Source: a virus
Taxonomy: Duplodnaviria > Heunggongvirae > Uroviricota > Caudoviricetes
Length of the DNA stretch: 20,880 nucleotides
Strand: one strand, 5' to 3'
IMG/VR virus record: IMGVR_UViG_3300029080_000072
Below, one piece after another: positions 1 through 20,880 of the stretch. Each line of letters starts with the position of its first letter. Positions within the stretch are counted from its first letter, which is position 1. The position numbers were made by a program, and so were the translations under genes. The notes under the pieces are model-generated. The model did no database searches. It was not told where the DNA came from and saw nothing but the letters and a program-made list of their open reading frames with translations.

Positions 1-522
1 TCCTGCGCTGGAAGACGCTGACTGAGCCGACGTCGCGGCCTGCCCGGCTGATGTGCTGGCTGCACGTGCTGAGCCTGTAGCATCAGTCGCATGGGTTGCC
101 GCCTCACGGGCTGATGTGCCGGCATCGCTGGCTGACTTCTTCGCGGCTGCCGTGTCCTGTGCCACTGCGGACGCGTTACGCGCCACCTCTTCCACCATCA
201 GTTCAAAGCGGCGCAGTGCCTCCGGACGGGCATCATCCTCCGTCATGGCACCGAGAAAATCATTCAGCGTACCCGGTTGTGAGTCTTCATACACGGTGAT
301 GGTCCCGGCATGCGATGGCGGGAAGCCTTCCACCAACAGAATAACGCTGTACTGACCGTACTCAACGTCCATGCTGTAACGCCCTGCTTCATCCGGATTT
401 TCAGATGCCACCGTGTTCACCACCACCGTGGTGCTGTTACGTTTTGCTTTCAGCTGGATTGTGCAGTTCTGTACTGGTTTACCTGCACCGTCTTTCAGTA
501 CACCTGAAATCTTTACTGCCAT
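1..522 (-). CDS. stf: Side tail fiber protein Stf, N-terminal part (C-terminus runs off the window start)
   Basis: Minus-strand translation from ATG at 522-520 gives MAVKISGVLKDGAGKPVQNCTIQLKAK..., continuing into the Ala/Ser/Thr-rich segment (...ASTSAGQAATSAQSASSSAG) with no stop before position 1; matches remembered lambda Stf N-terminus. Confidence 0.85.
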   Translation of the reverse strand, partial: MAVKISGVLKDGAGKPVQNCTIQLKAKRNSTTVVVNTVASENPDEAGRYSMDVEYGQYSVILLVEGFPPSHAGTITVYEDSQPGTLNDFLGAMTEDDARPEALRRFELMVEEVARNASAVAQDTAAAKKSASDAGTSAREAATHATDATGSARAASTSAGQAATSAQSASSSAG

Positions 523-532
523 ATTCACCCCA

Positions 533-560
533 CAAAAAAGCCCGCCTGAACCGGCGGGCT
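533..560 (-). terminator. Putative rho-independent terminator between lom remnant and stf
   Basis: GC stem gcccgcc/ggcgggc (540-559) followed on the minus strand by a T6 run (complement of 533-538). Confidence 0.5.
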
Positions 561-586
561 GTCATAACACTGTGTTACCTGGCTAA

Positions 587-1124
587 TCAGAACTTATAAC
601 CGACACCCACGATGAAACCGTCAGTGCGCCAGTCGCCACTGCCGGAGCCTTCATAAACAATATCAATGGCCACGGATTCGGTCGGGTTAAACTGCACGCC
701 AGCCCCCCACGCCAGAGACGTGTTGCTGCGGCGACCGTCATCACTTCCGGTCAGCACTTCGTGCGTTTTCCCCTTGTTGTCAGTTACGCGGAGATAATCC
801 CCGGAGAAAGTCGAAATACGGCTGTAAGCCACACCCGCCATCGCATACGCGCTGAACCATTCATTCACGCGCACAGACGGCCCCGCCATCACGCTGAACC
901 AGCGGTTACGCACGGAATCTTCATGCCAGCGGGTATCGCTGTAATGAGTCAGCTGGCGATTCTTGTCTTCTGCATAGCTGAATGACGTCACCATCCCCAG
1001 CGTGTCCGTAAACTCATAACGGTATTTCACGTTAATCCCGTTAAGATCATCGCTGCCGGGAACGTTCGTCGAGGCATGAAGATACCCCGCGCTCAGCGTG
1101 GACTGATGTTCAGACGCCCATGCA
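587..1124 (-). pseudogene. lom: lom (Ail/Lom outer membrane protein) remnant lacking start codon and most of the signal peptide
   Basis: In-frame translation gives ...SGAPAWASEHQSTLSAGYLHASTNVPGSDDLNGINVKYRYEFTDTLGMVTSF...GFIVGVGYKF, matching lambda Lom from the end of its signal peptide to the C-terminus; upstream of about 1124 the sequence switches to terminase A. Confidence 0.8.
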
Positions 1125-1380
1125 GGCGCACCGGATAACCGACACGGGCAGACTTCACCACATTCACCTCACGGATGTAGTCGCTGCCCATCGCATTCAT
1201 GATGGCCCGCTGAAAGGGCAGTGTTTCCCAGCGCCCTTCCTGGTATGCGGATTCTTTCGGGAGATAGTAATTAGCATCCGCCCATTCAACGGCAGTCTGT
1301 GGCTCCGGCCTGAACAGTGAGCGAAGCCCGGCGCGGACAAAATGCCGCAGCATGTTAACCTGACTGTTCGATATATTCAC
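1125..1380 (-). pseudogene. A: Terminase large subunit gpA, N-terminal ~85 codons only, fused out of frame to lom
   Basis: MNISNSQVNMLRHFVRAGLRSLFRPEPQTAVEWADANYYLPKESAYQEGRWETLPFQRAIMNAMGSDYIREVNVVKSARVGY matches the remembered lambda gpA N-terminus; after ARVGY the frame runs ~13 codons into out-of-frame lom sequence and stops at 1093. Confidence 0.85.
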
Positions 1381-1900
1381 TCAGCAACCCCGGTATCAGT
1401 TCATCCAGCGCGGCTGCTTTGTTCATGGCTTTGATGATATCCCGTTTCAGGAAATCAACATGTCGGTTTTCCAGTTCCGGAAAACGCCGCTGCACCGACA
1501 GGGGGATCCCGTCGAGAATACTGGCAATTTCACCTGCAATCCGCGACAGCACGAAAGAACAGAATGCGGTTTCCACCACTTCAGCGGAGTCTCTGGCATT
1601 TTTCAGCTCCTGTGCGTCGGCCTGCGCACGCGTAAGTCGATGGCGTTCGTACTCAATAGTCCCTGGCTGGAGATCTGTCTCGCTGGCCTGTCGCAGTTCT
1701 TCAACCTCCCGGCGCAGCTTTTCGTTCTCAATTTCAGCATCCCTTTCGGTATACCATTTTATGACGGCGGCAGAGTCATAAAGCACCTCATTACCCTTCC
1801 CACCGCCTCGCAGAACGGGCATTCCCTGCTCCTGCCAGTTCTGAATGGTACGGATACTCGCACCGAAAATGTCAGCCAGCTGCTTTTTGTTGACTTCCAT
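1355..1900 (-). CDS. nu1: Terminase small subunit Nu1
   Basis: 181-aa product MEVNKKQLADIFGASIRTIQNWQEQGMPVLRGGGKGNEVLYDSAAVIKWY... is near-identical to lambda Nu1; its 3' end overlaps the A start as in lambda. Confidence 0.92.
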   Translation of the reverse strand: MEVNKKQLADIFGASIRTIQNWQEQGMPVLRGGGKGNEVLYDSAAVIKWYTERDAEIENEKLRREVEELRQASETDLQPGTIEYERHRLTRAQADAQELKNARDSAEVVETAFCSFVLSRIAGEIASILDGIPLSVQRRFPELENRHVDFLKRDIIKAMNKAAALDELIPGLLSEYIEQSG

Positions 1901-1904
1901 TGTT

Positions 1905-2130
1905 CATTCCACGGACAAAAACAGAGAAAGGAAACGACAGAGGCCAAAAAGCCCGTTTTCAGCACCTGTCGCTTCCTTTCTTTTCAGAGGGTATTTTAAA
2001 TAAAAACATTAAGTTATGACGAAGAAGAACGGAAACGCCTTAAACCGGAAAATTTTCATAAATAGCGAAAACCCGCGAGGTCGCCGCCCCGTAACCTGTC
2101 GGATCGCCGGAAAGGACCCGCAAAATGATA
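1905..2130 (-). other. cos site (cosB terminase-binding R elements, cosN, cosQ side)
   Basis: Minus strand reads ggggcggcgacctcgcgggttttcgctatttatgaaaattttccggtttaaggcgtttccgttcttcttcgtcataacttaatg...; the 12-nt cohesive-end sequence GGGCGGCGACCT is the complement of 2078-2089; repeated cgtttcc R-type elements lie between it and nu1. Confidence 0.8.
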
Positions 2131-2288
2131 ATAATTATCATCTACATGTCACAACGTGCATCTACGTCATCAAACCACGTCAAATAATCAATTATGACGC
2201 AGGTATCGTATTAATTGATCTGCATCAACTTAACGTAAAAACAACTTCAGACAATACAAATCAGCGACACTGAATACGGGGCAACCTC

Positions 2289-2483
2289 ATGTCAACTAAG
2301 AACAGAACCCGCAGAACAACAACCCGCAACATCCGCTTTCCTAACCAAATGATTGAACAAATTAACATCGCTCTTGAGCAAAAAGGGTCTGGGAATTTCT
2401 CAGCCTGGGTCATTGAAGCCTGCCGTCGGAGACTAACGTCAGAAAAGAGAGCATATACATCAATCCAAAGTGATGATGAATAA
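2289..2483 (+). CDS. Small conserved ORF near the lambda right end (hypothetical)
   Basis: 64-aa ORF MSTKNRTRRTTTRNIRFPNQMIEQINIALEQKGSGNFSAWVIEACRRRL...; the DNA resembles the lambda right-end region as remembered; function unknown. Confidence 0.4.
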   Translation: MSTKNRTRRTTTRNIRFPNQMIEQINIALEQKGSGNFSAWVIEACRRRLTSEKRAYTSIQSDDE

Positions 2484-2848
2484 ACATCCCGGTTTCTTCC
2501 ACCATCGCACCGGAAAAGCGACTATGAGGGTAACCCTGCGTCTGTCAGCACAGTAAAACCCGGTGTGCATCGTTTTTGATTATTCCCGCACACTCACGCA
2601 GAAGGAATTCCCCGTCGGGCTACGGTCATGGTTAATGCGGGAATACGGCGACGATACAGCGCAGCTAAAAGGGTAATGGACAGATAGAGCGGTTTATTTC
2701 ATTCCACAGGATTCTGAGTGCCCCCCTCCTCCAATAGGCTGAGCATCCACCTATATAGTTTTAGTTTTAATTTTCATCAATCCATTTAACTATCGTTTAA
2801 TTGTTGTCACATAGGATTCTGCCGTTTTTAACAATGCAGGATAATAAG

Positions 2849-3142
2849 ATGAAAAAAATGTTGTTTTCTGCCGCTCTGGCAATGCTTATTACAGGATGTG
2901 CTCAACAGACGTTTACTGTTGGAAACAAACCGACAGCAGTAACACCAAAGGAAACCATCACCCATCATTTCTTCGTTTCGGGAATTGGACAGGAGAAAAC
3001 TGTTGATGCAGCCAAAATTTGTGGCGGCGCAGAAAATGTTGTTAAAACAGAAACCCAGCAAACATTCGTAAATGGATTGCTCGGTTTTATTACTTTAGGC
3101 ATTTATACTCCGCTGGAAGCGCGGGTGTATTGCTCACAATAA
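2849..3142 (+). CDS. bor: Bor lipoprotein (serum-resistance lipoprotein)
   Basis: MKKMLFSAALAMLITGCAQQTFTV...GIYTPLEARVYCSQ has a lipobox (LITGC) and matches remembered lambda Bor; AGGA precedes the ATG at 2849; the tracked ORF start at 2801 is an upstream extension. Confidence 0.9.
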   Translation: MKKMLFSAALAMLITGCAQQTFTVGNKPTAVTPKETITHHFFVSGIGQEKTVDAAKICGGAENVVKTETQQTFVNGLLGFITLGIYTPLEARVYCSQ

Positions 3143-3152
3143 TTGCATGAGT

Positions 3153-3170
3153 TGCCCATCGACATGGGCA
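3153..3170. terminator. Hairpin between convergent bor and Rz (possible bidirectional terminator)
   Basis: tgcccat-cgac-atgggca inverted repeat; no strong T-tract on either side. Confidence 0.3.
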
Positions 3171-3173
3171 GCT

Positions 3174-3635
3174 CTATCTGCACTGCTCATTAATATACTT
3201 CTGGGTTCCTTCCAGTTGTTTTTGCATAGTGATCAGCCTCTCTCTGAGGGTGAAATAATCCCGTTCAGCGGTGTCTGCCAGTCGGGGGGAGGCTGCATTA
3301 TCCACGCCGGAGGCGGTGGTGGCTTCACGCACTGACTGACAGACTGCTTTGATGTGCAACCGACGACGACCAGCGGCAACACCATCACGCAGAGCATCAT
3401 TTTCAGCTTTCGCATTAGCTAACTCCTTCGTGTATTTTTCATCCAGTGCAGCAACATCACGCTGGCGCATCTGCATGTCAGTAATTGCCGCGTTCGCCAG
3501 CTTCAGTTCTCTGGCATTTTTGTCGCGCTGGGCTTTGTAGGTAATGGCGTTATCACGGTAATGATTAACAGCCCATGACAGGCAGACGATGATGCAGATA
3601 ACCAGAGCGGAGATAATCGCGGTTACTCTGTTCAT
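3174..3635 (-). CDS. Rz: Rz i-spanin
   Basis: [45 protein letters not shown]...QKYINEQCR is near-identical to lambda Rz; its ATG (3635-3633) overlaps the R stop. Confidence 0.9.
3233..3415 (-). CDS. Rz1: Rz1 o-spanin lipoprotein, embedded in Rz in another frame
   Basis: [60 protein letters not shown]: lipobox and proline-rich segment, matches lambda Rz1. Confidence 0.85.
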
Positions 3636-4129
3636 TGCTGACCCCACAAACAGATTTCACGCTCAATCTCACGACGAGTCATGAGACCTTTCCATTGCTT
3701 ACCGCCAGCATATGTCCAGCGACGTAGCTGATCACATGCGCCTTTGATATCGCCCTGGTTTATTTTGCGAAGAAGCGTCGATGTTCTGAAATTGCCAGCG
3801 CCCACGTTGTAAACGAACGAGTAAAGAGCGCCGCGCGTTGTTTCCGGTATATCAACTTTTATGTACGGGTTAATTTGTCTGGCGACCGTGGCAAGGTCTT
3901 TATTCAGGAGGGCTTTGCATTCTGCTTTGGTATACGTTTTACCGAGCATGATGTCTTTTCCTGTATGCCCGTGACATACAGTCCATACACCAACAATATC
4001 TTTGTATGGTATGTAGCTGACACCTTCCAGACCATCGTTACCACTTGGGCCAGTGATTAACACTGATGCTATAGCAATTGCTCCGCCACCAATAGCAGCA
4101 GCAACGGCTTTTCGTAATGATGGAGGCAT
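3632..4129 (-). CDS. R: SAR endolysin, phage-21/DLP12 RrrD type (T4-lysozyme-like)
   Basis: [59 protein letters not shown]... has an N-terminal Gly/Ala-rich signal-anchor-release segment followed by a lysozyme-like body; matches remembered R21/RrrD. Confidence 0.9.
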
Positions 4130-4344
4130 TATTCACCTCTCGCAGCCTTGCGCTTATCTTCTTTAATCTTGAAATAAAGGTTTGTCAGGTACGTCAGCAG
4201 GCCAAATACCAGGCTACCCAGCACACCTATTGCTGCCCACTGTGAGGGCGTGACTTTATCGAGCAGCTGTAAAAACCAGTAACCGGCACTACCTGCTGAG
4301 GTGCCATAGGCGACACCCGTTGTTAACTTATCCATGGATTTCAT
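4129..4344 (-). CDS. S: Class II holin (pinholin, S21/EssD type) with dual-start motif MKSM
   Basis: [71 protein letters not shown]; ATGs at 4344 and 4335 (Met1/Met4); GAGGTGGGG Shine-Dalgarno upstream; the tracked ORF start at 4389 is an extension. Confidence 0.85.
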
Positions 4345-4389
4345 AACCCCACCTCGCAGACAAAGCGGGTGTAAATTGAGGGAATACAA

Positions 4390-4932
4390 CGTATCGCAAA
4401 AAAGCAGAAACGTAACAGACTCGGAGTCAGTGAATAACTCAGGTATTGAGTTATCAGCTAATATCGAGACTCAAAAAATGGAAAAACCAGCTCGACGGCG
4501 GGTTTAAGCTGTGTGACGAAGTAACCACTCTTAACAGCATAACCAATTTTTTACGTACGTAAACCACTGAATGATATTTATGAGAATGCTACCGAGTGTT
4601 CAAAACACCACCACAAATACATAAGAAAACCTCAACAAATAACCAATAAATAATTTCAGACGTTATTTTTAGTTGATTTAAATTAAACTGCCGAATTATA
4701 GAACCTCCATAAATAACAACCATTAATATAAATTAGCTAATAGGTTTATTTTTGTTCAAATAAGAGCCATAAATAGGTTTCGATAGAAAAAGTTCAGATA
4801 AAAATAGAGATCTACTTCACAAATTAAATGAGAAACTAAAACTTACATCTTGAAATAATCACATTGATTAGATGAATATTTATCGCGCAGTGACATCATT
4901 TTTTAATAATAGTTCAAAAAAAAGGGCTCACG
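4390..4932 (+). promoter_or_regulatory. AT-rich ~540-bp upstream region of the porin gene (promoter/regulatory, exact elements not resolved)
   Basis: Very AT-rich non-coding stretch directly upstream of the porin ATG; AAGGG precedes the start. Confidence 0.4.
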
Positions 4933-6015
4933 ATGAAAAAATTAACAGTGGCAATTTCTGCTGTAGCTGCATCAGTACTGATGGCGATGTCTGCTCAGGC
5001 AGCTGAAATTTATAATAAAGACAGTAACAAGCTGGATCTATATGGGAAAGTTAATGCCAAGCACTACTTCTCCTCTAATGATGCAGATGATGGTGATACT
5101 ACTTATGCCCGTCTTGGCTTCAAAGGTGAAACCCAAATCAACGATCAACTGACTGGTTTCGGTCAGTGGGAATATGAATTCAAAGGCAACCGCGCTGAAT
5201 CTCAAGGCTCCTCCAAAGACAAAACCCGTCTTGCATTTGCAGGCCTGAAATTCGGGGACTACGGCTCAATCGATTACGGCCGTAACTACGGTGTAGCATA
5301 TGACATCGGTGCGTGGACTGACGTTCTGCCAGAATTCGGTGGCGATACCTGGACCCAAACAGATGTGTTCATGACTGGTCGCACCACTGGTGTTGCAACT
5401 TATCGTAACAACGACTTCTTTGGTCTGGTTGATGGTCTGAACTTTGCTGCTCAGTATCAGGGTAAAAATGACCGCACTGACGTAACTGAAGCTAATGGTG
5501 ATGGTTTCGGTTTCTCCACTACTTATGAGTATGAAGGATTCGGTGTAGGTGCAACCTATGCTAAATCTGACCGCACTAATAATCAGGTTATCTACGGTAA
5601 CAACAGCCTGAATGCATCTGGTCAAAATGCTGAAGTATGGGCAGCTGGTCTGAAATATGATGCGAACAACATCTATCTGGCTACCACCTATTCTGAAACC
5701 CAGAACATGACTGTTTTTGGTAATAACCATATTGCCAACAAAGCACAAAACTTCGAAGTAGTTGCACAATATCAGTTCGACTTCGGTCTGCGTCCGTCCG
5801 TTGCTTACCTGCAATCTAAAGGAAAAGACTTGGGTGCGTGGGGTGATCAGGACCTGGTTGAATATATTGATGTAGGTGCAACCTATTACTTCAACAAAAA
5901 TATGTCCACTTTTGTTGATTACAAAATCAACCTGATTGATAAGAGCGATTTCACGAAAGCATCTGGCGTTGCTACCGATGATATCGTTGCTGTAGGTATG
6001 GTTTACCAGTTCTAA
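4933..6015 (+). CDS. nmpC: OmpC/OmpF-family general porin (phage-borne NmpC/Lc-like), apparently intact
   Basis: 360 aa with signal peptide [23 protein letters not shown], typical porin beta-strand pattern and C-terminal ...VGMVYQF; matches remembered NmpC/Lc. Confidence 0.9.
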
Positions 6016-6133
6016 TTTGATTACTAAAAGATATGTTGCGGGAGGCTTTGCCTCCCCAACATATAAGTGGCTCCCTCAAGCCACTTCCTTTAGGAGCACA
6101 ACCTTGCTTCTAACTATATAAACCTTCTGTTAT

Positions 6134-6164
6134 ATATTACCCTTTATTTTTGGGGGCGTTGCAA
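6134..6164 (-). promoter_or_regulatory. Candidate late promoter downstream of Q (-35 TTGCAA, -10 TAATAT on minus strand)
   Basis: On the minus strand ttgcaa, a 19-nt spacer, then taatat, about 40-70 bp downstream of the Q stop; further hairpins at 6040-6057 and 6060-6081 could be the Q-modified terminator. Pattern-based only. Confidence 0.3.
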
Positions 6165-6176
6165 CGCCCCATTTTT
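6153..6176 (+). terminator. Rho-independent terminator downstream of porin
   Basis: ggggcgttgcaacgcccc hairpin followed by attttt. Confidence 0.6.
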
Positions 6177-6203
6177 AATAATTTTTAGTAAACAATTGGC
6201 ATA

Positions 6204-6587
6204 TTAATTAGAGTTATTAACAACGATATCCATCTCTAACCGGATATCTAATGCCATTAACATCCCTTCAATTATGCCCTCAGCCTTCTGTAACCTTTTC
6301 CCGATATAACCATCAGAGCAGCAATGCTTACCTGCCAGTGACATGAATGTCATACCGACTACATAATAATCTACTAATAAATCGTGCAAATCGCTGTTGT
6401 TCTTTTTCAGACGGGCCATGCACCCGCAAATAATCATCGCGTCATCGTCACAACATTGCGGGCGAGATTTTACTTTTGAAGTAATTAATCCCTTAAAACC
6501 GGCGGCAATGGACGACCAGGTCACATCTTCATGATTATTAGCCGCCCACGCTCCCCAACGCTCAAGAACCATCTGAATATCACGCAT
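6204..6587 (-). CDS. Q: Late antiterminator Q (phage-82/DLP12 QuuD type)
   Basis: [62 protein letters not shown]... matches remembered QuuD (127 aa); ATG at 6587 with upstream GGAG; the tracked 6602 start is TTG. Confidence 0.85.
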
Positions 6588-6809
6588 CAACTTACTCCAC
6601 AAAAATCAGACCAGAACGCCAATTACAAGCAAAAATCAACAAAACAGTATTAGTTGATTGTTATCTCTGACTTCATACTCCTGCTCCTGTCAGGGTTTTG
6701 GCGTAATTCTTCAGTATTCGGTAATCGGTCAAAACAGAACCGGGGAAACGATATAAGCGCAGATGCCCCCAGCGGTGGCGAAGAAGTTCTGCCATATAAA
6801 ACTCAAACA

Positions 6810-7172
6810 TCATTCATTCCCCATTTCGGTGATGGTCAGTTCCAGCCTCCCACCTTTGGTAACAGGCATCTTCACAACGCGGTAATCAACGACCTGAGCA
6901 TCATCCAGCCAGAAACCTGCTTTGGTGAGTGCGTCAAAAGCGGCTTTTTGCAGATTATCCAGGTCACGGCGACGGCGATCCGGCATGTGGCACTCAATAC
7001 GGATTTTCACTGGCATAGCCAGGCCGATATCCAGCATTGCGTTTTTAATGATTCGGGTGACGTTATCGCGGTATGCCTGCCCTTCTGCGCTGATGTGCGT
7101 GCGCCCGCGATTATGGCGGTAATAGCGATTATTGCTCGGAGGCCAGGGTAATGTGATGCTGTAGGTATTCAC
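6810..7172 (-). CDS. rusA: Holliday junction resolvase RusA
   Basis: [120 protein letters not shown] (120 aa). Confidence 0.92.
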
Positions 7173-7459
7173 GCCTTAATAACCCCCTCTTTCAGCCAGA
7201 TAACCTGTGTTCTCGCCATACCTTCCAGCGCGCATTCTTTTGCATATGCAGCATCGACAAAATGTGTGCGGCGGTCGATTTCGTCGTGGCAGGCAGAACA
7301 TGCAATGGTGGCAATCAGGTCTGGCGGTTTGATACCGGTACCGCACAATCCAGCCAGCCGGATATGTGCCAGTACAGACGTTTCAGAATTGCCATTACAT
7401 ACGCCAGGGATTCTTACCTGGCATTCCCGACCACGCGCTGCTTTTCTCAAATCAGCCAT
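7169..7459 (-). CDS. ybcO: YbcO-family protein (DUF1364, nin-region putative nuclease)
   Basis: [64 protein letters not shown]...; ATG at 7459 preceded by AGGAGG; matches remembered DLP12 YbcO. Confidence 0.85.
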
Positions 7460-7622
7460 GATTCCTCCTTGCTGCCAGTCGCAACCATTTTTTATCAACC
7501 AGGCTGGCGGTATATCCGAGCAGAGTTGGTATTTCGGATGGCTTCAGCTCAGGTTTACGCTTACGACGATTTGGTACTTTGTAGATGTGTCCGTTCATGA
7601 CACGAATAAGCGGTGTAGCCAT
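7452..7622 (-). CDS. ninE: NinE
   Basis: [56 protein letters not shown]; ATG at 7622 overlaps the ybcN stop. Confidence 0.85.
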   Translation of the reverse strand: MATPLIRVMNGHIYKVPNRRKRKPELKPSEIPTLLGYTASLVDKKWLRLAARRNHG

Positions 7623-8077
7623 TACGCCTCCTGCTTGTCGCGCAGCAGCTGGAACTCGCAGCGCTGCGGAATAGTCAGGTGGCAACCAATATTCATCGCC
7701 CAGGCTTCAACCTTACACAGGAAGACATACATCTCTCCGGTATCAAGATCGGAGGTATGGCGTAACGACTGGATAGTGGTGATATCACCGGTTACGACAT
7801 CAACCAGTTCTTTGGTTTCATAACCGAGATAAGTGTGTTTCAGAGCATCCTTCACCCACTCTGGCGTAGCGAAAGTCTTACCCCGGCTGATGAGGTATTC
7901 GCTGATTTCGGTGTACCACATGTGGCTTAAGCTATTTTGAGACAGGCTGCGCTTATCGCGCCATGGCTTCAGTACCATGCGGAAGCACTTGCCGTCCTCC
8001 AGATAAGGCTGGAGCTGCTGACCGATAGCGGTGAAGTTACCGCGATGAAGTTTGATGCCGTCTTGTGGGAGGTTCAC
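7622..8077 (-). CDS. ybcN: YbcN-family protein (DLP12 ybcN homolog)
   Basis: [62 protein letters not shown]... (151 aa) matches remembered YbcN. Confidence 0.85.
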
Positions 8078-8198
8078 GCTTCACCTCCGCAGAGGTCAAA
8101 CGCTGGATGCAAAAAATCGCAGGTGCATTTCTGCATCTGTGGCGGGAGAAGAGAGTTTAGATTGTATGTGCGCATAAACGTCCCCGTTTAGCGCAGAA

Positions 8199-8227
8199 GT
8201 CACCGGAGTTGTTCAGGCTCCGGTGAC
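8199..8227. other. Strong 10-bp-stem hairpin in the spacer between the NADAR gene and ybcN
   Basis: gtcaccggag ... ctccggtgac perfect inverted repeat with ~9-nt loop; no adjacent U-tract. Confidence 0.4.
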
Positions 8228-8337
8228 ATGATTATGGCTGGTTGATTATAGAAAATCAAAAACCTTTTATGGCAACAAAAAAACGCCGAGGGAGGTACGC
8301 CAGTTAATTTATGGAAGAAAATGCCCCAGATGGAACG

Positions 8338-8967
8338 CTAAAACAAGGATAAACTTTGCCCTGCTCCAGGCGTTGGCTTTACAAATGTTACATCTTTAAT
8401 TCTTTCGCCTAGGAGAAAAAATTTGTCCAAAGATAGCGATGGTATTGTTGCAAACCCATCAGCCCCCTTTTTCCTAGCAACCCCTCTCACGTCCATGAGA
8501 ATTCGCCCTAATACGTTCATACCATAATAGTTACCTTCTGGGTCTTTACTGGCACCCCAGAATTGGTCCTTCTCTGAGTGTTCCACGATGAAATGGTCGC
8601 CTGTACTGTCTAACAGCGCAAAGAACGTATCCCAGTTCTGGCATAATTTTACGCATACACACCACTTCATAATCGAAACTCGATTCTTATCCCATCCTGC
8701 GCGAGTTTTGGATTCAAACGATCTTGCGGTCTGCTTGGCTTCATAGGGGTTTCCTTGAGTAATGATGGCCTTTTGTATATCCGGATAGTCTGGATATCGG
8801 CATGCTTGGTAAAGGATTTCACTTGATTGAATAGGCAACCCATTGATTAACAATGGATATCCTTTAGCCATGTTGGAAAGCCCCCCCCATTTTTCGGTGG
8901 TTTTCCTGAAGGAAACTGTGTTCTGTAGCGGATATAATCTATAGCTCATACCACTCATTATACCCAT
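8338..8967 (-). CDS. NADAR (YbiA/DUF1768-like) domain protein, predicted N-glycosidic/ADP-ribosyl hydrolase
   Basis: Motif pattern GGLSNM ... IQSSEILYQACRY ... IVEHSEKDQFWGA ... G.N.LGRILMDVR parallels E. coli YbiA (FSNF ... TSEHYFQAQKF ... VEHTENDAYWGDG ... GKNRLGYLLMELR); start ambiguous among ATGs at 8967, 8958, 8949, all overlapping the upstream gene. Confidence 0.7.
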   Translation of the reverse strand: MGIMSGMSYRLYPLQNTVSFRKTTEKWGGLSNMAKGYPLLINGLPIQSSEILYQACRYPDYPDIQKAIITQGNPYEAKQTARSFESKTRAGWDKNRVSIMKWCVCVKLCQNWDTFFALLDSTGDHFIVEHSEKDQFWGASKDPEGNYYGMNVLGRILMDVRGVARKKGADGFATIPSLSLDKFFLLGERIKDVTFVKPTPGAGQSLSLF

Positions 8968-9970
8968 TCCGCTTCATTAGTGGATACCAGCAGTCCAATG
9001 CGGGAGCACCTGTTGGTTCATAATCTCCCCACCAAAAAGCCAGCGGCACATTATTCGGGCAATTTCGATAAGTAAATGTTGTTCCCCCAAAACCCAAACC
9101 GTCAAAAGTAGAAAAACCTAGAGGTTTGAGCACCTCACTAGGGGTTTTCCTGTGCAGCAAGATATTAAAGCCGACTTTAGTAAGGATAGATTCGAAACGA
9201 TCCCTTGAGGCTTCATTTCTAAAACTATCAGAAGAGGCATATCCATCTCTGAATACGCCTTTGTAAAGCTCACACTCCTCGAATTTCTCGGGAGTATCTA
9301 CACTATATTTCCTTGGCCAGAAAACACCTGATTGAGCAGAACGACTTTTTCGGTTTTCAACCTCACGCATACCACCATTCTTCACGTGTACAAAAATGTT
9401 TCTATCCTTAAAAATATATTCTAATCGTCTTTTTATATTATAGTCAGATAACGTATGAGATGAAAAAAAATATACATTGAATTTAATATCTCTTAAATTA
9501 AATTTTAAAACAAAATTACTTATCGATTTGATGGCCTTTTCTCCTGAAAACGACACATCATCAATATATACAAATGTATCAAATTTATTTACTTCATCTT
9601 GAGTTGATGATTCAGTAACGATGTTAAATTTGATCCCTACTGTTTCATAAAGAGATTTAAGCAATTCCTTCTGACTAGAACCTTTTTTTTGAATATCTAA
9701 AAAACCTGCATATCTGAAGAATTTCGCGTTCTTTTCACTTCTTGCAATGGCTTTTATTTTTCGTTGATATTGACTTTCGGATAGGTAACCTGCATTAAGT
9801 AGATAAAGCGTTTCATCTAAGATAAATCGTCTATCCTCCACTGCAAATTGCTTAATCCATTTGCTGACATGTTCAGAGTTCATACCTTCAGCCGGAGGAT
9901 ATTTATAATCGCTCAACTTTTCAGCAATTTTATTGATTACTTTTTCACCAGATAAAATATTCGAGGACAT
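8939..9970 (-). CDS. Unassigned 343-aa protein (AT-rich cargo gene); weak PRTase-like DD motif; function unknown
   Basis: Uninterrupted ORF with AGGA 8 nt upstream of the ATG; FVYIDDVSFSGEKA resembles a type-I phosphoribosyltransferase PRPP motif; Trp/Gly-rich C-terminus; no family I recognise. Confidence 0.7.
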   Translation of the reverse strand: MSSNILSGEKVINKIAEKLSDYKYPPAEGMNSEHVSKWIKQFAVEDRRFILDETLYLLNAGYLSESQYQRKIKAIARSEKNAKFFRYAGFLDIQKKGSSQKELLKSLYETVGIKFNIVTESSTQDEVNKFDTFVYIDDVSFSGEKAIKSISNFVLKFNLRDIKFNVYFFSSHTLSDYNIKRRLEYIFKDRNIFVHVKNGGMREVENRKSRSAQSGVFWPRKYSVDTPEKFEECELYKGVFRDGYASSDSFRNEASRDRFESILTKVGFNILLHRKTPSEVLKPLGFSTFDGLGFGGTTFTYRNCPNNVPLAFWWGDYEPTGAPALDCWYPLMKRNGYNEWYEL

Positions 9971-10181
9971 AAAAATTCCTTTTCACAACACAGAATCTAA
10001 AAAATAAGAATACTTTTATTTATTTCAAGTATAGACCGTATATTCAACTACTTTTTTTTATAGTAGGGAGATACCGATCACAATTTTTAGATATCTAATG
10101 TGATGGTTTAATAACCAGCAGTCTTACGTGTTAATTCACGTAAAAAAACTCATCAAACCTTCCTCTTTTCAGTTAATTCTT
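9971..10181 (-). promoter_or_regulatory. AT-rich upstream region of the cargo cassette with a TACGTG-N6-CACGTA palindrome (10125-10142)
   Basis: ~210 bp, very AT-rich, between the methyltransferase stop and the cassette start; the palindrome is followed by an A7 run. Confidence 0.35.
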
Positions 10182-10766
10182 TTAAGAATAAACATCAGTA
10201 ACTCGGGCCGGGCTTAATGCTACGGTTGGCGAATCACACTTGTTTCCCCATACGTCGAAACCGTGGGAGGATTTACGCGCAAAGAGCTCAATACGTGGAA
10301 GATTACCCAGCAACCGAACCAGCATTTCACGCACGCAGTCTGGTTTACGTGAGTGCTCATGTCGCGGCGAGGTGTAGTGCTGGATGATCGAGGCGTCCTG
10401 CTGTGGTGCCCGCTTACCCTTTACCGCGAAAAGACAATCTTCACGGTTCGCCCGGATCAGGTGTCCCATTCCCATCGCCGATTTGTCAGTTTGCTTCGGG
10501 TAGGTTTTATCCCAAGTGAAACCTTTCATTGTGATCAGGCGAAATCCCCAGGCATCGACGACTTTCATCGCCTCGAACGTTTGAGTTGGCAACCACCACA
10601 TCGCCAGCTGGCAGCTTTCTGCAACCCGCTCCCTTACTGGCAGCCAGCAGATATCCTGCACCGTCATAACCAAGTATTTATGCCCGGTGCCACGCTTACC
10701 AGAATTGCATTTATCCTCGTACGTCCAGGGCGGATCCGCTTAGATCAACGTGTATTTCTTGTTCAT
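10182..10766 (-). pseudogene. Dam-like N6-adenine DNA methyltransferase (DPPW motif) interrupted by an in-frame TAA at codon 9
   Basis: Minus strand from ATG 10766 reads MNKKYTLI-TAA-ADPPWTYEDKCNSGKRGTGHKYLVMTVQDICWLP...; the stop (10742-10740) sits where intact homologs, as I remember them, have Tyr in LIYADPPW. Confidence 0.75.
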
Positions 10767-10768
10767 GG

Positions 10769-11455
10769 TTAAATAAATCCGACTGCTTTACGCGCTTTGT
10801 ATTGCTCAAGCAAAAGCTGAGCGGGAGTCGGCCCGGGCACGTGGCGCGGAGCCGAGATTTGTTTTCTGACCGGAGGGATTGGTTTGCCCTCACTGACGCG
10901 CTTCTCCCACATGTCCAGCAGGTCACCAGCCTCGCATGCCAGCTCGCCATGCGTTAACTGGCGCTCAATGCTACGGTGGCGCAGTTCGACGCAGATGTGG
11001 TACATGACAGGCTGTGACCACGGGAAATGCTCGCTGGAAGTGAATTCGAAGGAACGATTACGCCAATCCCAGTATTCGGTTATGACTTGGTCAACAGTGA
11101 TACCTAACGCCCCGCCACTCTGCTTACACCACGCTACGAACTGGCCGGGCGACGGCAGGAATGGTCGCTCCTGTCGGCGGGCCACGCGCATTCCGGCGTT
11201 AACCTGCTCCATAGTGGTAATTCCATTTTCACGGAAAGCCATAACCCACTGACGGCGGATTTCGTTCAGCTCGTTCTGGTCGCGGTTCGCGAGGCTTGCC
11301 GGAAATGTCGCAAGCAGCTGGCTGAACACACCGTTGATGATCTGCGCCACCTGCTGCACCTGCGGCTTTTCGTCGTATTGTTCCGGCATGTTGTTGGCGA
11401 TTCGACGCATCTGCTCACGGTCAAAGTTAATCATCTGCGCGGCAATATTTTTCAT
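10769..11455 (-). CDS. P: Replication protein P (helicase loader); lambda-like N-terminal half, divergent C-terminal half
   Basis: MKNIAAQMINFDREQMRRIANNMPEQYDEKPQVQQVAQIINGVFSQLLATFPASLANRDQNE... near-identical to lambda P over ~110 aa. Confidence 0.9.
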   Translation of the reverse strand: MKNIAAQMINFDREQMRRIANNMPEQYDEKPQVQQVAQIINGVFSQLLATFPASLANRDQNELNEIRRQWVMAFRENGITTMEQVNAGMRVARRQERPFLPSPGQFVAWCKQSGGALGITVDQVITEYWDWRNRSFEFTSSEHFPWSQPVMYHICVELRHRSIERQLTHGELACEAGDLLDMWEKRVSEGKPIPPVRKQISAPRHVPGPTPAQLLLEQYKARKAVGFI

Positions 11456-12381
11456 AGCTCCACCCCGTAAATCCAGTCAGTGTTTGTCAGGTCGAGTTTT
11501 GGTTTGCTGGCAGTCACACCAGCCTGTTGCTTGTTACGGTTGATTTCGAGTTGGGTCCACTTGTCGCGGAGTTTGGCCGGACTTAGCACGTTACCGGACC
11601 AGAAGTTGTCCTGGCATGCCCAGCGGAACAGCACGCACATGTCGCGGTGGTTACGTCCGTCACGTTCACGCATCAGGCGGATATCGTTAGCCCACCCTGC
11701 AAAATTCGGTTTTCTGGCTGATGGCGCGATGGTCTTCACCATGTCAAACATCCACTCTGCGGCGGTCAGGTCTTCTGCTGTCCCCCACCTGCTGCCGCTC
11801 TGAATTGCAGCATCTGGTTTCTCCACAGGAAGATCGTTTTCTGGTTGGTCAGAGGATTCGCCAGAATTCTCGGACGAAAAAGGTTTTATATTGTCTTTTG
11901 TTAGTTTGTCTTTTGTGTTTACCTGATTCGGGTAAACGCCTTTACCTGATTTAGGTAAACTTTTCTTACCTGATTCAGGTAAATTTACCTCTTTCAGGTA
12001 AACTTTATTTTTCTTACCCGATTCGGGTAATGTTGACCATTCACTGACCACATTATTGATGCCGATATTCCGCCCGCTCTGAATAAAAATCCCACGCTTT
12101 ACCAGAACACTTTTTGCAGCAGAACACTTGTGCGGCAATATCCCGGTTAATTCGGAAAGTTGCTCGTTGCTAACCCAATCCAGTTTTTTATTAAAGCCAT
12201 ATGTTTTGCGCATGACAGCCAGAAAGACCAGAAGCTGGTGCTGTGTTAATCCGGCCAGCATCACAGCTTCCAGCAACTCATTTGCAATGCGCGTATAACC
12301 ATCATCGAGATCTGCCACGCGCCGCTCCTTTTGTGCCACATCCGGCACAGGAAAATTGAATATCTCAGCAGTGTTTGCCAT
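11452..12381 (-). CDS. O: Replication initiator protein O
   Basis: C-terminal half matches lambda O (...YSSENSGESSDQPENDL...AAIQSGS.WGTAEDLTAAEWMFDMVKTIAPSARKPNFAGWANDIRLMRERDGRNHRDMCVLFRWACQDNFWSGNVLSPAKLRDKWTQLEINRNKQQAGVTASKPKLDLTNTDWIYGV); start taken as MANTAEIFNF (ATG 12381, GGAGG upstream), lambda O being MTNTAKILNF. Confidence 0.9.
   Translation of the reverse strand: MANTAEIFNFPVPDVAQKERRVADLDDGYTRIANELLEAVMLAGLTQHQLLVFLAVMRKTYGFNKKLDWVSNEQLSELTGILPHKCSAAKSVLVKRGIFIQSGRNIGINNVVSEWSTLPESGKKNKVYLKEVNLPESGKKSLPKSGKGVYPNQVNTKDKLTKDNIKPFSSENSGESSDQPENDLPVEKPDAAIQSGSRWGTAEDLTAAEWMFDMVKTIAPSARKPNFAGWANDIRLMRERDGRNHRDMCVLFRWACQDNFWSGNVLSPAKLRDKWTQLEINRNKQQAGVTASKPKLDLTNTDWIYGVEL
11919..12031. 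repeat. Replication origin iterons (five ~19-bp repeats TTACCTGATTCGGGTAAAC-like) inside O, flanked by an AT-rich segment (11881-11918)
   Basis: Repeats at 11919-11937, 11942-11960, 11966-11984, 11985-12003, 12014-12030; each is internally palindromic (TTACC...GGTAA); the arrangement follows lambda ori. Confidence 0.75.
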
Positions 12382-12467
12382 AATTCCTCCCGCAATGAGT
12401 GTGTTACGATTTGCACCTGAAAGTCGGTTCTGTTCCCGCAGACCGACTTTCGCCATTTTTGAACCTG

Positions 12468-13007
12468 TCATATTGCCCCCAGCATGGTGGTGACCATCGC
12501 CATCAATGGACCAGCCAGATCCGGGTCCACTCGAAACATCGACACAATGCCTTCACTCATCTCCTTCAGTTTCTGGTGGCGTGGTGCGTTGAGAATGACC
12601 GCCTGCTTTGCCTCACAGAGTTCCTTTTCCATTTCAGCCAGCCGAGCCATGAAGCTATCCTGCTCAACCAGGTGGCCGCGATATTCCAGCGGTAGTACCG
12701 CCAGAATTGCCGGGGTCAGTTCACGCACGTTATTTCGGTATTTTTCAGAATCGAATTTGTTATCGAGGAAGCGGAACAGCTTCTGGCGTGCACGGCTGAC
12801 ATCATCAGGGAAATCGATAGTGCCGCCGCCCTGCTCCCGATACTCATTCACAATGAGTGTGGCAACGACATCCTGATTATCTTCAGCCGACCAGGCGCGG
12901 ACGGCATCACGGATTTTTTCGTGGCCTGGCACCTGTTTTGTTTGAGAACGATTTATCACCGCAGTCGGGCTAAATCCGCTAGTCTGTTGGTATGTAAGTG
13001 GTTGCAT
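12468..13007 (-). CDS. cII-position protein, 179 aa, possibly YdaT-family
   Basis: Good Shine-Dalgarno (AAGGAG) and position between cro and O; not lambda CII-like; the LTPAILAVLPLEYR segment resembles what I recall of YdaT-type proteins (weak memory). Confidence 0.5.
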   Translation of the reverse strand: MQPLTYQQTSGFSPTAVINRSQTKQVPGHEKIRDAVRAWSAEDNQDVVATLIVNEYREQGGGTIDFPDDVSRARQKLFRFLDNKFDSEKYRNNVRELTPAILAVLPLEYRGHLVEQDSFMARLAEMEKELCEAKQAVILNAPRHQKLKEMSEGIVSMFRVDPDLAGPLMAMVTTMLGAI

Positions 13008-13076
13008 AATTGACTCCTTTAGTTTGAATTGACTGTTAAGTTGATTGCTTATTGTTAAAGAGCGTGAAATGGAAAT

Positions 13077-13307
13077 TTAAGCTGCGTTCTTTTCGGTGTG
13101 TGGAAACAACTTCGGAAGATCCGGGCGAATCTGGTATGCCTTCACTACTCCACCAGTAGCCGTAACAATGCTGCCGACATGTTCAGGGGATACCTTTGCT
13201 TTGTTGTGAAGCCACTTATAGACGGCCTGCTGTGAAACTTCGCAGGCAGCGCCCAGTTTCTTTTGTGAACCAACGATATTGATCGCTGTTTTGATAGCTG
13301 GATTCAT
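13077..13307 (-). CDS. cro: Cro-like HTH repressor
   Basis: 76 aa, divergent from cI across an operator region; GGAGG 5 nt upstream; GAACEVSQQAVYKW is a helix-turn-helix-like segment. Confidence 0.8.
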   Translation of the reverse strand: MNPAIKTAINIVGSQKKLGAACEVSQQAVYKWLHNKAKVSPEHVGSIVTATGGVVKAYQIRPDLPKLFPHTEKNAA

Positions 13308-13411
13308 AACAACCTCCGTGGTTAATTTGAATCAAGATTAAAACTATGGTTGTTTTTAGTCAACAACCATTTTCGTTTGATGGAATAAAACCTTGGTTGT
13401 ACATTTGGACT
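13308..13411. promoter_or_regulatory. OR region: divergent promoters and operator palindrome ATGGTTGTT-N7-AACAACCAT (13346-13370)
   Basis: Perfect 9-bp inverted arms; further GGTTGT half-site at ~13395; the same AACAAC half-site recurs at OL. Confidence 0.6.
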
Positions 13412-14101
13412 ATGAAAACAACACTCTCAGAAAGACTTAAAGAAGCCAGATTAGCGCGAGGCCTTACACAAAAGGCGCTTGGGGATTTGGTCGGGGTTAG
13501 CCAAGCTGCTATTCAGAAAATCGAAACAGGGAAAGCTAACCAAACAACTAAAATCGTGGAGATCGCGAACGCTTTGGGTGTGCGCGCAGAATGGTTATCT
13601 TCTGGCGTTGGAAATATGTCAGACAGTACAGTGCAACCAATACAATCAACTGTCAGCCATTCCAAATACTTTAAGATTGACGTTCTTGATATAGAAGTGA
13701 GTGCCGGGCCGGGAGTCATCAACCGTGAATTTGTAGAAGTTCTACGCTCGGTTGAGTACTCGTTTGACGATGCTCGTCACATGTTCGATGGCAGGAAGGC
13801 GGAAAATATCCGCATCATTAACGTGCGTGGTGACAGCATGTCAGGAACGATCGAACCAGGTGATCTGCTGTTCGTTGATATCACGGTTAAATCTTTCGAC
13901 GGTGATGGTATCTATGCGTTTCTGTACGACGACACAGCCCATGTAAAGCGCCTGCAAATGATGAAAGATAAGCTACTGGTTATCTCTGATAACAAGAGCT
14001 ACTCACCGTGGGACCCGATCGAGAAAGACGAGATGAACCGGGTGTTCATTTTCGGGAAGGTTATTGGCAGTATGCCGCAGACGTATAGGAAACACGGATA
14101 A
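13412..14101 (+). CDS. cI: CI repressor (XRE-type HTH + LexA/S24-like autocleavage domain)
   Basis: MKTTLSERLKEARLARGLTQKALGDLVGVSQAAIQKIETGK... then a C-terminal S24-like region; the tracked ORF start at 13346 lies inside the operator, so it could alternatively be a leaderless start. Confidence 0.9.
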   Translation: MKTTLSERLKEARLARGLTQKALGDLVGVSQAAIQKIETGKANQTTKIVEIANALGVRAEWLSSGVGNMSDSTVQPIQSTVSHSKYFKIDVLDIEVSAGPGVINREFVEVLRSVEYSFDDARHMFDGRKAENIRIINVRGDSMSGTIEPGDLLFVDITVKSFDGDGIYAFLYDDTAHVKRLQMMKDKLLVISDNKSYSPWDPIEKDEMNRVFIFGKVIGSMPQTYRKHG

Positions 14102-14180
14102 TCAGCTGCGTGCTGATGAGGCTTTTGGGTAATGCGCTGAAAGAATTCTTTATAAAAATAACATTACGGGAAAGGCAAAA

Positions 14181-14450
14181 ATGAGTGATAAAAAACTTAT
14201 AAAAAAATCAAATAACTGTGTAGATGCATATGCTGATGCATTTGGATATTCATCTTTTGGGGAAGATGACGATCGCTTAGGCTCCATATCTTTCTTTCAG
14301 CATGTTACAGAATGGGGCGCTGATGGTAGTAATGACACTGAAAACGTAAAGTACAACATTGCAACAATTCGCATGACGGAAGATTTAATGCTTAAACTCG
14401 CTGACTTTATTCGCGATCAGCATGATAGAGCTAAAACCAATAAGTCATAA
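14181..14450 (+). CDS. Hypothetical acidic 89-aa protein, first gene of cI-linked cassette
   Basis: ORF with GGGAAAGG Shine-Dalgarno; AT-rich; no family recognised. Confidence 0.55.
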   Translation: MSDKKLIKKSNNCVDAYADAFGYSSFGEDDDRLGSISFFQHVTEWGADGSNDTENVKYNIATIRMTEDLMLKLADFIRDQHDRAKTNKS

Positions 14451-14458
14451 TATTAACA

Positions 14459-14899
14459 ATGAAACACGGTTATTACGAAGCTCCAAACCTAACTGAAAAG
14501 CTTGAACAAGCGGCAAGATCATCATCTTTGCACACTGCAGCATTTTCTCAATCAGCTGGTATGTCTGGCGGTAATGTACCTATGCTACAATCAAGTGGTA
14601 GCGGTGGCTCTGGGAGTAATAATGTGCTTGAATCGAAAGTTGCAAAGCTTGAGTCTGATGTGTCCTATATCCGACGTGACGTTGATGAGCTTAAGACAGA
14701 TGTCAAATCTATCGACAGAAACATGATCGCTGTTCTGGAGCGACTCGATTCAATAAAAGATTCACTAGCCAAAAAACCCTCCATCGATGCTGTCGATAGA
14801 AAGATTTCAGACGCAAAGCTTGCGGTATTGCTTGGTGTTCCAGCAATCATCGCTGCAGGAACAGGTCTTTATAAGCTATCAATGTACTTTTTTCTTTAG
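14459..14899 (+). CDS. Coiled-coil protein with C-terminal transmembrane anchor (possibly XhlA-like), second gene of cI-linked cassette
   Basis: Heptad-like segment LESKVAKLESDVSYIRRDVDELKTDVKSIDRNMIAVLERLDSIKDSL and hydrophobic tail LAVLLGVPAIIAAGTGLYKLSMYFFL; starts 8 nt after the previous stop. Confidence 0.55.
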   Translation: MKHGYYEAPNLTEKLEQAARSSSLHTAAFSQSAGMSGGNVPMLQSSGSGGSGSNNVLESKVAKLESDVSYIRRDVDELKTDVKSIDRNMIAVLERLDSIKDSLAKKPSIDAVDRKISDAKLAVLLGVPAIIAAGTGLYKLSMYFFL

Positions 14900-14976
14900 T
14901 GCTTAAGAAACTGCTCGCCACCTTGCATTACGCAAAGCGATTTTTCATTCCCTATTACCCTTTCTTATCCATCTAA

Positions 14977-15004
14977 ACCCGGCCCCAGTGCCGGGTTTTC
15001 TTTT
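14977..15004 (+). terminator. Rho-independent terminator ending the cI operon
   Basis: acccggc-cccagt-gccgggt hairpin followed by tttcttttg. Confidence 0.65.
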
Positions 15005-15099
15005 GCCTCCCCTCATCACACAAACCGTTCAAAAAACCACCACGACCTCGCTTCAGTTATCGCTATGCGATGCAAGTCACAAAATAAATCCATCTTAAA

Positions 15100-15175
15100 T
15101 ACAACCAGTTATATCTAAAACAACCAATAAAACAACTTTTGTTGTTGCCGATAAAACAACTATAGTTTTAAATGA
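15100..15175 (+). promoter_or_regulatory. OL/PL region: AACAAC-repeat operators incl. palindrome AACAACTTTTGTTGTT (15131-15146); candidate PL (-35 TTGCCG 15145-15150, -10 TTAAAT 15168-15173)
   Basis: Several AACAAC half-sites matching the OR palindrome; promoter hexamers with 17-nt spacer. Confidence 0.5.
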
Positions 15176-15246
15176 ATTCATCGCAACAACACAACGATAC
15201 GGCAATCACCTGATTCACCGTTGCGATGACCGCTTAGATCCGCAGC

Positions 15247-15657
15247 TTGAATTTCAGCAGGCTCCGGGGAGTGCGAGGGGTGAAGCGGACGCGTGAACGT
15301 CGGTGTGACCAGCTGAAATCAACTCAACACTTCATACCTCAGTCGCTTCAACGAGGCGACTTAGTTATGACAACCGGCGGCCATCCACCGCCTGAATACG
15401 CGCAGAAGTCTCTATATGTTCAGCAGCCCAGCTTACGGGCAGGAGTTTTTATGGTTCATCAACATTACGGAACGCAGACCGTTAATCGAGGTGCGGTCAT
15501 GCCAGGAATGCTGGTCAAACACAAAGATGGTACCTGGACTGCATCAGCTAATTTACGCGGACGGCTATATCTGCATCGCGGCATCGAGCGCACTTATACC
15601 CGTGATTTGCTCGTGGAAGTTTTTCTCGACGGACGCGGTAACGGCCTGAATCACTAA
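15247..15657 (+). CDS. First early-left ORF (N position); hypothetical, start uncertain (TTG 15247, GTG 15271/15280 or ATG 15367)
   Basis: The reading frame contains an Arg-rich segment [14 protein letters not shown] resembling the N arginine-rich motif (lambda TRRRERR); the rest is not recognisably N-like. Confidence 0.4.
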
Positions 15658-15732
15658 TCCCCTTTCCTGTTTTCCTAATCAGCCTGGCATTTCGCGGGCG
15701 ATATTTTCACAGCCATTTTCAGGAGTTCAGCC

Positions 15733-16029
15733 ATGAACGCTTATTACATTCAGGATCGTCTTGAGGCTCAGAGCTGGGCACGTCACTACCAGCAGATCGC
15801 CCGTGAAGAGAAAGAGGCAGAACTGGCAGACGACATGGAAAAAGGCCTGCCCCAGCACCTGTTTGAATCGCTATGCATCGATCATTTGCAACGCCACGGG
15901 GCCAGCAAAAAAGCCATTACCCGTGCGTTTGATGACGATGTTGAGTTTCAGGAGCGCATGGCAGAACACATCCGGTACATGGTTGAAATCATTGCTCACC
16001 ACCAGTTTGATATTGATTCAGAGGTATAA
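15733..16029 (+). CDS. gam: Gam, host RecBCD inhibitor (short GamS-length form)
   Basis: [60 protein letters not shown]... near-identical to lambda Gam residues 41-138; an in-frame stop 19 codons upstream rules out the long form; AGGAG precedes the ATG. Confidence 0.9.
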
Positions 16030-16034
16030 AACGG

Positions 16035-16820
16035 ATGAGTACAGCACTCGCAACGCTGGCAGGGAAGCTGGCTGAACGTGTCGGCATGGATTCTGTCGAC
16101 CCACAGGAACTGATCACCACTCTTCGCCAGACGGCATTTAAAGGTGATGCCAGCGATGCGCAGTTCATCGCATTGTTGATCGTCGCCAACCAGTACGGCC
16201 TTAATCCGTGGACGAAAGAAATTTACGCCTTCCCTGATAAGCAGAACGGCATTGTTCCGGTGGTGGGCGTTGATGGCTGGTCCCGCATCATCAATGAAAA
16301 CCAGCAGTTTGATGGTATGGACTTTGAGCAGGACAATGAATCCTGTACATGCCGGATTTACCGCAAGGACCGCAATCATCCGATCTGCGTCACCGAGTGG
16401 ATGGATGAATGCCGCCGCGAACCATTCAAAACCCGCGAAGGCAGAGAAATCACGGGGCCGTGGCAGTCGCATCCCAAACGGATGTTACGGCATAAAGCCA
16501 TGATTCAGTGTGCCCGTCTGGCCTTCGGATTTGCTGGTATCTATGACAAGGATGAAGCCGAGCGCATTGTCGAAAATACCGCATACACTGCAGAACGTCA
16601 GCCGGAACGCGACATCACTCCGGTTAACGATGAAACCATGCAGGAGATTAACACTCTGCTGATTGCCCTGGATAAAACATGGGATGACGACTTATTGCCG
16701 CTCTGTTCCCAGATATTTCGCCGCGACATTCGCGCATCGTCAGAACTGACACAGGCCGAAGCAGTGAAAGCTCTTGGATTCCTGAAACAGAAAGCCTCTG
16801 AGCAGAAGGTGGCTGCATGA
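16035..16820 (+). CDS. bet: Bet (Red-beta) single-strand annealing protein
   Basis: 261 aa, [69 protein letters not shown]..., essentially identical to lambda Bet. Confidence 0.95.
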
Positions 16821-17497
16821 CACCGGACATTATCCTGCAGCGTACCGGGATCGACGTGAGAGCTGTCGAACAGGGAGATGATGCGTGGAACAAATTACGA
16901 CTCGGCGTCATCACGGCTTCAGAAGTTCACAATGTGATAGCAAAACCCCGCTCCGGTAAAAAGTGGCCTGACATGAAAATGTCCTACTTTCACACCCTGC
17001 TGGCTGAGATTTGCACCGGTGTGGCTCCGGAAGTTAACGCTAAGGCGCTGGCCTGGGGAAAACAGTACGAGAATGACGCCAGAGCCCTGTTTGAGTTTAC
17101 TTCCGGCGTGAATGTTACTGAATCCCCGATCATCTATCGCGACGAAAGTATGCGCACCGCCTGCTCTCCCGATGGTTTATGCAGTGACGGCAACGGCCTT
17201 GAGCTGAAATGCCCGTTTACCTCCCGGGATTTCATGAAGTTCCGGCTCGGTGGTTTCGAGGCCATAAAGTCGGCTTACATGGCCCAGGTGCAGTACAGCA
17301 TGTGGGTGACACGAAAAGATGCCTGGTACTTTGCCAACTATGACCCGCGTATGAAGCGTGAAGGACTGCATTATGTCGTGGTTGAGCGGGATGAAAAGTA
17401 CATGGCGAGTTTTGACGAGATGGTGCCGGAGTTCATCGAAAAAATGGACGAGGCACTGGCTGAAATTGGTTTTGTATTTGGGGAGCAATGGCGATGA
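16817..17497 (+). CDS. exo: Lambda exonuclease (Red-alpha)
   Basis: 226 aa, [54 protein letters not shown]..., essentially identical to lambda Exo. Confidence 0.95.
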
Positions 17498-17652
17498 CGC
17501 ATCCTCACGATAATATCCGGGTAGGCGCGATCACTTTCGTCTACTCCATTACAAAGCGAGGCTGGGTATTTCCCGGCCTTTCTGTTATCAGAAATCCACT
17601 GAAAGCACAGCGGCTGGCTGAGAAGATAAATAATAAACAGGAGGATATATGA
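17494..17652 (+). CDS. Unannotated 52-aa micro-ORF translationally coupled between exo and the DGQHR gene
   Basis: ATG overlaps the exo stop (ATGA at 17494-17497) and its TGA overlaps the DGQHR ATG (ATGA at 17649-17652); product [52 protein letters not shown]; below the ORF-track size cutoff. Confidence 0.4.
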
Positions 17653-18713
17653 GTCAGGTTGGTAATCATTCATTCGAATTTCCGGCATCGCAAGGTGTAC
17701 AGGGTGGTACTGTTACACTCTTCCTTACCATACCAGGAAGATCGCTGGCTCGTTTCCTCGCTTCAGATAATTACGGCCATACACTGGAACGCTCTCAGCG
17801 AGAAATTAATCCAAATCGAGTACGAAAATTTTTAAATTATCTCACTAACGCAGACTCAAGAAATGAGTCTTTTATCATTCCCCCTCTCGTAGGTAACTGT
17901 GATTCGAATATAGAATTTGTACCGTTTGGCAACACAAATGTTGGTATAGCCAGAATTCCCCTCGACGCCGAAATAAAACTTTTTGATGGCCAACATCGTG
18001 CAGCTGGCATTGAGATATTTTGCCGAAGTTCCCCATCAACGCTCATGGTTCCCATGATGCTTACAATGAATCTGCCGCTAAAAACCCGGCAGCAGTTCTT
18101 TTCGGACATAAATAACAACGTTTCTAAGCCATCAGCGACCATCAATATGGCGTATAACGGCCGGGATGATATTGCTCAGGGAATGATATCCTTCCTGACC
18201 CAACATACTGTATTTGCCGATATAACCGATTTTGAACACAACGTAGTGCCATTAAAAAGTAATATGTGGGTGAGTTTCAAGGCACTCACTGATGCAACGT
18301 CAAAGTTTGCTAGGAACGGCAATCAACAACTTGAAATGGGATATATAGAATCTGTCTGGGAGGCATGGATTACACTAACTCAGATTGACTCAATCCGACA
18401 TGGTGTACACCACGCTACGTACAAGCGCGATTATATTCAGTTCCATGGAGTAATGATTAACGCTTTCGGTTTTGCGGTTCAACAGATGATGGTTAATCAT
18501 TCCATCGCAGAAATAACTTCTATGATCGAAAAACTCTGTGCAACTACCAGCTCTGCAGAAAGAGAGGATTTTTTTCTGATGGATAACTGGGCGGGGATCT
18601 GCACGAAAGCCAGCCAGGAAAAACTATCGGTTATTGCCAATGTGGCAGCGCAGAAAGCAGCAGCAAACAGACTGATACAAGCTTTTACCAAAGGAAGTCT
18701 GGAAACAACTTAA
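17649..18713 (+). CDS. DGQHR-domain (DndB-like, ParB/Srx-fold) protein
   Basis: Contains the literal motif FDGQHRAAGIE preceded by a region resembling what I recall of DndB-like proteins; AGGAGG 5 nt upstream of the ATG. Confidence 0.7.
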   Translation: MSQVGNHSFEFPASQGVQGGTVTLFLTIPGRSLARFLASDNYGHTLERSQREINPNRVRKFLNYLTNADSRNESFIIPPLVGNCDSNIEFVPFGNTNVGIARIPLDAEIKLFDGQHRAAGIEIFCRSSPSTLMVPMMLTMNLPLKTRQQFFSDINNNVSKPSATINMAYNGRDDIAQGMISFLTQHTVFADITDFEHNVVPLKSNMWVSFKALTDATSKFARNGNQQLEMGYIESVWEAWITLTQIDSIRHGVHHATYKRDYIQFHGVMINAFGFAVQQMMVNHSIAEITSMIEKLCATTSSAEREDFFLMDNWAGICTKASQEKLSVIANVAAQKAAANRLIQAFTKGSLETT

Positions 18714-18790
18714 TGAATCAACATTGTCTCATATCAGCATGCTGTACGGCGTCTTTAAGGAACGGTGAGCATGAAAAACAAAATCATCAT

Positions 18791-18812
18791 GGAGCTACAG
18801 GCTCCTTTTTTA
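18791..18812 (+). terminator. Rho-independent terminator after the DGQHR gene
   Basis: ggagc-tacag-gctcc hairpin followed by tttttt. Confidence 0.55.
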
Positions 18813-18866
18813 TTATTCGCATTCACCCTCAAGCGTATTAACCAACAATTCAGGGATTAATGAAAG

Positions 18867-19085
18867 ATGGCAGACATCATTGATTCAGCATCAGAAATTG
18901 AAGAATTACAGCGCAACACAGCAATAAAAATGCGCCGCCTGAACCACCAGGCTATATCTGCCACTCATTGTTGTGAGTGTGGCGATCCGCTAGATGAACG
19001 AAGACGCCTGGCCGTTCAGGGTTGTCGGACTTGTGCAAGTTGCCAGGAGGAGATCGAACTTAAGAACAAACAATGGGGACTGTGA
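18867..19085 (+). CDS. TraR/DksA-family C4 zinc-finger protein
   Basis: CCECGDPLDERRRLAVQGCRTCASCQEE four-cysteine motif in a 72-aa protein. Confidence 0.8.
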   Translation: MADIIDSASEIEELQRNTAIKMRRLNHQAISATHCCECGDPLDERRRLAVQGCRTCASCQEEIELKNKQWGL

Positions 19086-19132
19086 TGGCCTCAAAGCAGC
19101 AAATTTCAACATCGTCCAACTGAGGTGTAAAA

Positions 19133-19372
19133 ATGTTCAGAATCATTTTTCCTAACACCTGGTACGTCGACCACCACGGCACTCCCTGCAAAATCCTGCG
19201 TTCTACCCACAACAAAGTTCACTACATCCGAAAAGGCAGAACATGTATCGCCAGCATGTTCCGCTTTAATCATGACTTTGAACCTGTGAATAAAGCTGAT
19301 GCAGATCGGATAGCAGAAGAGATCGAAACGGCAGAACACATTAAGAAGTTACGTGCCATACGCAGGAAATAG
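19133..19372 (+). CDS. Hypothetical 79-aa protein
   Basis: ORF in the accessory region between the red genes and xis; no family recognised. Confidence 0.45.
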   Translation: MFRIIFPNTWYVDHHGTPCKILRSTHNKVHYIRKGRTCIASMFRFNHDFEPVNKADADRIAEEIETAEHIKKLRAIRRK

Positions 19373-19511
19373 AAAAATTGATAAATTCAATACTGCATTT
19401 CTCAGCATTAAATTTATCTCTATGACCAGTCAAGAGATGTACCTGCCATGAGCTTAATATCATGTCAGATATATCGGTCACAAACTCCCTCAGCAGCTAA
19501 GAGGAGGACAA

Positions 19512-19748
19512 ATGTCTCGACTAATCACTTTACAGGACTGGGCTAAAGAAGAATTTGGGGACTTAGCACCAAGTGAGCGAGTTCTGAAAAAATACGCGCA
19601 AGGGAAAATGATGGCCCCACCCGCTATAAAAGTTGGTCGCTACTGGATGATTGACCGAAATTCCCGTTTTGTAGGAACGCTGGCAGAACCGCAACTCCCA
19701 ATAAACGCAAACCCAAAACTCCAACGGATAATCGCTGATGGCTGCTAG
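19512..19748 (+). CDS. xis: Excisionase (Xis-like)
   Basis: 78 aa, LITLQDWAKEE...PPAIKVGRYWMIDRNSRFVG pattern resembles lambda Xis (LTLQEW...PPPVKDGREYLF); strong AGAGGAGG Shine-Dalgarno; 3' end overlaps the int start. Confidence 0.7.
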   Translation: MSRLITLQDWAKEEFGDLAPSERVLKKYAQGKMMAPPAIKVGRYWMIDRNSRFVGTLAEPQLPINANPKLQRIIADGC

Positions 19749-20880
19749 ACCCCGATCTCACAAAATCTCTATACCCAATTTATATTGCAAATTAGATAAG
19801 CGAACCGGAAAGGTATATTGGCAATACAAACATCCACTATCCGGTCGTTTTCATAGCTTAGGAACTGATGAGAATGAAGCAAAACAAGTTGCTACTGAAG
19901 CAAATACCATTATTGCTGAACAACGTACCAGACAAATATTAAGCGTCAATGAGCGTCTGGAAAGAATGAAAGGCAGGCGCTCAGACATTACGGTGACAGA
20001 ATGGCTTGATAAATATATTTCTATCCAGGAGGACAGGCTGCAACATAATGAACTAAGACCCAACTCCTATCGGCAAAAAGGCAAACCCATTCGTCTTTTC
20101 CGTGAGCATTGTGGAATGCAACACCTCAAGGATATTACCGCACTTGATATTGCCGAAATAATTGATGCTGTAAAGGCTGAAGGTCATAACAGGATGGCGC
20201 AAGTCGTGAGAATGGTGTTGATCGACGTCTTCAAAGAAGCACAACACGCAGGACATGTTCCGCCAGGATTTAACCCAGCGCAGGCAACAAAACAACCGCG
20301 AAATCGAGTAAACCGCCAAAGATTGTCACTGCCCGAATGGCAGGCAATATTTGAAAGCGTAAGCAGACGGCAGCCCTATTTAAAATGCGGCATGCTACTT
20401 GCTCTTGTTACTGGACAACGTTTAGGCGATATCTGCAATTTGAAATTCTCTGATATATGGGACGACATGTTGCACATTACTCAGGAAAAAACCGGTTCAA
20501 AACTTGCTATTCCGCTTAACCTGAAATGCGATGCTCTGAATATTACCCTTCGTGAAGTTATATCTCAGTGCAGGGATGCTGTTGTTAGTAAATATCTGGT
20601 CCATTACCGTCACACTACCTCTCAAGCAAACAGAGGAGACCAGGTTTCTGCAAATACTCTGACAACGGCTTTTAAAAAGGCCAGGGAAAAATGTGGCATA
20701 AAATGGGAGCAAGGAACTGCGCCCACATTTCATGAGCAGCGATCTCTGTCAGAACGGTTATATCGGGAACAGGGTCTGGATACGCAAAAGTTGTTAGGCC
20801 ATAAATCCAGAAAAATGACCGACCGATACAATGATGATCGTGGTAAAGACTGGGTTATCGTAGATATCAAAACAGCATAG
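19738..20880 (+). CDS. int: Tyrosine integrase (lambda Int family)
   Basis: N-terminal MAARPRSHK...PNLY and C-terminal ...HEQRSLSERLYREQG...LLGHKSRKMTDRYNDDRGKDWVIVD parallel lambda Int (GRRRSH ... HELRSLSARLY ... LLGHKSDTMASQYRDDRGREW); stop is the last codon of the window. Confidence 0.9.
   Translation: MAARPRSHKISIPNLYCKLDKRTGKVYWQYKHPLSGRFHSLGTDENEAKQVATEANTIIAEQRTRQILSVNERLERMKGRRSDITVTEWLDKYISIQEDRLQHNELRPNSYRQKGKPIRLFREHCGMQHLKDITALDIAEIIDAVKAEGHNRMAQVVRMVLIDVFKEAQHAGHVPPGFNPAQATKQPRNRVNRQRLSLPEWQAIFESVSRRQPYLKCGMLLALVTGQRLGDICNLKFSDIWDDMLHITQEKTGSKLAIPLNLKCDALNITLREVISQCRDAVVSKYLVHYRHTTSQANRGDQVSANTLTTAFKKAREKCGIKWEQGTAPTFHEQRSLSERLYREQGLDTQKLLGHKSRKMTDRYNDDRGKDWVIVDIKTA

What the first reader, a model, noticed from the sequence alone, without database searches (positions are those of the whole stretch)
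587..1380. Deletion scar fusing terminase A codon ~85 to the interior of lom: all head and tail genes lost
The A reading frame matches lambda gpA through ...KSARVGY and then continues into sequence that, in another frame, encodes Lom from the end of its signal peptide (SGAPAWASEHQ...). The junction lies at about 1124/1125. In lambda, A and lom are separated by roughly 17 kb (W through J), so this single junction removes the whole morphogenetic block. cos, nu1 and stf are retained. The prophage therefore cannot make virions itself but keeps intact immunity, replication, recombination and lysis modules.
Basis: partly seen in the sequence, partly recalled or inferred. Interest (0 to 1): 0.5.

Follow-up and report, generated by a model that had tools for sequence, protein, structure and literature searches.

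The report
Prophage deletion scar at terminase hotspot
A lambda-like prophage in a small E. coli clone has lost all of its head and tail genes in one roughly 17-18 kb deletion; that is ordinary prophage decay, except that the break in the terminase gene falls on the same three bases where at least 20 other, independent prophage deletions also begin.

Summary
On the minus strand the window reads cos, nu1, then 82 codons of terminase gene A. These are joined out of frame to lom from its nucleotide 50-52 onward, and stf follows.

The closest undeleted relative (strain W284) has A through J and a full lom between the same flanks. The loss is about 17.3 kb there, or about 18 kb in lambda coordinates. 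No reciprocal junction exists in 5,426 complete E. coli genomes. The scar occurs only in one clone (E94, E92, one draft assembly and the window).

The element is a 30.3-kb prophage integrated at icd. By annotation its immunity, replication, recombination and lysis genes, cos and nu1 are all full length. It resembles the nohD-A' remnant of the K-12 DLP12 prophage.

Unexpectedly, the A-side breakpoint (...GGTTAT|) is shared by at least 20 other junctions with different partners: B, E, L, J, H, lom, stf and others. They sit on different A alleles, and every mapped partner has TAT or TAC at the joint. This is a recurrent deletion breakpoint whose cause I could not establish.

The parts
1..522 (-). 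5' part of the side tail fibre gene stf. The gene runs off the left edge of the window and is a full 3,306-nt CDS in E94.
   Evidence: E94 annotation. 97-99.5% identity to mEp460 and W284 stf.
534..559 (-). Terminator hairpin between lom and stf; retained.
   Evidence: Corresponds to the rho-independent terminator annotated in mEp460. The sequence was read.
587..1134 (-). lom remnant: codons 18-199 plus the stop codon. It lacks its start codon and the first 17 codons, which include most of the signal peptide.
   Evidence: Translation. PHROG Lom profile positions 18-199 of 199, E = 6e-99. PGAP pseudogene flagged 'missing N-terminus'.
1135..1137 (-). Crossover: a 3-bp microhomology, TAT in phage orientation. 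It is A codon 82 (lambda 954-956) and lom nt 50-52.
   Evidence: Three-way alignments with lambda, mEp460 and W284.
1138..1380 (-). Terminase large subunit remnant A': codons 1-81, with codon 82 lying in the crossover. The open frame continues to 1093 as a 95-aa A'::out-of-frame-lom product.
   Evidence: ORF list. 98.3% identity to lambda 1-956. PGAP pseudogene flagged 'missing C-terminus'.
1355..1900 (-). nu1 (nohD-like), terminase small subunit; full length at 181 aa.
   Evidence: ORF list. PHROG terminase small subunit, E = 6.5e-76, full length.
1901..2130 (-). cos region. The cosN 12-mer GGGCGGCGACCT lies at 2078-2089. The cosB R sites are intact apart from one substitution in R2 and a 1-nt deletion nearby. 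There is one substitution left of cosN.
   Evidence: Global alignment to lambda 48292-48502 plus 1-260.

Best explanation
The window is the late, early and integration part of a lambdoid prophage sitting in the icd gene (the e14 site). The prophage is in reverse orientation and 30.3 kb long.

One illegitimate deletion joined terminase gene A just after codon 82 to lom nucleotide 50-52 through a 3-bp TAT microhomology. It removed the last 87% of A, every head and tail gene from W to J, and the lom start and signal peptide. No other DNA was inserted. The loss is about 17.3 kb compared with the nearest undeleted relative.

The consequences follow from the missing genes. Without large terminase, portal, capsid or tail the element cannot package DNA or build particles. 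The 95-aa A' product and the start-less lom are pseudogenes. By sequence the repressor, replication, Red recombination, Q, lysis, cos, nu1 and int-xis functions remain.

The event is recent and clonal.

The break on the A side is not random. The top strand ends at ...GGTTAT (lambda 956) in at least 20 other independent deletions, whose partners lie anywhere downstream. Each has TAT or TAC at the joint.

I infer that a DNA 3' end forms repeatedly at this spot and is joined or primed on 2-7 nt of terminal microhomology, either by end joining or by template switching. The deletion and its recurrence are shown. What creates the end at that spot is not known.
For: Breakpoints and the 3-bp microhomology.

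Undeleted relative: W284 has the same stf protein and a full lom (99.5% identity over 1,137 nt), and A through J lie between the flanks.

Prophage boundaries: the icd 3' end is duplicated as a 217-nt repeat at 95% identity, with the copies 30,344 bp apart.

Distribution:
- The junction is in 2 of 5,426 complete genomes.
- It is also in one draft assembly.
- The window differs from E94/E92 by 5 SNPs.

Not an inversion or translocation:
- The reciprocal junction is absent from all 5,426 genomes.
- E94 has a single copy of the A 5' segment.

Gene integrity.

Recurrence of the A breakpoint:
- A protein census found about 13 different fusion tails starting right after ...KSARVGY, against about 25 classes spread over the next 83 residues.
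- DNA confirmation covers 16 distinct junctions.
- Every mapped partner has TAT or TAC at the joint, with 2-7 nt of microhomology (3 nt in most) whose right edge is always lambda 955-957.
- All 120 sampled intact alleles carry TAT at codon 82.
- In IMG/VR, 6 loci break at nt 246. About 10 break elsewhere across 1,680 nt in 120 intact-type loci.
- The left arms of junction-bearing loci are polyphyletic. Each is 0-6 nt from a different intact allele.
Against: The deletion could have been built in two or more steps; the sequence cannot tell. W284 differs from the window by 3.6% on the nu1-Q arm, so it is a relative and not the parent.

A 3-bp microhomology is close to what chance gives at any junction.

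For the hotspot:
- No nuclease site, significant hairpin (z = -0.5 and -1.1) or mosaic-boundary peak marks nt 246.
- The proposed 4-nt cleavage overhang TTAT does not fit the guanine preference of quinolone-trapped gyrase (PMC6379681).
- Some junction classes may derive from others by short slippage between TTAT/TAY repeats, so the number of truly independent events is lower than the number of classes.
- The census covers only A' fragments up to about 165 aa.
Confidence: 0.88

Rival explanations
1. The junction is an assembly artefact, or it is the product of an inversion or translocation between two different prophages, so the head and tail genes survive elsewhere.
For: E. coli genomes carry several lom copies. 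E94 has three places matching the junction probe, which in principle could mislead an assembler or drive rearrangements.
Against: The same junction is in two closed chromosomes, a separate draft assembly, and the window, which differs from them by 5 SNPs. A 3-bp overlap cannot cause repeat collapse. The element is bounded by icd and an icd fragment. No genome holds the reciprocal lom-5'::A-3' joint. E94 has only one copy of the A 5' segment.
Confidence: 0.02
2. The shared A endpoint reflects common descent: one old truncation at codon 82, as in a DLP12-type remnant, was inherited or copied by recombination, and only the distal partner changed later.
For: DLP12-type loci in strains LR-45 and E14 have A' of exactly 82 codons. 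Prophages exchange the nu1-A' region by homologous recombination. Some classes share a partner site with different A endpoints, which fits secondary slippage.
Against: The left arms are polyphyletic. Each junction-bearing arm is 0-6 nt from a different intact allele and up to 16 nt from the other junction-bearing arms. Homologous exchange cannot create a new joint exactly at the old one. The window's post-junction sequence is native lom from the first base. Each class is rare and confined to a clone: 1, 2 and 6 genomes.
Confidence: 0.07
3. Selection, not mutation, fixes the endpoint. Only truncations that stop inside the gpA Walker A box (KSARVGYS) while keeping the Nu1-binding N-terminus are tolerated or useful, for example as a Nu1-A' decoy against incoming lambda-like phages.
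For: The endpoint lies inside the ATP-binding motif of gpA (my own knowledge of the lambda terminase literature). nu1 and cos are always kept intact next to A'. Roughly 10 of 14 classifiable joints are in frame with the partner gene, more than the one in three or so expected (frames worked out by reading the sequences, and the expectation is my own rough estimate, not a tool result).
Against: Selection on a protein cannot explain single-nucleotide precision. Only one class stops one codon earlier. Neighbouring GC-rich triplets that would give the same protein outcome are not used. Out-of-frame tails of 6-21 residues, including the window's, are accepted. Truncations at residues 46, 56, 90, 96, 102-105 and 120 also persist, and the K-12 type is present in hundreds of genomes.
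Confidence: 0.08
4. The element is a helper-dependent, satellite-like mobile element rather than a decaying prophage. It keeps cos, nu1, replication, lysis and integration genes so that a lambda-like helper can package it.
For: It has cos, nu1, int-xis, O-P and lysis genes and no capsid genes. Satellites with lambda-like cos do exist nearby, such as the insert in W284.
Against: The architecture is a full lambdoid genome minus one block, collinear with W284. It is confined to one clone. At 30.3 kb it is about 62% of lambda length, below the roughly 75-78% lower limit for stable lambda packaging, and a dimer exceeds the upper limit (from established lambda biology, not tested here). No capsid-redirection or helper-interference genes were seen. 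E94 has no second lambda-type A gene.
Confidence: 0.03

Closest known systems
DLP12 cryptic prophage of E. coli K-12 (nohD, the terminase A pseudogene aaaD, and the tfaD pseudogene)
   Same: It has a lambda-type cos and intact small-terminase gene, followed by a short 5' remnant of A fused directly to distal tail-fibre-region DNA, with all head and tail genes gone. PGAP gives the window's late region DLP12 gene names: quuD, essD, rrrD, rzpD, ylcI, nohD.
   Different: In K-12, A' is 309 nt and is fused to tfa, so lom and stf are also lost. DLP12 sits at another chromosomal site, has lost most early functions, and this junction type is present in hundreds of genomes. The window's scar is at nt 246, keeps lom' and a full stf, keeps all early modules, and is limited to one clone.
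DLP12-type loci of strains LR-45 and E14
   Same: The A endpoint (...GGTTAY|) is identical to the nucleotide. nu1 and cos are intact upstream.
   Different: The partners are the 3' end of stf (LR-45) and another tail-fibre gene (E14). These are different prophage sites and different A alleles, found in 1 and 6 genomes.
Undeleted icd prophage of strain W284
   Same: It has the same icd site and the same distal arm: mcrBC-like genes, pin', an acyltransferase, tfa' and an identical Stf protein. Its lom is 99.5% identical, and it has a lambda-type nu1-A with a DLP12-like late region.
   Different: It still has A through J. Its capsid gene E is split by an ~11-kb satellite. Its early region is different (ybcK, emrE side). 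The nu1-to-Q arm is only 96.4% identical.
Microhomology-mediated illegitimate deletion in E. coli (RecA-independent slippage or alternative end joining)
   Same: There are two collinear flanks, a 3-bp shared sequence, no inserted DNA, no IS or recombinase site, and no reciprocal product.
   Different: Such events are normally scattered. Here one endpoint is reused to the nucleotide by many independent events, while the other endpoint ranges over about 21 kb.

Membership tests
Defective (cryptic) lambdoid prophage | Integrated at a bacterial attachment site with a flanking duplication | tested here: met
   int lies next to icd. A 217-nt icd 3' duplicate (95.4% identity) lies 30,344 bp away.
Defective (cryptic) lambdoid prophage | Lambdoid gene order (int-xis, recombination, repressor-cro, O-P, nin, Q, lysis, cos, nu1-A, ..., lom-stf) | tested here: met
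   PGAP annotation of E94, PHROG hits, and collinearity with lambda and W284.
Defective (cryptic) lambdoid prophage | Loss of genes essential for particle formation | tested here: met
   A is truncated at codon 82, and W through J are absent between window 1134 and 1138.
Defective (cryptic) lambdoid prophage | No infectious particles released on induction | not testable with these tools
   Requires induction and plaque or electron-microscopy assays.
Microhomology-mediated illegitimate deletion | Both flanks collinear with an undeleted relative, and nothing inserted at the joint | tested here: met
   Window 1-1137 corresponds to W284 locus L008 9933-11069, and window 1135-8261 to L008 39391-46528.
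Microhomology-mediated illegitimate deletion | A few shared bases at the crossover | tested here: met
   TAT, 3 bp. With a one-base slip the similarity extends to GTCG..TAT.CC.
Microhomology-mediated illegitimate deletion | No reciprocal product, so the event is a deletion and not an inversion | tested here: met
   0 of 5,426 genomes carry the reciprocal joint.
IS-mediated or site-specific-recombinase-mediated deletion | An IS end, or a recombinase recognition site shared by both partners at the joint | tested here: not met
   No extra sequence is present at the joint. The partner sites share only TAY. The invertase gene (pin) is a pseudogene, and invertase crossover sites recalled from memory do not match.
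Phage satellite (PICI-like, cos-packaged) | A conserved small element lacking most virion genes and carrying helper-exploitation genes, recurring in many genomes | tested here: not met
   The element is a full lambdoid genome minus one block. It is found in one clone only. No such genes were seen.
Phage satellite (PICI-like, cos-packaged) | Mobilised by a helper phage | not testable with these tools
   A size of 30.3 kb argues against lambda-head packaging; this is inference only.

The most novel reading that the evidence does not exclude
Lambda nt 954-956 (the Tyr82 codon inside the Walker A box of terminase gene A) is a true mutational hotspot. Under this reading a defined DNA end or stalled 3' terminus forms there repeatedly in lambda-type prophages and is rejoined on 2-7 nt of microhomology anywhere downstream. 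Loss of the whole virion block would then be a favoured, one-directional route of prophage inactivation rather than random decay. The window's scar would be one instance among at least 20.
Probability: 0.4. Interest if true: 0.65.

Novelty: new member of a known kind. Interest (0 to 1): 0.4.

Why it matters
The scar by itself only documents how one E. coli clone disarmed a prophage while keeping its regulatory, recombination and lysis genes and its cargo: a porin, Iss/Bor and restriction genes. It is useful as a dated, clean example with a known undeleted relative.

The wider point is the reuse of one exact breakpoint by many independent deletions on different terminase alleles. If a specific process creates a DNA end there, prophage domestication in E. 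coli is partly channelled. The same process may then explain why nu1-plus-A' remnants such as DLP12 are so common. This can be tested directly in lambda lysogens.

Tried and rejected
1. Inversion or translocation. A synthetic reciprocal joint found no genome with the required 80% or more coverage.

2. Shared junction with DLP12. K-12 breaks at A nt 308-309 and joins tfa. LR-45 and E14 share only the A endpoint.

3. A hairpin as the cause. Lambda 920-1040 folds no better than shuffled sequence on either strand (z = -0.46 and -1.14).

4. Gyrase trapped by quinolones. A 4-nt cleavage overhang of TTAT lacks the guanine that quinolone-induced scission prefers (PMC6379681).

5. Ideas checked by eye and dropped for lack of a match:
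- a cosN-like half site (only GGTTA is shared, and the other cosN half site lacks it);
- Chi (no closer than 5-6 of 8 bases);
- Ter;
- the DnaA box;
- invertase gix/cix sites;
- XerCD dif;
- type IIS and type III restriction sites;
- the topoisomerase I rule of C at position -4;
- IS target preferences.

6. TTAT as a sufficient signal. TTAT also ends at A nt 270, 281, 308 and 344, with few or no junctions at those positions.

7. A mosaic-boundary peak in intact alleles at nt 246. None was seen.

8. Right-retained junctions (X::A nt 247 onward). None were found in IMG/VR.

9. P0014's tail as an IS end. It is gene L.

10. Literature searches for aaaD/DLP12 and for terminase with microhomology found nothing relevant.

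11. The scan of one genome per species returned only intact alleles, mostly lambda DNA contamination in unrelated taxa.

Full report
**What is in the window**

The window is almost identical to a stretch of the chromosomes of bovine E. coli strains E94 and E92 (99.976%, 5 differences in 20,880 nt). It runs from inside the side tail fibre gene stf to the end of an integrase gene next to icd. The phage is in reverse orientation.

On the minus strand, from left to right, lie:
- stf (1-522), a terminator, and a lom remnant (587-1134);
- a terminase A remnant (to 1380), nu1 (1355-1900) and cos (cosN at 2078-2089);
- the bor/iss gene on the plus strand, then Rz, R and S;
- a porin gene (plus strand), Q, the nin region, P, O, a cII-like gene and cro.

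On the plus strand follow the repressor, two unknown ORFs, kil, gam, bet, exo, cargo genes, xis and int.

In E94 the element is bounded by icd and a 217-nt duplicate of the icd 3' end, 30,344 bp apart. Beyond stf it carries tfa', an acyltransferase, a decayed pin gene and an McrBC-like pair.

**Checking the observation**

The A' frame (1093-1380) gives gpA residues 1-82, ending KSARVGY, followed by 13 residues read out of frame from lom. The lom frame gives SGAPAWASEHQ... through to the natural stop. It matches the Lom profile from position 18 of 199.

Base-by-base alignment with lambda A, mEp460 lom and both W284 genes gives these positions:
- The last A-only base is window 1138.
- The first lom-only base is window 1134.
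- The shared TAT is window 1135-1137, which is lambda 954-956 and lom nt 50-52.

Its coordinate is about 11 nt off, and the codon is 82.

**Is it a deletion?**

A search with the distal arm found strain W284. W284 has the same icd-side cargo, an identical Stf protein and a full lom. Between lom and a lambda-type A-nu1 it has J, I, K, L, M, H, T, G, V, U, Z, FII, FI, E, D, C, B and W.

The window aligns to W284 as two blocks that meet at the TAT. They are 99.5% and 96.4% identical. The missing interval is 28.3 kb in W284, including an ~11-kb satellite inserted in capsid gene E. Without the satellite that is about 17.3 kb. In lambda coordinates it is about 18.06 kb.

Several results exclude an artefact, inversion or translocation:
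- A synthetic reciprocal joint (lom 5' end plus A from nt 247) is absent from all 5,426 complete genomes.
- E94 has only one copy of this A segment.
- The junction is in two closed genomes, in one draft assembly (GCA_001912085.1), and in the window, which is a slightly different haplotype.

Only 2 of 5,426 complete genomes have the junction. The event is recent and clonal.

**What remains**

- cosN is identical to lambda. cosB has one substitution in R2.
- Nu1 is full length.
- The repressor, Cro, the cII-like protein, O, P and Q give full-length profile matches.
- PGAP annotates S, R, Rz, Gam, Bet, Exo, Xis and Int as intact.
- Not intact: tfa and pin (both also defective in W284, so older than the deletion) and an MT-A70 methyltransferase with an internal stop.
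- No N-type antiterminator was recognised in the two ORFs at the N position.

Whether these modules work is not shown.

At 30.3 kb the element is about 62% of lambda length. From established lambda packaging limits it should not be stably packaged, even by a helper.

**The unexpected part: a recurrent breakpoint**

Hits to the junction probe in other genomes stopped at the same A position. In strains LR-45 (a DLP12-site locus) and E14, A' is exactly 82 codons. It is fused to the 3' end of stf in LR-45 and to another fibre gene in E14.

A protein search with the 95-aa ORF returned 102 short gpA N-terminal proteins. Their sequences show about 13 different fusion tails that begin right after KSARVGY. 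The tails read into E (two sites), J, portal B, L, lom (a second site), stf and others, plus one tail into H that starts one codon earlier. About 25 other classes are spread over residues 83-165. Smaller clusters sit at residues 46, 56, 90, 96, 102-105 and 120.

DNA from the encoding contigs, IMG/VR and metagenomes confirms 16 distinct joints. All read ...GTGT(C/T)GGTTA(T/C)| followed by partner DNA. The partners map to lambda 3469, 6990, 7047, 13981, 17569, 21850 and elsewhere.

- Every mapped partner has TAT or TAC immediately before its own breakpoint. The microhomology is 2-7 nt (3 nt in most joints), and its right edge is always at lambda 955-957.
- All 120 sampled intact alleles have TAT. 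In TAC joints the C therefore comes from the partner.
- Each junction class is rare: 1, 2 and 6 complete genomes.
- The nu1-A' arms that carry the joints are polyphyletic. Each is 0-6 nt from a different intact allele.
- In IMG/VR, 6 loci break at nt 246.
- No joints that keep the right side of A were found.

These are therefore independent events sharing one endpoint.

**Mechanism**

It is shown that this is a single clean joint with 3-bp microhomology, no inserted DNA and no reciprocal product.

I infer an illegitimate, microhomology-guided joining. A top-strand 3' end at ...GGTTAT pairs by its last 2-7 bases with a TAY site downstream and is ligated or extended. A mismatched final T is trimmed when the partner has TAC.

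It is not known why an end forms there. The following were checked and found no support:
- a hairpin;
- quinolone-trapped gyrase;
- a cosN-like nick;
- Chi;
- Ter;
- invertase or Xer sites;
- IS targets;
- TTAT as a sufficient signal;
- a recombination-boundary peak in intact alleles.

Selection on the truncated protein is a rival, because the site lies in the gpA Walker A box and many joints are in frame. It does not explain single-base precision. Some classes may be secondary slippage products of others; for example, the same stf site is joined to A nt 138, 246 and 308. The number of classes therefore overstates the number of primary events.

**Comparison with known systems**

The closest known thing is the nohD-A'-tfa' remnant of the K-12 DLP12 prophage. 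The architecture is the same but the breakpoints differ (A nt 309, partner tfa). DLP12 is much more decayed and is widespread.

The window's element passes the sequence tests for a defective lambdoid prophage and for a microhomology deletion. It fails the tests for an IS-mediated deletion, a recombinase-mediated deletion and a satellite.

I found no paper describing the shared breakpoint. The library does not cover subscription journals.

**Verdict**

The finding is correct and, by itself, ordinary: a new, clonal member of a well-known kind. Interest is raised moderately by the recurrent breakpoint, which is well supported as an observation but unexplained.

Noticed in passing
L008 (W284, NZ_CP162987.1) about 22991-33966: An ~11-kb satellite-like element is inserted in the major capsid gene E of the related prophage. 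It carries an integrase, AlpA, a TIR-domain protein, a primase, SSB, its own major capsid and decoration genes, and a DUF262 plus HEPN pair. It also carries a cos-like stretch 90.7% identical to window 1863-2121.
   Followed up: partly
A gene nt 138, 168-171, 270, 288, 306-315, 360-363 (lambda 848-1073); proteins P0003-P0013, P0053-P0057, P0088, P0089: There are smaller clusters of independent A truncation endpoints, again with several different partners. The K-12 DLP12 type (nt 308-309) is one of them. The same stf site and the same tfa-region site are each joined to three different A positions.
   Followed up: partly
window 4933-6015 (+): An intact 360-aa porin gene (nmpC/ompC-like) lies between Q and the lysis genes. 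The K-12 DLP12 copy is known to be interrupted by IS5 (from memory).
   Followed up: no
window 8338-9970 (-), 10182-10766 (-), 17649-18713 (+): Cargo in the nin and recombination regions: a NADAR protein paired with a phosphoribosyltransferase-like protein, an MT-A70 methyltransferase with an internal stop, and a DGQHR-domain protein next to exo. These are possible defence or counter-defence genes.
   Followed up: no
window 14181-14450 and 14459-14899 (+): Two ORFs of unknown function (PHROGs 4231 and 3556) occupy the position of lambda N. No N-type antiterminator was recognised.
   Followed up: partly
L002 (E94) 10479-16133, left of the window: The distal prophage arm carries an McrBC-like restriction pair, a decayed pin invertase gene, an acyltransferase and a truncated tfa. 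All are shared with W284 and about 20 other genomes at the icd site.
   Followed up: partly
window 1940-2000 (cosB): Compared with lambda there is one substitution in the R2 Nu1-binding site and a 1-nt deletion between R2 and R1. cosN and R3 are identical, and there is one substitution just left of cosN.
   Followed up: partly
L150-L181 (species-representative genome contigs): Exact lambda A sequence appears in short or ~48.5-kb low-coverage contigs of unrelated taxa (Shewanella, Pseudomonas, Paenibacillus, Bradyrhizobium and others). This is almost certainly lambda control-DNA contamination of those assemblies.
   Followed up: no
window 2566, 4805, 15044, 15148, 18383: These are the five single-base differences between the window and E94/E92, which are identical to each other over 40.2 kb. 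The window therefore comes from a third, closely related source.
   Followed up: yes

What the first reader, a model, noticed from the sequence alone, without database searches (positions are those of the whole stretch)
4390..6200. Intact porin moron embedded antisense in the Q-to-S late transcription unit
Q and the lysis genes are on the minus strand, but a complete OmpC-family porin gene with its own AT-rich ~540-bp promoter region sits between them on the plus strand, convergent with Q. Late transcripts from the Q-dependent promoter must read through about 1.6 kb of antisense porin sequence to reach S. The equivalent K-12 gene (nmpC) is, as I recall, disrupted by an IS element, whereas this copy appears intact. 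The Q-porin spacer contains a plus-strand terminator overlapping a candidate minus-strand late promoter.
Basis: partly seen in the sequence, partly recalled or inferred. Interest (0 to 1): 0.4.

Follow-up and report, generated by a model that had tools for sequence, protein, structure and literature searches.

The report
Known prophage porin, outside late operon
This is an intact copy of the well-known NmpC/Lc porin gene carried by DLP12/PA-2-type lambdoid prophages of E. coli, and sequence homology places the phage late promoter on the far side of it, so late transcripts probably never cross the porin gene.

Summary
A 360-aa OmpC-family porin ORF (4933-6015, +) lies between a Q antiterminator gene (6204-6587, -) and an S21-type holin (4129-4344, -). 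It is intact, whereas K-12 nmpC carries IS5 after codon 346. It is not new. It is the NmpC/Lc porin moron of DLP12/PA-2 (90% aa identity, flanks 97-98% identical to K-12). The whole Q-porin-S block occurs in 2396 of 5426 complete E. coli genomes and the porin segment in 36 phage records. The Q-porin spacer is the porin 3'UTR, where the published IpeX sRNA maps.

The mechanistic claim, that late transcripts must read 1.6 kb of antisense porin, is not supported. Window 4564-4482 (-) is homologous to the annotated pR' cassette of 933W-type Stx phages: TTTACG-N16-TATGCT, then the leader TAAGAGTGGTTAC, then a hairpin. The Q of those phages is 77% identical to this one. Other relatives (cdtI, PhiR55_1, SfIV) show the same order: Q, antisense gene(s), this block, then late genes. 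PhiR5_1 and 933W have the block directly after Q. So the porin cassette sits between Q and its promoter.

The prophage here is defective. The promoter assignment rests on homology, not experiment.

The parts
4933..6015 (+). Intact NmpC/Lc-type general porin gene. It encodes 360 aa, with signal peptide [23 protein letters not shown] and a C-terminal ...VYQF.
   Evidence: full-length Porin_1 match; 90% aa identity to K-12 NmpC (IS5 removed) and to PA-2 Lc; annotated intact in RefSeq.
6016..6176 (+). Porin 3'UTR, made of four or five stable hairpins ending in the porin terminator. This is the position of the published IpeX sRNA (167 nt, processed from the porin transcript, represses OmpC/OmpF).
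   Evidence: fold of -61 kcal/mol, z = -7.7; nearly invariant in 7 loci, and PA-2 identical to K-12; literature statements on IpeX. The primary IpeX paper is not held, so the exact ends were not checked.
6153..6176 (+). Intrinsic terminator of the porin/IpeX transcript.
   Evidence: flagged by the terminator scan.: -13.9 kcal/mol.
6025..6064 (-). Long GC-rich hairpin followed by CUUUU only in the Q direction. It is a candidate terminator for transcripts leaving Q. If so, the Q-direction and porin transcripts overlap by about 150 nt.
   Evidence: -22.7 kcal/mol, z = -5.8; conserved, with a T-run of 4-5 in all 7 loci. Its function is inferred.
6204..6587 (-). Q antiterminator gene of the QuuD/933W type.
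   Evidence: PF06530; distant match to the Q21 structures; 77% aa identity to 933W-type Q, diverging only after ...LEMD.
4734..4932 (+). Porin promoter region, the equivalent of the 199 bp whose deletion abolishes PnmpC activity in K-12. It includes a CRP-like site at about 4804-4824, annotated in the PA-2 record.
   Evidence: PMC11677980. PA-2 misc_binding 1363-1383, mapped onto the window by the alignment; conserved.
4889..4915 (-). SigmaE-type promoter motif, GAACTA-N16-TCACT, with an expected start near 4884. It matches the published '-121 to +650' reporter fragment for the DLP12 lysis operon.
   Evidence: the forward primer maps to 5005-4986 (-); sequence. The motif assignment is my inference.
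4536..4563 (-). Homolog of the late promoter pR': -35 TTTACG (4563-4558), 16-nt spacer, -10 TATGCT (4541-4536), predicted start at A4529.
   Evidence: best sigma70 score in non-coding DNA on this strand; homologous to the annotated pR' of 933W-type phages; the Sakai dRNA-seq and Term-seq distance of 258 nt fits a start 6-7 nt after the equivalent -10.
4472..4533 (-). Conserved pR' leader TAAGAGTGGTTAC (4533-4521), then hairpin AAACCCGC-CGTCGA-GCTGGTTT (4505-4484) and T-runs. This is a qut-like or first-terminator element. The stem carries a C/U mismatch in this allele.
   Evidence: the 13-mer is present once in 13 of 16 loci and once in the window; alignments.: -6.5 kcal/mol here, against -12 in K-12 and -12.6 in Sakai.
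4129..4344 (-). Holin/antiholin gene essD (S21 type), the first late gene. Its 5'UTR runs from 4528 to 4345.
2849..3142 (+). The iss/bor lipoprotein gene, which is genuinely antisense inside the late operon, between Rz and nohD.

Best explanation
The region is the Q-nmpC-ipeX-pR'-S module of a defective DLP12/PA-2-type lambdoid prophage.

The porin cassette has three parts: its own AT-rich, CRP-site-bearing promoter, the ORF, and a structured 3'UTR that yields IpeX and ends in an intrinsic terminator. It is a lysogenic-conversion moron. It is inserted in inverse orientation at the 3' end of Q, between Q and Q's target promoter pR'.

In a lysogen the porin is transcribed from its own promoter. 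By published work on Lc/NmpC, IpeX from its 3'UTR lowers OmpC/OmpF.

The late promoter homolog at 4563-4536 (-) fires away from the porin into S-R-Rz. Q acts in trans on RNA polymerase starting there. Q-dependent late transcripts therefore do not need to cross the porin gene.

Only transcripts that run past the end of Q could be antisense to the porin. These would come from the early rightward operon, and a Q-direction hairpin with a U-run at 6064-6025 is placed to limit them.

Shown here: gene content, intactness, homologies, positions. Inferred: promoter activity, Q dependence, and terminator function in this allele.
For: Identity of the module:
- establish gene content and order.
- Searches give 90% aa identity to NmpC and Lc.
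- Searches show flanks 97-98% identical to K-12.

Frequency:
- The 1.8-kb porin segment is >=80% covered in 2466 of 5426 E. coli genomes.
- The 2.5-kb Q-porin-S block is >=80% covered in 2396 of 5426 genomes.
- 36 phage records hold the porin segment.

pR' assignment:
- A blastn of 4392-4610 hits about 300 Stx-phage records at the 3' end of Q, over query positions 47-129, E 2e-7 to 1e-16.
- Those sites are annotated 'pR' putative late promoter' and 'terminator'.
- The alignment shows a shared -35 TTTACG, a -10, an invariant TAAGAGTGGTTAC and a hairpin whose loops vary.
- Q here is 77% identical to that Q.
- Sakai dRNA-seq and Term-seq place the pR' start 258 nt from tR'. On the Sakai sequence this falls 6-7 nt after the equivalent -10.

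Same layout with other antisense inserts:
- cdtI, PhiR55_1 and SfIV.
- The uninterrupted state is seen in 933W-type phages and PhiR5_1.

Other support:
- The 13-mer occurs once in the window.
- It is the best sigma70-type match in non-coding DNA on the late strand.
- PnmpC activity in K-12 is reported.
Against: - No transcript data exist for this allele.
- The hairpin after the pR' homolog is weakened here by a mismatch, -6.5 against -12 kcal/mol. In Sakai the equivalent hairpin is not the main 3' end, since transcripts run 258 nt. The true tR' of this module is therefore unidentified.
- A published reporter fragment for the DLP12 lysis operon is numbered from a start near 4884, a sigmaE-type promoter, not from 4529.
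- The two papers on Q(DLP12) and this operon could not be read.
- Phage 1H12 has an 84%-identical Q and lacks the 13-mer. It has a different promoter-like sequence and a Sakai-like tR' directly after Q. Promoter type therefore does not track Q identity perfectly.
Confidence: 0.8

Rival explanations
1. pR' lies in the 188-bp Q-porin spacer, overlapping the porin terminator, and Q-modified polymerase reads about 1.6 kb of antisense porin to reach S.
For: - This is the canonical position right after Q.
- There is a weak match, TTGCAA-N19-TAATAT, at 6164-6134.
- A late-direction hairpin with a U-run at 6064-6025 could act as tR'.
- 'TTGTTTAC..TAAAAAT' after the Q stop resembles the start of the 933W pR'.
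- 1H12 has a promoter-like sequence and tR' directly after Q, followed by an antisense blc gene.
Against: - The 19-nt spacer and low score are poor for a late promoter.
- The -35 lies in a hairpin loop that varies between loci: TTGAGA, TTGCAA, TGGAAA.
- The spacer has no homology to any annotated pR', and the conserved leader 13-mer is absent from it.
- A full pR' homolog exists elsewhere in the window.
- The spacer's conservation and structure are accounted for by the porin 3'UTR and IpeX.
Confidence: 0.07
2. In this defective prophage the lysis genes are a domesticated host-controlled operon. They are driven mainly by the sigmaE-type promoter next to the porin start codon (about 4915-4889, start about 4884). 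Q and pR' are secondary or vestigial.
For: - A published reporter fragment (-121 to +650) cites the finding that the DLP12 lysis cassette is regulated by RpoE.
- The motif GAACTA-N16-TCACT lies at the implied position and is invariant in 7 loci.
- The prophage lacks head and tail genes.
Against: - This is not exclusive of the pR' model. Such a transcript also runs away from the porin and must pass the pR' leader hairpin.
- The same module is present in viable phages such as ev099, Turner and the PhiR series, where a Q-dependent late promoter is required.
- The primary papers were not readable.
Confidence: 0.1
3. The porin is a quiescent relic with no present role, and its intactness is incidental.
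For: NmpC is described as quiescent or dispensable in laboratory strains, and IS5 disruption carries no cost.
Against: - The ORF is intact and full-length here and in RefSeq genomes.
- It is retained in over 40% of complete E. coli genomes, including a remnant locus that kept little else of the prophage.
- PnmpC is active in K-12.
- Amino-acid differences cluster in a few segments rather than being spread evenly.
Confidence: 0.03

Closest known systems
nmpC of cryptic prophage DLP12 (qsr') in E. coli K-12
   Same: The gene order is the same: rusA-ylcG-quuD, inverted porin, essD-rrrD-rzpD, borD/iss, ylcI, nohD. Both spacers are 97-98% identical, and the porin is 90% aa identical.
   Different: The K-12 copy is split by IS5 after codon 346, whereas this one is intact. 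The proteins differ in three short segments (about aa 181-190, 216-232, 263-268) with two in-frame indels. K-12 has the perfect-stem (G) version of the pR' leader hairpin and a 16-17-bp deletion in the S leader.
lc porin of phage PA-2 (GenBank J02580), with IpeX sRNA
   Same: Lc is an intact phage-borne porin in the same position and orientation, with 90% aa identity. The upstream region is 95% identical, and the 3' spacer is almost identical. The spacers of PA-2 and K-12 are identical to each other. Reviews describe IpeX as made from the porin promoter as part of the porin transcript and as repressing OmpC/OmpF.
   Different: This is a different porin allele. About 6 differences in the spacer, mostly in hairpin loops. 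No expression data exist for this allele.
Q-pR'-tR' cassette of 933W/Sakai-type Stx phages, whose pR' transcript yields the StxS sRNA
   Same: Same Q family at 77% aa identity. The promoter, leader and first hairpin are homologous. pR' is constitutive and Q-antiterminated in those phages.
   Different: In those phages pR' overlaps the last codons of Q, and cargo such as tRNAs and stx lies downstream of tR' in the sense orientation. Here about 1.65 kb of inverted cargo separates Q from pR'. The Sakai tR' and StxS 3' part are absent, because homology ends after the first hairpin.
Lambda bor and lom (classical morons expressed from the prophage)
   Same: Both are outer-membrane lysogenic-conversion genes with their own promoter and terminator in the late region. 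A bor/iss homolog is present in this window at 2849-3142, antisense to the late operon.
   Different: bor/iss really lies inside the late transcription unit, whereas the porin cassette lies upstream of pR'.
Phages cdtI, PhiR55_1 and SfIV
   Same: All share the architecture Q, then antisense gene(s), then the pR'-leader block, then late genes.
   Different: The inserted genes are unrelated to porins (hypothetical proteins, plus an IS element in SfIV).

Membership tests
General bacterial porin (OmpC/OmpF/PhoE family, Pfam Porin_1) | Full-length match to the 16-stranded porin domain | tested here: met
   PF00267 residues 29-360 against profile positions 1-337 of 337, E 3e-153. NCBIfam porin OmpC subfamily, 518 bits against a cutoff of 484. 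E about 1e-135 to solved OmpC/OmpK36/PhoE structures.
General bacterial porin (OmpC/OmpF/PhoE family, Pfam Porin_1) | Sec signal peptide and C-terminal aromatic residue for outer-membrane assembly | tested here: met
   Read from the translation: [27 protein letters not shown]..., ending ...VYQF. The signal peptide is annotated on the PA-2 homolog.
General bacterial porin (OmpC/OmpF/PhoE family, Pfam Porin_1) | Forms trimeric diffusion channels in the outer membrane | not testable with these tools
   This requires an outer-membrane proteome or electrophysiology.
NmpC/Lc lambdoid-phage porin | High identity to NmpC and Lc | tested here: met
   329/365 identical to each.
NmpC/Lc lambdoid-phage porin | Located between Q and the S-R-Rz lysis genes of a lambdoid prophage, on the opposite strand | tested here: met
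IpeX sRNA | Lies in the untranslated stretch between the porin stop codon and its terminator, in a DLP12/PA-2-type element | tested here: met
   the spacer is homologous to K-12 and PA-2 with about 6 differences in 189 nt; strongly structured. Searches give the literature description.
IpeX sRNA | Sequence identity to the published 167-nt RNA, and processing and OmpC/OmpF repression | not testable with these tools
   The primary paper is not held. Rfam has no model that hits here.
Q antiterminator, 933W/DLP12 type | Phage_antitermQ domain and close similarity to Q of 933W-type phages | tested here: met
PF06530, E 4e-53; 77% identity.
Lambdoid late promoter cassette pR' (933W type) | Homology to an annotated or mapped pR', with sigma70 hexamers | tested here: met
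Lambdoid late promoter cassette pR' (933W type) | Intrinsic terminator between the promoter and the first late gene | tested here: inconclusive
   The hairpin with T-runs at 4505-4472 is weak in this allele, -6.5 kcal/mol with one mismatch. It was not flagged by the scan. No Sakai-type tR' is present.
Lambdoid late promoter cassette pR' (933W type) | [quoted passage not shown] | not testable with these tools
   This needs transcription assays.
Moron (extra gene cassette in a phage genome) | Own promoter and terminator, and present or absent between otherwise related genomes | tested here: met
   Terminator. Promoter activity in K-12. The empty site is seen in PhiR5_1 and 933W-type phages. Other cargo occupies the same site in other phages.

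The most novel reading that the evidence does not exclude
The 3' end of Q in this Q family is a recurrent insertion point where inverted cargo is placed upstream of pR', shielded from late transcription. In the porin version, the Q-direction transcript and the porin/IpeX transcript would overlap convergently by about 150 nt (6025-6176).

On induction, early rightward transcripts leaving Q would then be perfectly complementary to IpeX and to the porin 3' end, and could switch them off. Conversely, abundant porin/IpeX RNA in lysogens could pair with leaky Q mRNA and damp Q expression.

Nothing here tests this. It rests only on the geometry of the two facing terminators.
Probability: 0.15. Interest if true: 0.45.

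Novelty: already known. Interest (0 to 1): 0.15.

Why it matters
The porin and its IpeX-bearing 3'UTR are a textbook case of lysogenic conversion: a prophage replaces host porins with its own. This intact allele adds nothing new in kind.

The useful correction concerns the map. In this widespread module the late promoter lies downstream of the porin cassette, not next to Q. This changes three things:
- predictions about antisense transcription;
- how Q-to-S distances are read in prophage annotation;
- where to look for the regulatory elements of the DLP12 lysis cassette, which has been linked to biofilm and vesicle phenotypes.

Tried and rejected
- Rfam at gathering threshold over the whole window, and at E<=1 over 4300-6300, found nothing. 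There is no model for IpeX or StxS.
- No tRNAs were found between Q and S.
- The strict promoter scan found nothing in either spacer. A looser matrix scan was needed.
- The primary papers could not be read: Castillo-Keller 2006, Highton 1985, Prilipov 1998, Rueggeberg 2013 and 2015, Thomason 2015.
- Phages with the same Q or S but without the porin were compared by megablast. This gave no discrimination, because Q, spacer, porin and the S-upstream region always co-occur at that stringency.
- Direct alignment to 1H12 and PhiR55_1 was inconclusive at first.
- An E. coli locus with S plus 270 nt upstream but no porin turned out to be an IS1203-mediated deletion and was uninformative.
- Covariation in the IpeX hairpins was not pursued, because the 7 loci are almost invariant there.

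Full report
**What is there**

The window carries a lambdoid late/nin region on the minus strand. In order it holds ybcN, ninE, ybcO, rusA and ylcG, then Q (6204-6587). Next comes a plus-strand porin ORF (4933-6015). After that come the holin essD (4129-4344), the SAR endolysin rrrD, and Rz/Rz1. Then follow plus-strand iss/bor (2849-3142), plus-strand ylcI, and nohD.

The porin matches Pfam Porin_1 end to end (E 3e-153) and passes the NCBIfam OmpC-subfamily cutoff. It has a signal peptide and ends in ...VYQF.

**Identity**

The 1.8-kb segment is at least 80% covered in 2466 of 5426 complete E. coli genomes and in 36 phage records. The 2.5-kb Q-porin-S block is contiguous in 2396 genomes, some of them with IS insertions.

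The layout is that of cryptic prophage DLP12 in K-12: quuD, inverted nmpC, then essD-rrrD-rzpD and borD. Both spacers are 97-98% identical to K-12.

K-12 nmpC is split by IS5 after codon 346. The same split copy sits in a laboratory 434 isolate that acquired this DLP12 segment. With IS5 removed, NmpC is 90% identical to the window protein, and PA-2 Lc (J02580) gives the same figure. There are only two in-frame indels and no frameshift. The differences cluster in three short segments.

The gene is therefore an intact allele of a long-known phage porin.

**The Q-porin spacer**

The 188 nt between the porin stop and the Q stop fold into four or five hairpins (z = -7.7). They end in the plus-strand terminator at 6153-6176.

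Reviews describe IpeX as a 167-nt sRNA of DLP12 made from the porin promoter as part of the porin transcript, which lowers OmpC/OmpF. From memory of the primary abstract, which I could not retrieve, ipeX lies between the nmpC stop codon and its terminator, and PA-2 has the identical sequence. In my alignment the PA-2 and K-12 spacers are indeed identical, and the window differs at about six positions.

A second hairpin (6064-6031, -22.7 kcal/mol) is followed by a U-run only in the Q direction. I read it as a terminator for transcripts leaving Q, which is an inference.

**Where the late promoter is**

The spacer next to Q has only a poor sigma70 match, TTGCAA-N19-TAATAT, and its -35 varies between loci.

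The best match in non-coding DNA on the late strand is TTTACG-N16-TATGCT at 4563-4536. It lies inside a block (about 4590-4420) that is almost invariant in seven diverged loci.

A sensitive search with 4392-4610 hit about 300 Stx-phage records, exactly over 4564-4482. The hit falls at the 3' end of their Q genes. Those sites are annotated 'pR', putative late promoter' followed by 'possible rho-independent terminator'.

The alignment shows four shared elements:
- the same -35;
- a -10 at the same place;
- an invariant TAAGAGTGGTTAC around the start;
- a hairpin whose stem is kept while the loop varies.

The Q protein here is 77% identical to that 933W-type Q and departs from it only after ...LEMD.

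For Sakai, dRNA-seq and Term-seq put the pR' start 258 nt from the tR' 3' end. On the Sakai sequence that places the start 6-7 nt after the equivalent -10. The promoter class is therefore experimentally anchored in a relative.

**The same architecture elsewhere**

The 13-mer occurs once in the window and once in 13 of 16 fetched loci.
- In PhiR5_1 and 933W-type phages it follows Q directly.
- In cdtI it comes after two antisense genes.
- In PhiR55_1 it comes after one antisense gene.
- In SfIV it comes after an IS element and two antisense genes.

The porin cassette (about 4565-6230) is thus one of several inverted cargos placed between the end of Q and pR'.

Phage 1H12 is an exception. It has an 84%-identical Q, lacks the 13-mer, and has a different promoter-like sequence with a Sakai-like tR' directly after Q.

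**Consequence**

Q-dependent transcripts should start near 4529 and run into S, away from the porin. The claim that they must traverse 1.6 kb of antisense porin is not supported.

The '540-bp porin promoter region' is composite. It holds three things:
- The porin regulatory DNA. PnmpC lies within the 199 bp before the ATG in K-12, and there is a CRP-like site at about 4804-4824 taken from the PA-2 record.
- A sigmaE-type motif at 4915-4889 on the minus strand. It fits a published reporter fragment for the DLP12 lysis operon.
- The pR' cassette and the S leader.

What really is antisense inside the late operon in this window is iss/bor, and also ylcI.

**Caveats**

All promoter and terminator functions here are inferred from homology and sequence. 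The leader hairpin is weakened by a mismatch in this allele, -6.5 against -12 kcal/mol. In Sakai the equivalent hairpin is not the main 3' end, so tR' of this module is not identified. The papers on Q(DLP12) and RpoE control could not be read.

The prophage in the window is defective. The large terminase gene is truncated and joined to a lom fragment, as in strains E92 and E94, which match the first 2300 bases at 100%. In this host, 'late transcription' therefore concerns only the lysis cassette and a few leftovers.

**Verdict**

The feature is real and intact, but it is an already-known kind of element and very common.

Noticed in passing
window 1-1900: The prophage is defective. The large terminase gene is cut after about 90 codons (1117-1380) and abuts an N-terminally truncated Ail/Lom gene (587-1138) and a tail-fibre gene. 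All head and tail genes in between are missing. The first 2300 bases are 100% identical to E. coli strains E92 and E94 (bovine, China).
   Followed up: partly
window 2289-3142: iss/bor (2849-3142, +) and ylcI (2289-2483, +) lie antisense between Rz and nohD.
   Followed up: partly
window 4489: There is a T/G polymorphism in the stem of the pR' leader hairpin. T (a mismatch, -6.5 kcal/mol) occurs in the window, ev099, PA-2 and Turner. G (a perfect stem, -12 kcal/mol) occurs in K-12, 4C10 and ev243. It might change basal read-through into the lysis genes.
   Followed up: partly
window 4508-4528: The first 'CRP binding site' annotated in the 1986 PA-2 GenBank record maps onto the first 20 nt of the predicted pR' transcript, the conserved TAAGAGTGGTTAC leader, rather than onto porin regulatory DNA.
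   Followed up: no
window 6195-6181 and 4566-4545 (minus strand): 'TTGTTTAC..TAAAAAT' just after the Q stop resembles 'GGTTTACGTACGTAAAAAAT' at the pR' -35. This may be a short repeat at both ends of the inserted cassette, or a relic of the old Q-pR' junction. It could also be chance in AT-rich DNA.
   Followed up: no
window 4889-4915 (minus strand): The sigmaE-like motif GAACTA-N16-TCACT lies 20-45 nt upstream of the porin ATG on the opposite strand and is invariant in 7 loci. Its position agrees with a published DLP12 lysis-operon reporter fragment numbered -121 to +650.
   Followed up: partly
window 5470-5740 (porin aa about 181-190, 216-232, 263-268): Nearly all differences from NmpC and Lc, including both indels, fall in three short segments. 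By analogy with OmpC these are probably surface loops, as expected for variation driven by phage or immune pressure.
   Followed up: no
L012 (E. coli Z1323MEC0001, yedK-fliE locus): A prophage remnant keeps only the porin with its promoter and 3' spacer, next to ybcM, ybcL and emrE. Q, S and the rest are lost, which suggests the porin cassette is retained on its own.
   Followed up: no
window 8338-9970 (minus strand): A NADAR-family gene and an overlapping 343-aa hypothetical gene sit between ybcN and a methyltransferase pseudogene in the nin region. They may be another accessory cassette.
   Followed up: no
L004 (phage 434 isolate 434B, OL657227): This laboratory 434 stock carries the K-12 DLP12 segment from ylcG through nmpC::IS5 to the lysis genes, annotated as a 'region of 434 nonhomology'. 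The module therefore supports growth of a viable phage even with 2.3 kb between Q and the S-proximal block.
   Followed up: partly
L010 (phage ev243) 1684-2827: In this phage record the porin is annotated as a shortened CDS plus a small upstream ORF. This suggests a frameshift near the 5' end in that phage or assembly.
   Followed up: no

What the first reader, a model, noticed from the sequence alone, without database searches (positions are those of the whole stretch)
8338..9970. AT-rich two-gene cargo cassette (unassigned 343-aa protein + NADAR hydrolase) in the nin-region hotspot: candidate undescribed defense, toxin-reversal or counter-defense module
Between the replication/methyltransferase block and ybcN-ninE-ybcO-rusA-Q there is a ~1.9-kb insert far more AT-rich than the flanking phage genes (by eye), with its own AT-rich upstream region. 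It holds two same-strand genes whose reading frames overlap by 11-29 nt, implying translational coupling. The downstream product has a clear NADAR/YbiA-like motif pattern; the upstream 343-aa product matches no family I recognise. NADAR enzymes are established as N-glycosidic/ADP-ribosyl hydrolases and, in DarT1-NADAR pairs, as the reversal partner of a DNA ADP-ribosyltransferase toxin encoded just upstream. The same gene order here (unknown enzyme first, NADAR second) suggests a modifier plus eraser pair. Alternatively it could be a counter-defense module erasing host ADP-ribosyl adducts or ADPR-derived signals. The nin region is a known site for accessory immunity genes.
Basis: partly seen in the sequence, partly recalled or inferred. 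Interest (0 to 1): 0.88.

Follow-up and report, generated by a model that had tools for sequence, protein, structure and literature searches.

The report
Known PRTase–NADAR anti-phage system DS-32
This two-gene prophage insert is DS-32, an anti-phage defence system already published and tested with exactly these two proteins (a phosphoribosyltransferase-like enzyme and a NADAR hydrolase); how it works is still unknown, and relatives in other bacteria have the NADAR fused to restriction-enzyme DNA-recognition subunits.

Summary
The two overlapping minus-strand genes are real (343 aa, 9970-8939; 203-209 aa, 8949/8967-8338). They sit in an AT-rich insert between replication gene P/an MT-A70 pseudogene and ybcN-ninE-ybcO-rusA-Q of a DLP12-like prophage. 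They are not undescribed. Both proteins are 100% identical to DS-32A/DS-32B of DeWeirdt, Mahoney & Laub (DefensePredictor; Science 2026). Cloned with its native promoter, that pair cut plating of the T5-like phage Bas26 about 5,000-fold and RB69 about 40-fold. Both pass NCBIfam's DS32_1/DS32_2 cut-offs. The "unassigned" protein is a PRTase-CE protein: type I PRTase core, invariant DD in the PRPP loop, and the PNNxP signature of retron type III effectors. The partner is a YbiA-family NADAR with its conserved residue set intact. Found here: the pair is adjacent in 80/80 related loci from more than 10 phyla. In 24 of them the NADAR is fused to a type I R-M specificity subunit (hsdM-PRTase-NADAR::hsdS-hsdR) or to a DUF1156 methylase. 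Most likely mechanism (inferred): a PRPP-using effector restrained by its N-glycosidase partner, toxin-antitoxin-like and linked to DNA. Verdict: already known system with an open mechanism; moderate-to-low interest.

The parts
8939..9970 (-). DS-32A: 343-aa phosphoribosyltransferase-like (PRTase-CE) protein, the presumed effector
8338..8949 (-). DS-32B: 203-aa YbiA-family NADAR N-glycosidase (alternative in-frame ATGs at 8958 and 8967)
   Evidence: ORF. Contains the published DS-32B WP_032260665.1 at 100%. Pfam PF08719 5.7e-23. NCBIfam NF053876 257.4 bits, cut-off 240. AF2 pLDDT 93. Foldseek hits YbiA 2b3w 3.6e-8 and 8bau 4.4e-7.
8939..8949 (-). 11-nt overlap of the A stop with the B start (ATGAGCTATAG); 29 nt if B starts at 8967
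   Evidence: Sequence. In 80/80 related loci the NADAR alignment starts within -22..+66 nt of the PRTase stop.
9533..9574 (-). PRPP-loop motif FVYIDDVSFSGEKA (residues 133-146); D137 and D138 invariant
   Evidence: Translation verified. D137/D138 are invariant and Y135, F141, G143 are >=90% conserved in 40 homologs. The equivalent DD/PRPP motif is essential in ShosT and the Retron-Eco11 effector.
9044..9100 (-). Signature GLGFGGTTFTYRNCPNNVP (residues 291-309), the 'G...PNNxP' motif shared with retron type III PRTase effectors
   Evidence: Translation verified. G291, G293, F294, G295, R302, N303, P305, N306, P309 are invariant. The motif is described for retron PRTases in PMC12746101.
8575..8589 (-). 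NADAR last-strand motif IVEHS with E123, the glutamate that defines the YbiA subfamily
   Evidence: Translation verified. V122 and E123 are invariant across stand-alone partners, R-M-fused partners and E. coli YbiA. Subfamily rule from PMC11125620.
8806..8880 (-). NADAR N-terminal conserved motifs LSNM (8869-8880) and SEILYQ (8806-8823)
   Evidence: S25, N26, E44, Q48 are invariant, including in YbiA. Coordinates verified.
8395..8457 (-). Conserved C-terminal tail of DS-32B (GFATIPSLSLDKFFLLGERIK, residues 165-185), absent from YbiA; in fused relatives it precedes the linker to HsdS or DUF1156
   Evidence: Alignments A2/A3: consensus 'PLxIPxFLLxGExI', F177 invariant or >=90%. Modelled as ordered, pLDDT >90 up to residue ~192.
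9971..10181 (-). AT-rich leader (GC 0.275) with a sigma-70-like site (10028->10001) and the palindrome TTACGTG-N6-CACGTAA (10124-10143)
   Evidence: Promoter function is inferred from the published cloning 'with native promoter region', not shown by my scan.
8323..8336 (-). Weak terminator-like hairpin directly after the DS-32B stop
   Evidence: Consensus scan only.

Best explanation
The cassette is DS-32, a two-gene anti-phage defence system carried as cargo in the nin region of a DLP12-like lambdoid prophage. It has already been validated with exactly these two proteins. DS-32A is a phosphoribosyltransferase-like enzyme of the PRTase-CE clade, the same clade as retron type III effectors. DS-32B is a YbiA-family NADAR, an N-glycosidase for ribosyl-N linkages. 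Most likely mechanism: DS-32A is the harmful effector. When infection is sensed it uses PRPP to attach ribose-5-phosphate to a nitrogen acceptor. This drains PRPP and/or marks a nucleotide or a nucleic-acid base, and blocks phage replication, probably at the cost of the infected cell. DS-32B is made in step with A from the overlapping downstream gene. It is the cognate antidote or regulator: it hydrolyses the N-ribosyl-5'-phosphate bond that A makes, and may also bind A, so uninfected cells stay healthy. In about 30% of relatives the NADAR is fused to the DNA-recognition subunit of a type I restriction enzyme or to a DUF1156 DNA methylase. This indicates that the partner acts on or at DNA and that the module is wired into self/non-self DNA surveillance. 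SHOWN: identity with DS-32 and its defence phenotype (published), both folds, intact conserved motifs in both enzymes, obligate adjacency, and the R-M fusions. INFERRED: toxicity of A, PRPP use, the acceptor, reversal by B, and the trigger. The confidence figure covers the whole package. Identity as DS-32 alone is about 0.97; the writer/antidote mechanism alone is about 0.45-0.5.
Against: Nobody has shown that DS-32A is toxic, uses PRPP, or that DS-32B reverses it. The DS-32 paper reports only the phenotype and structure comparisons. The Retron-Eco11 effector alone was not toxic. A single-chain PRTase-CE-NADAR fusion (P0332) and the absolute co-occurrence fit a model in which both enzymes act together at least as well as an antagonistic pair. 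PRTase-CE homologs are not basic overall (median pI 6.2), which does not favour direct DNA binding by the transferase. The NADAR evolves more slowly than the PRTase (44% vs ~30% identity between E. coli and Planctomycetota). That is typical of an enzyme, but it does not say which reaction it catalyses. The E. coli version has no R-M partner fused, so lessons from the fused forms may not transfer.
Confidence: 0.6

Rival explanations
1. Co-effector or futile-cycle model. PRTase and NADAR are not antagonists; together they form the weapon. The PRTase joins PRPP to a base-like acceptor and the NADAR immediately hydrolyses the product, regenerating the acceptor. The net reaction is catalytic PRPP hydrolysis (PRPP + H2O -> ribose-5-P + PPi), which starves phage nucleotide synthesis. 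Regulation would lie elsewhere.
For: Both enzymes keep all conserved motif residues in every lineage. They are never separated in 80/80 loci. One single-chain PRTase-CE-NADAR fusion exists (P0332). PRPP depletion is the only measured consequence of a related effector (Retron-Eco11). ShosT similarly couples its PRTase to a second hydrolytic domain that 'drives the reaction forward'.
Against: All characterised NADAR partners in defence or TA systems are antitoxins. This model gives no reason for fusing the NADAR to HsdS or a DNA methylase. A constitutively expressed PRPP-hydrolysing pair would be costly, so an unknown off-switch is required. P0332 is a single cluster and could be a frameshift artefact of two overlapping genes. 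Orphan NADARs in phages or MGEs make more sense as antidotes.
Confidence: 0.15
2. PrrC-like guard model. The NADAR is mainly a tether and sensor rather than an eraser. It holds the PRTase inactive on a DNA-surveillance complex: the type I R-M enzyme in fused relatives, an unknown host or prophage partner in E. coli. It releases the PRTase when a phage protein such as an anti-restriction factor or replication protein disturbs that complex.
For: The architecture hsdM-PRTase-NADAR::hsdS-hsdR, with the NADAR fusion as the only HsdS in the operon, is seen in 18 loci. The analogous SNF2/NOV_C-PRTase-NADAR::DUF1156-MTase operon is seen in 6 loci (5 with the SNF2/NOV_C gene in view). This mirrors the prr locus, where the anticodon nuclease PrrC sits inside a type I R-M operon, is silenced by it, and is activated by the T4 anti-restriction peptide Stp (my own knowledge of the PrrC/EcoprrI literature). 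DS-32B has a conserved, ordered C-terminal tail absent from YbiA that could be an interaction surface. DarG also binds DarT directly. The Retron-Eco11 effector is activated without leaving its complex.
Against: A pure tether would not need an intact NADAR active site, yet every hallmark residue is invariant in both fused and free forms. The E. coli cassette has no R-M component; the neighbouring MT-A70 gene is a pseudogene. No interaction data exist.
Confidence: 0.15
3. Counter-defence or housekeeping module. The prophage uses the NADAR (with the PRTase) to erase host ADP-ribosyl adducts or ADPR-derived immune signals, or to salvage nucleotides, for its own benefit.
For: Phage NADARs are proposed and partly shown to act as counter-defence enzymes. 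The cassette is prophage-borne. K-12 YbiA is a housekeeping-type NADAR and is the closest solved relative.
Against: The cloned cassette protects E. coli from phages. There is no DS-32A relative in 50,697 phage genomes. Most relatives are chromosomal, many inside R-M operons. NCBIfam separates the family from the riboflavin N-glycosidase model: TIGR02464 scores 70.4, below its 73.7 cut-off.
Confidence: 0.03

Closest known systems
DS-32 (DeWeirdt, Mahoney & Laub, DefensePredictor; bioRxiv 2025, Science 2026, doi 10.1126/science.adv7924)
   Same: Identical: both proteins match at 100%, with the same gene order and overlap. The source was an ECOR-collection contig, NZ_QOXQ01000027.1 48629-50261.
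   Different: Nothing at the protein level. Only the genomic copy differs: this window is a DLP12-like prophage, identical over 2 kb to 11 of the complete RefSeq E. coli genomes listed and >=99% identical to 19.
DarT1-NADAR (DarTG1) and YarT-YbiA toxin-antitoxin pairs
   Same: Two enzymes, one of them a NADAR hydrolase that acts as an enzymatic antitoxin, and an anti-phage role. In DarT1-NADAR the order is transferase first, NADAR second; in YarT-YbiA the ybiA-like gene is upstream of yarT. YarT's partner is, like DS-32B, of the YbiA subfamily with a last-strand Glu.
   Different: Those toxins are ADP-ribosyltransferases that use NAD+. DS-32A is a PRTase-fold protein with a PRPP loop and no similarity to DarT. 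DarT1-linked NADARs are of the BC4488 subfamily (Asp), whereas DS-32B has Glu.
Retron type III-A PRTase effectors (e.g. Retron-Eco11)
   Same: A PRTase-like effector with a PRPP motif plus the clade signature G...PNNxP. PADLOC PRTase_III-A is the only defence-catalogue hit for A (7.5e-11). HHblits in the DS-32 paper also points to Retron_III PRTase. Activation depletes PRPP and gives abortive infection.
   Different: There is no reverse transcriptase or ncRNA next to DS-32A. Retron effectors carry a wHTH domain and a C-terminal tail and are restrained by RT-msDNA rather than a NADAR.
ShosTA
   Same: A PRTase-domain toxin whose DD motif is needed for toxicity, an unknown acceptor, and a DNA-associated antidote.
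   Different: ShosT has an extra N-terminal pyrophosphatase-type domain, and its antitoxin is DprA-like rather than an enzyme that could reverse the reaction. No ShosT/ShosA model was hit in PADLOC, and no ShosT structure appeared among the fold matches.
prr locus (PrrC anticodon nuclease embedded in the EcoprrI type I R-M operon)
   Same: This applies to the R-M-embedded relatives only. An abortive-infection effector gene is nested inside an hsdM/hsdS/hsdR operon and presumably controlled by the R-M complex.
   Different: The effector chemistry differs (PRTase vs tRNA nuclease). Here the coupling is a covalent NADAR::HsdS fusion. The comparison rests on my knowledge of PrrC and was not tested. 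The E. coli DS-32 has no R-M genes.
[quoted passage not shown]
   Same: Closest solved structure to DS-32B (2b3w; phmmer 2e-11, Foldseek 3.6e-8). K-12 ybiA also sits beside a PRTase-like, DNA-binding protein, YbiB.
   Different: Only 27-29% identity. YbiA lacks the conserved C-terminal tail. YbiB is not a PRTase-CE protein; that it has a TrpD-like fold is my own knowledge. No defence role is known.

Membership tests
DS-32 anti-phage system | PRTase-like component scoring above the NCBIfam NF053875 (DS32_1) cut-off | tested here: met
   312.7 bits, cut-off 250, full-length match 2-322/322.
DS-32 anti-phage system | NADAR component scoring above the NCBIfam NF053876 (DS32_2) cut-off | tested here: met
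   257.4 bits, cut-off 240, match 1-181/181.
DS-32 anti-phage system | Sequence identity with the experimentally tested proteins DS-32A and DS-32B | tested here: met
   Exact string identity: 343/343 for A and 203/203 for B, against the sequences printed in the paper's supplement.
DS-32 anti-phage system | Adjacent, same-strand order PRTase then NADAR in one transcription unit | tested here: met
   11-nt overlap in the window. The same layout is found in 80/80 related loci.
DS-32 anti-phage system | Protection against phage when expressed | not testable with these tools
   Published for the identical cassette: Bas26 -log10 EOP 3.70, RB69 1.60 (Table S7).
Type I phosphoribosyltransferase fold | Five-stranded Rossmann-like PRTase core | tested here: met
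Type I phosphoribosyltransferase fold | PRPP-binding loop (hydrophobic run, two acidic residues, then S/T-G) | tested here: met
   FVYIDDVSFSGEKA. D137 and D138 are invariant and G143 is >=90% conserved in 40 homologs.
Type I phosphoribosyltransferase fold | PRPP-dependent transfer activity and identity of the acceptor | not testable with these tools
   No biochemical data exist for DS-32A. Related effectors bind or deplete PRPP.
NADAR superfamily, YbiA subfamily | NADAR domain profile and fold | tested here: met
   PF08719 5.7e-23. Foldseek hits YbiA 2b3w and NADAR 8bau only.
NADAR superfamily, YbiA subfamily | Glutamate (not Asp or His) in the last beta-strand | tested here: met
   E123 in IVEHS aligns with YbiA VEHTE and is invariant in 30 sequences. 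The rule comes from PMC11125620.
NADAR superfamily, YbiA subfamily | N-glycosidic (ADP-)ribosyl hydrolase activity | not testable with these tools
   Only inferred, from the full set of conserved residues.
DarTG1 (DarT1-NADAR) | ADP-ribosyltransferase (DarT) toxin upstream of the NADAR | tested here: not met
   The upstream protein has a PRTase fold and no ART or DarT hit in Pfam, PADLOC or NCBIfam. The paper also finds no similarity to DarT.
DarTG1 (DarT1-NADAR) | NADAR of the BC4488 subfamily (Asp in the last strand) | tested here: not met
   Glu at that position.
Retron type III-A | Reverse transcriptase and msr/msd ncRNA adjacent to the PRTase effector | tested here: not met
   The neighbours are an MT-A70 pseudogene and ybcN. 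No RT is among the ORFs or annotations. An Rfam scan for the ncRNA was not run.
ShosTA | Match to ShosT/ShosA profiles | tested here: not met
   PADLOC returned only PRTase_III-A for A and PDC-M42C for B at E<=1.
Toxin-antitoxin system (type IV-like, enzymatic antitoxin) | Toxicity of A alone and rescue by B | not testable with these tools
   Circumstantial only: gene order, overlap, orphan NADARs in MGEs.

The most novel reading that the evidence does not exclude
PRTase-CE enzymes write a so-far-unknown nucleic-acid mark: 5-phosphoribosylation of a base, for instance the exocyclic N2 of guanine, using PRPP instead of NAD+. The YbiA-type NADAR erases it. In the R-M-embedded relatives the NADAR::HsdS or NADAR::methylase fusion makes this a second, PRPP-fuelled arm of a restriction enzyme, either as a sequence-directed eraser or as a guard that fires when the R-M complex is attacked. 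E. coli DS-32 would be the minimal, free-standing version of that module.
Probability: 0.15. Interest if true: 0.85.

Novelty: already known. Interest (0 to 1): 0.33.

Why it matters
As a discovery the cassette adds nothing: DS-32 is published, tested and in NCBI's annotation models. What remains open is its mechanism. Three unrelated defence systems (retron III-A, ShosTA, DS-32) now use PRTase-like effectors whose true acceptor is unknown, and each has an antidote tied to DNA (RT-msDNA, a DprA-like protein, a NADAR fused to R-M subunits). The comparative result obtained here is that the pair is obligate across more than 10 phyla and that the NADAR is repeatedly fused to type I HsdS or a DUF1156 methylase. 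I found no description of this in the searchable literature. It gives a concrete, testable route to the acceptor (DNA versus the metabolite pool) and to the trigger (interference with R-M complexes). If PRPP-dependent base phosphoribosylation exists, it would be a new chemistry in phage-host conflict, parallel to DNA ADP-ribosylation.

Tried and rejected
1. DNA megablast of 8200-10200 against 50,697 phage genomes gave only a 62-nt flank match. tblastn with DS-32A gave no match. The cassette is therefore not known from isolated phages.
3. DarTG, retron III-A and ShosTA membership were each considered and rejected on a defining feature (see the membership table).
4. Counter-defence reading: rejected.
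5. Literature search for 'PRTase-CE' returned 0 papers. NADAR + phosphoribosyltransferase + restriction-modification returned only the DS-32 papers and irrelevant ones. Kaur et al. 2020 does not mention PRTase or NADAR. The origin of the Pfam name stays unknown to me.
6. The promoter scan was not above chance, so I do not claim a mapped promoter.
7. I first assumed the SIR2 gene annotated in the near-identical genome L001 was also in the window. BLAST showed the window differs there and lacks it.
It was redone with A3.
9. In my notes I at first treated 8bau as the DarT1-linked NADAR. It is the stand-alone Phytophthora NADAR.
10. pI as a proxy for DNA binding was weak and mixed: NADAR homologs are basic, PRTase homologs are not.
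11. A taxonomy look-up for Bas26 failed. Its family was taken from the BASEL paper.
12. An A-B complex prediction was not possible with the tools.
Full report
OBSERVATION. The window carries two minus-strand ORFs at exactly the reported place. Gene A runs 9970..8939 (343 aa). Gene B runs 8967..8338 (209 aa from the first ATG; 203 aa from the RefSeq start at 8949). The frames overlap by 11 nt (annotated start) or 29 nt (first ATG). GC is 0.356 in gene A, 0.275 in the 211-bp leader and 0.433 in gene B. The flanks are 0.476 and 0.514. The AT-rich character is therefore marked for gene A and its leader and mild for gene B. A stretch 99.9-100% identical over 2 kb occurs in complete E. coli genomes. 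There the annotated order is replication protein P - MT-A70 methyltransferase (pseudogene) - PRTase-like - NADAR - ybcN - ninE - ybcO - rusA - ylcG - quuD - porin - lysis genes, i.e. a DLP12-like lambdoid prophage. The description is confirmed.

WHAT IT IS. Gene A is not unassignable. It matches Pfam PF24390 'PRTase-CE' over the full profile (E=5.9e-39) and NCBIfam NF053875 'DS32_1_antiphage' (312.7 bits, cut-off 250). Gene B matches PF08719 NADAR (5.7e-23) and NF053876 'DS32_2_antiphage' (257.4 bits, cut-off 240). 'DS-32' is one of the systems validated by DeWeirdt, Mahoney & Laub (DefensePredictor; bioRxiv 10.1101/2025.01.08.631726; Science 2026, PMC13092281). Their supplement gives DS-32A = WP_000097610.1 and DS-32B = WP_032260665.1 with full sequences. 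Both are identical, residue for residue, to the window's proteins. [quoted passage not shown] It gave -log10 EOP of 3.70 on Bas26 and 1.60 on RB69, and smaller plaques on SECphi18, T5 and Bas67 (Table S7). Bas26 is a T5-like Markadamsvirinae phage. The authors report no mechanism. They note that DS-32B resembles the NADAR antitoxin of DarTG, that DS-32A is unlike DarT, and they suggest toxin-antitoxin 'partner swapping'. No later paper on DS-32 is in the searchable library. The finding is thus a rediscovery of a known, validated defence system.

A scan of one genome per species found 305 relatives of DS-32A. The best 80 loci come from Gamma-, Beta- and Alphaproteobacteria, Chloroflexota, Planctomycetota, Acidobacteriota, Bacteroidota, Myxococcota, Patescibacteria, Spirochaetia, Campylobacterota and others. 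In 80 of 80, a DS-32B-type NADAR gene follows on the same strand. Its alignment starts within -22 to +66 nt of the PRTase stop. In 18 loci the NADAR ORF continues into a full type I R-M specificity subunit (Pfam Methylase_S). The operon then reads hsdM - PRTase - NADAR::hsdS - hsdR, and the fusion is the only hsdS present. In 6 loci the NADAR is fused to a DUF1156 DNA-methylase-like protein, and in 5 of these an SNF2-helicase/NOV_C gene lies directly upstream. These fused proteins score above NCBI's DS-32 cut-offs, higher than the E. coli pair does. On a PRTase tree the fused and free forms are interleaved, while the enterobacterial clade is entirely free-standing. The family is modest in size: 1,236 clusters at 50% identity, 631 of them below 1e-30. 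Rare members fuse PRTase-CE to LRR or FGE-sulfatase domains (sensor-effector layout), to an HRDC nucleic-acid-binding domain, or, in one cluster, directly to the NADAR. That last junction could be a frameshift artefact. More distant DS-32B-like NADARs (38-43% identity) occur without any PRTase, next to a phage-type topoisomerase and in an E2/JAB/ThiF-DUF2958 island. No isolated phage genome encodes a DS-32A relative. I found no paper that links this pair to R-M systems.

HOW IT MOST LIKELY WORKS. Shown: the phenotype (published), the folds, the intact conserved motifs of both enzymes, the obligate coupling and the DNA-recognition fusions. Inferred: DS-32A is the effector that consumes PRPP to phosphoribosylate a nitrogen acceptor, and DS-32B is the matching N-glycosidase that cancels the product and/or restrains A until infection. 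The chemistry fits. PRTases make N-ribosyl-5'-phosphate bonds. All tested NADARs remove ADP-ribose from guanine, and they serve as antitoxins for DarT1 and YarT. That YbiA-type NADARs hydrolyse ribosyl-5'-phosphate bound to an exocyclic amine is my own knowledge of the riboflavin-pathway substrates. The gene order (transferase first, NADAR second, overlapping) is that of DarT1-NADAR. The orphan NADARs in mobile elements resemble the orphan-antitoxin counter-defence described for DarTG1 (PMC11257639). Two independent fusions of the NADAR to DNA-specificity and methylase subunits point to DNA as the place of action. So does the fact that the antidotes of the two other PRTase-effector systems are also DNA-linked: RT-msDNA and DprA-like ShosA. 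Whether the acceptor is a DNA base, a nucleotide or a free base is unknown. I rate the writer/antidote model at about 0.45-0.5. The futile-cycle (co-effector) PRPP-hydrolase model gets 0.15 and a PrrC-like guard model 0.15. The guard model would have the NADAR serve mainly as a tether, which the invariant active site makes less likely. Counter-defence or housekeeping gets about 0.03. Against direct DNA modification, PRTase homologs are not basic (median pI 6.2), whereas NADAR homologs are (8.9).

HOTSPOT. A second allele occupies the same P-[pair]-ybcN site in another DLP12-like prophage. Its PRTase is 339 aa; its NADAR gene and the adjoining end of the PRTase gene are 78% identical at the DNA level to the window. 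The full cassette at >=99% identity is present in 19 of 5,426 complete E. coli genomes.

VERDICT. Novelty: already known. Interest is moderate-to-low for the finding itself. The residual value lies in the unsolved mechanism and the R-M-fusion lead.

Noticed in passing
loci L015, L020, L022, L024, L025, L028, L034, L037, L038, L052, L056, L059, L060, L063, L064, L076, L077, L079 (NADAR::HsdS); L029, L032, L042, L046, L055, L071 (NADAR::DUF1156-MTase): In 24 of 80 species-level relatives the DS-32B-type NADAR is the N-terminal domain of the only type I R-M specificity subunit (operon hsdM-PRTase-NADAR::hsdS-hsdR) or of a DUF1156 methylase (an SNF2/NOV_C helicase gene lies upstream in 5 of the 6). 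I found no description of this in the searchable literature.
   Followed up: partly
window 10182-10767 (-): The MT-A70 DNA methyltransferase gene directly upstream of the cassette has a stop after codon 8 (MNKKYTLI*ADPPW...). This cuts off the start before the DPPW catalytic motif. RefSeq also marks it a pseudogene. An MT-A70 remnant also lies next to the orphan PRTase in L002.
   Followed up: partly
L002 6001-9671 (Enterobacter mori): Tandem arrangement: a PRTase 76% identical to DS-32A has no NADAR directly after it. An MT-A70 fragment and a 141-aa ORF follow, then a second PRTase (52% identical) with a NADAR. This is an 'orphan' effector possibly covered in trans by the downstream NADAR.
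   Followed up: partly
window 14459-14899 (+): A 146-aa coiled-coil protein with a C-terminal membrane helix and no family match. It sits between the cI-like repressor gene (13346-14101) and the early-left genes, the 'rex' position. Related prophages carry a SIR2 gene (L001 16982-18583) or HipA-kinase+DUF3037 (L082 11208-12781) at that spot, so it is a second cargo hotspot.
   Followed up: partly
window 17649-18713 (+): A 354-aa DndB-like protein (Pfam PF14072, E=3e-46) downstream of the bet/exo recombination genes. It is a DNA-sulfur-modification-associated family without the other dnd genes nearby.
   Followed up: no
window 12468-13007 (-): YdaT_toxin-domain protein (PF06254, 2.6e-29) between the cro/cII-like HTH gene and the replication genes. 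This is common in this prophage type and was not examined.
   Followed up: no
window 4400-5000 and 4933-6015 (+): A strongly AT-rich stretch (GC about 0.30) precedes a 360-aa OmpC/NmpC-like porin gene between Q and the lysis genes. It is another moron-type insert.
   Followed up: no
window 10124-10143: Perfect palindrome TTACGTG-AATTAA-CACGTAA in the AT-rich leader about 155 nt upstream of the DS-32A start. It could be an operator or a remnant; the T-run precedes rather than follows the stem, so it does not look like a terminator for the gene strand.
   Followed up: no
L083-L085 (gene 4001-4597) and L086-L088 (gene 4001-4645): DS-32B-like NADARs (43% and 38% identical) without a PRTase. One lies in an island with Prok-E2/JAB/ThiF, DUF2958 and DUF6197 genes. 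The other lies directly after a phage-type DNA topoisomerase gene. They are candidate orphan antidotes against PRTase-CE systems.
   Followed up: partly
proteins P0332, P0256, P0347, P0341, P0284/P0344: Rare PRTase-CE architectures: a single-chain fusion to NADAR, a C-terminal HRDC domain, and N-terminal LRR, FGE-sulfatase or DnaJ-like regions. Each is known from one 50%-identity cluster only, and their genomic contexts were not checked.
   Followed up: no

What the first reader, a model, noticed from the sequence alone, without database searches (positions are those of the whole stretch)
8939..9970. 343-aa protein: weak PRTase-like acidic motif and an S-S-x-T ... E-x-E pattern, otherwise unrecognisable
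The segment FDTFVYIDDVSFSGEKAIKSI (about residues 130-150) resembles the PRPP-binding signature of type-I phosphoribosyltransferases (four hydrophobics, two Asp, then small residues). PRTase-like effectors occur in known defense toxins such as ShosT. Separately, FFSSHT (about 158-163) followed ~40 residues later by REVEN (202-206) weakly resembles the S-T-S ... E-x-E spacing of R-S-E ADP-ribosyltransferases. Either would make biochemical sense next to a NADAR eraser, but both are short-motif observations that could be chance. The Trp/Gly-rich C-terminus (PLAFWWGDYEPTGAPALDCWYPLMKRNGYNEWYEL) is distinctive.
Basis: inference. Interest (0 to 1): 0.6.

Follow-up and report, generated by a model that had tools for sequence, protein, structure and literature searches.

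The report
Known DS-32 phage-defence phosphoribosyltransferase gene
This gene is the phosphoribosyltransferase-like half of DS-32, a two-gene anti-phage system that has already been published and tested; it sits in an E. coli prophage next to its NADAR partner, and only its chemistry is still unknown.

Summary
The 343-aa ORF is real but lies on the minus strand (8939-9970). It is not unrecognisable. It matches Pfam PRTase-CE (E=6e-39) and the NCBIfam equivalog DS32_1_antiphage (313 bits, cutoff 250). Its sequence is identical to WP_000097610.1, the DS-32A protein that DeWeirdt et al. (Science 2026) cloned with its NADAR neighbour and showed to protect E. coli from phages.

The PRTase reading is supported:
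- D137/D138 and the [ST]-G-x-[RK] phosphate loop are conserved in 110 homologues.

The ART reading is rejected. There is no ART fold, and S170, S171, T173, R202 and E203 are not conserved.

New context found here:
- In 118 of 118 related loci a catalytically intact YbiA-type NADAR follows immediately downstream.
- In about a quarter of the loci that NADAR is fused to a DNA-recognition module: type I HsdS, the Hma methylase, or HHH.
- The family shares hallmark motifs with retron type III-A PRTase effectors.

Best mechanistic guess (inferred, about 0.4): a PRPP-dependent phosphoribosyl "writer" acts on nucleobases, probably in DNA, and the NADAR "eraser" reverses it.

Novelty: already known. 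The mechanism is open.

The parts
8939..9970 (-). DS-32A: 343-aa PRTase-CE (phosphoribosyltransferase-like) anti-phage protein, WP_000097610.1
   Evidence: ORF and translation. Pfam PF24390 E=5.9e-39. NCBIfam NF053875 312.7 bits against a cutoff of 250. RefSeq annotation. Sequence identical to the one printed in DeWeirdt et al. Table S8.
9707..9970 (-). N-terminal helical region, residues 1-88, family-specific, with conserved W38, Q41 and F42
9341..9706 (-). Type-I PRTase alpha/beta core, about residues 89-210
9671..9691 (-). Q94-K-K-G97-S-S99-Q100: conserved loop after the first core strand, a candidate PPi-binding loop
   Evidence: Q94, G97, S99 and Q100 are at least 98% conserved. The position follows strand 89-92 of the model. 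The role is inferred from type-I PRTase architecture and was not checked on coordinates.
9536..9577 (-). PRPP-binding loop T132-FVYIDDVSFSGE-K145, with D137/D138 and the 5-phosphate loop S142-G143-x-K145
   Evidence: D137 and D138 in 110/110, S or T at 142 in 110/110, G143 in 109/110, R or K at 145 in 104/110. Aligns with the PyrR PRPP loop VILVDDVLYTGRT. Coordinates checked.
9353..9358 (-).
   Evidence: E205 in 107/110 and N206 in 101/110, whereas R202 and E203 vary.
8942..9340 (-). C-terminal family-specific region, residues 211-343. Residues 281-337 are the most conserved part of the protein
9044..9100 (-). G291-LGFGGTTFTYRNC-P305NNVP309: the 'G...PNNxP' hallmark shared with retron type III-A PRTase effectors
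   Evidence: G293, F294, G295, R302, N303, C304, P305, N306, N307 and P309 are at least 98% conserved. The retron motif Gx14PNNxP is described in PMC12746101. Coordinates checked.
8969..8989 (-). W328-YPLMK-R334: C-terminal peptide resembling the retron effector's essential 'YYPxxLR' peptide
   Evidence: W328, P330, L331 and R334 are at least 98% conserved and Y329 at least 90%. In Retron-Eco11 the YYPxxLR peptide exists and Y405A/Y406A abolish defence.
8338..8949 (-). DS-32B: 203-aa YbiA-type NADAR glycohydrolase, WP_032260665.1. Its ATG lies inside the last 11 nt of DS-32A (ATGAGCTATAG), which suggests translational coupling
   Evidence: Pfam NADAR E=5.7e-23. NCBIfam NF053876 257.4 bits against a cutoff of 240. 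E=2e-11 to E. coli YbiA 2b3w. Catalytic residues are conserved in 81 partner NADARs. The overlap was checked. RefSeq start.
9971..10181 (-). AT-rich (27.5% GC) upstream intergenic region with a Shine-Dalgarno AAGGA 7 nt before the ATG and one weak sigma-70-like site (10028-10001)
   Evidence: GC values and upstream sequence. Promoter scan, which is no better than the shuffled expectation. Weak evidence only.

Best explanation
SHOWN (confidence at least 0.95). The ORF encodes DS-32A. It is the phosphoribosyltransferase-like protein of the published two-gene anti-phage system DS-32, and it is followed by its translationally coupled partner DS-32B, a YbiA-type NADAR. The pair is a low-GC cassette in the nin region, between replication gene P with an MT-A70 pseudogene and ninB/ybcN, of a DLP12-like lambdoid prophage of E. 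coli. The protein has a type-I PRTase core with an intact PRPP-binding loop. It also has a family-specific N-terminal helical region and a very conserved C-terminal region that carries the same hallmark motifs as retron type III-A PRTase effectors.

INFERRED (about 0.4).
1. DS-32A is the toxic effector.
2. It uses PRPP to transfer 5-phosphoribose onto a nucleobase nitrogen, most likely an exocyclic amine of a base in DNA. This blocks replication of phage DNA, and of host DNA if unchecked.
3. DS-32B hydrolyses that N-glycosidic ribosyl-base bond and so acts as the eraser or antitoxin.

The logic would be that of DarT-NADAR, but with PRPP in place of NAD+ and phosphoribose in place of ADP-ribose. 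In relatives where the NADAR is fused to HsdS or to the Hma methylase, the eraser would be tethered to the DNA-recognition subunit of a restriction-modification system. How infection tips the balance towards the writer is unknown.
For: Identity:
- Pfam PRTase-CE and NADAR.
- NCBIfam DS32_1 and DS32_2 equivalogs, both above their cutoffs.
- Sequence identical to WP_000097610.1 and WP_032260665.1, cloned as 'NADR' = DS-32 and scored defensive. Published -log10 EOP values are 3.7 on Bas26 and 1.6 on RB69.
- RefSeq annotation of the identical locus in E. coli E94.

Fold:
- AF2 model with pLDDT 93.2 and pTM 0.91.
- PRPP-loop residues invariant and aligned with the PyrR PRPP loop.

Effector role:
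- PADLOC model PRTase_III-A, E=7.5e-11 over residues 10-334.
- DeWeirdt et al. list Retron_III~PRTase as the nearest known defence protein.
- The motifs G..PNNxP and [YW]YPxxxR are shared with Retron-Eco11. There the PRPP motif and the two Tyr are essential, and activation lowers PRPP.
- Other family members carry N-terminal LRR, Sel1 or FGE-sulfatase domains, as conflict effectors often do.

Writer/eraser pair:
- A NADAR lies immediately downstream in 79/79 genome loci and 39/39 viral loci that were retrieved through PRTase motifs only.
- One member fuses both domains in a single chain.
- The NADAR partners keep the YbiA catalytic set: S25, N26, E44, Q48, R51, W86, E123, D128, W131 and G132 are each present in at least 80 of 81 sequences.
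- Published NADAR substrates are N-ribosyl bonds to exocyclic amines: ADP-ribosyl-guanine N2, and the 5-phosphoribosylamino-pyrimidine intermediates of riboflavin synthesis.

DNA as target:
- The NADAR is fused to HsdS inside hsdM-PRTase-NADAR::hsdS-hsdR operons. There are 18 such genome loci plus 6 viral loci.
- It is fused to the HmaB methylase inside HmaA-PRTase-NADAR::HmaB-HmaC in 5 loci, and to HHH_3 in 3 loci.
- One PRTase-CE protein is fused to an HRDC domain.
- Retron relatives are fused or linked to a winged-helix DNA-binding domain.
- Both E. coli proteins are basic, pI about 9.
Against: - No biochemical activity is known for any PRTase-CE protein.
- No type-I PRTase is known to modify a macromolecule.
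- For the retron relative the only measured effect is a modest fall in PRPP (about 50%, P=.04). ShosT binds PRPP without a known acceptor. Both fit a small-molecule mechanism equally well.
- The E. coli DS-32B has no DNA-binding fusion.
- Whether DS-32A alone is toxic, and whether DS-32B rescues it, has not been reported.
- The fusions to restriction-modification subunits could reflect guarding of those complexes rather than a DNA substrate.
- The active-site geometry of the model could not be inspected, because no coordinates were available.
Confidence: 0.4

Rival explanations
1. Metabolite-level mechanism. DS-32A consumes PRPP, by hydrolysis or by transfer to a free base or nucleotide, and starves the phage of nucleotide precursors. 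This is what has been proposed for Retron-Eco11 and ShosT. The NADAR would either split the small-molecule product, so that the pair forms a futile cycle with the net reaction PRPP -> ribose-5-phosphate + PPi, or detoxify that product in uninfected cells.
For: [quoted passage not shown] ShosT binds PRPP and perturbs purine metabolism. E. coli YbiA-type NADARs cleave small 5-phosphoribosylamino-pyrimidines. The PRPP loop is intact. A single-chain PRTase-CE plus NADAR protein fits a two-step cycle.
Against: It does not explain why the NADAR is repeatedly fused to HsdS, HmaB or HHH, why one PRTase is fused to HRDC, or why retron relatives carry a winged helix. Retron and ShosT PRTases work without a NADAR.
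Confidence: 0.3
2. Guard model. The NADAR neutralises the PRTase mainly by binding it, and it is tethered to restriction-modification complexes, or in E. coli to an unknown host factor. A phage anti-restriction or host-takeover protein that disturbs this complex releases the toxin. The logic is that of PrrC with EcoprrI.
For: The cassette lies inside type I R-M and Hma operons with the NADAR fused to the specificity or methylase subunit. DarG is reported to bind DarT directly as well.
Against: The NADAR catalytic residues are essentially invariant in 81 partners, which argues for an enzymatic role. Most loci, including the window, have a stand-alone NADAR and no adjacent R-M system. The model is not exclusive of the best explanation.
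Confidence: 0.12
3. The PRTase-like protein is a non-catalytic nucleotide or PRPP sensor, like PyrR or PurR or the ppGpp-binding PRT-like protein 5vog, and the NADAR is the real effector.
For: PRT-fold regulators exist and appear among the structural matches: PyrR, PurR and 5vog with ppGpp.
Against: The acidic pair and the phosphate loop are invariant. In Retron-Eco11, defence is lost when the PRPP motif of the homologous PRTase, which is the effector there, is mutated. Sensor-like LRR and Sel1 domains are fused to the PRTase, as expected for an effector. No NADAR is known to be toxic.
Confidence: 0.08
4. One reading: an R-S-E type ADP-ribosyltransferase that uses NAD+, with FFSSHT as the S-T-S motif and REVEN as E-x-E.
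For: Only the short-motif resemblance in this one sequence, and the fact that NADARs are known partners of ARTs.
Confidence: 0.01

Closest known systems
DS-32 (DS-32A PRTase + DS-32B NADAR), DeWeirdt et al., DefensePredictor, bioRxiv 2025 / Science 2026; NCBIfam NF053875 and NF053876
   Same: Both protein sequences are identical (WP_000097610.1, WP_032260665.1), as are the gene order and the overlap. Both NCBIfam equivalog cutoffs are passed.
   Different: Nothing differs: this is the same system in another E. coli genome. The publication gives no mechanism.
Retron type III-A PRTase effectors (e.g. Retron-Eco11; cluster 67_3 of Mestre et al. 2020)
   Same: PRT core with a PRPP loop, the G...PNNxP motif, the C-terminal [YW]YPxxxR peptide, and a match to the PADLOC PRTase_III-A model at E=7.5e-11. 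Both are defence effectors, and both are linked to DNA-binding modules.
   Different: There is no reverse transcriptase, ncRNA or msDNA. The partner is a NADAR in 118 of 118 loci. The acidic pair is DD rather than TD. The E. coli protein has no winged-helix domain.
DarT1-NADAR (DarTG1) toxin-antitoxin system
   Same: The order is putative toxin first, then a NADAR glycohydrolase. It is an anti-phage system, and its NADAR erases a ribosyl adduct from a base in DNA.
   Different: The upstream enzyme has a PRT fold, not an ART fold. The donor is presumably PRPP, not NAD+. The NADAR is of the YbiA type, with Glu E123 and no Asp two residues before it, rather than the DarT1-associated BC4488 type.
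ShosTA (ShosT = pyrophosphatase + PRTase toxin; ShosA = DprA-like antitoxin)
   Same: A PRT-fold defence toxin that binds PRPP.
   Different: It belongs to a different PRTase family. DS-32A has no pyrophosphatase domain and no DprA-like partner, and no Pfam family other than PRTase-CE matches it.
E. coli YbiA (NADAR N-glycosidase, PDB 2b3w)
   Same: DS-32B aligns with YbiA at E=2e-11 and keeps its catalytic residues. In K-12, ybiA shares a LexA-controlled operon with ybiB, a DNA-binding protein with predicted phosphoribosyltransferase activity, so this is a second NADAR-PRT pairing.
   Different: YbiA is a stand-alone housekeeping or SOS gene. DS-32B has an extra tail of about 45 residues and an obligate PRTase-CE partner.

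Membership tests
DS-32 anti-phage system (NCBIfam NF053875 / NF053876) | Score above the curated equivalog cutoff for both proteins | tested here: met
   312.7 bits against 250, and 257.4 bits against 240.
DS-32 anti-phage system (NCBIfam NF053875 / NF053876) | Two-gene operon, PRTase-like gene followed by NADAR gene | tested here: met
   Adjacent on the minus strand with an 11-nt overlap. The same arrangement is found in 118 of 118 related loci.
DS-32 anti-phage system (NCBIfam NF053875 / NF053876) | Protects against phage when expressed | not testable with these tools
   Published for the identical sequences: defensive = TRUE, with -log10 EOP of 3.7 on Bas26 and 1.6 on RB69.
Pfam PF24390 PRTase-CE | Score above the gathering threshold with full-length profile coverage | tested here: met
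   134.9 bits against 27; profile positions 1-253 of 253 cover residues 35-334.
Type-I phosphoribosyltransferase superfamily | Alpha/beta PRT core fold | tested here: met
Type-I phosphoribosyltransferase superfamily | PRPP loop: hydrophobic strand, two acidic residues, then a [ST]-G-x-[TRK] 5-phosphate loop | tested here: met
   FVYIDDVSFSGEK. DD in 110/110, S or T in 110/110, G in 109/110, R or K in 104/110. Aligned with PyrR VILVDDVLYTGRT.
Type-I phosphoribosyltransferase superfamily | PPi loop and flexible catalytic loop | tested here: inconclusive
   An invariant Q94..G97.S99.Q100 loop follows the first core strand. No coordinates or residue-level structural alignment were available to confirm its role.
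Type-I phosphoribosyltransferase superfamily | PRPP-dependent phosphoribosyl transfer | not testable with these tools
   No assay has been reported for any PRTase-CE protein. For the retron relative there is only indirect evidence, a fall in PRPP.
Retron type III-A system | PRTase effector with the G..PNNxP and C-terminal YYPxxLR motifs | tested here: met
   G291-x13-P305NNVP309 and W328YPLMKR334, compared with the motifs in PMC12746101. PADLOC PRTase_III-A E=7.5e-11.
Retron type III-A system | Adjacent reverse transcriptase and msr/msd ncRNA | tested here: not met
   No RT is annotated in the window. The neighbour is a NADAR in all 118 loci. The protein is therefore a relative of the effector, not a retron. 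No ncRNA search was run.
R-S-E ADP-ribosyltransferases | ART fold | tested here: not met
R-S-E ADP-ribosyltransferases | Conserved Arg, S-T-S and E-x-E motifs | tested here: not met
   R202 varies (mostly L, I, F or V). S170 in 4/110, S171 in 11/110, T173 in 39/110, E203 in 28/110.
DarTG1 (DarT1-NADAR) | DarT ADP-ribosyltransferase toxin | tested here: not met
   The upstream protein has a PRT fold. DeWeirdt et al. found no similarity to DarT.
DarTG1 (DarT1-NADAR) | BC4488-type NADAR with a catalytic Asp in the last strand | tested here: not met
   DS-32B has the YbiA-type Glu (E123, aligned with YbiA E125) and Ile at the -2 position.
NADAR superfamily, YbiA family (for the partner DS-32B) | Pfam NADAR above threshold and catalytic residues conserved | tested here: met
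   82.4 bits against 35.1. E=2e-11 to YbiA. S25, N26, E44, Q48, R51, W86, E123, D128, W131 and G132 are each kept in at least 80 of 81 partner NADARs.

The most novel reading that the evidence does not exclude
DS-32A and the PRTase-CE family, including retron type III-A effectors, are PRPP-dependent nucleic-acid phosphoribosyltransferases. They would write a so far undescribed base modification, N-(5-phosphoribosyl) on an exocyclic amine such as guanine N2, on DNA. YbiA-type NADARs would be the dedicated erasers, and in many bacteria these are built into the DNA-recognition subunit of type I R-M and Hma systems. That would be a second base-ribosylation immune chemistry, independent of NAD+, parallel to DarT-NADAR. 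It might also explain the ybiA-ybiB pairing in the E. coli SOS regulon.
Probability: 0.3. Interest if true: 0.85.

Novelty: already known. Interest (0 to 1): 0.35.

Why it matters
As an identification, it matters little.

What remains open is the chemistry. No PRTase-CE enzyme has a known acceptor, and that includes the effectors of type III-A retrons. The comparative evidence gathered here narrows the question to a directly testable one: does this enzyme put phosphoribose from PRPP on DNA bases, and does the NADAR take it off? That evidence is:
- an obligate, catalytically intact NADAR partner;
- recurrent fusion of that NADAR to HsdS, the Hma methylase or an HHH domain;
- an HRDC fusion of the PRTase itself.

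If the answer is yes, it would define a new nucleic-acid modification and a new writer-eraser immune module. It would also explain the retron type III-A effectors.

Tried and rejected
- The ART (R-S-E) reading was rejected on fold and on conservation.
- A sequence-profile search of the PDB found only the PRPP loop of PyrR, at E about 1. At sequence level, therefore, only the PRPP loop is recognisable, and the fold assignment rests on the structure model.
- The afdb50 fold library was not available.
- The second word-indexed protein search, run with the profile, listed only close relatives and showed no retron members. The exhaustive representative search likewise listed only the top 150. The link to retron effectors therefore rests on the PADLOC model, on the HHblits hit listed by DeWeirdt et al., and on the published motifs, not on a direct alignment with a retron effector sequence.
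- Megablast of the cassette against 50,697 GenBank phage records found nothing. It is found in prophage-derived IMG/VR contigs instead.
- A literature search for 'PRTase-CE' returned no paper. A search for phosphoribosylation + PRPP + phage + DNA also returned none.
- The promoter scan upstream of the cassette was no better than the shuffled expectation.
- An AF2 prediction of the DS-32A/DS-32B complex was not attempted. Concatenated sequences are not accepted, and neither interface scores nor coordinates are returned.
- The UPGMA ordering of the PRTases suggests that fused and stand-alone forms are interspersed, but it is not a proper phylogeny. I make no claim about the number of independent fusion events.
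Full report
**1. The observation**

The window has an ATG-initiated ORF of 343 codons at 8939-9970, but on the minus strand; the plus-strand frame is full of stops. A Shine-Dalgarno sequence AAGGA lies 7 nt upstream of the ATG.

- FDTFVYIDDVSFSGEKAIKSI at residues 130-150;
- REVEN at 202-206;
- the Trp/Gly-rich tail at 309-343;
- the two Asp at D137/D138, not 136/137;
- FFSSHT at 168-173, not about 158-163.

**2. What it is**

The protein is far from unrecognisable.
- It matches Pfam PF24390 'PRTase-CE' over the whole profile (E=5.9e-39).
- It matches PHROG 8525 end to end (E=3.5e-221).
- It matches the PADLOC model PRTase_III-A (E=7.5e-11, residues 10-334).
- It matches the NCBIfam equivalog NF053875 'DS32_1_antiphage, phosphoribosyltransferase-like anti-phage protein' at 312.7 bits, cutoff 250.

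The next ORF downstream is a NADAR (Pfam E=5.7e-23). It passes NF053876 'DS32_2_antiphage' at 257.4 bits, cutoff 240.

DS-32 is one of the systems that DeWeirdt et al. predicted with DefensePredictor and validated in E. coli. They describe it as a PRTase (DS-32A) plus a NADAR protein (DS-32B) whose NADAR resembles the DarTG antitoxin, while the PRTase has no similarity to DarT.
- Their supplementary tables give the cloned proteins as WP_000097610.1 and WP_032260665.1, and the printed sequences are identical to the two window ORFs.
- The system is flagged defensive.
- The listed -log10 EOP values are 3.70 for Bas26, 1.60 for RB69, 0.88 for SECphi18, 0.62 for T5 and 0 for Bas67, with smaller plaques in each case.
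- Their HHpred assignment was 'PRTase', residues 129-196 against UPRT 3DMP. Their nearest known defence protein was 'Retron_III~PRTase'.

**3. Genomic setting**

The window is 100% identical to E. coli E94 chromosome NZ_CP119740.1, positions 2916049-2936928. It is a DLP12-like defective lambdoid prophage. Its genes run int, xis ... exo, bet, gam, kil, cI, cro, a YdaT-domain protein, O, P, an MT-A70 pseudogene, then DS-32A and DS-32B, then ybcN (ninB), ninE, ybcO, rusA, quuD, an ompC-like porin, essD, rrrD, rzpD, iss/bor and nohD, followed by truncated terminase and lom genes.

The cassette therefore sits in the nin region.
- Its GC content is low: 35.6% for DS-32A, 43.5% for DS-32B and 27.5% for the upstream spacer, against 52-56% for the flanking MT-A70, P and ybcN genes.
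- The RefSeq start of DS-32B lies inside the last 11 nt of DS-32A (ATGAGCTATAG), which suggests translational coupling.
- Nineteen of 5,426 complete E. coli genomes carry the cassette at 99% identity or more, and 43 more carry matches at 60-80% identity.
- In one of them, strain TD225-C4, the same cassette follows O, P and MT-A70 but has a different downstream context.
- In related prophage contigs an allele only 52% identical occupies the same slot between P and ninB. Its O and nin-region flanks are mostly 91-100% identical, while P is about 62% identical. This is the pattern of a swappable moron at a hot spot.

**4. PRT fold or ART fold**

I aligned 98 homologues with 28-76% identity to the query and predicted the structure from that alignment. 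The model has mean pLDDT 93.2 and pTM 0.91.
- Foldseek against the PDB gives XGPRT, HPRT, UPRT, OPRT and PyrR.
- No ADP-ribosyltransferase appears in either list.
- No solved structure covers the whole protein: query-normalised TM-scores are about 0.2-0.3.

From the secondary structure of the model and the extent of the structural matches, I divide the protein into three parts (my estimate; no residue-level structural alignment was returned):
- a helical region, residues 1-88;
- a PRT core, about residues 89-210;
- a family-specific C-terminal region, residues 211-343.

At sequence level only the PRPP loop is recognisable. The family consensus F-I-Y-L-D-D-V-x-F-S-G-x-R aligns with PyrR V-I-L-V-D-D-V-L-Y-T-G-R-T.

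Conservation across 110 unique family members from 118 loci:
- PRPP loop: D137 and D138 in 110/110, S or T at 142 in 110/110, G143 in 109/110, R or K at 145 in 104/110.
- Only E205 (107/110) and N206 (101/110) of 'REVEN' are conserved.
- The most conserved stretch is residues 281-337, with a mean top-residue frequency of 0.70 against 0.48 elsewhere.

**5. Relation to retron effectors**

The paper on Retron-Eco11, a type III-A3 retron, describes three features of its PRTase-like effector: a PRPP motif, a retron-specific motif Gx14PNNxP, and a C-terminal peptide YYPxxLR. Mutating the PRPP motif or the two Tyr abolishes defence. Activation by phage helicases lowers PRPP by about 50%.

DS-32A has G291-x13-P305NNVP309 and W328-Y-P-L-M-K-R334, both nearly invariant in its family. 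Taken with the PADLOC and HHblits hits, DS-32A is a stand-alone relative of the retron type III-A effector. It is not part of a retron: no RT is annotated in the window.

**6. The partner and its fusions**

I retrieved related loci using patterns taken from the PRTase only.
- In 79 of 79 genome loci with a PRTase-CE ORF, spread over many phyla, a NADAR ORF follows immediately on the same strand.
- The same holds in 39 of 39 IMG/VR loci.
- The 81 partner NADAR domains keep the catalytic set of the YbiA family. S25, N26, E44, Q48, R51 (Lys in YbiA), W86, E123, D128, W131 and G132 are each present in at least 80 of 81.
- DS-32B aligns with E. coli YbiA at E=2e-11.
- It has the YbiA-type Glu, and it lacks the Asp two residues earlier that marks DarT1-associated NADARs.

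In about a quarter of the loci the NADAR ORF is long.
- In 18 genome loci and 6 viral loci it is fused N-terminally to a type I specificity subunit (Pfam Methylase_S). Where the contig reaches far enough, hsdM is found upstream of the pair and, in most loci, hsdR downstream, giving the order hsdM, PRTase-CE, NADAR::hsdS, hsdR.
- In 5 loci it is fused to a DUF1156 DNA methylase identified as HmaB. In the four loci whose contigs extend far enough, it lies between HmaA (an SNF2 helicase) and HmaC (a DUF499 ATPase).
- In 3 Dehalococcoidia loci it carries an HHH_3 domain and is preceded by a radical-SAM protein with HHH motifs.

The exhaustive search counts 1,241 cluster representatives for the family. 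Among them are:
- a single-chain PRTase-CE plus NADAR protein;
- a PRTase-CE plus HRDC protein;
- proteins with LRR, Sel1 or FGE-sulfatase domains N-terminal to PRTase-CE.

**7. Mechanism**

Shown: the identity, the fold, the intact PRPP loop, the obligate and catalytically intact NADAR partner, and the recurrent tethering to DNA-recognition modules.

Established knowledge:
- Type-I PRTases transfer 5-phosphoribose from PRPP to a nitrogen nucleophile.
- NADARs hydrolyse N-ribosyl bonds to exocyclic amines. Known substrates are ADP-ribosyl-guanine N2 in DNA and the 5-phosphoribosylamino-pyrimidines of riboflavin synthesis.

Inference: DS-32A writes a 5-phosphoribosyl adduct on a nucleobase, most likely in DNA, and DS-32B erases it. 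This is the logic of DarT-NADAR with PRPP in place of NAD+. I put it at about 0.4.

The main rival, at about 0.3, is a metabolite-level mechanism: PRPP or nucleotide depletion, as proposed for Retron-Eco11 and ShosT, possibly with the NADAR closing a futile cycle. It explains the metabolite data, but not the fusions to HsdS, HmaB, HHH, HRDC and the winged helix.

A guard model, in which the NADAR is tethered to R-M complexes to sense anti-restriction proteins, is compatible with either chemistry.

One published side-light: in E. coli K-12, ybiA shares a LexA-controlled operon with ybiB, a DNA-binding protein with predicted phosphoribosyltransferase activity. That is a second, independent NADAR-PRT pairing.

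I found no paper that describes PRPP-dependent modification of DNA in defence. I also found no mention of the PRTase-NADAR fusions to R-M subunits in the papers I read. The searched library is incomplete.

**8. Verdict**

The finding is real but already known. It is DS-32A, with the sequence identical to the validated system.
- The ART idea is wrong.
- 'Unrecognisable' is wrong.

What remains of interest is the unsolved chemistry. The comparative evidence above turns it into a sharp, testable hypothesis.

Noticed in passing
L003/L027, L020, L025, L029, L030, L033, L038, L041, L042, L055, L059, L062, L063, L066, L067, L079, L080, L082 (genomes); L117, L119, L120, L123-L125 (viral contigs): In these relatives the NADAR partner is fused N-terminally to a type I restriction-modification specificity subunit (HsdS). 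The PRTase-NADAR pair sits inside the operon in the order hsdM, PRTase-CE, NADAR::hsdS, hsdR. I found no description of this arrangement in the papers searched.
   Followed up: yes
L036, L046, L049, L058, L074: Here the NADAR is fused to a DUF1156 DNA methylase, HmaB. In the four loci whose contigs extend far enough (not L046), it lies between the HmaA SNF2 helicase and the HmaC DUF499 ATPase. The cassette is thus embedded in an Hma system, also called a DUF499-centred BREX-related system.
   Followed up: yes
L056, L068, L077 (Dehalococcoidia): The NADAR carries a C-terminal HHH_3 DNA-binding domain, and the pair is preceded by a radical-SAM protein with HHH motifs. This recalls the rSAM + PHP + PRTase 'Ophion' system described in a 2025 preprint.
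   Followed up: partly
P0297, P0223, P0316, P0251, P0309 (representative proteins): Other architectures of the PRTase-CE domain: PRTase-CE + NADAR in one chain, PRTase-CE + HRDC, LRR + PRTase-CE, Sel1 repeats + PRTase-CE, and FGE-sulfatase domain + PRTase-CE. Their genomic contexts could not be looked up.
   Followed up: partly
L094-L100, L102, L104, L113, L126 compared with window 7622-11455: Related lambdoid prophages carry a DS-32 allele only 52% identical at the same position between P and ninB. Their O and nin-region flanking genes are mostly 91-100% identical, while P is about 62% identical. This suggests cassette swapping at a nin-region hot spot.
   Followed up: partly
window 10182-10766 (-): An MT-A70 family DNA methyltransferase gene lies directly upstream of the cassette. 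RefSeq annotates it as a pseudogene with an internal stop, and only a 163-aa ORF remains open.
   Followed up: no
window 17649-18713 (+): An orphan DndB-like DGQHR-domain protein (Pfam DndB E=3e-46; PADLOC DndB) lies in the early-left region after exo and a DUF1317 gene, with no other dnd genes nearby.
   Followed up: partly
window 14181-14450 and 14459-14899 (+): Two small ORFs of 89 and 146 aa lie directly downstream of the cI-like repressor, where lambda has rexA and rexB. They match no confident Pfam or PADLOC family and may be another exclusion moron.
   Followed up: no
window 12468-13007 (-): A protein with a YdaT_toxin domain (Pfam E=2.6e-29) occupies the cII position between cro and the replication genes.
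   Followed up: no
window 1-6015: The prophage is defective and resembles DLP12. It has truncated lom and terminase pseudogenes, an iss/bor lipoprotein gene (2849-3142) and an ompC-like porin gene (4933-6015) between Q and the lysis genes.
   Followed up: no

What the first reader, a model, noticed from the sequence alone, without database searches (positions are those of the whole stretch)
8338..8967. Prophage-encoded NADAR (YbiA-like) hydrolase
Three conserved blocks align by eye with E. coli YbiA: GGLSNM vs FSNF, SSEILYQACRY vs TSEHYFQAQKF, and IVEHSEKDQFWGA...GNYYGMNVLGRILMDVR vs LVEHTENDAYWGDG...GKNRLGYLLMELR. NADAR domains cleave N-glycosidic bonds in riboflavin intermediates and reverse guanine ADP-ribosylation on DNA. 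A NADAR on a prophage in an accessory slot is unlikely to be riboflavin housekeeping. There is a ~40-aa C-terminal extension beyond the domain.
Basis: partly seen in the sequence, partly recalled or inferred. Interest (0 to 1): 0.65.

Follow-up and report, generated by a model that had tools for sequence, protein, structure and literature searches.

The report
NADAR partner of DS-32 phage defence

Summary
The ORF at 8338..8967 (-) encodes a NADAR protein (Pfam PF08719, E=5.7e-23).

Both proteins are 100% identical to DS-32A and DS-32B, a two-gene system cloned and shown to protect E. coli from phages (DefensePredictor, Science 2026). Both pass NCBIfam's DS32 equivalog cut-offs. The element is therefore already known, but its mechanism is not.

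In 115 of 117 informative loci from many phyla and prophages, a NADAR of this subfamily follows a PRTase-CE gene, usually within ±40 nt. Catalytic residues of both enzymes are invariant.

About a third of the NADARs are fused to DNA-recognising modules: type I HsdS inside hsdM-PRTase-NADAR::hsdS-hsdR operons, the Hma methylase, or HhH motifs. Some PRTases carry HRDC, LRR or Sel1 domains.

My best reading (confidence about 0.5) is a DarT1-NADAR-like toxin/antidote pair that uses PRPP instead of NAD+, probably acting on nucleic-acid bases.

The parts
8338..8949 (-). DS-32B: NADAR-family protein, 203 aa from M7 plus stop codon. The open frame extends upstream to an ATG at 8967, giving 209 aa.
   Evidence: ORF list. 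Pfam PF08719 E=5.7e-23. NCBIfam NF053876 DS32_2_antiphage, 257.4 bits against a cut-off of 240. 100% identical to WP_032260665.1, the protein tested as DS-32B.
8485..8910 (-). NADAR catalytic core (Pfam match). It includes the invariant E44 (8818-8820) and E123 (8581-8583), plus R51, K72, R83, W86, D128 and W131 (203-aa numbering).
   Evidence: E44 and E123 correspond to E43 and E125 of the P. nicotianae NADAR, which contact the distal ribose (PMC11543638).
8380..8484 (-). Subfamily-specific ordered C-terminal extension (residues 156-190): a short helix followed by beta strands. It contains the nearly invariant F177.
   Evidence: AF2 pLDDT is at least 95 up to about residue 190. The extension is covered by the NCBIfam and family HMMs in all 115 loci, including the fusion proteins. 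It is absent from YbiA.
8341..8379 (-). Variable, largely disordered C-terminal tail (KPTPGAGQSLSLF).
   Evidence: pLDDT below 50 for residues 195-203. Not conserved in alignment A4.
8939..9970 (-). DS-32A: PRTase-CE phosphoribosyltransferase-like protein, 343 aa, the predicted effector.
   Evidence: Pfam PF24390 E=5.9e-39. NCBIfam NF053875 DS32_1_antiphage, 312.7 bits against a cut-off of 250. PADLOC retron PRTase_III-A 7.5e-11. 100% identical to WP_000097610.1.
9536..9574 (-). PRPP-binding loop of a type I PRTase, FVYIDDVSFSGEK. D137 and D138 are invariant in the family.
   Evidence: Compare the Retron-Eco11 motif VVILTDTIGSGNQ (PMC12746101).
9044..9067 (-). RNCPNNVP. It contains the PNNxP signature shared with retron type III PRTase-like effectors and is invariant in the family, followed by WWG and WYPLxxR.
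   Evidence: The motif Gx14PNNxP is described in PMC12746101.
8939..8949 (-). 11-nt overlap between the end of DS-32A and the start of DS-32B, implying translational coupling.
   Evidence: In 110 of 113 related loci the NADAR N-terminus lies within ±40 nt of the PRTase stop, median +4.
8261..10181 (-). The whole inserted cargo cassette: an AT-rich leader (9971-10181), the two genes, and a short trailer with a weak terminator-like hairpin (8323-8336).
   Evidence: GC is 37.5%, against 48-52% in the flanks. Homology to other lambdoid phages stops at about 8260. The same slot holds other cargo in other E. coli prophages. The promoter and terminator are only consensus-level matches.

Best explanation
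SHOWN: the ORF is DS-32B, the NADAR half of the two-gene prophage-borne anti-phage system DS-32. Its partner DS-32A, a PRTase-CE phosphoribosyltransferase-like protein, is encoded immediately upstream and overlaps it.

INFERRED mechanism: DS-32A is the effector, or toxin. It uses PRPP to attach 5-phosphoribose through an N-glycosidic bond to a nucleobase amine, most likely in DNA or another nucleic acid and possibly in free nucleotides. This consumes PRPP and blocks replication.

DS-32B is the cognate antidote. It is a catalytically active YbiA-type N-glycosidase that hydrolyses that bond, releasing ribose-5-phosphate and restoring the base. It probably also binds the PRTase through its subfamily-specific C-terminal extension. 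This keeps uninfected cells unharmed.

Infection tips the balance towards the PRTase. In the experimental data this applies mainly to a T5-like phage, less to RB69 (a T-even phage per my own knowledge, not a tool result), and only weakly to T5 itself.

This is the logic of DarT1-NADAR and YarT-YbiA, with PRPP replacing NAD+. In many relatives the same module is wired into type I R-M and Hma systems through fusion of the NADAR to HsdS or HmaB.

My confidence in the identity is about 0.98. My confidence in the mechanism is about 0.5.
For: Identity:
- Both proteins are 100% identical to the cloned DS-32 proteins.
- Both NCBIfam equivalogs are above cut-off.
- DS-32 gave a -log10 EOP of 3.7 on Bas26, 1.6 on RB69 and 0.6-0.9 on T5 and SECphi18 (Table S7).

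Obligate pair:
- A NADAR follows the PRTase in 76 of 78 informative genome loci and in 39 of 39 viral contigs.
- The spacing is within ±40 nt in 110 of 113 loci.
- One single-chain PRTase-CE::NADAR protein exists (P0336).

Both enzymes look active:
- NADAR E44, R51, K72, R83, W86, E123, D128 and W131 are invariant or nearly invariant in 183 sequences.
- PRTase D137 and D138 in the PRPP loop are invariant.

Chemistry fits:
- NADARs hydrolyse ribosyl N-glycosides of exocyclic amines, namely ADPr-guanine, ADPr-cytidine and the phosphoribosylamino-pyrimidines of riboflavin synthesis (PMC11543638; PMC12945103 title).
- Like YbiA, it has an Arg (invariant R83) where the P. nicotianae enzyme has D86, the only contact to the adenosine ribose. 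This suits a 5-phosphoribosyl substrate rather than an ADP-ribosyl one.

Precedent: in both characterised two-gene NADAR modules, DarT1-NADAR and YarT-YbiA, the NADAR is the antitoxin.

PRTase as effector:
- It is homologous to retron type III-A effectors. Retron-Eco11's effector depletes PRPP on activation.
- ShosT is a PRTase toxin.
- Relatives of DS-32A carry N-terminal LRR, Sel1 or FGE-sulfatase domains, which I read as sensor-type, and still have a NADAR gene downstream.

Nucleic-acid direction:
- NADAR is fused to full-length HsdS, to the HmaB DNA methylase, or to HhH motifs.
- A PRTase is fused to HRDC.
- The NADAR family is basic, with median pI 8.9.
Against: - No biochemistry exists for either protein. 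The published work reports only plaque assays and structure predictions.
- Toxicity of DS-32A alone is untested. The Retron-Eco11 PRTase expressed alone was not toxic, although it was processed.
- Intact PRTase genes without an adjacent intact NADAR exist: L038, L040, the first paralogue in L008, and L126 where the NADAR is frameshifted.
- Stable fusion of the NADAR to HsdS, to HmaB or to the PRTase itself rules out a labile-antitoxin trigger as the general mechanism.
- The DNA-binding fusions are in relatives, not in the E. coli proteins.
- PRPP depletion with small-molecule acceptors would also explain a PRTase effector.
- The PRTase-CE profile finds no solved PRTase by sequence, so its substrate cannot be inferred by homology.
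Confidence: 0.5

Rival explanations
1. Co-effector, or futile-cycle, model. The two enzymes act in sequence rather than in opposition. The PRTase couples PRPP to an acceptor base, and the NADAR hydrolyses the product and regenerates the acceptor. The net reaction is PRPP + H2O -> ribose-5-P + PPi. On infection the pair drains PRPP and starves phage nucleotide synthesis, so both genes are effectors.
For: Both active sites are invariant. The genes are tightly coupled, and one protein fuses the two enzymes in a single chain. A related retron PRTase causes PRPP depletion. ShosT couples PRTase activity with a second hydrolytic activity. This model has no difficulty with the stable fusions.
Against: There is no precedent for a NADAR acting as an effector; characterised NADAR partners are antitoxins. 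The model does not explain why the NADAR is repeatedly fused to DNA-recognition modules (HsdS, HmaB, HhH) or the PRTase to HRDC. Retron and ShosT PRTases work without a NADAR. A constitutively active cycle would be toxic, so a regulator would still be needed.
Confidence: 0.17
2. Guard, or tether, model. The NADAR mainly holds the PRTase inactive by binding and serves as the sensing or docking element. In the fused relatives it docks the PRTase onto type I R-M or Hma complexes, so that phage anti-restriction proteins unleash the effector, as Stp does for PrrC held by EcoprrI. Its catalytic site acts on a phage- or infection-derived ribosyl compound rather than on the PRTase product.
For: The operons are hsdM-PRTase-NADAR::hsdS-hsdR, with 4-nt overlaps and hsdR present in at least 13 loci. 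The HmaA-PRTase-NADAR::HmaB arrangement is similar. The conserved C-terminal extension is specific to this subfamily. The resemblance to prrC embedded in a type I R-M locus rests on my own knowledge.
Against: Invariance of the whole catalytic constellation argues that hydrolysis matters. The E. coli DS-32 has no R-M partner. Nothing identifies an alternative substrate.
Confidence: 0.15
3. The reading implied by the first reader's proposed tests. It is an orphan NADAR carried by the prophage as a counter-defence or self-protection enzyme that removes ADP-ribose from DNA modified by DarT1-type toxins.
For: All NADAR subtypes tested so far remove ADPr from guanine in vitro (PMC11125620). Phages do carry orphan NADARs, such as AdfN, against DarTG1 (PMC11825919). 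More distant orphan relatives (38-43% identity) of DS-32B without a PRTase occur on ICE-like and phage-like elements.
Confidence: 0.04
4. Housekeeping YbiA-like damage-control N-glycosidase for riboflavin intermediates that happens to lie in a prophage.
For: YbiA is the closest solved relative. The TIGR02464 score is only slightly below its cut-off.
Against: The score is below the equivalog cut-off (70.4 against 73.7). The gene is present in only 19 of 5426 complete E. coli genomes, in a low-GC cargo cassette in a variable prophage slot, always with a PRTase-CE partner, and with an experimentally shown defence phenotype.
Confidence: 0.01

Closest known systems
DS-32 (DS-32A PRTase + DS-32B NADAR), DefensePredictor, DeWeirdt et al., bioRxiv 2025 / Science 2026
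   Same: It is the same thing. Both proteins are 100% identical to WP_000097610.1 and WP_032260665.1, the pair cloned as 'NADR' and validated against phages. Both NCBIfam DS32 equivalogs are above cut-off.
   Different: Nothing differs at the sequence level. The publication gives no mechanism and compares the NADAR only with DarG. This analysis adds the family-wide linkage, the YbiA-type active site and the R-M, Hma and DNA-binding fusions.
DarT1-NADAR (DarTG1) toxin-antitoxin defence system
   Same: A two-gene operon with the toxin gene first and a NADAR second. The NADAR is an N-glycosidase that reverses a ribosyl adduct on an exocyclic base amine. It has an anti-phage function (PMC11543638).
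YarT-YbiA toxin-antitoxin pair of myxobacteria (Cihlova et al. 2024)
   Same: A YbiA-branch NADAR acts as the antitoxin of an adjacent transferase toxin.
   Different: That toxin is an ART. Its gene order is YbiA first. That NADAR has no fold extension.
E. coli YbiA (PDB 2b3w), riboflavin-intermediate N-glycosidase
   Different: YbiA is a chromosomal core gene of 160 aa with no C-terminal extension and no PRTase-CE partner. DS-32B falls below the TIGR02464 cut-off.
Retron type III-A PRTase-like effectors (e.g. Retron-Eco11)
   Same: DS-32A is homologous across nearly its full length (PADLOC 7.5e-11) and shares the PRPP loop and the PNNxP signature. The two systems also have a similar phage range, T-even and T5-like phages.
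   Different: There is no reverse transcriptase, ncRNA or winged-helix domain here. The neutralising partner is a NADAR instead of RT-msDNA.
ShosTA (PRTase toxin + DprA-like antitoxin)
   Same: A PRTase-family toxin in a two-gene anti-phage TA system that perturbs nucleotide metabolism.
   Different: No sequence-level match between the PRTase-CE profile and any solved structure. The antitoxin is a DNA-binding protein, not an N-glycosidase.
PrrC anticodon nuclease embedded in the EcoprrI type I R-M locus (from my own knowledge)
   Same: This applies to the fused relatives only. A latent toxic effector gene is inserted inside a complete type I R-M operon (hsdM-PRTase-NADAR::hsdS-hsdR).
   Different: The effector chemistry differs, and the link here is a covalent fusion to HsdS. 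The E. coli DS-32 cassette is free-standing.

Membership tests
NADAR superfamily (Pfam PF08719) | Profile match above the gathering score | tested here: met
   82.4 bits against a cut-off of 35.1, E=5.7e-23, covering 2-159 of 163 profile positions
NADAR superfamily (Pfam PF08719) | NADAR fold (helical core flanked by small beta sheets) | tested here: met
NADAR superfamily (Pfam PF08719) | Catalytic and ribose-binding residues (PnNADAR E43, K50, W89, R93, E125, D130, W133) | tested here: met
   The equivalents are E44, R51, W86, R90, E123, D128 and W131. All are invariant or at least 88% conserved in 183 family members.
YbiA branch of NADAR (as opposed to BC4488/DarG1 and phage branches) | Glu at the PnNADAR E125 position (Asp in BC4488, His in phage NADARs) | tested here: met
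   E123 is invariant. The family profile hits YbiA at 5.6e-28 and finds no DarG1 at E<=0.1.
Riboflavin-intermediate N-glycosidase (NCBIfam TIGR02464 equivalog domain) | Score above the curated cut-off | tested here: not met
   70.4 bits against a cut-off of 73.7. There is no rib gene context.
DS-32 anti-phage system | NADAR component matches the NF053876 equivalog | tested here: met
   257.4 bits against a cut-off of 240. 100% identical to WP_032260665.1.
DS-32 anti-phage system | Adjacent PRTase-like component matches the NF053875 equivalog | tested here: met
   312.7 bits against a cut-off of 250. The gene is directly upstream with an 11-nt overlap and is 100% identical to WP_000097610.1.
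DS-32 anti-phage system | Protects cells from phage | not testable with these tools
   Reported by the authors: -log10 EOP of 3.7 on Bas26 and 1.6 on RB69 (Table S7). The system is listed as validated.
DarTG1 (DarT1-NADAR) | Adjacent DarT ADP-ribosyltransferase toxin | tested here: not met
   The neighbours are a PRTase-CE gene and ybcN. No ART is annotated in the prophage.
DarTG1 (DarT1-NADAR) | BC4488-type NADAR (catalytic Asp, N-terminal DNA-groove extension) | tested here: not met
Phage orphan anti-DarT NADAR (AdfN-like) | Stand-alone NADAR gene with no cognate toxin partner | tested here: not met
   It is paired with a PRTase-CE here and in 115 of 117 related loci.
Retron type III-A | PRTase-like effector of the retron clade | tested here: met
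   PADLOC PRTase_III-A at 7.5e-11 over residues 10-334, and the PNNxP motif is present.
Retron type III-A | Reverse transcriptase and ncRNA next to the effector | tested here: not met
   No RT in the annotation or among the neighbouring ORFs. No Rfam family is found in the window.
Toxin-antitoxin system (type IV-like, enzymatic antidote) | First gene is toxic alone; second gene neutralises it | not testable with these tools
   This is inferred only from the operon structure and from the DarT1-NADAR and YarT-YbiA precedents.

The most novel reading that the evidence does not exclude
DS-32 and its roughly 1,200 relatives (50%-identity cluster representatives) are a writer/eraser pair for a so-far undescribed nucleic-acid modification. 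The modification would be PRPP-dependent N-phosphoribosylation of base amines in DNA, written by PRTase-CE and erased by a YbiA-type NADAR. In about a third of cases this module has been built into type I R-M and Hma complexes through NADAR::HsdS and NADAR::HmaB fusions. That would couple methylation-based self-recognition to a phosphoribosylating effector. By extension, retron type III PRTase effectors would act the same way.
Probability: 0.25. Interest if true: 0.85.

Novelty: already known. Interest (0 to 1): 0.45.

Why it matters
As a finding it is ordinary. The exact gene pair is a published, experimentally validated defence system, and current NCBI annotation already names it.

What remains open is the mechanism of a whole class of PRTase-like immune effectors: DS-32, type III retrons and the sensor-fused PRTase-CE proteins.

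The near-obligate NADAR partner constrains what the PRTase makes, namely an N-glycosidic 5-phosphoribosyl adduct on an amine. The repeated fusions to HsdS, HmaB, HhH and HRDC point to DNA as the place where it acts. Together these turn a vague 'nucleotide metabolism' effector into a directly testable hypothesis.

The R-M-embedded variants also suggest a new kind of back-up arm for restriction systems. I found no literature on them in the library searched.

Tried and rejected
1. AlphaFold2 on the single sequence gave pLDDT 40 and was unusable. I repeated it with a 65-sequence alignment.
2. The PRTase-CE family profile against PDB sequences gave no hit at E<=1.
3. I considered that in the HsdS-fused loci the PRTase replaces HsdR as the 'restriction' arm. 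I rejected this because hsdR lies directly downstream in at least 13 loci.
4. I checked for a hidden retron. No RT is annotated, Rfam finds nothing and there are no tRNAs.
5. The promoter scan of the AT-rich leader was not above chance (6 sites found, 6.1 expected). The terminator-like sites are weak. I make no regulatory claim.
6. Literature searches for 'PRTase-CE' and for NADAR together with HsdS or type I restriction found nothing. This shows absence from the searchable library only.
7. The cassette is absent from deposited phage genomes; only the flank matched. It is present in IMG/VR prophage-derived contigs.
8. The adjacency of the MT-A70 pseudogene to the cassette looked suggestive given the methylase fusions elsewhere. 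It is not conserved in other enterobacterial loci, so I treat it as coincidence.
9. pI values are compatible with nucleic-acid binding but carry little weight.

Full report
1. THE OBSERVATION.

The minus-strand ORF at 8338..8967 exists. It is 209 aa from the first ATG. Annotation and the published construct use M7 (window 8949), giving 203 aa.

It matches Pfam NADAR at E=5.7e-23.

The C-terminal extension is real. Residues about 156-190 are ordered and conserved in the whole subfamily, and the last 9-13 residues are disordered.

The ORF directly upstream, 8939..9970 (-), encodes a 343-aa protein that overlaps the NADAR start by 11 nt. It is a PRTase-CE protein (PF24390, E=5.9e-39). It is homologous to the PRTase-like effectors of type III-A retrons (PADLOC 7.5e-11).

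NCBIfam has equivalog models for exactly this pair. NF053875 DS32_1_antiphage scores 312.7 bits against a cut-off of 250. NF053876 DS32_2_antiphage scores 257.4 bits against a cut-off of 240. The newest RefSeq annotations already call the genes 'phosphoribosyltransferase-like anti-phage protein' and 'NADAR family anti-phage protein'.

DS-32 comes from the DefensePredictor study (bioRxiv 10.1101/2025.01.08.631726; Science 2026, PMC13092281). Its supplementary tables list the cloned pair as WP_000097610.1 + WP_032260665.1, construct 'NADR', validated = TRUE. Both window proteins are 100% identical to those sequences.

The recorded plaque data show:
- a -log10 EOP of 3.7 on Bas26, a T5-like Epseptimavirus with unmodified DNA (PMC10644984);
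- 1.6 on RB69;
- 0.6-0.9 with small plaques on T5 and SECphi18.

The authors give no mechanism. They note only that DS-32B resembles DarG while DS-32A does not resemble DarT, and they suggest 'TA partner swapping'.

3. GENOMIC SETTING.

The window is a lambdoid prophage integrated next to icd. On the minus strand the gene order is: replication O/P, MT-A70 methylase pseudogene, DS-32A, DS-32B, ybcN, ninE, ybcO, rusA, Q.

The cassette 8261..10181 has 37.5% GC, against 48-52% in the flanks. Only 19 of 5426 complete E. coli genomes carry it. No deposited phage genome does, but IMG/VR prophage-derived contigs do.

In other E. coli prophages the same slot upstream of ybcN holds ybcM/ybcL, small unknown genes, or a NACHT protein. 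It is therefore a variable cargo slot.

4. THE PAIR IS AN ANCIENT, NEAR-OBLIGATE MODULE.

I scanned one genome per species with an alignment of DS-32A relatives. This returned 80 loci from Proteobacteria, Planctomycetota, Chloroflexota, Acidobacteriota, Myxococcota, Spirochaetia, Actinobacteria and other groups.

An HMM of the DS-32B subfamily found a NADAR ORF immediately downstream on the same strand in 76 of them. Two of the four exceptions are cut by contig ends. All 39 viral-contig loci also have it, one with a frameshift.

In 110 of 113 loci the conserved NADAR N-terminus starts within ±40 nt of the PRTase stop, with a median of +4. Independent look-ups starting from NADAR homologues at 43-49% identity (Vibrio and a metagenome) show the same pair.

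The PRTase-CE clade has about 1,213 representatives at 50% identity in 1.84 billion proteins.

5. BOTH ENZYMES LOOK ACTIVE.

In 183 NADAR sequences E44, K72, E123, D128 and W131 are invariant or absent from only one sequence. R51, R83 and W86 are at least 98% conserved, and R90 is 88% conserved. E44 and E123 are the counterparts of P. nicotianae E43 and E125, which hold the distal ribose. The E125 position is Glu in the YbiA family, Asp in DarT1-linked NADARs and His in phage NADARs (PMC11543638). DS-32B is therefore of the YbiA type, as the family profile also shows: YbiA at 5.6e-28, PnNADAR at 1e-10, and no DarG1 hit.

Where P. nicotianae has D86, its only contact to the adenosine ribose, DS-32B and YbiA both have Arg, and R83 is invariant in the family. 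I infer that the pocket suits a terminal 5-phosphate. That matches YbiA's known phosphoribosyl-amine substrates and is what a PRTase product would offer.

In DS-32A the PRPP loop FVYIDDVSFSGEK has invariant D137 and D138. The C-terminal RNCPNNxP...WWG...WYPLxxR block is invariant and contains the PNNxP signature described for retron PRTase-like effectors.

6. DOMAIN FUSIONS POINT TO NUCLEIC ACID AND TO AN EFFECTOR ROLE FOR THE PRTASE.

Roughly a third of the NADARs (37 of 115 by length) are N-terminal domains of larger proteins.

- The proteins of about 700 aa carry a full-length type I specificity subunit (Pfam Methylase_S; PADLOC Specificity_I over residues 251-672). They sit in operons of the form hsdM-PRTase-NADAR::hsdS-hsdR. 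HsdM is upstream in 17 loci, often with 4-nt overlaps, and hsdR is directly downstream in at least 13.
- The proteins of about 1,250 aa are NADAR::HmaB (a DUF1156 DNA adenine methylase), with the HmaA SNF2 helicase upstream.
- One NADAR carries ComEA-like HhH motifs, with a PRTase C-terminus just upstream.

On the PRTase side there are fusions to HRDC, LRR, Sel1 and FGE-sulfatase domains. There is also one single-chain PRTase-CE::NADAR protein. The LRR- and HRDC-fused PRTases still have a NADAR gene immediately downstream.

A neighbour-joining tree without support values puts the fused forms together, with Hma fusions interleaved among HsdS fusions. The enterobacterial free-standing clade is separate.

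I found no paper mentioning these architectures or 'PRTase-CE'.

7. MECHANISM.

The identity, the pairing and the conservation are shown. Everything in this section is inferred.

The best-supported model is a toxin/antidote pair with DarT1-NADAR logic. The PRTase-CE effector transfers 5-phosphoribose from PRPP to a base amine, probably in DNA. The YbiA-type NADAR hydrolyses that N-glycosidic bond. Four lines of support:
- The only characterised two-gene NADAR modules, DarT1-NADAR and YarT-YbiA, have the NADAR as antitoxin.
- Related PRTases are toxins or effectors. Retron-Eco11 depletes PRPP, and ShosT is a PRTase toxin.
- Domains I read as sensor-type are fused to the PRTase.
- DNA-binding modules are fused to either partner.

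Points against:
- There is no biochemistry for either protein.
- A few intact PRTase genes lack an intact NADAR (L038, L040, L008 paralogue 1, L126).
- The Retron-Eco11 PRTase alone was not toxic.
- The stable fusions exclude a labile-antitoxin trigger as the general rule.

The rivals are:
- a PRPP-draining futile cycle with both enzymes acting as effectors;
- a guard or tether role resembling PrrC in the EcoprrI locus;
- riboflavin housekeeping.

The last two are contradicted by context, by active-site type and by the defence phenotype.

8. COMPARISON AND VERDICT.

The element is DS-32 itself, so it is already known. It works like DarTG1 or YarT-YbiA, but it is not a member of either. It has no ART partner, it carries Glu rather than Asp, and it has a different fold extension.

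Its PRTase is a member of the retron-type PRTase-like clade, but the locus is not a retron: there is no RT, no ncRNA and no Rfam hit.

Interest is moderate. The value added here is the family-wide linkage, the YbiA-type pocket and the R-M, Hma and DNA-binding fusions. Together they make the unknown chemistry of PRTase immune effectors testable.

Noticed in passing
window 10182-10766 (-): An MT-A70 family DNA adenine methyltransferase pseudogene with an internal stop lies directly upstream of the DS-32 cassette. Enterobacter mori (L008) has a PRTase paralogue without a NADAR, then an MT-A70 fragment, a 141-aa ORF, a second PRTase and a NADAR. This looks like two cassettes in tandem in the same slot.
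   Followed up: partly
window 17649-18713 (+): A DndB-like / DGQHR-domain protein (PF14072, E=3e-46) lies in the early-left region between exo and xis. It is a candidate defence or anti-defence cargo gene.
   Followed up: partly
window 14181-14450 and 14459-14899 (+): Two small ORFs with no significant Pfam family match lie immediately downstream of the cI-like S24 repressor (13346-14101), in the position that rexAB occupies in lambda. A related prophage (L001) carries a SIR2-family gene at that place instead.
   Followed up: no
window 4933-6015 (+) and 2849-3142 (+): The prophage carries an OmpC-like porin gene and the iss (increased serum survival) lipoprotein gene around the lysis cassette. 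The terminase and portal region is degraded in the matching genome (L002), so the prophage is probably defective.
   Followed up: no
L022, L027, L035, L044, L048, L051, L055, L056, L065-L067, L069, L086 (about 1600-9000 in each): These are complete type I R-M operons with the PRTase-CE gene inserted between hsdM and hsdS, and with the NADAR fused to the N-terminus of a full-length HsdS. hsdR follows directly. Some also carry a GmrSD gene or an HD-domain (YfbR-like) gene upstream.
   Followed up: partly
L030, L032, L045, L063, L072, L077, L078: The Hma (helicase-methylase-ATPase) system has the same insertion: HmaA, PRTase-CE, then NADAR::HmaB (about 1,250 aa). L078 also has a PDC-S19 candidate gene between HmaA and the PRTase.
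   Followed up: partly
L005 4001-4597; L131 5001-5597; L132 4001-4645: Orphan NADARs of the DS-32B subfamily (38-43% identity) have no PRTase partner. Two sit in an array (Prok-E2, Prok-JAB, ThiF, DUF2958, DUF6197) that looks to me like an integrative conjugative element, and one sits next to a topoisomerase IV-like gene. They could be counter-defence 'orphan antidotes' against DS-32-like systems, by analogy with AdfN and DarT1.
   Followed up: partly
L126 4017-4633: In one IMG/VR contig the NADAR is split by a frameshift in an A-run while the PRTase is intact. This is either a sequencing error or a natural case of a PRTase tolerated without its NADAR.
   Followed up: partly
P0336; P0257; P0349; P0283; P0332: PRTase-CE architectures seen: a single-chain PRTase-CE::NADAR, PRTase-CE::HRDC, LRR::PRTase-CE, Sel1::PRTase-CE and FGE-sulfatase::PRTase-CE. 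Only one example of the single-chain fusion was seen, so it could be a gene-calling artefact.
   Followed up: partly
window 8197-8225 (-): A strong hairpin, GTCACCGGAG...CTCCGGTGAC, lies in the conserved intergenic stretch upstream of ybcN. It is shared at 91-94% identity with phage 82 and other lambdoid phages, where the record annotates a regulator-binding site and promoter elements.
   Followed up: no

What the first reader, a model, noticed from the sequence alone, without database searches (positions are those of the whole stretch)
14181..14899. Two-gene cassette in the rexAB position, co-transcribed with cI: candidate lysogen-expressed exclusion/abortive-infection module
Directly downstream of cI, before a strong terminator at 14977-15004, lie an acidic 89-aa protein and a 146-aa coiled-coil protein with a single C-terminal transmembrane helix. 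This is the slot occupied by rexA-rexB in lambda and by other superinfection-exclusion genes in relatives, so it is expressed from the maintenance promoter in lysogens. The DNA is AT-rich relative to cI, and neither protein matches a family I can name beyond a general resemblance of the second to XhlA-like tail-anchored proteins.
Basis: partly seen in the sequence, partly recalled or inferred. Interest (0 to 1): 0.62.

Follow-up and report, generated by a model that had tools for sequence, protein, structure and literature searches.

The report
Uncharacterised two-gene prophage membrane cassette
Right after the repressor gene of an E. coli lambda-like prophage sit two real but uncharacterised genes, a small soluble protein and a membrane-anchored coiled-coil protein, that belong to a widespread mix-and-match family and are a good but untested candidate for a new way prophages protect their host from other phages.

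Summary
ORF1 (14181-14450, 89 aa, pI 5.0) and ORF2 (14459-14899, 146 aa: N-terminal helix, Ser/Gly linker, about 50-residue coiled coil, C-terminal membrane helix) lie between cI and a strong terminator (14975-15004), upstream of oL. This is lambda's rexAB slot.

Both are genes under purifying selection (dN/dS 0.08 and 0.24).

Phages with about 97% identical cI lose homology at the cI stop codon and regain it at the first base of the terminator. Their slot is empty or holds PADLOC candidate systems PDC-M11 or PDC-M63. The same cassette follows mnt in P22-like phages, replacing orf59a-sieA.

In about 90 of the 123 related loci (the closer relatives) ORF2's relatives are the second gene of a tight pair. 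The first gene comes from three unrelated families, and its identity tracks ORF2's variable N-terminus, not its membrane tail. This implies a docking peptide plus a swappable membrane module.

Relatives with another tail weakly match Pfam XhlA, a Bacillus phage co-holin. There is no match to RexAB, SieA or any PADLOC model, and no literature.

Best reading (about 0.45): a lysogen-expressed sensor plus membrane-effector exclusion or abortive-infection module. Function is inferred from context only.

The parts
13338..13370 (.). oR operator region between cro and cI. Its half-sites recur at oL.
   Evidence: Inverted repeat 13338-13356 / 15153-15171 is 95% complementary. A palindrome at 13346-13370 was picked up.
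13412..14101 (+). cI repressor (HTH_3 plus Peptidase_S24), the first gene of the maintenance operon.
   Evidence: Pfam HTH_3 E = 6.5e-13 and Peptidase_S24 E = 1.5e-18. The RefSeq start corresponds to window 13412.
14102..14974 (+). Exchangeable cargo slot bounded by the cI stop codon and the terminator.
   Evidence: Homology to phages Turner, IdasGreatGrand and PhiR30_1 (93-98% identical flanks) ends at 14091-14102 and resumes at 14975-14977. In those phages the slot is empty or holds PDC-M11AB or PDC-M63AB.
14181..14450 (+). ORF1: 89-aa acidic soluble protein, the proposed partner, sensor or inhibitor of ORF2. Member of phrog_4231.
   Evidence: ORF. pI 4.98. phrog_4231 E = 2e-49. dN/dS 0.08. 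AlphaFold model pLDDT 77.8, three beta-strands plus a C-terminal helix. Only 10 clusters at 50% identity among 1.84 billion proteins.
14459..14899 (+). ORF2: 146-aa tail-anchored coiled-coil membrane protein, the proposed effector. Member of phrog_3556.
   Evidence: ORF. phrog_3556 E = 4e-54. dN/dS 0.24. 108 homologous clusters for the whole protein and 656 for the conserved module, the listed hits all from Enterobacterales.
14486..14527 (+). ORF2 residues 10-23: short N-terminal helix in the variable region, the proposed docking site for ORF1 (inferred).
   Evidence: Helix 10-23 in the model. N-terminal sequence co-varies with partner family: Mantel rho 0.40, p = 5e-4, against 0.13 for the C-terminal part.
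14591..14623 (+). ORF2 residues 45-55: Ser/Gly-rich flexible linker (SSGSGGSGSNN). It is the recombination joint between the adaptor and the membrane module.
   Evidence: Disordered in the model. A Gly-rich linker precedes the conserved module in all family members.
14612..14626 (+). Candidate internal translation start: GGGAG (14612-14616), a 7-nt spacer, then GTG (14624-14626, residue V56). It would give a 91-aa coiled coil plus TM product lacking the adaptor (inferred).
   Evidence: This codon is ATG in 33 and GTG in 2 of 35 distinct linker sequences. GGA makes up 36% of linker Gly codons. Mean anti-SD pairing is -11.8 against -9.4 kcal/mol for synonymous controls, but only -6.8 in this window. 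Gene callers annotate the 91-aa form on 92 contigs.
14624..14770 (+). ORF2 residues 56-104: conserved coiled coil (VLESKVAKLESDVSYIRRDVDELK...).
   Evidence: Helix 55-104. Heptad register. Most conserved part of the family. The profile matches only trimeric coiled coils in the PDB.
14819..14896 (+). ORF2 residues 121-146: C-terminal hydrophobic membrane anchor (tail type A), preceded by a KKPS hinge and a Lys/Arg-rich flank.
   Evidence: Kyte-Doolittle maximum of 1.8 for the window starting at residue 119. Helix 109-145. Alternative tail types B and C in relatives.
14975..15004 (+). Intrinsic terminator of the cI operon, shared by relatives whatever their cargo.
   Evidence: Free energy -15.1 kcal/mol, z = -3.5. 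Homology with relatives resumes at its first base.
15124..15167 (.). oL operators: two 20-nt direct repeats spaced 24 nt apart, complementary to oR.
   Evidence: Repeat family D1 and inverted repeats I1 and I8.

Best explanation
The cassette is a moron carried in the immunity operon of a lambdoid prophage. It is transcribed with cI in lysogens and works as a two-component exclusion or abortive-infection module.

ORF2 is inserted in the inner membrane by its C-terminal helix. Its coiled coil and N-terminal adaptor face the cytoplasm. ORF1, a small soluble acidic protein, docks on the N-terminal adaptor peptide of ORF2 and keeps it inert or confers trigger specificity. A cue from a superinfecting phage changes that interaction. 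The coiled-coil stalks then assemble, and the tail-anchored protein permeabilises or depolarises the membrane. It may do this alone or by cooperating prematurely with the invader's holin, as XhlA-type co-holins do with XhlB. The infection aborts.

A shorter product from an internal start after the Gly-rich linker may tune the system, by analogy with holin/antiholin pairs or the rexB:rexA ratio.

Shown: gene reality, the slot, the modular architecture, partner/N-terminus co-variation, and the lysogen-type contexts.

Inferred: co-transcription, topology, ORF1-ORF2 binding, the internal start, and the defence function itself.
For: 1. Position. The order is cI, ORF1, ORF2, terminator, oL, identical to lambda's cI-rexA-rexB-oL. 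No terminator or significant promoter lies between cI and ORF1. Published work calls the cI-N interval a mosaic hotspot that holds rexAB and bstA and is highly transcribed in lysogens (PMC8585504).

2. Cargo slot. Relatives with 97% identical cI break homology exactly at the cI stop and at the terminator. They carry nothing, PDC-M11AB or PDC-M63AB.

3. Second lysogen-expressed slot. The same cassette follows mnt in P22-like phages (UPF_BP1, L018), where P22 has orf59a-sieA.

4. Neighbours. Among 46 distinct cassettes of the family, at least 30 have an HTH or Arc/Mnt repressor as the upstream same-strand gene. Others are opposite-strand morons in tail regions.

5. Conserved effector, variable partner. 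In every complete locus scoring at least 60 bits, about 90 of the 123, ORF2 relatives have a tightly coupled upstream gene. Partners fall into three families with no detectable relationship (hhalign probability below 1%). Partner identity tracks the ORF2 N-terminus (rho 0.40, p = 5e-4) and not its C-terminal module (rho 0.13). Each partner family occurs with both tail types A and B.

6. Membrane-lesion pedigree. Type B relatives match Pfam XhlA over nearly the whole model (E = 1.9e-5). XhlA and SPP1 gp24.1 have a C-terminal TM helix and kill only together with a two-TM holin (PMC6316719; PMC5589764).

7. Selection and mobility. dN/dS is 0.08 and 0.24. Cassette dS of 0.6-1.7 compares with 0.02-0.15 in flanks encoding identical cI and Cro proteins. 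The cassette is patchy, in 201 of 5426 complete E. coli genomes.
Against: - No experiment or expression data exist for these genes.
- No domain with a known defence role was found, and there is no PADLOC hit.
- The slot-mates are only candidate systems. PDC-M63AB gave no protection in its native host.
- The Pfam XhlA threshold is not met by ORF2 (11.5 bits) or by type B relatives (25.2 against 34.7 bits).
- Some distant relatives lie on the same strand as the tail genes, between the tape measure and distal tail genes. About 7 of 46 cassettes follow DUF6246, a family of unknown function, on the same strand. Same-strand placement in a late operon would mean late lytic expression rather than lysogenic expression.
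- The internal-start signal is weakest in this very window (GTG, -6.8 kcal/mol).
Confidence: 0.45

Rival explanations
1. Superinfection exclusion at the entry step. The cassette is functionally like SieA: the membrane protein blocks DNA delivery by incoming phages rather than killing the infected cell. ORF1 would act as an assembly or specificity factor.
For: The cassette occupies the exact place of orf59a-sieA between mnt and gene 16 in P22-like phages. [quoted passage not shown] From my own knowledge, entry-blocking genes such as cor, T5 llp and HK97 gp15 typically sit at tail-region moron sites, and relatives of this cassette are also found in tail regions.
Against: There is no sequence similarity to SieA or Orf59a. 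The predicted topology puts almost the whole of ORF2, and all of ORF1, in the cytoplasm: there is no signal peptide, the only TM is at the extreme C-terminus, and the Lys/Arg-rich flank lies on the N-terminal side. Little is left to meet periplasmic ejection proteins. Variable cytoplasmic partners fit sensing better than plugging.
Confidence: 0.15
2. Toxin-antitoxin-like addiction module. ORF2 is a membrane toxin and ORF1 its labile protein antitoxin. The pair mainly stabilises the prophage, or punishes loss of repressor-operon expression, with any phage defence a by-product.
For: The gene order is typical of type II pairs: a small acidic protein first, tightly coupled to the second gene with an 8-nt gap here and overlaps in relatives. 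ORF2 relatives are never found without a partner in complete loci, whereas frameshifted ORF2 copies with an intact partner exist (L083, L096). The N-terminal docking logic fits direct neutralisation.
Against: There is no similarity to any known TA family in Pfam, NCBIfam or PADLOC. Three unrelated 'antitoxins' for one conserved toxin stalk, each with its own docking peptide, look more like interchangeable specificity modules. From what is known of lambda-type immunity regions, an operon switched off at induction would poison the phage's own lytic cycle if the antitoxin were labile.
Confidence: 0.12
3. Accessory lysis-timing factor for the phage's own cycle. The pair would be an XhlA-like co-holin with a regulator, cooperating with the prophage's two-TM S21-type holin.
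For: There is XhlA-like architecture and a sub-threshold Pfam XhlA match in close relatives. XhlA and gp24.1 act only together with a two-TM holin, and SPP1 gp24.1 has a dual-start motif. This prophage's own holin belongs to the P21 S family (PF04971, E = 3.5e-35) at 4129-4389. Some distant relatives sit on the same strand inside late tail operons. A start-capable codon with an SD-like linker is conserved.
Against: In this window and in most relatives the cassette lies in the repressor operon, upstream of pL and on the opposite strand from the lysis genes about 10 kb away. It would therefore be shut off, not switched on, during lytic growth. Phages with the same cI and the same lysis region do without it.
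Confidence: 0.08
4. Lysogenic-conversion factor unrelated to phage conflict, for example one that alters envelope physiology, stress tolerance or host interaction of the lysogen.
For: The same prophage carries other conversion-type morons, including a porin gene between Q and the holin at 4933-6015. The 81% allele is common in large-genome bovine and human E. coli isolates. bstA in the same slot was first linked to virulence phenotypes (PMC8585504).
Against: The family is confined to phage contexts, with none found on plasmids. It shows the partner-swapping modularity typical of conflict systems. It has no secretion signal or exposed domain.
Confidence: 0.1

Closest known systems
Lambda RexA/RexB abortive-infection system
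   Same: The genomic position and orientation are identical: cI, two genes, then oL/pL. Both are two-component, with a soluble first protein and a membrane protein of about 145 aa second. As summarised in PMC8585504, RexB is reported to be an ion channel that triggers loss of membrane potential once activated by the intracellular sensor RexA. Lambda can tune the rexB:rexA ratio, and here a possible internal start could make an adaptor-less ORF2.
   Different: There is no sequence similarity and no PADLOC hit. RexA is 279 aa against 89 aa for ORF1. From my own knowledge RexB is a polytopic four-TM protein, whereas ORF2 is a tail-anchored coiled coil with a single TM. The partner-swapping modularity has no counterpart in Rex.
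XhlA / SPP1 gp24.1 co-holins of Bacillus phages (Pfam PF10779)
   Same: Both are short proteins with a cytoplasmic coiled-coil region and one C-terminal TM helix. Relatives that share ORF2's coiled coil but carry tail type B align to nearly the whole XhlA model (positions 9-66 of 67, E = 1.9e-5). A dual-start motif is reported for gp24.1, and a conserved start-capable codon is seen here.
   Different: ORF2 scores only 11.5 bits, and even type B relatives stay below the 34.7-bit cut-off. No XhlB-type holin or endolysin is adjacent. The cassette lies in the immunity operon rather than the lysis cassette. ORF2 has an extra N-terminal adaptor plus Gly linker and an obligatory soluble partner.
P22 SieA (with orf59a) in the immI region
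   Same: In P22-like phages UPF_BP1 and L018 the cassette sits between mnt and gene 16, where P22 has orf59a and sieA. Both involve an inner-membrane protein expressed from a prophage.
   Different: There is no sequence similarity. The architecture differs, with a single C-terminal TM here.
BstA of Salmonella prophage BTP1
   Same: It is encoded directly downstream of cI, apparently shares the repressor promoter, has its own Rho-independent terminator, and acts by abortive infection (PMC8585504).
   Different: It is a single protein that localises to sites of phage DNA replication, not a membrane pair. No homology was detected: there is no PADLOC hit of any kind, although whether that library holds a BstA model was not checked.
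PADLOC candidate systems PDC-M11AB and PDC-M63AB
   Same: They occupy exactly the same cI-to-terminator slot in phages with 94-97% identical cI. Both are two-gene cassettes of unknown mechanism.
   Different: The proteins are unrelated (an ASCH domain in M11B, DUF6932 in M63A). They are already catalogued as candidates, whereas this cassette is not in PADLOC 2.0.
Lactococcal AbiZ (premature lysis through the invader's holin); recalled from memory, not tested here
   Same: It is a conceptual precedent for a resident membrane protein that cooperates with an incoming phage's holin to lyse the cell too early.
   Different: No comparison was run. AbiZ is a Gram-positive, plasmid-borne, single-gene system.

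Membership tests
RexAB (lambda) | Sequence homology to RexA and RexB | tested here: not met
   BLASTP of ORF2 against RexB gives no alignment at E <= 100. ORF1 against RexA gives E = 5.1. No PADLOC family matches.
RexAB (lambda) | Location between cI and oL/pL, on the same strand as cI | tested here: met
   The order is cI 13412-14101, ORF1, ORF2, terminator 14975-15004, oL repeats 15124-15167.
RexAB (lambda) | Co-transcription with cI from pRM in lysogens | not testable with these tools
   This is inferred. No terminator or significant promoter lies in the 79-nt cI-ORF1 gap, and the terminator is shared with relatives that have an empty slot.
RexAB (lambda) | Polytopic (four-TM) membrane channel protein plus a cytoplasmic sensor of about 280 aa | tested here: not met
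   ORF2 has one C-terminal hydrophobic segment and ORF1 is 89 aa. RexB's four-TM topology is from my own knowledge.
XhlA (Pfam PF10779) | Score at or above the Pfam gathering threshold (34.7 bits) | tested here: not met
   ORF2 scores 11.5 bits, E = 0.34. Type B relative P0103 scores 25.2 bits, E = 1.9e-5.
XhlA (Pfam PF10779) | Coiled-coil N-terminal part with a single C-terminal TM helix | tested here: met
   Heptad register and hydrophobicity. Helices 55-104 and 109-145. The XhlA/gp24.1 description is in PMC6316719.
XhlA (Pfam PF10779) | Encoded in a lysis cassette next to a two-TM holin (XhlB/gp26) and an endolysin | tested here: not met
   The neighbours are cI and oL. The prophage's holin, lysozyme and Rz genes are at 3174-4389 on the other strand.
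SieA (P22) | Sequence homology to SieA | tested here: not met
   BLASTP best E = 1.7 over 18 residues. ORF1 against Orf59a gives no alignment.
SieA (P22) | Location between mnt and gene 16 in P22-like phages | tested here: met
   This holds for relatives of the cassette (UPF_BP1 L002, L018), not for this window.
Any catalogued anti-phage system (PADLOC-DB 2.0) | Significant match to a system component HMM | tested here: not met
   ORF1 has no hit. ORF2 has only coiled-coil noise at E >= 0.006. The three alternative partner proteins scanned (all later placed in partner family 0) also have none.
Type II toxin-antitoxin | Small antitoxin gene upstream of and translationally coupled to a toxin gene, with direct protein-protein neutralisation | tested here: inconclusive
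   Gene order and coupling fit, and partner/N-terminus co-variation suggests binding. There is no homology to known TA families, and toxicity and binding are untested.
COMM-domain / PC4-PurA-like fold (ORF1) | Significant structural similarity | tested here: inconclusive

The most novel reading that the evidence does not exclude
This is the founding example of an unrecognised, Enterobacterales-wide family of modular prophage immune systems. An XhlA-like, tail-anchored coiled-coil 'co-holin' serves as a common membrane-killing effector. It is armed by interchangeable, unrelated cytoplasmic sensor proteins through a swappable N-terminal docking peptide. It is tuned by a dual-start (holin/antiholin-like) short isoform. 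Defence would work by turning the lysis machinery logic of phages against incoming phages, through premature membrane permeabilisation.
Probability: 0.3. Interest if true: 0.8.

Novelty: new variant of a known kind. Interest (0 to 1): 0.66.

Why it matters
If the cassette protects lysogens, it adds a new sequence family to the small set of membrane-acting prophage exclusion or abortive-infection systems. RexAB is the classic example, and its mechanism is still poorly understood after more than 60 years.

The modular layout is unusually convenient for experiments. Three unrelated partner families share one conserved stalk, each has its own docking peptide, and there are at least three membrane tails. 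Natural chimeras already exist, so sensor specificity and effector action can be separated by simple swaps.

It would link Gram-positive co-holins (XhlA/gp24.1) to immunity in Gram-negative prophages. It would also extend the catalogue of cargo in the cI-pL and mnt-gene 16 hotspots.

The family is common. The window's allele and its 81% variant are in 3.7% of complete E. coli genomes, many with genome sizes typical of Shiga-toxin-producing strains (pathotype not checked). There are 656 clusters of the effector module. It could therefore affect phage-therapy host range and prophage competition.

If it proves not to be defensive, it is still a conserved lysogen-expressed membrane pair of unknown role.

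Tried and rejected
- Pfam, NCBIfam and PADLOC scans of both proteins gave nothing usable: no hit for ORF1 and only sub-threshold coiled-coil noise for ORF2.
- PHROGs placed both proteins in families of unknown function.
- A profile search of ORF2 against PDB sequences returned only generic, mostly trimeric coiled coils (P22 gp26 needle at E = 1e-3, Lpp, fibritin, GCN4 variants). I treat this as heptad similarity, not homology.
- The ORF1 profile against PDB gave nothing.
- Exhaustive HMMER of the ORF1 profile over 1.84 billion representatives found only 10 proteins, so no wider family gives a clue.
- I looked for Rosetta-stone fusions of partner and ORF2. There were none among the ORFs of 130 loci or among the top 120 of 656 module homologues, all 90-214 aa.
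- I looked for hidden homology between the three partner families by hhalign. Probabilities were below 1%.
- Direct comparisons with SieA, Orf59a, RexA and RexB showed no similarity.
- Rfam over the whole window gave no hit.
- The promoter scan found one weak site at 14422-14451 just before ORF2, reminiscent of lambda's pLIT (recalled, not checked). The region has fewer promoter-like sites (2) than shuffled controls (5.3), so I give it no weight.
- The plasmid collection has no match. Among isolated phages only UPF_BP1 carries the full-length cassette; seven other Salmonella and Enterobacter phage records give weak partial matches to the coiled coil.
- Literature searches by accession numbers and PHROG ids returned nothing, and neither did the supplementary tables of DefensePredictor.
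Full report
**1. What is there**

The window is a lambdoid prophage of E. coli. It is 100% identical over the region studied to chromosomal prophages integrated next to icd, for example in strain TD225-C4. The local order is as follows.

| Feature | Coordinates | Strand |
|---|---|---|
| Replication gene O | 11452-12471 | - |
| YdaT-type cII analogue | 12468-13007 | - |
| cro | 13077-13307 | - |
| oR | about 13338-13370 | . |
| cI (HTH_3 + Peptidase_S24) | 13412-14101 | + |
| ORF1 | 14181-14450 | + |
| ORF2 | 14459-14899 | + |
| Terminator | 14975-15004 | + |
| oL repeats | 15124-15143 and 15148-15167 | . |
| kil, gam, bet, exo | downstream | + |

This is exactly lambda's cI-rexA-rexB-oL arrangement.

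The terminator is strong: -15.1 kcal/mol, z = -3.5, and none of 200 shuffles folds as well. The 79-nt cI-ORF1 spacer has no unusual structure and no predicted terminator.

ORF1 is acidic (pI 4.98) and has no hydrophobic segment. ORF2 has a clean heptad register and one hydrophobic stretch at the extreme C-terminus. The GC content is 36% for ORF1 and 43% for ORF2, against 46.5% for cI.

**2. These are real genes**

An allele only 81% identical in DNA occurs in 151 other complete E. coli genomes. It sits behind a cI protein that is identical in sequence (WP_000858975.1).

| Comparison between the two alleles | dN/dS |
|---|---|
| ORF1 | 0.08 |
| ORF2, whole | 0.24 |
| ORF2, N-terminal 55 residues | 0.50 |
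| ORF2, coiled coil | 0.10 |
| ORF2, membrane tail | 0.17 |

Synonymous divergence in the cassette (dS 0.6-1.7) far exceeds that of cI, cro, gam and bet (dS 0.02-0.15). The cassette alleles are therefore old and have been exchanged by recombination into an otherwise near-identical immunity region.

The exact proteins are seen on at least 1000 contigs each, always named hypothetical.

**3. The slot is a cargo hotspot**

Phages Turner, IdasGreatGrand and PhiR30_1 share 93-98% identical flanks with the window. Homology stops at the cI stop codon (window 14091-14102) and resumes at 14975-14977, the first bases of the terminator hairpin.

| Phage | Content of the slot |
|---|---|
| Turner | 128 bp, no gene |
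| IdasGreatGrand | PADLOC PDC-M11A + PDC-M11B, E = 2e-133 and 7e-52 |
| PhiR30_1 | PADLOC PDC-M63A + PDC-M63B |

The terminator therefore belongs to the cI operon, and whatever sits in front of it is interchangeable cargo.

Published work describes the cI-N interval as a mosaic hotspot that houses rexAB and bstA and is among the most highly transcribed prophage regions in lysogens (PMC8585504).

One caution applies. The PDC systems are candidates only, and PDC-M63AB showed no activity when tested in its native host.

**4. The same cassette is found in a second lysogen-type slot**

Salmonella phage UPF_BP1 (genus Lederbergvirus) and a metagenomic P22-like contig (L018) carry an ORF1 homologue and an ORF2 homologue directly after mnt, converging on gene 16. 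P22 has orf59a and sieA at that place. SieA is the P22 exclusion protein (PMC10883804).

There is no sequence similarity between the cassette and SieA, Orf59a, RexA or RexB.

**5. Family anatomy**

ORF2 has 108 homologous clusters as a whole protein. Its conserved module alone has 656 clusters at E <= 1e-5; all of the listed top 120 are 90-214 aa, and those that carry an organism name are Enterobacterales. ORF1's family is tiny: 15 clusters, or 10 representatives among 1.84 billion proteins.

I collected 123 loci with an ORF2 relative from species genomes, IMG/VR and assemblies. In every complete locus scoring at least 60 bits (about 90 loci), the ORF2 relative is the second gene of a tightly coupled pair, with gaps from -65 to +8 nt.

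The first genes fall into three families with no detectable relationship (hhalign probabilities below 1%).

| Partner family | Size | Loci | Note |
|---|---|---|---|
| 0 | about 136-160 aa | 71 | |
| 1 | about 119-132 aa | 14 | CxxC...CxxC motif |
| 2 (the ORF1 family) | about 90 aa | 12 | |
| Singleton | 93 aa | 1 | sits between cI and an N gene |

ORF2-type proteins are built in this order:

- a variable N-terminal segment of about 25-55 aa;
- a Gly-rich linker;
- an almost invariant start of the coiled coil (M-LEARVAKLESDVSYIRRD...);
- one of at least three membrane tails: type A as in the window, type B ending ...SKILDALNGLVLK, or type C in UPF_BP1.

The N-terminal segment follows the partner, and the tail does not.

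- Partner identity correlates with N-terminal identity (Spearman 0.40, Mantel p = 5e-4).
- The correlation with the C-terminal module is far weaker (0.13).
- All three partner families occur with both A and B tails.
- Fifteen pairs of cassettes have partners and N-termini 48-80% identical but tails of different type, only 24-42% identical.

The simplest reading is that the partner binds the N-terminal peptide, and that [partner + peptide] and [stalk + tail] are shuffled at the linker. This is inferred, not shown.

**6. Structure**

- ORF1 model: pLDDT 77.8, three antiparallel strands followed by a C-terminal helix.
- ORF2 model: pLDDT 62, as expected for a monomer model of an oligomeric stalk. 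It shows helix 10-23, disorder over 24-54, helix 55-104, a break at KKPS, and helix 109-145.
- Topology: there is no signal peptide, a Lys/Arg-rich flank lies on the N-terminal side of the only TM, and ORF1 is soluble. The sensor-side parts should therefore be cytoplasmic. This is inferred from the positive-inside rule.

**7. Link to XhlA**

ORF2 itself scores 11.5 bits on Pfam XhlA. The type B relative P0103 shares ORF2's linker and the start of its coiled coil. It aligns to model positions 9-66 of 67 with E = 1.9e-5, 25.2 bits against a cut-off of 34.7. NCBI and UniRef name some of these relatives 'hemolysin XhlA'.

In Bacillus phages, XhlA (PBSX) and gp24.1 (SPP1) carry a C-terminal TM helix. 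They are harmless alone, and kill and lyse only together with a two-TM holin (XhlB, gp26). SPP1 gp24.1 has a dual-start motif (PMC6316719; PMC5589764).

The effector module thus has a plausible pedigree in membrane-lesion proteins. Formal family membership is not met, and the defining lysis-cassette context is absent.

**8. A possible internal start**

The residue that opens the conserved coiled coil is encoded by ATG in 33 and GTG in 2 of 35 distinct linker sequences. The preceding Gly codons are GGA in 36% of cases, against 11% in the E. coli K-12 codon table used for the controls. This creates GGAGG motifs 6-10 nt upstream. Predicted anti-SD pairing averages -11.8 kcal/mol, against -9.4 for synonymous recodings.

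Gene callers often pick this start, for example the 91-aa P0011 on 92 contigs and the 90-aa P0080 on 72 contigs.

In the window the codon is GTG at 14624-14626, preceded by GGGAG at 14612-14616, and the pairing is weak (-6.8). The sequences are related and Gly codons are inherently SD-like. I therefore rate this as suggestive only.

**9. Contexts across the family**

The upstream same-strand neighbours of 46 distinct cassettes were scanned against Pfam.

| Pfam family of the upstream neighbour | Number of 46 |
|---|---|
| HTH_3 | 26 |
| Peptidase_S24 | 17 |
| Phage_CI_repr | 10 |
| Arc/Mnt | 4 |
| DUF6246 | 7 |

At least 30 of 46 neighbours are therefore immunity-type regulators.

Other placements also occur.

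- An opposite-strand moron between tail genes (L011).
- The end of a prophage next to host genes (L020-22).
- In distant relatives from Morganella and Xenorhabdus, the same strand between the tape measure and distal tail genes.

That last placement would imply late lytic expression. It is the main contextual evidence for the lysis-accessory rival.

**10. Interpretation**

I commit to a lysogen-expressed, two-component exclusion or abortive-infection module, with confidence about 0.45. ORF1 would be the cytoplasmic sensor or inhibitor docked on ORF2's N-terminal peptide. ORF2 would be a tail-anchored, oligomerising membrane effector related to co-holins.

| Rival explanation | Confidence |
|---|---|
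| SieA-like block of DNA entry | 0.15 |
| Toxin-antitoxin-type addiction | 0.12 |
| Lysogenic conversion unrelated to phages | 0.10 |
| Lysis-timing accessory for the phage itself | 0.08 |

None of these is excluded by computation. The experiments listed under next steps separate them.

**11. Novelty**

I found no match in PADLOC 2.0. There is no annotation beyond 'hypothetical'. No paper mentions the accessions or PHROG ids, and the DefensePredictor supplementary tables do not list them.

Functionally the cassette resembles a known kind, the prophage sensor plus membrane effector exemplified by RexAB. In sequence, architecture and modularity it is distinct, so I class it as a new variant of a known kind. 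I could not check defence catalogues newer than PADLOC-DB 2.0.0 (2023), which is a residual risk to the novelty claim.

Noticed in passing
window 8338-9970 (- strand): A NADAR-domain protein (PF08719, E = 6e-23) overlaps a PRTase-CE phosphoribosyltransferase-like protein (PF24390, E = 6e-39). They lie in very AT-rich DNA (27-33% GC at 9200-10200), between the replication/methyltransferase genes and the Q gene. This is another two-gene moron, possibly a conflict or anti-defence pair.
   Followed up: partly
window 17649-18713 (+ strand): A DndB/DGQHR-domain protein (PF14072, E = 3e-46) is inserted between exo and the xis/int end of the prophage. It stands alone, without other dnd or dpd genes nearby.
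   Followed up: partly
window 4933-6015 (+ strand): A complete Gram-negative porin gene (Porin_1, E = 3e-153) lies on the opposite strand between antiterminator Q (6204-6602) and the holin, with AT-rich DNA just upstream of it (about 30% GC at 4400-5000). From memory this is the classic nmpC/lc-type lysogenic-conversion position. The otherwise identical prophage of strain TD225-C4 has an acyltransferase gene in that neighbourhood instead.
   Followed up: partly
window 3174-4389 (- strand): The prophage's own lysis cassette is of the phage 21 type: an S21-family holin (PF04971), a phage lysozyme and Rz. Phage 21 S is a two-TM pinholin with a dual start (my own knowledge, not checked here). This is relevant to the co-holin idea but was not examined further.
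   Followed up: no
window 15004-15733: No N-like antiterminator ORF is apparent between oL and kil (15451-15657). A 136-aa TTG ORF (15247-15657) overlaps kil and has no family hit. One relative with the cassette (L019) does have an N_peptide gene right after it.
   Followed up: no
L001 (NZ_CP035860.1), locus 4081-4665 and 9934-10719: In the strain whose prophage is 100% identical over the cassette, RefSeq flags bet and an MT-A70 methyltransferase as pseudogenes with internal stops. The cassette is therefore retained in a prophage that may be decaying. In the window itself bet (16035-16820) is an intact ORF.
   Followed up: no
L131 (NZ_CP121294.1), locus 1605-4360: In one E. coli genome only the 3' part of ORF2 survives, directly next to a tetR(C)-tet(C) resistance insertion that replaced cI, ORF1 and the 5' part of ORF2.
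   Followed up: no
L003-L006, locus 5474-5854 and 5886-6110: In Citrobacter prophages the cassette (family 0 partner) is followed by a third same-strand gene of 126 aa with a weak BamE-like match (E = 9e-4), and then by a small opposite-strand gene. This may be additional cargo in the same slot.
   Followed up: no
L076, L077, L083, L096, L104 and L020-L022: A DUF6246 protein (E = 1e-81) is a recurrent neighbour of cassettes with the zinc-ribbon partner. It lies on the same strand upstream, or convergent downstream in Pantoea. Its role and the reason for the association are unknown.
   Followed up: no

What the first reader, a model, noticed from the sequence alone, without database searches (positions are those of the whole stretch)
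17494..17652. Unannotated 52-aa micro-ORF linking exo to the DGQHR gene by ATGA overlaps at both ends
An ATG overlaps the exo stop (cgATGA), and 52 codons later its TGA overlaps the ATG of the DGQHR gene (atATGA, with AGGAGG just upstream). Such back-to-back start/stop overlaps are a hallmark of translational coupling, so the micro-protein ([52 protein letters not shown]) may be real and co-expressed with the DGQHR protein.
Basis: seen in the sequence. Interest (0 to 1): 0.4.

Follow-up and report, generated by a model that had tools for sequence, protein, structure and literature searches.

The report
Lambda orf60a homologue, already annotated
The 52-codon ORF between exo and the DGQHR gene is a real, already annotated small phage gene: the DUF1317 family homologue of lambda orf60a. 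Its ATGA overlaps are the ordinary tight packing of a lambdoid early operon, not a new feature.

Summary
ATG 17494 overlaps the exo stop, TGA 17650-17652 overlaps the DGQHR start at 17649, and AGGAGG sits at 17639-17644.

The ORF is not unannotated. The window matches E. coli E94 at 100%, and RefSeq calls exactly these coordinates WP_000149533.1, "DUF1317 family protein". It is 88% identical to lambda Orf60a and matches Pfam PF07026 (E 3.8e-31).

It is a genuine protein-coding gene:
- In 20 diverse homologues only this frame stays open.
- pN is below pS in 190 of 190 pairs.
- The [10 protein letters not shown] motif is invariant while its codons vary freely.

Published work on lambda and Phi24B reports expression and a mild pro-lytic deletion phenotype.

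The ATGA geometry is common: 9 of about 31 same-strand junctions in this prophage have it. It is conserved family-wide. In 37 of 40 loci from different species the DUF1317 stop overlaps the next start, and the last codons encode that gene's Shine-Dalgarno sequence.

The next gene varies and is usually a DNA-modification gene (30 of 40 loci). Here the DGQHR gene replaces lambda orf63 and orf61 exactly from the shared ATG.

Translational coupling is plausible but untested. No RNA structure masks the DGQHR ribosome-binding site.

Verdict: already known, low interest.

The parts
17494..17652 (+). DUF1317 / lambda orf60a homologue, 52 aa. The conserved core is residues about 6-48. Residues 49-52 (QEDI) are a variable tail that also encodes the Shine-Dalgarno sequence of the next gene.
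   Evidence: Pfam PF07026, 107 bits against a cut-off of 22.3. phrog_1998. 46/52 identical to lambda Orf60a. RefSeq CDS WP_000149533.1 at these coordinates. pN below pS in 190 of 190 pairs. Only frame open in 20 of 20 diverse sequences.
16817..17497 (+). Lambda exonuclease (exo / Red-alpha) gene. Its TGA (17495-17497) overlaps the micro-ORF ATG.
   Evidence: YqaJ domain, phrog_149, RefSeq annotation. The same 4-nt overlap occurs in lambda.
17480..17485 (+). GGGGAG, a Shine-Dalgarno-like element 8 nt upstream of ATG 17494, inside the 3' end of exo.
   Evidence: Read from the sequence. Identical in lambda and phage 4A7.
17558..17590 (+). Terminator-like hairpin inside the ORF (codons 22-30): GAGGCTGGG-TATTT-CCCGGCCTT followed by a T-rich tail. 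It equals predicted terminator t1 of lambda and Phi24B, and is probably the classical lambda tL3.
   Evidence: Terminator scan. RNA fold -19.3 kcal/mol, z = -3.2. Same hairpin in lambda at 31265-31287. Same sequence listed as t1 in PMC4195576 Table 4. Present only in the lambda-like lineage of the family. The tL3 identity rests on my recollection plus indirect support.
17639..17644 (+). AGGAGG Shine-Dalgarno sequence of the DGQHR gene, encoded by codons 49-51 of the micro-ORF, 4 nt before ATG 17649.
   Evidence: An equivalent Shine-Dalgarno sequence in the tail is found in 35 of 37 overlapping relatives at 4 nt or more, and in 28 of 37 at 5 nt or more.
17644..17651 (.). Left mosaic junction. 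Similarity to lambda-like phages ends here, at the start codon shared in position by lambda orf63 and the DGQHR gene.
   Evidence: Megablast matches stop at query position 345-352. In the alignment, the lambda orf63 ATG falls in the same column as the DGQHR ATG.
17649..18713 (+). DGQHR-domain (DndB-like) gene, 354 aa. It is the cargo occupying the slot after DUF1317 and replaces lambda orf63 and orf61.
   Evidence: TIGR03187 DGQHR, 189 bits. Pfam DndB. PADLOC DndB. N-terminus conserved from residue 1 in Salmonella and Klebsiella phage homologues. TAA stop at 18711-18713.
18733..18805 (+). Right mosaic junction (similarity to lambda and 4A7 resumes at about 18733-18735, roughly 20 nt after the DGQHR stop) and the conserved hairpin t2 (18791-18805) ahead of the orf73-like TraR/DksA gene.
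   Evidence: Alignment. Terminator scan. t2 sequence in PMC4195576 Table 4.

Best explanation
**What it is.** The ORF is the DUF1317 gene, the homologue of bacteriophage lambda orf60a. It sits in a defective lambdoid prophage of E. coli.

**Shown here.**
- It is a conserved protein-coding gene.
- It is annotated in RefSeq.
- It lies directly after exo, as in lambda.
- Its last four codons encode the ribosome-binding site of the next gene.
- Its stop overlaps that gene's start.
- The DGQHR gene is a gene-sized cassette that replaces lambda orf63 and orf61. The replacement runs from the shared start codon to about 20 nt past the DGQHR stop.

**Inferred.**
- The gene is transcribed with gam-bet-exo from the early leftward (pL-type) promoter. 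No promoter-like site on its strand lies between the start of the scanned region (15600, upstream of gam) and 18322, inside the DGQHR gene.
- Ribosomes finishing DUF1317 terminate on the AUGA and can reinitiate on, or hand over to, the DGQHR start. The embedded AGGAGG also permits direct initiation. The two proteins would therefore be made together early after induction.
- The protein folds as a three-stranded beta-sheet packed against a C-terminal helix carrying the invariant [10 protein letters not shown] motif. It most likely acts as a small nucleic-acid-binding or protein-binding regulator that modestly favours lytic development, as reported for lambda and Phi24B orf60a deletions.

The ATGA overlaps are the ordinary compaction of this operon, not evidence of a special tie to the DGQHR protein.
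For: **Identity.**
- PF07026, E 3.8e-31.
- phrog_1998, E 6e-32.
- 88% identity to lambda Orf60a.
- Same position and the same exo overlap as lambda.
- RefSeq CDS at identical coordinates in the 100%-matching genome.

**Coding status.**
- Mean pN 0.29 against pS 0.73, with pN below pS in 190 of 190 pairs.
- Invariant N34-E43 motif with 2-8 synonymous codons per position.
- Only this frame is open in 20 of 20 diverse sequences. pN/pS is 0.40 here, against at least 1.0 in the other frames except the expected antisense artefact.
- The only indel is a two-codon one.

**Spread.**
- 407 protein clusters across Enterobacteriaceae, typically 52 aa.
- 3587 of 5426 complete E. coli genomes match the exo-DUF1317 stretch. 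281 carry the DGQHR junction.

**Junction.**
- 37 of 40 loci have an NTGA overlap with a Shine-Dalgarno sequence in the tail.

**Structure.**
- AlphaFold2 mean pLDDT 86.9. Strands at 8-10, 13-18 and 23-25; helix at 35-51.

**Literature.**
- Deleting orf60a raises lysogenization and host survival and delays induction, more strongly in Phi24B than in lambda (PMC6213356).
- orf60a mRNA is about as abundant as N mRNA after infection. A frameshift in orf60a abolishes a plasmid-borne effect on spontaneous induction (PMC4195576).
- PMC8614690 states that ribosome profiling of lambda confirmed these ORFs as expressed.
- CRISPRi finds the gene non-essential in lambda (PMC10695390).
Against: - No expression data exist for this prophage, which is defective: its terminase and lom genes are truncated.
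- Coupling is untested. The DGQHR ribosome-binding site is unstructured, so independent initiation is possible.
- A terminator-like hairpin inside the ORF could uncouple transcription of DGQHR from exo unless an antiterminator acts.
- The biochemical function is unknown. Foldseek gave no PDB match and no significant viral match. The published resemblance to integrase-type DNA-binding domains was therefore not reproduced here.
Confidence: 0.85

Rival explanations
1. DUF1317 is a dedicated partner or controller of the DNA-modification gene that follows it. It might target or time methyltransferases, DpdA-like, DndB-like or DndC-like enzymes on phage DNA, and the ATGA junction would enforce stoichiometric co-production.
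For: - In 40 loci from different species, 30 have a DNA-modification-type gene right after DUF1317. These are 22 methyltransferases of at least five types, 5 DGQHR, 2 DpdA-like and 1 PAPS-reductase/DndC-like.
- Within one near-identical DUF1317 clade, at least ten cargo families all join at the same ATGA.
- The beta-beta-beta-alpha model is compatible with a DNA-binding domain.
Against: - Cargo also includes unrelated genes: orf63, HNH endonuclease, TraR/DksA, DUF4406 and PD-(D/E)XK-like.
- Lambda and Phi24B have no modification gene there, yet deleting orf60a still gives a phenotype.
- DGQHR homologues occur without DUF1317 in Klebsiella and Vibrio phages.
- The enzymes are too diverse to share one small cofactor.
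- 4-nt overlaps are common in these operons anyway. They occur at 21 of 40 upstream junctions and at 9 of about 31 junctions in the window.
Confidence: 0.1
2. The ORF matters only as a translated leader. Its translation delivers ribosomes to the next gene, and the peptide itself has no function.
For: The ORF is short. The Shine-Dalgarno sequence and ATGA at its 3' end are conserved in 37 of 40 loci regardless of the downstream gene. The gene is non-essential in lambda.
Against: - The amino-acid sequence is strongly constrained while synonymous sites vary freely. Ten consecutive residues are invariant or nearly so across sequences only 41-100% identical.
- The AlphaFold2 model is confident.
- A leader would not need a conserved fold.
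- A frameshift in lambda orf60a has a phenotype on a plasmid.
Confidence: 0.04
3. The ORF is spurious. The DNA is conserved because it carries a transcription terminator (t1, probably tL3) or other regulatory RNA after exo.
For: A strong hairpin with a T-rich tail lies inside the ORF. It is predicted as a terminator in lambda and Phi24B.
Against: - The hairpin occurs only in the lambda-like lineage, while the ORF and its frame persist in lineages that lack it.
- The codon-position pattern of substitutions fits coding in this frame only.
Confidence: 0.01

Closest known systems
Bacteriophage lambda orf60a (lambdap39, NP_040615.1; Pfam DUF1317) and its Stx-phage homologue vb_24B_9c
   Same: - 46 of 52 residues are identical.
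- The position directly after exo and the ATGA overlap with the exo stop are the same.
- The internal hairpin is the same.
- The start codon of the following gene is at the same position.
   Different: - The window protein is 52 aa and lambda's is 60 aa. In lambda the next gene (orf63) starts ATG-CAC, so no TGA forms and orf60a reads 8 codons further, giving a 28-nt overlap.
- Here the next gene starts ATG-AGT, which gives the ATGA.
- 52 aa is the usual length in the family, so lambda is the outlier.
- The downstream gene is a DGQHR gene instead of orf63 and orf61.
Stop/start-overlap (AUGA or UGAUG) translational coupling in bacterial and phage operons, as in the E. coli trp operon (established knowledge)
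   Same: There is a 4-nt overlap. The Shine-Dalgarno sequence of the downstream gene lies inside the upstream coding sequence. Both genes are on one transcript.
   Different: Dependence of downstream translation on upstream translation has not been measured. No secondary structure masks the downstream ribosome-binding site, so any coupling would work by termination-reinitiation only.
Three-stranded beta-sheet DNA-binding domains (lambda Int N-terminal domain 1KJK, Tn916 Int 1B69, CedA 2BN8, AtERF 1GCC), proposed for Orf60a in PMC8614690
   Same: The AlphaFold2 model has three antiparallel strands followed by one helix, which is the same topology.
   Different: There is no detectable sequence similarity to any PDB chain and no Foldseek match to the PDB. 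DNA binding has never been tested.
[quoted passage not shown]
   Same: The DGQHR gene is a gene-sized replacement whose junctions lie at gene boundaries. Related phages carry methyltransferases and other DNA-modification genes at the same slot.
   Different: The left junction coincides exactly with the ATGA in many cargo families. I did not find this described in the 4 papers that mention DUF1317 or the 21 that mention orf60a.

Membership tests
DUF1317 (Pfam PF07026) / lambda orf60a | Scores above the curated Pfam gathering threshold | tested here: met
   107.1 bits against a cut-off of 22.3, E 3.8e-31, covering residues 1-49. Also phrog_1998, E 6.2e-32.
DUF1317 (Pfam PF07026) / lambda orf60a | Conserved core residues (W24, P27, N34-P-L-K-A-Q-R-x-A-E43) | tested here: met
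   All are present in the window protein. They are invariant or nearly so in alignments of 21 to 83 members.
DUF1317 (Pfam PF07026) / lambda orf60a | Position in the early leftward operon directly after the recombination genes | tested here: met
   The order is gam-bet-exo-DUF1317, with the same 4-nt exo overlap as in lambda.
DUF1317 (Pfam PF07026) / lambda orf60a | The protein is translated and its loss gives a pro-lytic-defect phenotype | not testable with these tools
   Known only from the literature on lambda and Phi24B. There are no data for this prophage.
Translationally coupled gene pair | Stop codon of the upstream gene overlaps or abuts the start codon of the downstream gene on one mRNA | tested here: met
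   ATGA at 17649-17652. No promoter-like site on the + strand between 15600 and 18322.
Translationally coupled gene pair | Downstream ribosome-binding site sequestered in mRNA structure that upstream translation opens | tested here: not met
   In the minimum-free-energy fold of 17590-17690 the Shine-Dalgarno sequence is unpaired. The energy is no better than shuffled sequence (z = +0.68).
Translationally coupled gene pair | Downstream translation depends on upstream translation | not testable with these tools
   This needs reporter fusions with upstream stop or start mutations.
Integrase-N / Tn916 / AP2-type three-stranded-sheet DNA-binding domain | Beta-beta-beta-alpha topology | tested here: met
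   AlphaFold2 model, pLDDT 86.9. Strands at 8-10, 13-18 and 23-25; helix at 35-51.
Integrase-N / Tn916 / AP2-type three-stranded-sheet DNA-binding domain | Significant structural or sequence match to solved members | tested here: not met
   phmmer against the PDB gave 0 hits at E up to 10. Foldseek against the PDB gave 0 hits. Very small domains are hard for Foldseek. The RMSD values of 1.7-2.2 Å in PMC8614690 were not reproduced.
Integrase-N / Tn916 / AP2-type three-stranded-sheet DNA-binding domain | Binds DNA | not testable with these tools
   No experiment is reported.

The most novel reading that the evidence does not exclude
DUF1317 may be more than the last gene of the recombination module. 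It could be the fixed 5' anchor of a hypervariable DNA-modification (anti-restriction) cargo slot in temperate phages of Enterobacteriaceae. Its tail supplies the Shine-Dalgarno sequence and ATGA for whichever cargo is installed. The small DNA-binding-like protein might act with, or time, the modification enzyme made from the same ribosome pass. The positional pattern is shown here. The functional link is speculation.
Probability: 0.1. Interest if true: 0.5.

Novelty: already known. Interest (0 to 1): 0.15.

Why it matters
As a finding it matters little. The ORF is a known, annotated family with published genetics, and the overlaps are normal operon packing.

Two by-products may be useful.

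1. The canonical DUF1317 protein is 52 aa, with a tail dictated by the next gene's ribosome-binding site. Lambda's 60-aa form is the exception.
2. The site immediately after DUF1317 is a recurrent, start-codon-precise slot for DNA methyltransferases and DpdA-, DndB- and DndC-like genes across Enterobacteriaceae prophages. This gives a simple landmark for finding phage DNA-modification or anti-restriction cargo. It also places the DGQHR gene of this prophage in that functional company.

Tried and rejected
- **NCBIfam.** No model matches the micro-protein.
- **PADLOC.** No defence-system model matches the micro-protein.
- **PDB sequence search.** No hit at E up to 10.
- **Foldseek with the AlphaFold2 model.** There were 0 PDB hits and nothing significant in BFVD (best E 0.06, unnamed proteins). 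The integrase-like DNA-binding-domain idea therefore stays unconfirmed.
- **RNA structure masking the DGQHR ribosome-binding site.** None was found.
- **Hairpin inside the ORF as the reason for conservation.** Rejected, because it is lineage-specific.
- **Antisense 105-aa ORF (17371-17688, minus strand).** Rejected. That frame is closed in 14 of 20 relatives and shows no coding signature.
- **Upstream ATG at 17488 as the start.** Rejected. The Shine-Dalgarno spacing is 2 nt, and the Met-Ala extension is absent from relatives.
- **My own misreading.** I first read the right junction as lying inside the DGQHR C-terminus and matching the lambda orf61 3' end. That was wrong. The shared sequence is intergenic and starts about 20 nt after the DGQHR stop.
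- **Published coordinates for lambda tL3.** I could not find any. The identification of the hairpin as tL3 rests on my memory plus indirect hints.
- **Contaminated hits.** Many 'hits' in non-enteric genomes (L085-L099) are lambda DNA contamination, so I excluded them from the counts.

Full report
**1. The observation**

- exo (16817-17497) ends GGCG-ATGA, so the ATG at 17494 overlaps its TGA.
- The ORF runs 52 codons to a TGA at 17650-17652.
- That TGA overlaps the ATG at 17649 of a 354-aa gene.
- AGGAGG lies at 17639-17644.
- bet/exo is also an ATGA overlap.
- The ORF's own Shine-Dalgarno-like GGGGAG (17480-17485) is 8 nt from ATG 17494. It is only 2 nt from an in-frame ATG at 17488, so 17494 is the better start. 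Relatives also begin there.

On its own this is not remarkable. The window has 150 ORFs of at least 40 aa. In the RefSeq annotation of this same DNA, 9 of about 31 same-strand gene junctions are 4-nt overlaps (my count).

**2. Identity**

- The window is 100% identical to E. coli strain E94, NZ_CP119740.1, positions 2916049-2936928.
- RefSeq annotates 17494-17652 there as WP_000149533.1, 'DUF1317 family protein'. Its neighbours are 'lambda exonuclease family protein' and 'DGQHR domain-containing protein' (the same in strains 042 and WCHEC020031). The ORF is therefore not unannotated.
- It matches Pfam DUF1317 (PF07026, 107 bits, cut-off 22.3) and phrog_1998.
- It is 46/52 identical to lambda Orf60a, NP_040615.1.
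- The element is a defective lambdoid prophage. It has a DLP12-type late region, truncated terminase and lom genes, an S24 repressor, kil-gam-bet-exo, then DUF1317, DGQHR, TraR/DksA (lambda orf73-like), DUF4222, xis and int.

**3. Is it a real gene?**

I collected 80 viral contigs and 57 species-representative genome loci. About 17 of the genome loci are lambda DNA contaminating non-enteric assemblies, and I set those aside.

Among 59 distinct coding sequences that are 41-100% identical at the protein level:
- The only indel is a two-codon one.
- For 20 diverse sequences, mean pN is 0.29 against pS 0.73, and pN is below pS in all 190 pairs.
- The motif N34-P-L-K-A-Q-R-L-A-E43 is invariant or nearly so in protein, while each position uses 2-8 synonymous codons. 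The constraint is therefore on the protein, not the DNA.
- Only this frame is open in 20 of 20 sequences. Its pN/pS of 0.40 contrasts with at least 1.0 in the other frames, apart from the expected antisense artefact.

The family has 407 clusters at 90% identity, all in Enterobacteriaceae, and the typical length is 50-52 aa. The exo-DUF1317 stretch matches in 3587 of 5426 complete E. coli genomes.

Published work supports a real gene:
- Ribosome profiling of lambda is stated to have confirmed these ORFs as expressed (PMC8614690).
- orf60a mRNA is about as abundant as N mRNA after infection, and a frameshift in orf60a abolishes a plasmid effect on spontaneous induction (PMC4195576).
- Deleting orf60a increases lysogenization and host survival and delays induction, more strongly in Phi24B than in lambda (PMC6213356).
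- The gene is non-essential by CRISPRi (PMC10695390).

**4. Anatomy of the two junctions**

Similarity to sequenced lambda-like phages stops at window position 17644-17651.

In an alignment with lambda and phage 4A7, the lambda orf63 ATG is in the same column as the DGQHR ATG. A related purine-rich stretch precedes both: GAGGGG-CTGT-ATG in lambda and AGGAGG-ATAT-ATG here.
- In lambda the next codon is CAC, so orf60a reads on for 8 codons. That gives 60 aa and a 28-nt overlap with orf63.
- Here the next codon is AGT, which creates the TGA.

The last four residues (QEDI) are thus a by-product of the next gene's ribosome-binding site.

On the right, the DGQHR gene ends with TAA at 18711-18713. 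Similarity to lambda and 4A7 resumes at about 18733, ahead of the conserved hairpin t2 (18791-18805) and the orf73-like gene. The DGQHR gene is therefore a gene-sized cassette replacing lambda orf63 and orf61. I first misread this right junction as lying inside the coding sequence, and I have corrected that.

281 complete E. coli genomes carry this exact arrangement. Salmonella phage SPN1S has DUF1317-ATGA-DGQHR followed by a DNA methyltransferase.

**5. Translational coupling**

*For coupling.*
- In 40 loci from different species, 37 have the DUF1317 stop overlapping an ATG or TTG of the next gene. 35 of these are ATGA.
- A core of at least 4 nt of AGGAGG lies in the preceding 13 nt in 35 of the 37.
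- This holds whatever the next gene is. 13 of 16 unrelated downstream families show it.
- Within one near-identical Enterobacter-type DUF1317 clade, similarity breaks exactly after ATGA in front of at least ten different genes.

*Against over-reading it.*
- 4-nt overlaps are common in these operons. They occur at 21 of 40 upstream junctions of the same gene and at 9 of about 31 junctions in the window.
- The DGQHR ribosome-binding site is not buried in RNA structure.
- AGGAGG would support independent initiation.

Coupling by termination-reinitiation is a reasonable inference but has not been shown.

**6. Is there a specific tie to the DGQHR protein?**

No.
- The next gene is orf63 in lambda-like phages.
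- Elsewhere it is one of many types: C5-cytosine/N6-adenine methyltransferase fusions, Dam-type, D12-type, MT-A70 or N6_N4 methyltransferases, two further phage methyltransferase families, a DpdA-like transglycosylase (phrog_887), a PAPS-reductase/DndC-like protein, DGQHR, a PD-(D/E)XK-like protein, an HNH endonuclease, TraR/DksA or DUF4406.
- A Klebsiella phage has a DGQHR gene preceded by an unrelated hydrophobic 44-aa ORF, again with ATGA at both ends. A Vibrio phage has DGQHR plus a methyltransferase and no DUF1317.

The striking point is that 30 of 40 loci have a DNA-modification-type gene in this slot. I record this as noticed in passing and as the basis of the novel reading.

**7. Structure and likely function**

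AlphaFold2 with an 83-sequence alignment gives a confident model (mean pLDDT 86.9). It has three short strands (8-10, 13-18, 23-25) and a helix at 35-51 that carries the invariant motif. The last two residues have low confidence.

This agrees in topology with the published lambda Orf60a models, which were compared to the integrase-N, Tn916, CedA and AP2 DNA-binding domains. However, the sequence search of the PDB and the Foldseek searches of the PDB and BFVD gave nothing significant. Membership of that fold class is therefore unconfirmed.

My best guess is a small regulator that binds nucleic acid or a partner protein and tilts development towards lysis. This rests mainly on the literature.

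**8. Other features**

A 9-bp GC-rich hairpin with a T-rich tail lies inside the ORF at 17558-17590.
- It is identical to lambda 31265-31287 and to predicted terminator t1 of PMC4195576.
- From memory it is the classical lambda tL3. Indirect support: pKD plasmids list tL3, and a pKD-derived scar is annotated as DUF1317 plus DUF1382. I found no paper giving coordinates.
- It is lineage-specific, so it does not explain the conservation of the ORF.
- It would make DGQHR transcription depend on antitermination.

No promoter-like site on the + strand lies between 15600 and 18322. This fits the DGQHR gene being an early lytic gene rather than one expressed in the lysogen.

**9. Verdict**

The feature is already known and is ordinary operon architecture. 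Interest is low. The cargo-slot pattern is a modest, possibly unreported, by-product.

Noticed in passing
L100, L103-L140 (match at about 3001-3156 in each) and window 17639-17652: The gene after DUF1317 is hypervariable. There are 16 unrelated families of 62-814 aa, but the gene almost always starts at an ATGA formed with the DUF1317 stop (37 of 40 loci). In 30 of 40 loci it is a DNA-modification-type gene: methyltransferases of several classes, DGQHR/DndB-like, DpdA-like, or PAPS-reductase/DndC-like. Within one near-identical DUF1317 clade, similarity breaks exactly after ATGA.
   Followed up: partly
window 17558-17590: A terminator-like hairpin (-19.3 kcal/mol) lies inside the DUF1317 coding sequence. 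It is identical to lambda 31265-31287 and to predicted terminator t1 of PMC4195576. It is probably lambda tL3 (from memory only). It is present only in the lambda-like lineage of the family.
   Followed up: partly
window 17649 to about 18733: The DGQHR gene is a gene-sized cassette that replaces lambda orf63 and orf61. The left junction is at the shared start codon, and the right junction is about 20 nt after the stop. The conserved t2 hairpin (18791-18805) and the orf73-like TraR/DksA gene follow.
   Followed up: yes
L142 (Salmonella phage SPN1S, NC_016761.1) 3001-3073: The RefSeq start of the SPN1S DGQHR gene (locus position 3073) is probably too far downstream. The conserved N-terminus MSKVGDYFFEFPASRG begins at the ATG at 3001, which overlaps the DUF1317 stop. 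A DNA methyltransferase follows with another 4-nt overlap.
   Followed up: partly
L085-L099, L101, L102: Lambda DNA, including contigs of about 48.4-48.5 kb at roughly 1x coverage, appears in genome assemblies of Shewanella, Pseudomonas, Bradyrhizobium, Paenibacillus, Kitasatospora and others. This is contamination by lambda control DNA, not real hosts of DUF1317.
   Followed up: no
window 8338-10766 (minus strand): The nin-type region carries a NADAR family gene overlapping a phosphoribosyltransferase-like gene (8338-9970). It also carries an MT-A70 methyltransferase pseudogene with an internal stop (10182-10766).
   Followed up: no
window 1-6015: The prophage is defective and DLP12-like. It has truncated lom and terminase genes, nohD, the essD-rrrD-rzpD lysis genes, and iss and an ompC-type porin gene as morons.
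   Followed up: no
window 17371-17688 (minus strand): A 105-aa antisense ORF spans the exo 3' end, the whole micro-ORF and the DGQHR start. That frame is closed in 14 of 20 relatives and shows no coding signature, so the ORF is spurious.
   Followed up: yes
P0142, P0143, P0145, P0186, P0199, P0210: Some database proteins fuse DUF1317 with DUF1382 (orf63), DUF551 or Dam domains. These are probably gene-calling or frameshift artefacts at the overlapping junction.
   Followed up: no

What the first reader, a model, noticed from the sequence alone, without database searches (positions are those of the whole stretch)
17649..18713. DGQHR-domain (DndB-like) protein in the non-essential region between exo and xis
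The literal FDGQHRAAGIE motif sits in a context typical of DndB-like ParB/Srx-fold proteins. In bacteria these are tied to DNA phosphorothioation (Dnd) or 7-deazaguanine (Dpd) modification systems, yet here it is a solo gene on a phage. A solo phage DndB-like protein could interact with modified-DNA-based host defenses or act as a DNA-binding nuclease/regulator. This region corresponds to the lambda ea/b accessory block.
Basis: partly seen in the sequence, partly recalled or inferred. Interest (0 to 1): 0.6.

Follow-up and report, generated by a model that had tools for sequence, protein, structure and literature searches.

The report
Solo DndB-like gene in prophage
A defective lambda-like prophage of E. 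coli carries a stand-alone copy of a DNA-binding NTPase-type protein (DGQHR/DndB family) that normally belongs to DNA-sulfur modification systems; its relatives sit, also alone, in the first-expressed regions of other phages and of resistance plasmids, next to anti-restriction genes, so it may help incoming DNA establish itself, but its function is untested.

Summary
ORF 17649-18713 (+) encodes a 354-aa protein with FDGQHRAAGIE at residues 112-122. It passes the DGQHR-domain model (189 bits, cutoff 58.9) and Pfam DndB (E=3e-46).

It is not DndB proper. It scores 108.6 against the 328-bit DndB equivalog cutoff, and no dnd or dpd gene is annotated within 49 kb.

The window is a defective lambdoid prophage at icd (100% identical to E. 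coli E94). The gene is a precise one-gene cassette in the exo-xis slot: gam-bet-exo-DUF1317-DGQHR-TraR/DksA-DUF4222-xis-int. It has its own Shine-Dalgarno and an ATGA overlap with DUF1317. It occurs in 284 of 5426 complete E. coli genomes.

Orthologues (52-73% identical) lie in the same early-left position of Salmonella, Klebsiella, Serratia and Tatumella prophages. Paralogues (30-42% identical, also solo) lie in IncL/M, IncN-like, IncP-like and other plasmids, beside ArdA, ArdB/KlcA, PsiA and SSB genes.

An apparent link to DNA methyltransferases failed a control.

Best guess (about 0.4): an early-made, NTP-gated DNA-binding protein that aids establishment or anti-defence. RefSeq already annotates the domain, and no experimental function was found in the paper library searched. 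Moderate interest.

The parts
17649..18713 (+). CDS of the 354-aa solo DGQHR-domain (DndB-family) protein. It has an N-terminal ParB/Srx-like domain of about 145 residues followed by a helical domain.
17982..18014 (+). Codons for FDGQHRAAGIE (aa 112-122). D113, G114, Q115, H116 and R117 sit at a strand-to-helix turn, which is the position of the GxxR nucleotide-binding motif in ParB.
   Evidence: Translation. Secondary structure (strand 109-113, helix 115-127). DGQHR is invariant in 128 family representatives. The ParB GxxR analogy is from PMC10164549.
17639..17652 (+). Shine-Dalgarno AGGAGG (17639-17644), then ATGA (17649-17652), in which the DGQHR start codon overlaps the stop codon of the upstream DUF1317 gene. 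This implies co-transcription and probably coupled translation with the early-left operon.
   Evidence: Sequence read. ORF coordinates. No sigma-70-like promoter was found on the + strand immediately upstream.
17640..18732 (+). The one-gene cassette. Compared with phage 4A7, which has the same exo, DUF1317, zinc-finger, xis and int backbone, identity breaks about 10 bp before the ATG and resumes 20 bp after the stop codon.
   Evidence: Pairwise alignment. Megablast against phages covers only the flanks (49% of the query). Annotation of 4A7.
17488..17652 (+). Upstream DUF1317 gene (54 aa). It is a frequent but not obligatory neighbour, and it also occurs without DGQHR.
   Evidence: Pfam PF07026, E=4e-31. 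It is present before DGQHR in phage SPN1S and present without DGQHR in 4A7.
18791..18815 (+). Terminator-like hairpin GGAGCTACAGGCTCC followed by a T-run, downstream of the gene. It belongs to the shared backbone, not to the cassette.
   Evidence: Scan. The identical sequence is present in phage 4A7.

Best explanation
The gene encodes a stand-alone member of the DGQHR (DndB-like) branch of the ParB/Srx superfamily. By analogy with relatives, it is a nucleotide-gated DNA-binding protein.

It is carried as exchangeable cargo in the early-left (exo-xis) operon of a lambdoid prophage. It is probably made only when that operon is on, that is, early after infection or induction, and not in the quiescent lysogen.

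Its most likely role is to help the incoming or induced element establish itself. It would do this by binding DNA and either shielding it or interfering with host DNA-targeting functions such as restriction, recombination or SOS. This is an anti-defence or establishment role in the broad sense. It is not part of a DNA phosphorothioation or deazaguanine modification system.

Shown: the family and fold; the solo status; the cassette nature; the operon position; and the recurrence of solo relatives in phage early regions and in plasmid leading or control regions beside anti-restriction genes.

Inferred: NTP binding, DNA binding, expression timing and the biological role.
For: Family and fold:
- TIGR03187 at 189 bits and Pfam DndB.
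- Family-wide invariant residues R48, Q50, R51, D113-G-Q-H-R117, F151, D153, N155 and E196 are all kept in this protein.
- A DndB-like protein binds ATP and GTP (PMC12704722). DndB is a DNA-binding autorepressor (PMC4507180).

Not Dnd or Dpd:
- It scores below the DndB equivalog cutoff.
- No partner genes are annotated in 49 kb.

Early-operon position:
- It is on the same strand as gam-bet-exo...xis-int, with an ATGA overlap, its own Shine-Dalgarno and no promoter hit.
- Exo-xis genes are expressed at the earliest lytic stage (PMC8614690 abstract).

Same slot in other temperate phages:
- SPN1S, a Klebsiella phage, and Serratia, Tatumella and Gilliamella prophages, next to RecE/RecT, RdgC and Rv2179c-like exonuclease genes.

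Solo paralogues on plasmids beside anti-defence genes:
- IncL/M: in one same-strand gene run with antirestriction, ssb and Hha genes that ends at mobA and the relaxase, about the 15th ORF from mobA, which I take as the leading region. About 1000 plasmids in all carry a homologue.
- IncN-like: inserted directly upstream of ardB-ardR (compare PMC3347995).
- IncP-like Aeromonas plasmid: between an antirestriction gene with kleE and the TrfB-related, ParA and ParB family genes.
- Buttiauxella, Dryocola and Pseudescherichia elements: ArdA-DGQHR-PsiA-Antirestrict.
- Leading regions are enriched in anti-defence genes within the first 30 ORFs (PMC11541004).
Against: - There is no experimental datum for any solo DGQHR protein.
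- Co-location with anti-restriction genes was seen in 4 of 7 plasmid backbones inspected by hand, without a formal background model.
- The paper searches made here on pOXA-48 and DndB found no role for the homologue. The pOXA-48 Tn-seq paper returned nothing about it for the search terms used. In many 63.6-kb plasmids, which I take to be pOXA-48-type from their size, hosts and IncL/M-like homologue, the homologue is split by IS1. It is therefore dispensable there.
- The only experimentally shown role of a DGQHR protein (DndB) is transcriptional repression, which fits the rival 'regulator' reading equally well.
- The host prophage here is defective, so in this genome the gene may do nothing at all.
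Confidence: 0.4

Rival explanations
1. It is a transcriptional regulator of the element itself, acting like DndB as an NTP-modulated repressor. It would tune early or establishment genes, or the lysis-lysogeny decision, as other exo-xis genes do.
For: - DndB is an autorepressor that binds palindromes (PMC4507180).
- Exo-xis genes influence lysogenisation and induction (PMC3824215 and PMC7093339 abstracts).
- On plasmids the paralogue often lies next to TrfB-related DNA-binding protein genes. The ardK slot of IncN plasmid N3 (PMC3347995) suggests these are KorA/ArdK-type regulators.
- In one phage group the gene travels with an HTH/Zn protein: 6 of 6 DGQHR-positive loci against 0 of 58 DGQHR-negative loci.
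Against: - In phages there is no intergenic region or promoter upstream of the gene to autoregulate.
- The window has a single, chance-level match to the DndB operator pattern (11 of 100 shuffles give at least one).
- No HTH domain is detected in the protein.
- A pure regulator would not be expected as exchangeable cargo across unrelated backbones.
Confidence: 0.25
2. It is a prophage-borne defence or superinfection-exclusion gene that benefits the lysogen. It would act as a ParB/DUF262-like sensor of foreign or modified DNA.
For: - It is accessory cargo in a variable slot.
- It is kept intact at 99% identity or more in 284 E. coli genomes, including a heavily eroded remnant.
- It is distantly fold-related to the N-domains of the defence proteins BrxU and SspE.
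- Its only PADLOC match is a defence-system component, DndB.
Against: - It has no promoter of its own and is translationally coupled to the early-left operon, which is expected to be repressed in the lysogen.
- It has no effector or nuclease domain, and H197 of 'EH' is not conserved in the family.
- Its relatives sit among anti-defence, not defence, genes on plasmids.
Confidence: 0.12
3. It is a helper or controller of a DNA-modifying enzyme, either a phage orphan methyltransferase or the host Dnd machinery. This would be analogous to DpdB, whose ATPase is needed for DpdA, or to DndB controlling dndCDE.
For: - In 10 of 20 orthologue clusters, a DNA methyltransferase from one of five families lies 1-2 genes downstream.
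- The same holds in SPN1S and in a Vibrio phage.
- A Pseudoalteromonas phage homologue lies next to PAPS-reductase and C5-methylase genes.
- There is a DpdB precedent (PMC10164549).
Against: - The control failed. In the same phage group, 52 of 58 loci without DGQHR also have a methyltransferase in that slot, so the link is positional.
- The window clade has no adjacent methyltransferase in 0 of 29 loci.
- The prophage's only methyltransferase is a pseudogene about 7 kb away.
- No dnd genes are nearby.
Confidence: 0.08
4. In this genome it is functionless baggage: an intact but unused gene of a decaying prophage.
For: The prophage lacks head and tail genes and carries truncated terminase and Lom genes and a methyltransferase pseudogene. 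Other copies sit in even smaller remnants.
Against: - The ORF is intact in 282 of 284 genomes at 99% identity or more.
- Orthologues at 52-73% identity keep about 90 invariant positions, which indicates purifying selection in the family.
Confidence: 0.1

Closest known systems
DndB (regulator of the dndBCDE DNA phosphorothioation operon; TIGR03233 / PF14072)
   Same: It shares the DGQHR domain over about 300 residues (E=3e-31 to the DndB model). It has the same invariant motifs and the same predicted layout of a ParB/Srx N-domain plus a helical domain.
   Different: It scores 108.6 bits against the 328-bit equivalog cutoff. It has no dndC, dndD or dndE (or dndFGH) nearby. It is encoded on a prophage within an early operon, not at the head of a modification operon. 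The C-terminal 50 or so residues are unrelated.
DpdB (ParB-like ATPase of the Dpd 7-deazaguanine system)
   Different: DpdB carries DGQQR rather than DGQHR. No dpdA or dpdC is present. No NCBIfam or Pfam hit other than the DGQHR and DndB models was returned.
Solo DGQHR proteins of conjugative plasmids (IncL/M including likely pOXA-48-type plasmids, an IncN-like Shigella plasmid, an IncP-like Aeromonas plasmid, Buttiauxella-type elements)
   Same: They are 30-42% identical over almost the full length, consist of a single DndB domain, stand alone, and share the orientation of the early or leading-region genes.
   Different: They carry 70-190 extra residues (C-terminal in most, N-terminal in the Pseudomonas protein) with no Pfam match. 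They are plasmid-borne rather than phage-borne. They are equally uncharacterised.
ParB-CTPase family (ParB, Noc, KorB, PadC)
   Same: The fold of the N-terminal domain matches, and the conserved Gxx(H)R motif sits at the same strand-to-helix turn.
   Different: There is no sequence-level match to ParBc. No ParA partner and no ParB-type HTH domain were detected, and no parS site was looked for. Nucleotide preference is unknown.
DUF262/GmrSD-type proteins (BrxU, SspE)
   Different: There is no DUF1524 His-Me nuclease domain, and the clade's EH dipeptide is not conserved in the family.

Membership tests
DGQHR-domain proteins (TIGR03187) | Score above the curated cutoff over the full domain, with the DGQHR motif present | tested here: met
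   189.4 bits against a cutoff of 58.85, covering profile positions 1-276 of 276. The motif is at aa 113-117.
DndB of Dnd phosphorothioation systems | Score above the TIGR03233 equivalog cutoff | tested here: not met
   108.6 bits against a cutoff of 328.
DndB of Dnd phosphorothioation systems | Genomic linkage to dndC, dndD and dndE (with or without dndFGH) | tested here: not met
   None is annotated in the 49-kb E94 region that contains the window. None was found in the orthologous or paralogous loci examined.
DndB of Dnd phosphorothioation systems | Binds a palindromic operator at its own promoter | tested here: inconclusive
   No upstream intergenic region exists, because of the ATGA overlap. 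The single TACG-N10-CGTA match in the window is at chance level. The operator of this clade is unknown.
DpdB of Dpd systems | DGQQR motif and linkage to dpdA and dpdC | tested here: not met
   The motif here is DGQHR. No TGT-like or DUF328 gene is annotated nearby. DpdB features are taken from PMC10164549.
ParB/Srx superfamily | ParB/Srx fold in the N-terminal domain | tested here: met
ParB/Srx superfamily | Nucleotide binding or hydrolysis | not testable with these tools
   This is inferred only, from motif conservation and from ATP/GTP binding by one DndB-like protein (PMC12704722).
GmrSD / DUF262-DUF1524 Type IV restriction enzymes | C-terminal DUF1524 His-Me finger nuclease motif ((D/E)HxxP) | tested here: not met
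   There is no Pfam hit. 'EHNVVP' has different spacing, and H197 is K, R or N in most family representatives.
Anti-restriction / anti-defence proteins (ArdA, ArdB/KlcA, etc.) | Homology to a known anti-defence family | tested here: not met
   No such Pfam or PHROG hit was found. Only co-location of paralogues with ArdA, ArdB, ArdR and PsiA genes was seen.
Anti-restriction / anti-defence proteins | Relieves a host defence in vivo | not testable with these tools
   This requires plating or conjugation assays.
Phage morons (autonomously expressed lysogenic-conversion cargo) | Own promoter and terminator flanking the cargo gene | tested here: not met
   No promoter-like site lies upstream on the + strand. 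The downstream hairpin belongs to the shared backbone.

The most novel reading that the evidence does not exclude
Stand-alone DGQHR proteins form an unrecognised, widespread class of establishment or anti-defence factors of mobile elements. They occur in temperate-phage early operons and in the leading regions of IncL/M, IncN-like and other plasmids. Under this reading they are NTP-gated ParB-like DNA clamps, descended from the regulators of DNA-modification systems, that shield entering DNA or disarm DNA-targeting host barriers. Those barriers might include the modification-dependent Dnd, Ssp and Dpd systems from which the fold derives.
Probability: 0.25. Interest if true: 0.75.

Novelty: new variant of a known kind. 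Interest (0 to 1): 0.45.

Why it matters
If the solo DGQHR proteins do aid establishment, they would add a new protein fold and mechanism to the anti-defence repertoire of phages and of clinically important plasmids. A homologue was found on about 1000 plasmids, mostly conjugative ones of Klebsiella, Enterobacter and E. coli, including IncL/M backbones.

They would also show how a regulator or ATPase of a host DNA-modification defence system was co-opted by mobile elements.

If instead the protein is a regulator, it would add a ParB-like switch to the poorly understood exo-xis region, which biases the lysis-lysogeny decisions of lambdoid and Stx phages.

As it stands the finding is a correct domain annotation of a gene of unknown function, and RefSeq already labels it that way.

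Tried and rejected
1. Methyltransferase partnership. Half of the orthologue clusters have a DNA methyltransferase (MT-A70, Dam PF05869, N6_N4, C5 or D12) one or two genes downstream. I rejected this link after a control. In loci anchored on the same upstream gene (c11) but lacking DGQHR, 52 of 58 also carry a methyltransferase there.

2. Cryptic His-Me nuclease. The clade-invariant 'DFEHNVVP' resembles the EHxxP motif of SspE and DUF1524. However, H197 is K, R or N in most of 128 family representatives, and the spacing differs.

3. DndB-type operator. There is one TACG-N10-CGTA site in the window (10125-10142), and 11 of 100 shuffles do as well. No notable inverted repeats flank the gene.

4. 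Moron structure. There is no upstream promoter, and the downstream terminator-like hairpin is backbone sequence shared with phage 4A7.

5. Solved-structure relatives by sequence. None was found with the single sequence or with a 29-sequence profile.

6. BFVD fold search. It gave only low-TM matches to 'DNA-sulfur modification-associated', GmrSD-N and ParB-like viral proteins and added nothing.

7. Literature. No paper was found on a solo phage or plasmid DGQHR protein. CcgA of IncN plasmids is not this protein: it is 60 or 107 aa in plasmid N3.

8. A conserved partner gene. DUF1317 and the TraR/DksA zinc finger also occur without DGQHR. Only in one Klebsiella/Enterobacter-type phage group does an HTH/Zn protein (c12/c46) strictly co-occur with it, and that protein is absent from the window.

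Full report
**Observation.**
The window has a single long ORF at 17649-18713 on the + strand (354 aa, ATG start). Its translation contains KLFDGQHRAAGIEIF, so the quoted motif FDGQHRAAGIE is residues 112-122 (nt 17982-18014).

Profile searches leave no doubt about the family:
- NCBIfam TIGR03187 'DGQHR domain': 189.4 bits against a cutoff of 58.85, over the whole 276-position model.
- Pfam DndB PF14072: E=3e-46.
- PADLOC DndB: E=1.6e-37.
- PHROG 7901, a phage protein family of unknown function: E=1e-214, end to end.

The protein does not reach the curated DndB equivalog cutoff (108.6 vs 328 bits). It is therefore a DGQHR-domain paralogue and not DndB itself.

**Where it sits.**
The whole window is 100% identical to E. 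coli E94. There, RefSeq annotates a defective lambdoid prophage integrated next to icd. The terminase and Lom genes are truncated, head and tail genes are missing, and a methyltransferase is a pseudogene.

The local gene order is gam, bet, lambda-type exonuclease, DUF1317, DGQHR, TraR/DksA zinc finger, DUF4222, excisionase, integrase. Pfam confirms the small neighbours. No dnd or dpd gene is annotated in the 49 kb examined.

The start codon overlaps the DUF1317 stop (ATGA at 17649-17652) and is preceded by AGGAGG. No promoter-like site lies just upstream on that strand. I therefore infer that the gene is transcribed with the early-left operon. In lambda and Stx phages this region (exo-xis) is dispensable, is expressed at the earliest lytic stage, and biases the lysis-lysogeny decision (abstracts of PMC8614690 and PMC3824215).

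**It is a one-gene cassette.**
Megablast against 50,697 phage genomes matches only the flanks (49% of a 2.1-kb query). Phage 4A7 has the same exo, DUF1317, zinc finger, DUF4222, xis and int genes, but carries DUF1382 and two small ORFs in this slot.

A pairwise alignment shows identity breaking about 10 bp before the ATG and resuming 20 bp after the stop codon. The terminator-like hairpin at 18791-18805 belongs to the shared backbone.

The cassette is present at 99% identity or more in 284 of 5426 complete E. coli genomes, once per genome as a rule. One of these is a much smaller prophage remnant. Among 41 viral contigs anchored on the same exonuclease, only one carries it. It is accessory cargo and not a lambdoid core gene.

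**Relatives.**
Orthologues 52-73% identical occur across Enterobacterales. They keep about 90 invariant positions, including SQRE, FIIPPLVGNC, FDGQHR, QFFSDINNNVSKP, TDFEHN and YKRDYIQFH.

In phages and prophages they occupy the same place: the early-left operon, downstream of recombination genes and upstream of the integrase.
- Salmonella SPN1S (after DUF1317) and a Klebsiella phage.
- Serratia and Tatumella prophages, next to Rv2179c-like exonuclease and RdgC genes.
- A 30%-identical Gilliamella prophage copy, again with RdgC and Rv2179c-like genes.

An exhaustive HMMER scan of 1.84 billion representatives found only 591 clusters at E<=1e-3. Of these, only about a dozen share at least 38% identity over the full length.

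**Plasmid paralogues.**
tblastn found homologues on 1071 plasmids, 885 of them conjugative. All examined copies have a single DndB domain, stand alone, and carry extra tails with no Pfam match. Their neighbourhoods are telling:
- **IncL/M.** The gene lies in a uniformly oriented array with an antirestriction gene, ssb, Hha, DUF1380 and DUF4942. It is about 15 ORFs from mobA and the relaxase.
- **IncN-like Shigella plasmid.** The gene lies between mucAB and ardB-ardR. In plasmid N3 this point has nothing between mucA and ardB (PMC3347995).
- **IncP-like Aeromonas plasmid.** The gene lies between an antirestriction gene with kleE and the TrfB-related, ParA and ParB family genes, and PGAP even names it 'DndB'.
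- **Buttiauxella, Dryocola and Pseudescherichia elements.** The order is ArdA, DGQHR, PsiA..., Antirestrict. The DGQHR gene thus sits directly upstream of psiA, where (from my own knowledge of F-like plasmids) psiB normally lies.
- **Three other backbones.** These place it near ParAB, TrfB-like, TopoIII or H-NS genes.

In many 63.6-kb plasmids the gene is split by IS1. The gene is therefore dispensable for that plasmid in its current hosts. The pOXA-48 Tn-seq study returned nothing about it for the search terms I used.

**Structure.**
AlphaFold2 with a 29-sequence alignment gave a moderate model (pLDDT 77.5, pTM 0.53). It has a mixed alpha/beta N-terminal domain of about 145 residues followed by a helical domain.

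DGQHR sits at a strand-to-helix turn (strand 109-113, helix 115-127). This is the position of the nucleotide-binding GxxR motif of ParB.

Across 128 family representatives, the following are essentially invariant, and all are present here: R48, Q50, R51, D113-G-Q-H-R117, F151, D153, N155, E196, a basic residue at position 259 (R or K; K in this protein) and H266 (less strictly conserved). The two lowest-confidence loops (residues 39-51 and 154-170) carry invariant residues, which suggests ligand-induced ordering (inference).

Published biochemistry on relatives:
- DndB is a DNA-binding autorepressor of dndBCDE (PMC4507180), reported to be ATP-modulated.
- A DndB-like protein binds ATP and GTP (PMC12704722).
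- DpdB is a ParB-like ATPase needed for DpdA to insert preQ0 into DNA.

**Tests of specific ideas.**
- **A methyltransferase partner.** In 80 IMG/VR loci (20 clusters at 95% identity), 10 clusters have a DNA methyltransferase of five different families one or two genes downstream. This looked like a DpdB-style partnership. However, in loci of the same phage group anchored on the upstream gene c11, 52 of 58 lacking DGQHR also have a methyltransferase there. The association is positional, and I reject it. None of the 29 window-clade loci has one.
- **A co-travelling HTH protein.** The same control revealed that a small HTH/Zn protein (c12/c46) occurs in 6 of 6 DGQHR-positive and 0 of 58 DGQHR-negative loci. 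In that phage group the cargo is therefore a two-gene unit. The window has no such gene.
- **A hidden His-Me nuclease.** The 'EHNVVP' motif is not supported, because H197 is not conserved in the family.
- **The S. enterica DndB operator pattern.** It occurs once in the window, at chance level.

**Interpretation.**
What is shown:
- This is a genuine, conserved, stand-alone DGQHR/DndB-family ParB/Srx protein.
- It is carried as exchangeable cargo in the early-left operon of a lambdoid prophage.
- Its relatives recur, also alone, in the early regions of other temperate phages and in the leading or control regions of several unrelated plasmid backbones, beside ArdA, ArdB/KlcA, PsiA and SSB genes.

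What I infer: it is an NTP-gated DNA-binding protein, made early, that helps the element establish itself. This could be by anti-restriction, DNA shielding, or modulation of host recombination and SOS. My confidence is about 0.4.

The rivals, in order:
- The main rival (0.25) is that it is a DndB/KorB-like regulator of the element's own early genes.
- A lysogen-protecting defence role (0.12) is disfavoured by the operon position and the lack of an effector domain.
- A modification-helper role (0.08) failed its control.
- In this defective prophage the gene may simply be idle (0.1).

**Novelty and verdict.**
The domain call is correct, and RefSeq already makes it ('DGQHR domain-containing protein'). 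No paper in the searched library addresses solo phage or plasmid DGQHR proteins. I found no experimental function for this clade, which PHROGs also lists as unknown.

I rate it a new variant of a known kind: a DndB-family protein uncoupled from DNA modification and resident in the early or leading regions of mobile elements. Interest is moderate (0.45). Its suggestion of interplay with modification-based defences remains an untested hypothesis, and this work gives it contextual support but no direct support.

Noticed in passing
window 1-1400 (and L002 11000-15400): The prophage is defective. A terminase large-subunit fragment abuts a truncated Lom gene and a tail-fibre gene, and no head or tail morphogenesis genes lie between them (RefSeq annotation of the identical E94 region).
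   Followed up: partly
window 8338-9970 (- strand): A low-GC (31-38%) gene pair in the nin region is annotated as phosphoribosyltransferase-like protein plus NADAR family protein. It may be defence or anti-defence cargo, since from my own knowledge NADAR enzymes reverse ADP-ribosylation. It was not examined.
   Followed up: no
window 10125-10142: TACGTGTTAATTCACGTA lies in the intergenic region upstream of the PRTase-like/NADAR pair. It is the only window match to the S. enterica DndB operator pattern TACG-N10-CGTA, and 11 of 100 shuffles give at least one match, so it is at chance level.
   Followed up: yes
window 10182-10766 (- strand): An MT-A70 family DNA methyltransferase gene with an internal stop, annotated as a pseudogene. 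It is the prophage's only methyltransferase.
   Followed up: partly
window 4933-6015 (+) and 2849-3142 (+): A prophage-borne porin annotated OmpC lies between the lysis cassette and the Q-like antiterminator. An Iss/Bor-type serum-survival lipoprotein gene is also present.
   Followed up: no
window 14181-14899 (+): Two hypothetical ORFs (89 and 146 aa) directly follow the cI-like S24 repressor on the same strand, in the position that rexAB holds in lambda. They are candidate lysogen-expressed genes.
   Followed up: no
L051-L080 type IMG/VR loci (e.g. L077 4899-5363; L055 6046-6585): A small protein with Myb/GcrA-like HTH repeats, with or without a Cys-rich tail (clusters c12/c46), follows DGQHR in 6 of 6 DGQHR-positive and 0 of 58 DGQHR-negative loci of one phage group. 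This indicates a two-gene cassette there.
   Followed up: partly
L011 3876-7611; L279 4496-7137: Long (about 540 aa) DGQHR proteins are paired with a YejK/NdpA nucleoid-associated protein gene in both a Vibrio temperate phage and a Pseudomonas aeruginosa plasmid.
   Followed up: no
L266 6744-11478 (also L269, L271): In Buttiauxella, Dryocola and Pseudescherichia elements the order is ArdA, DGQHR, PsiA..., Antirestrict. The DGQHR gene sits directly upstream of psiA, where (from my own knowledge of F-like plasmids) psiB normally lies.
   Followed up: partly
plasmid hits H110-H126 (63.6-kb plasmids, likely pOXA-48-type): The plasmid DGQHR homologue is interrupted by IS1 in this widespread plasmid lineage, whereas related IncL/M plasmids keep it intact. 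I infer the pOXA-48 type from size and hosts; it was not typed.
   Followed up: no
L094 1935-6553: In Pseudoalteromonas phage KB12-38 a DndB-like gene lies among two PAPS-reductase-like genes and a C5 DNA methylase gene. This may be a phage-borne DNA-modification module, unlike the solo enterobacterial copies.
   Followed up: no
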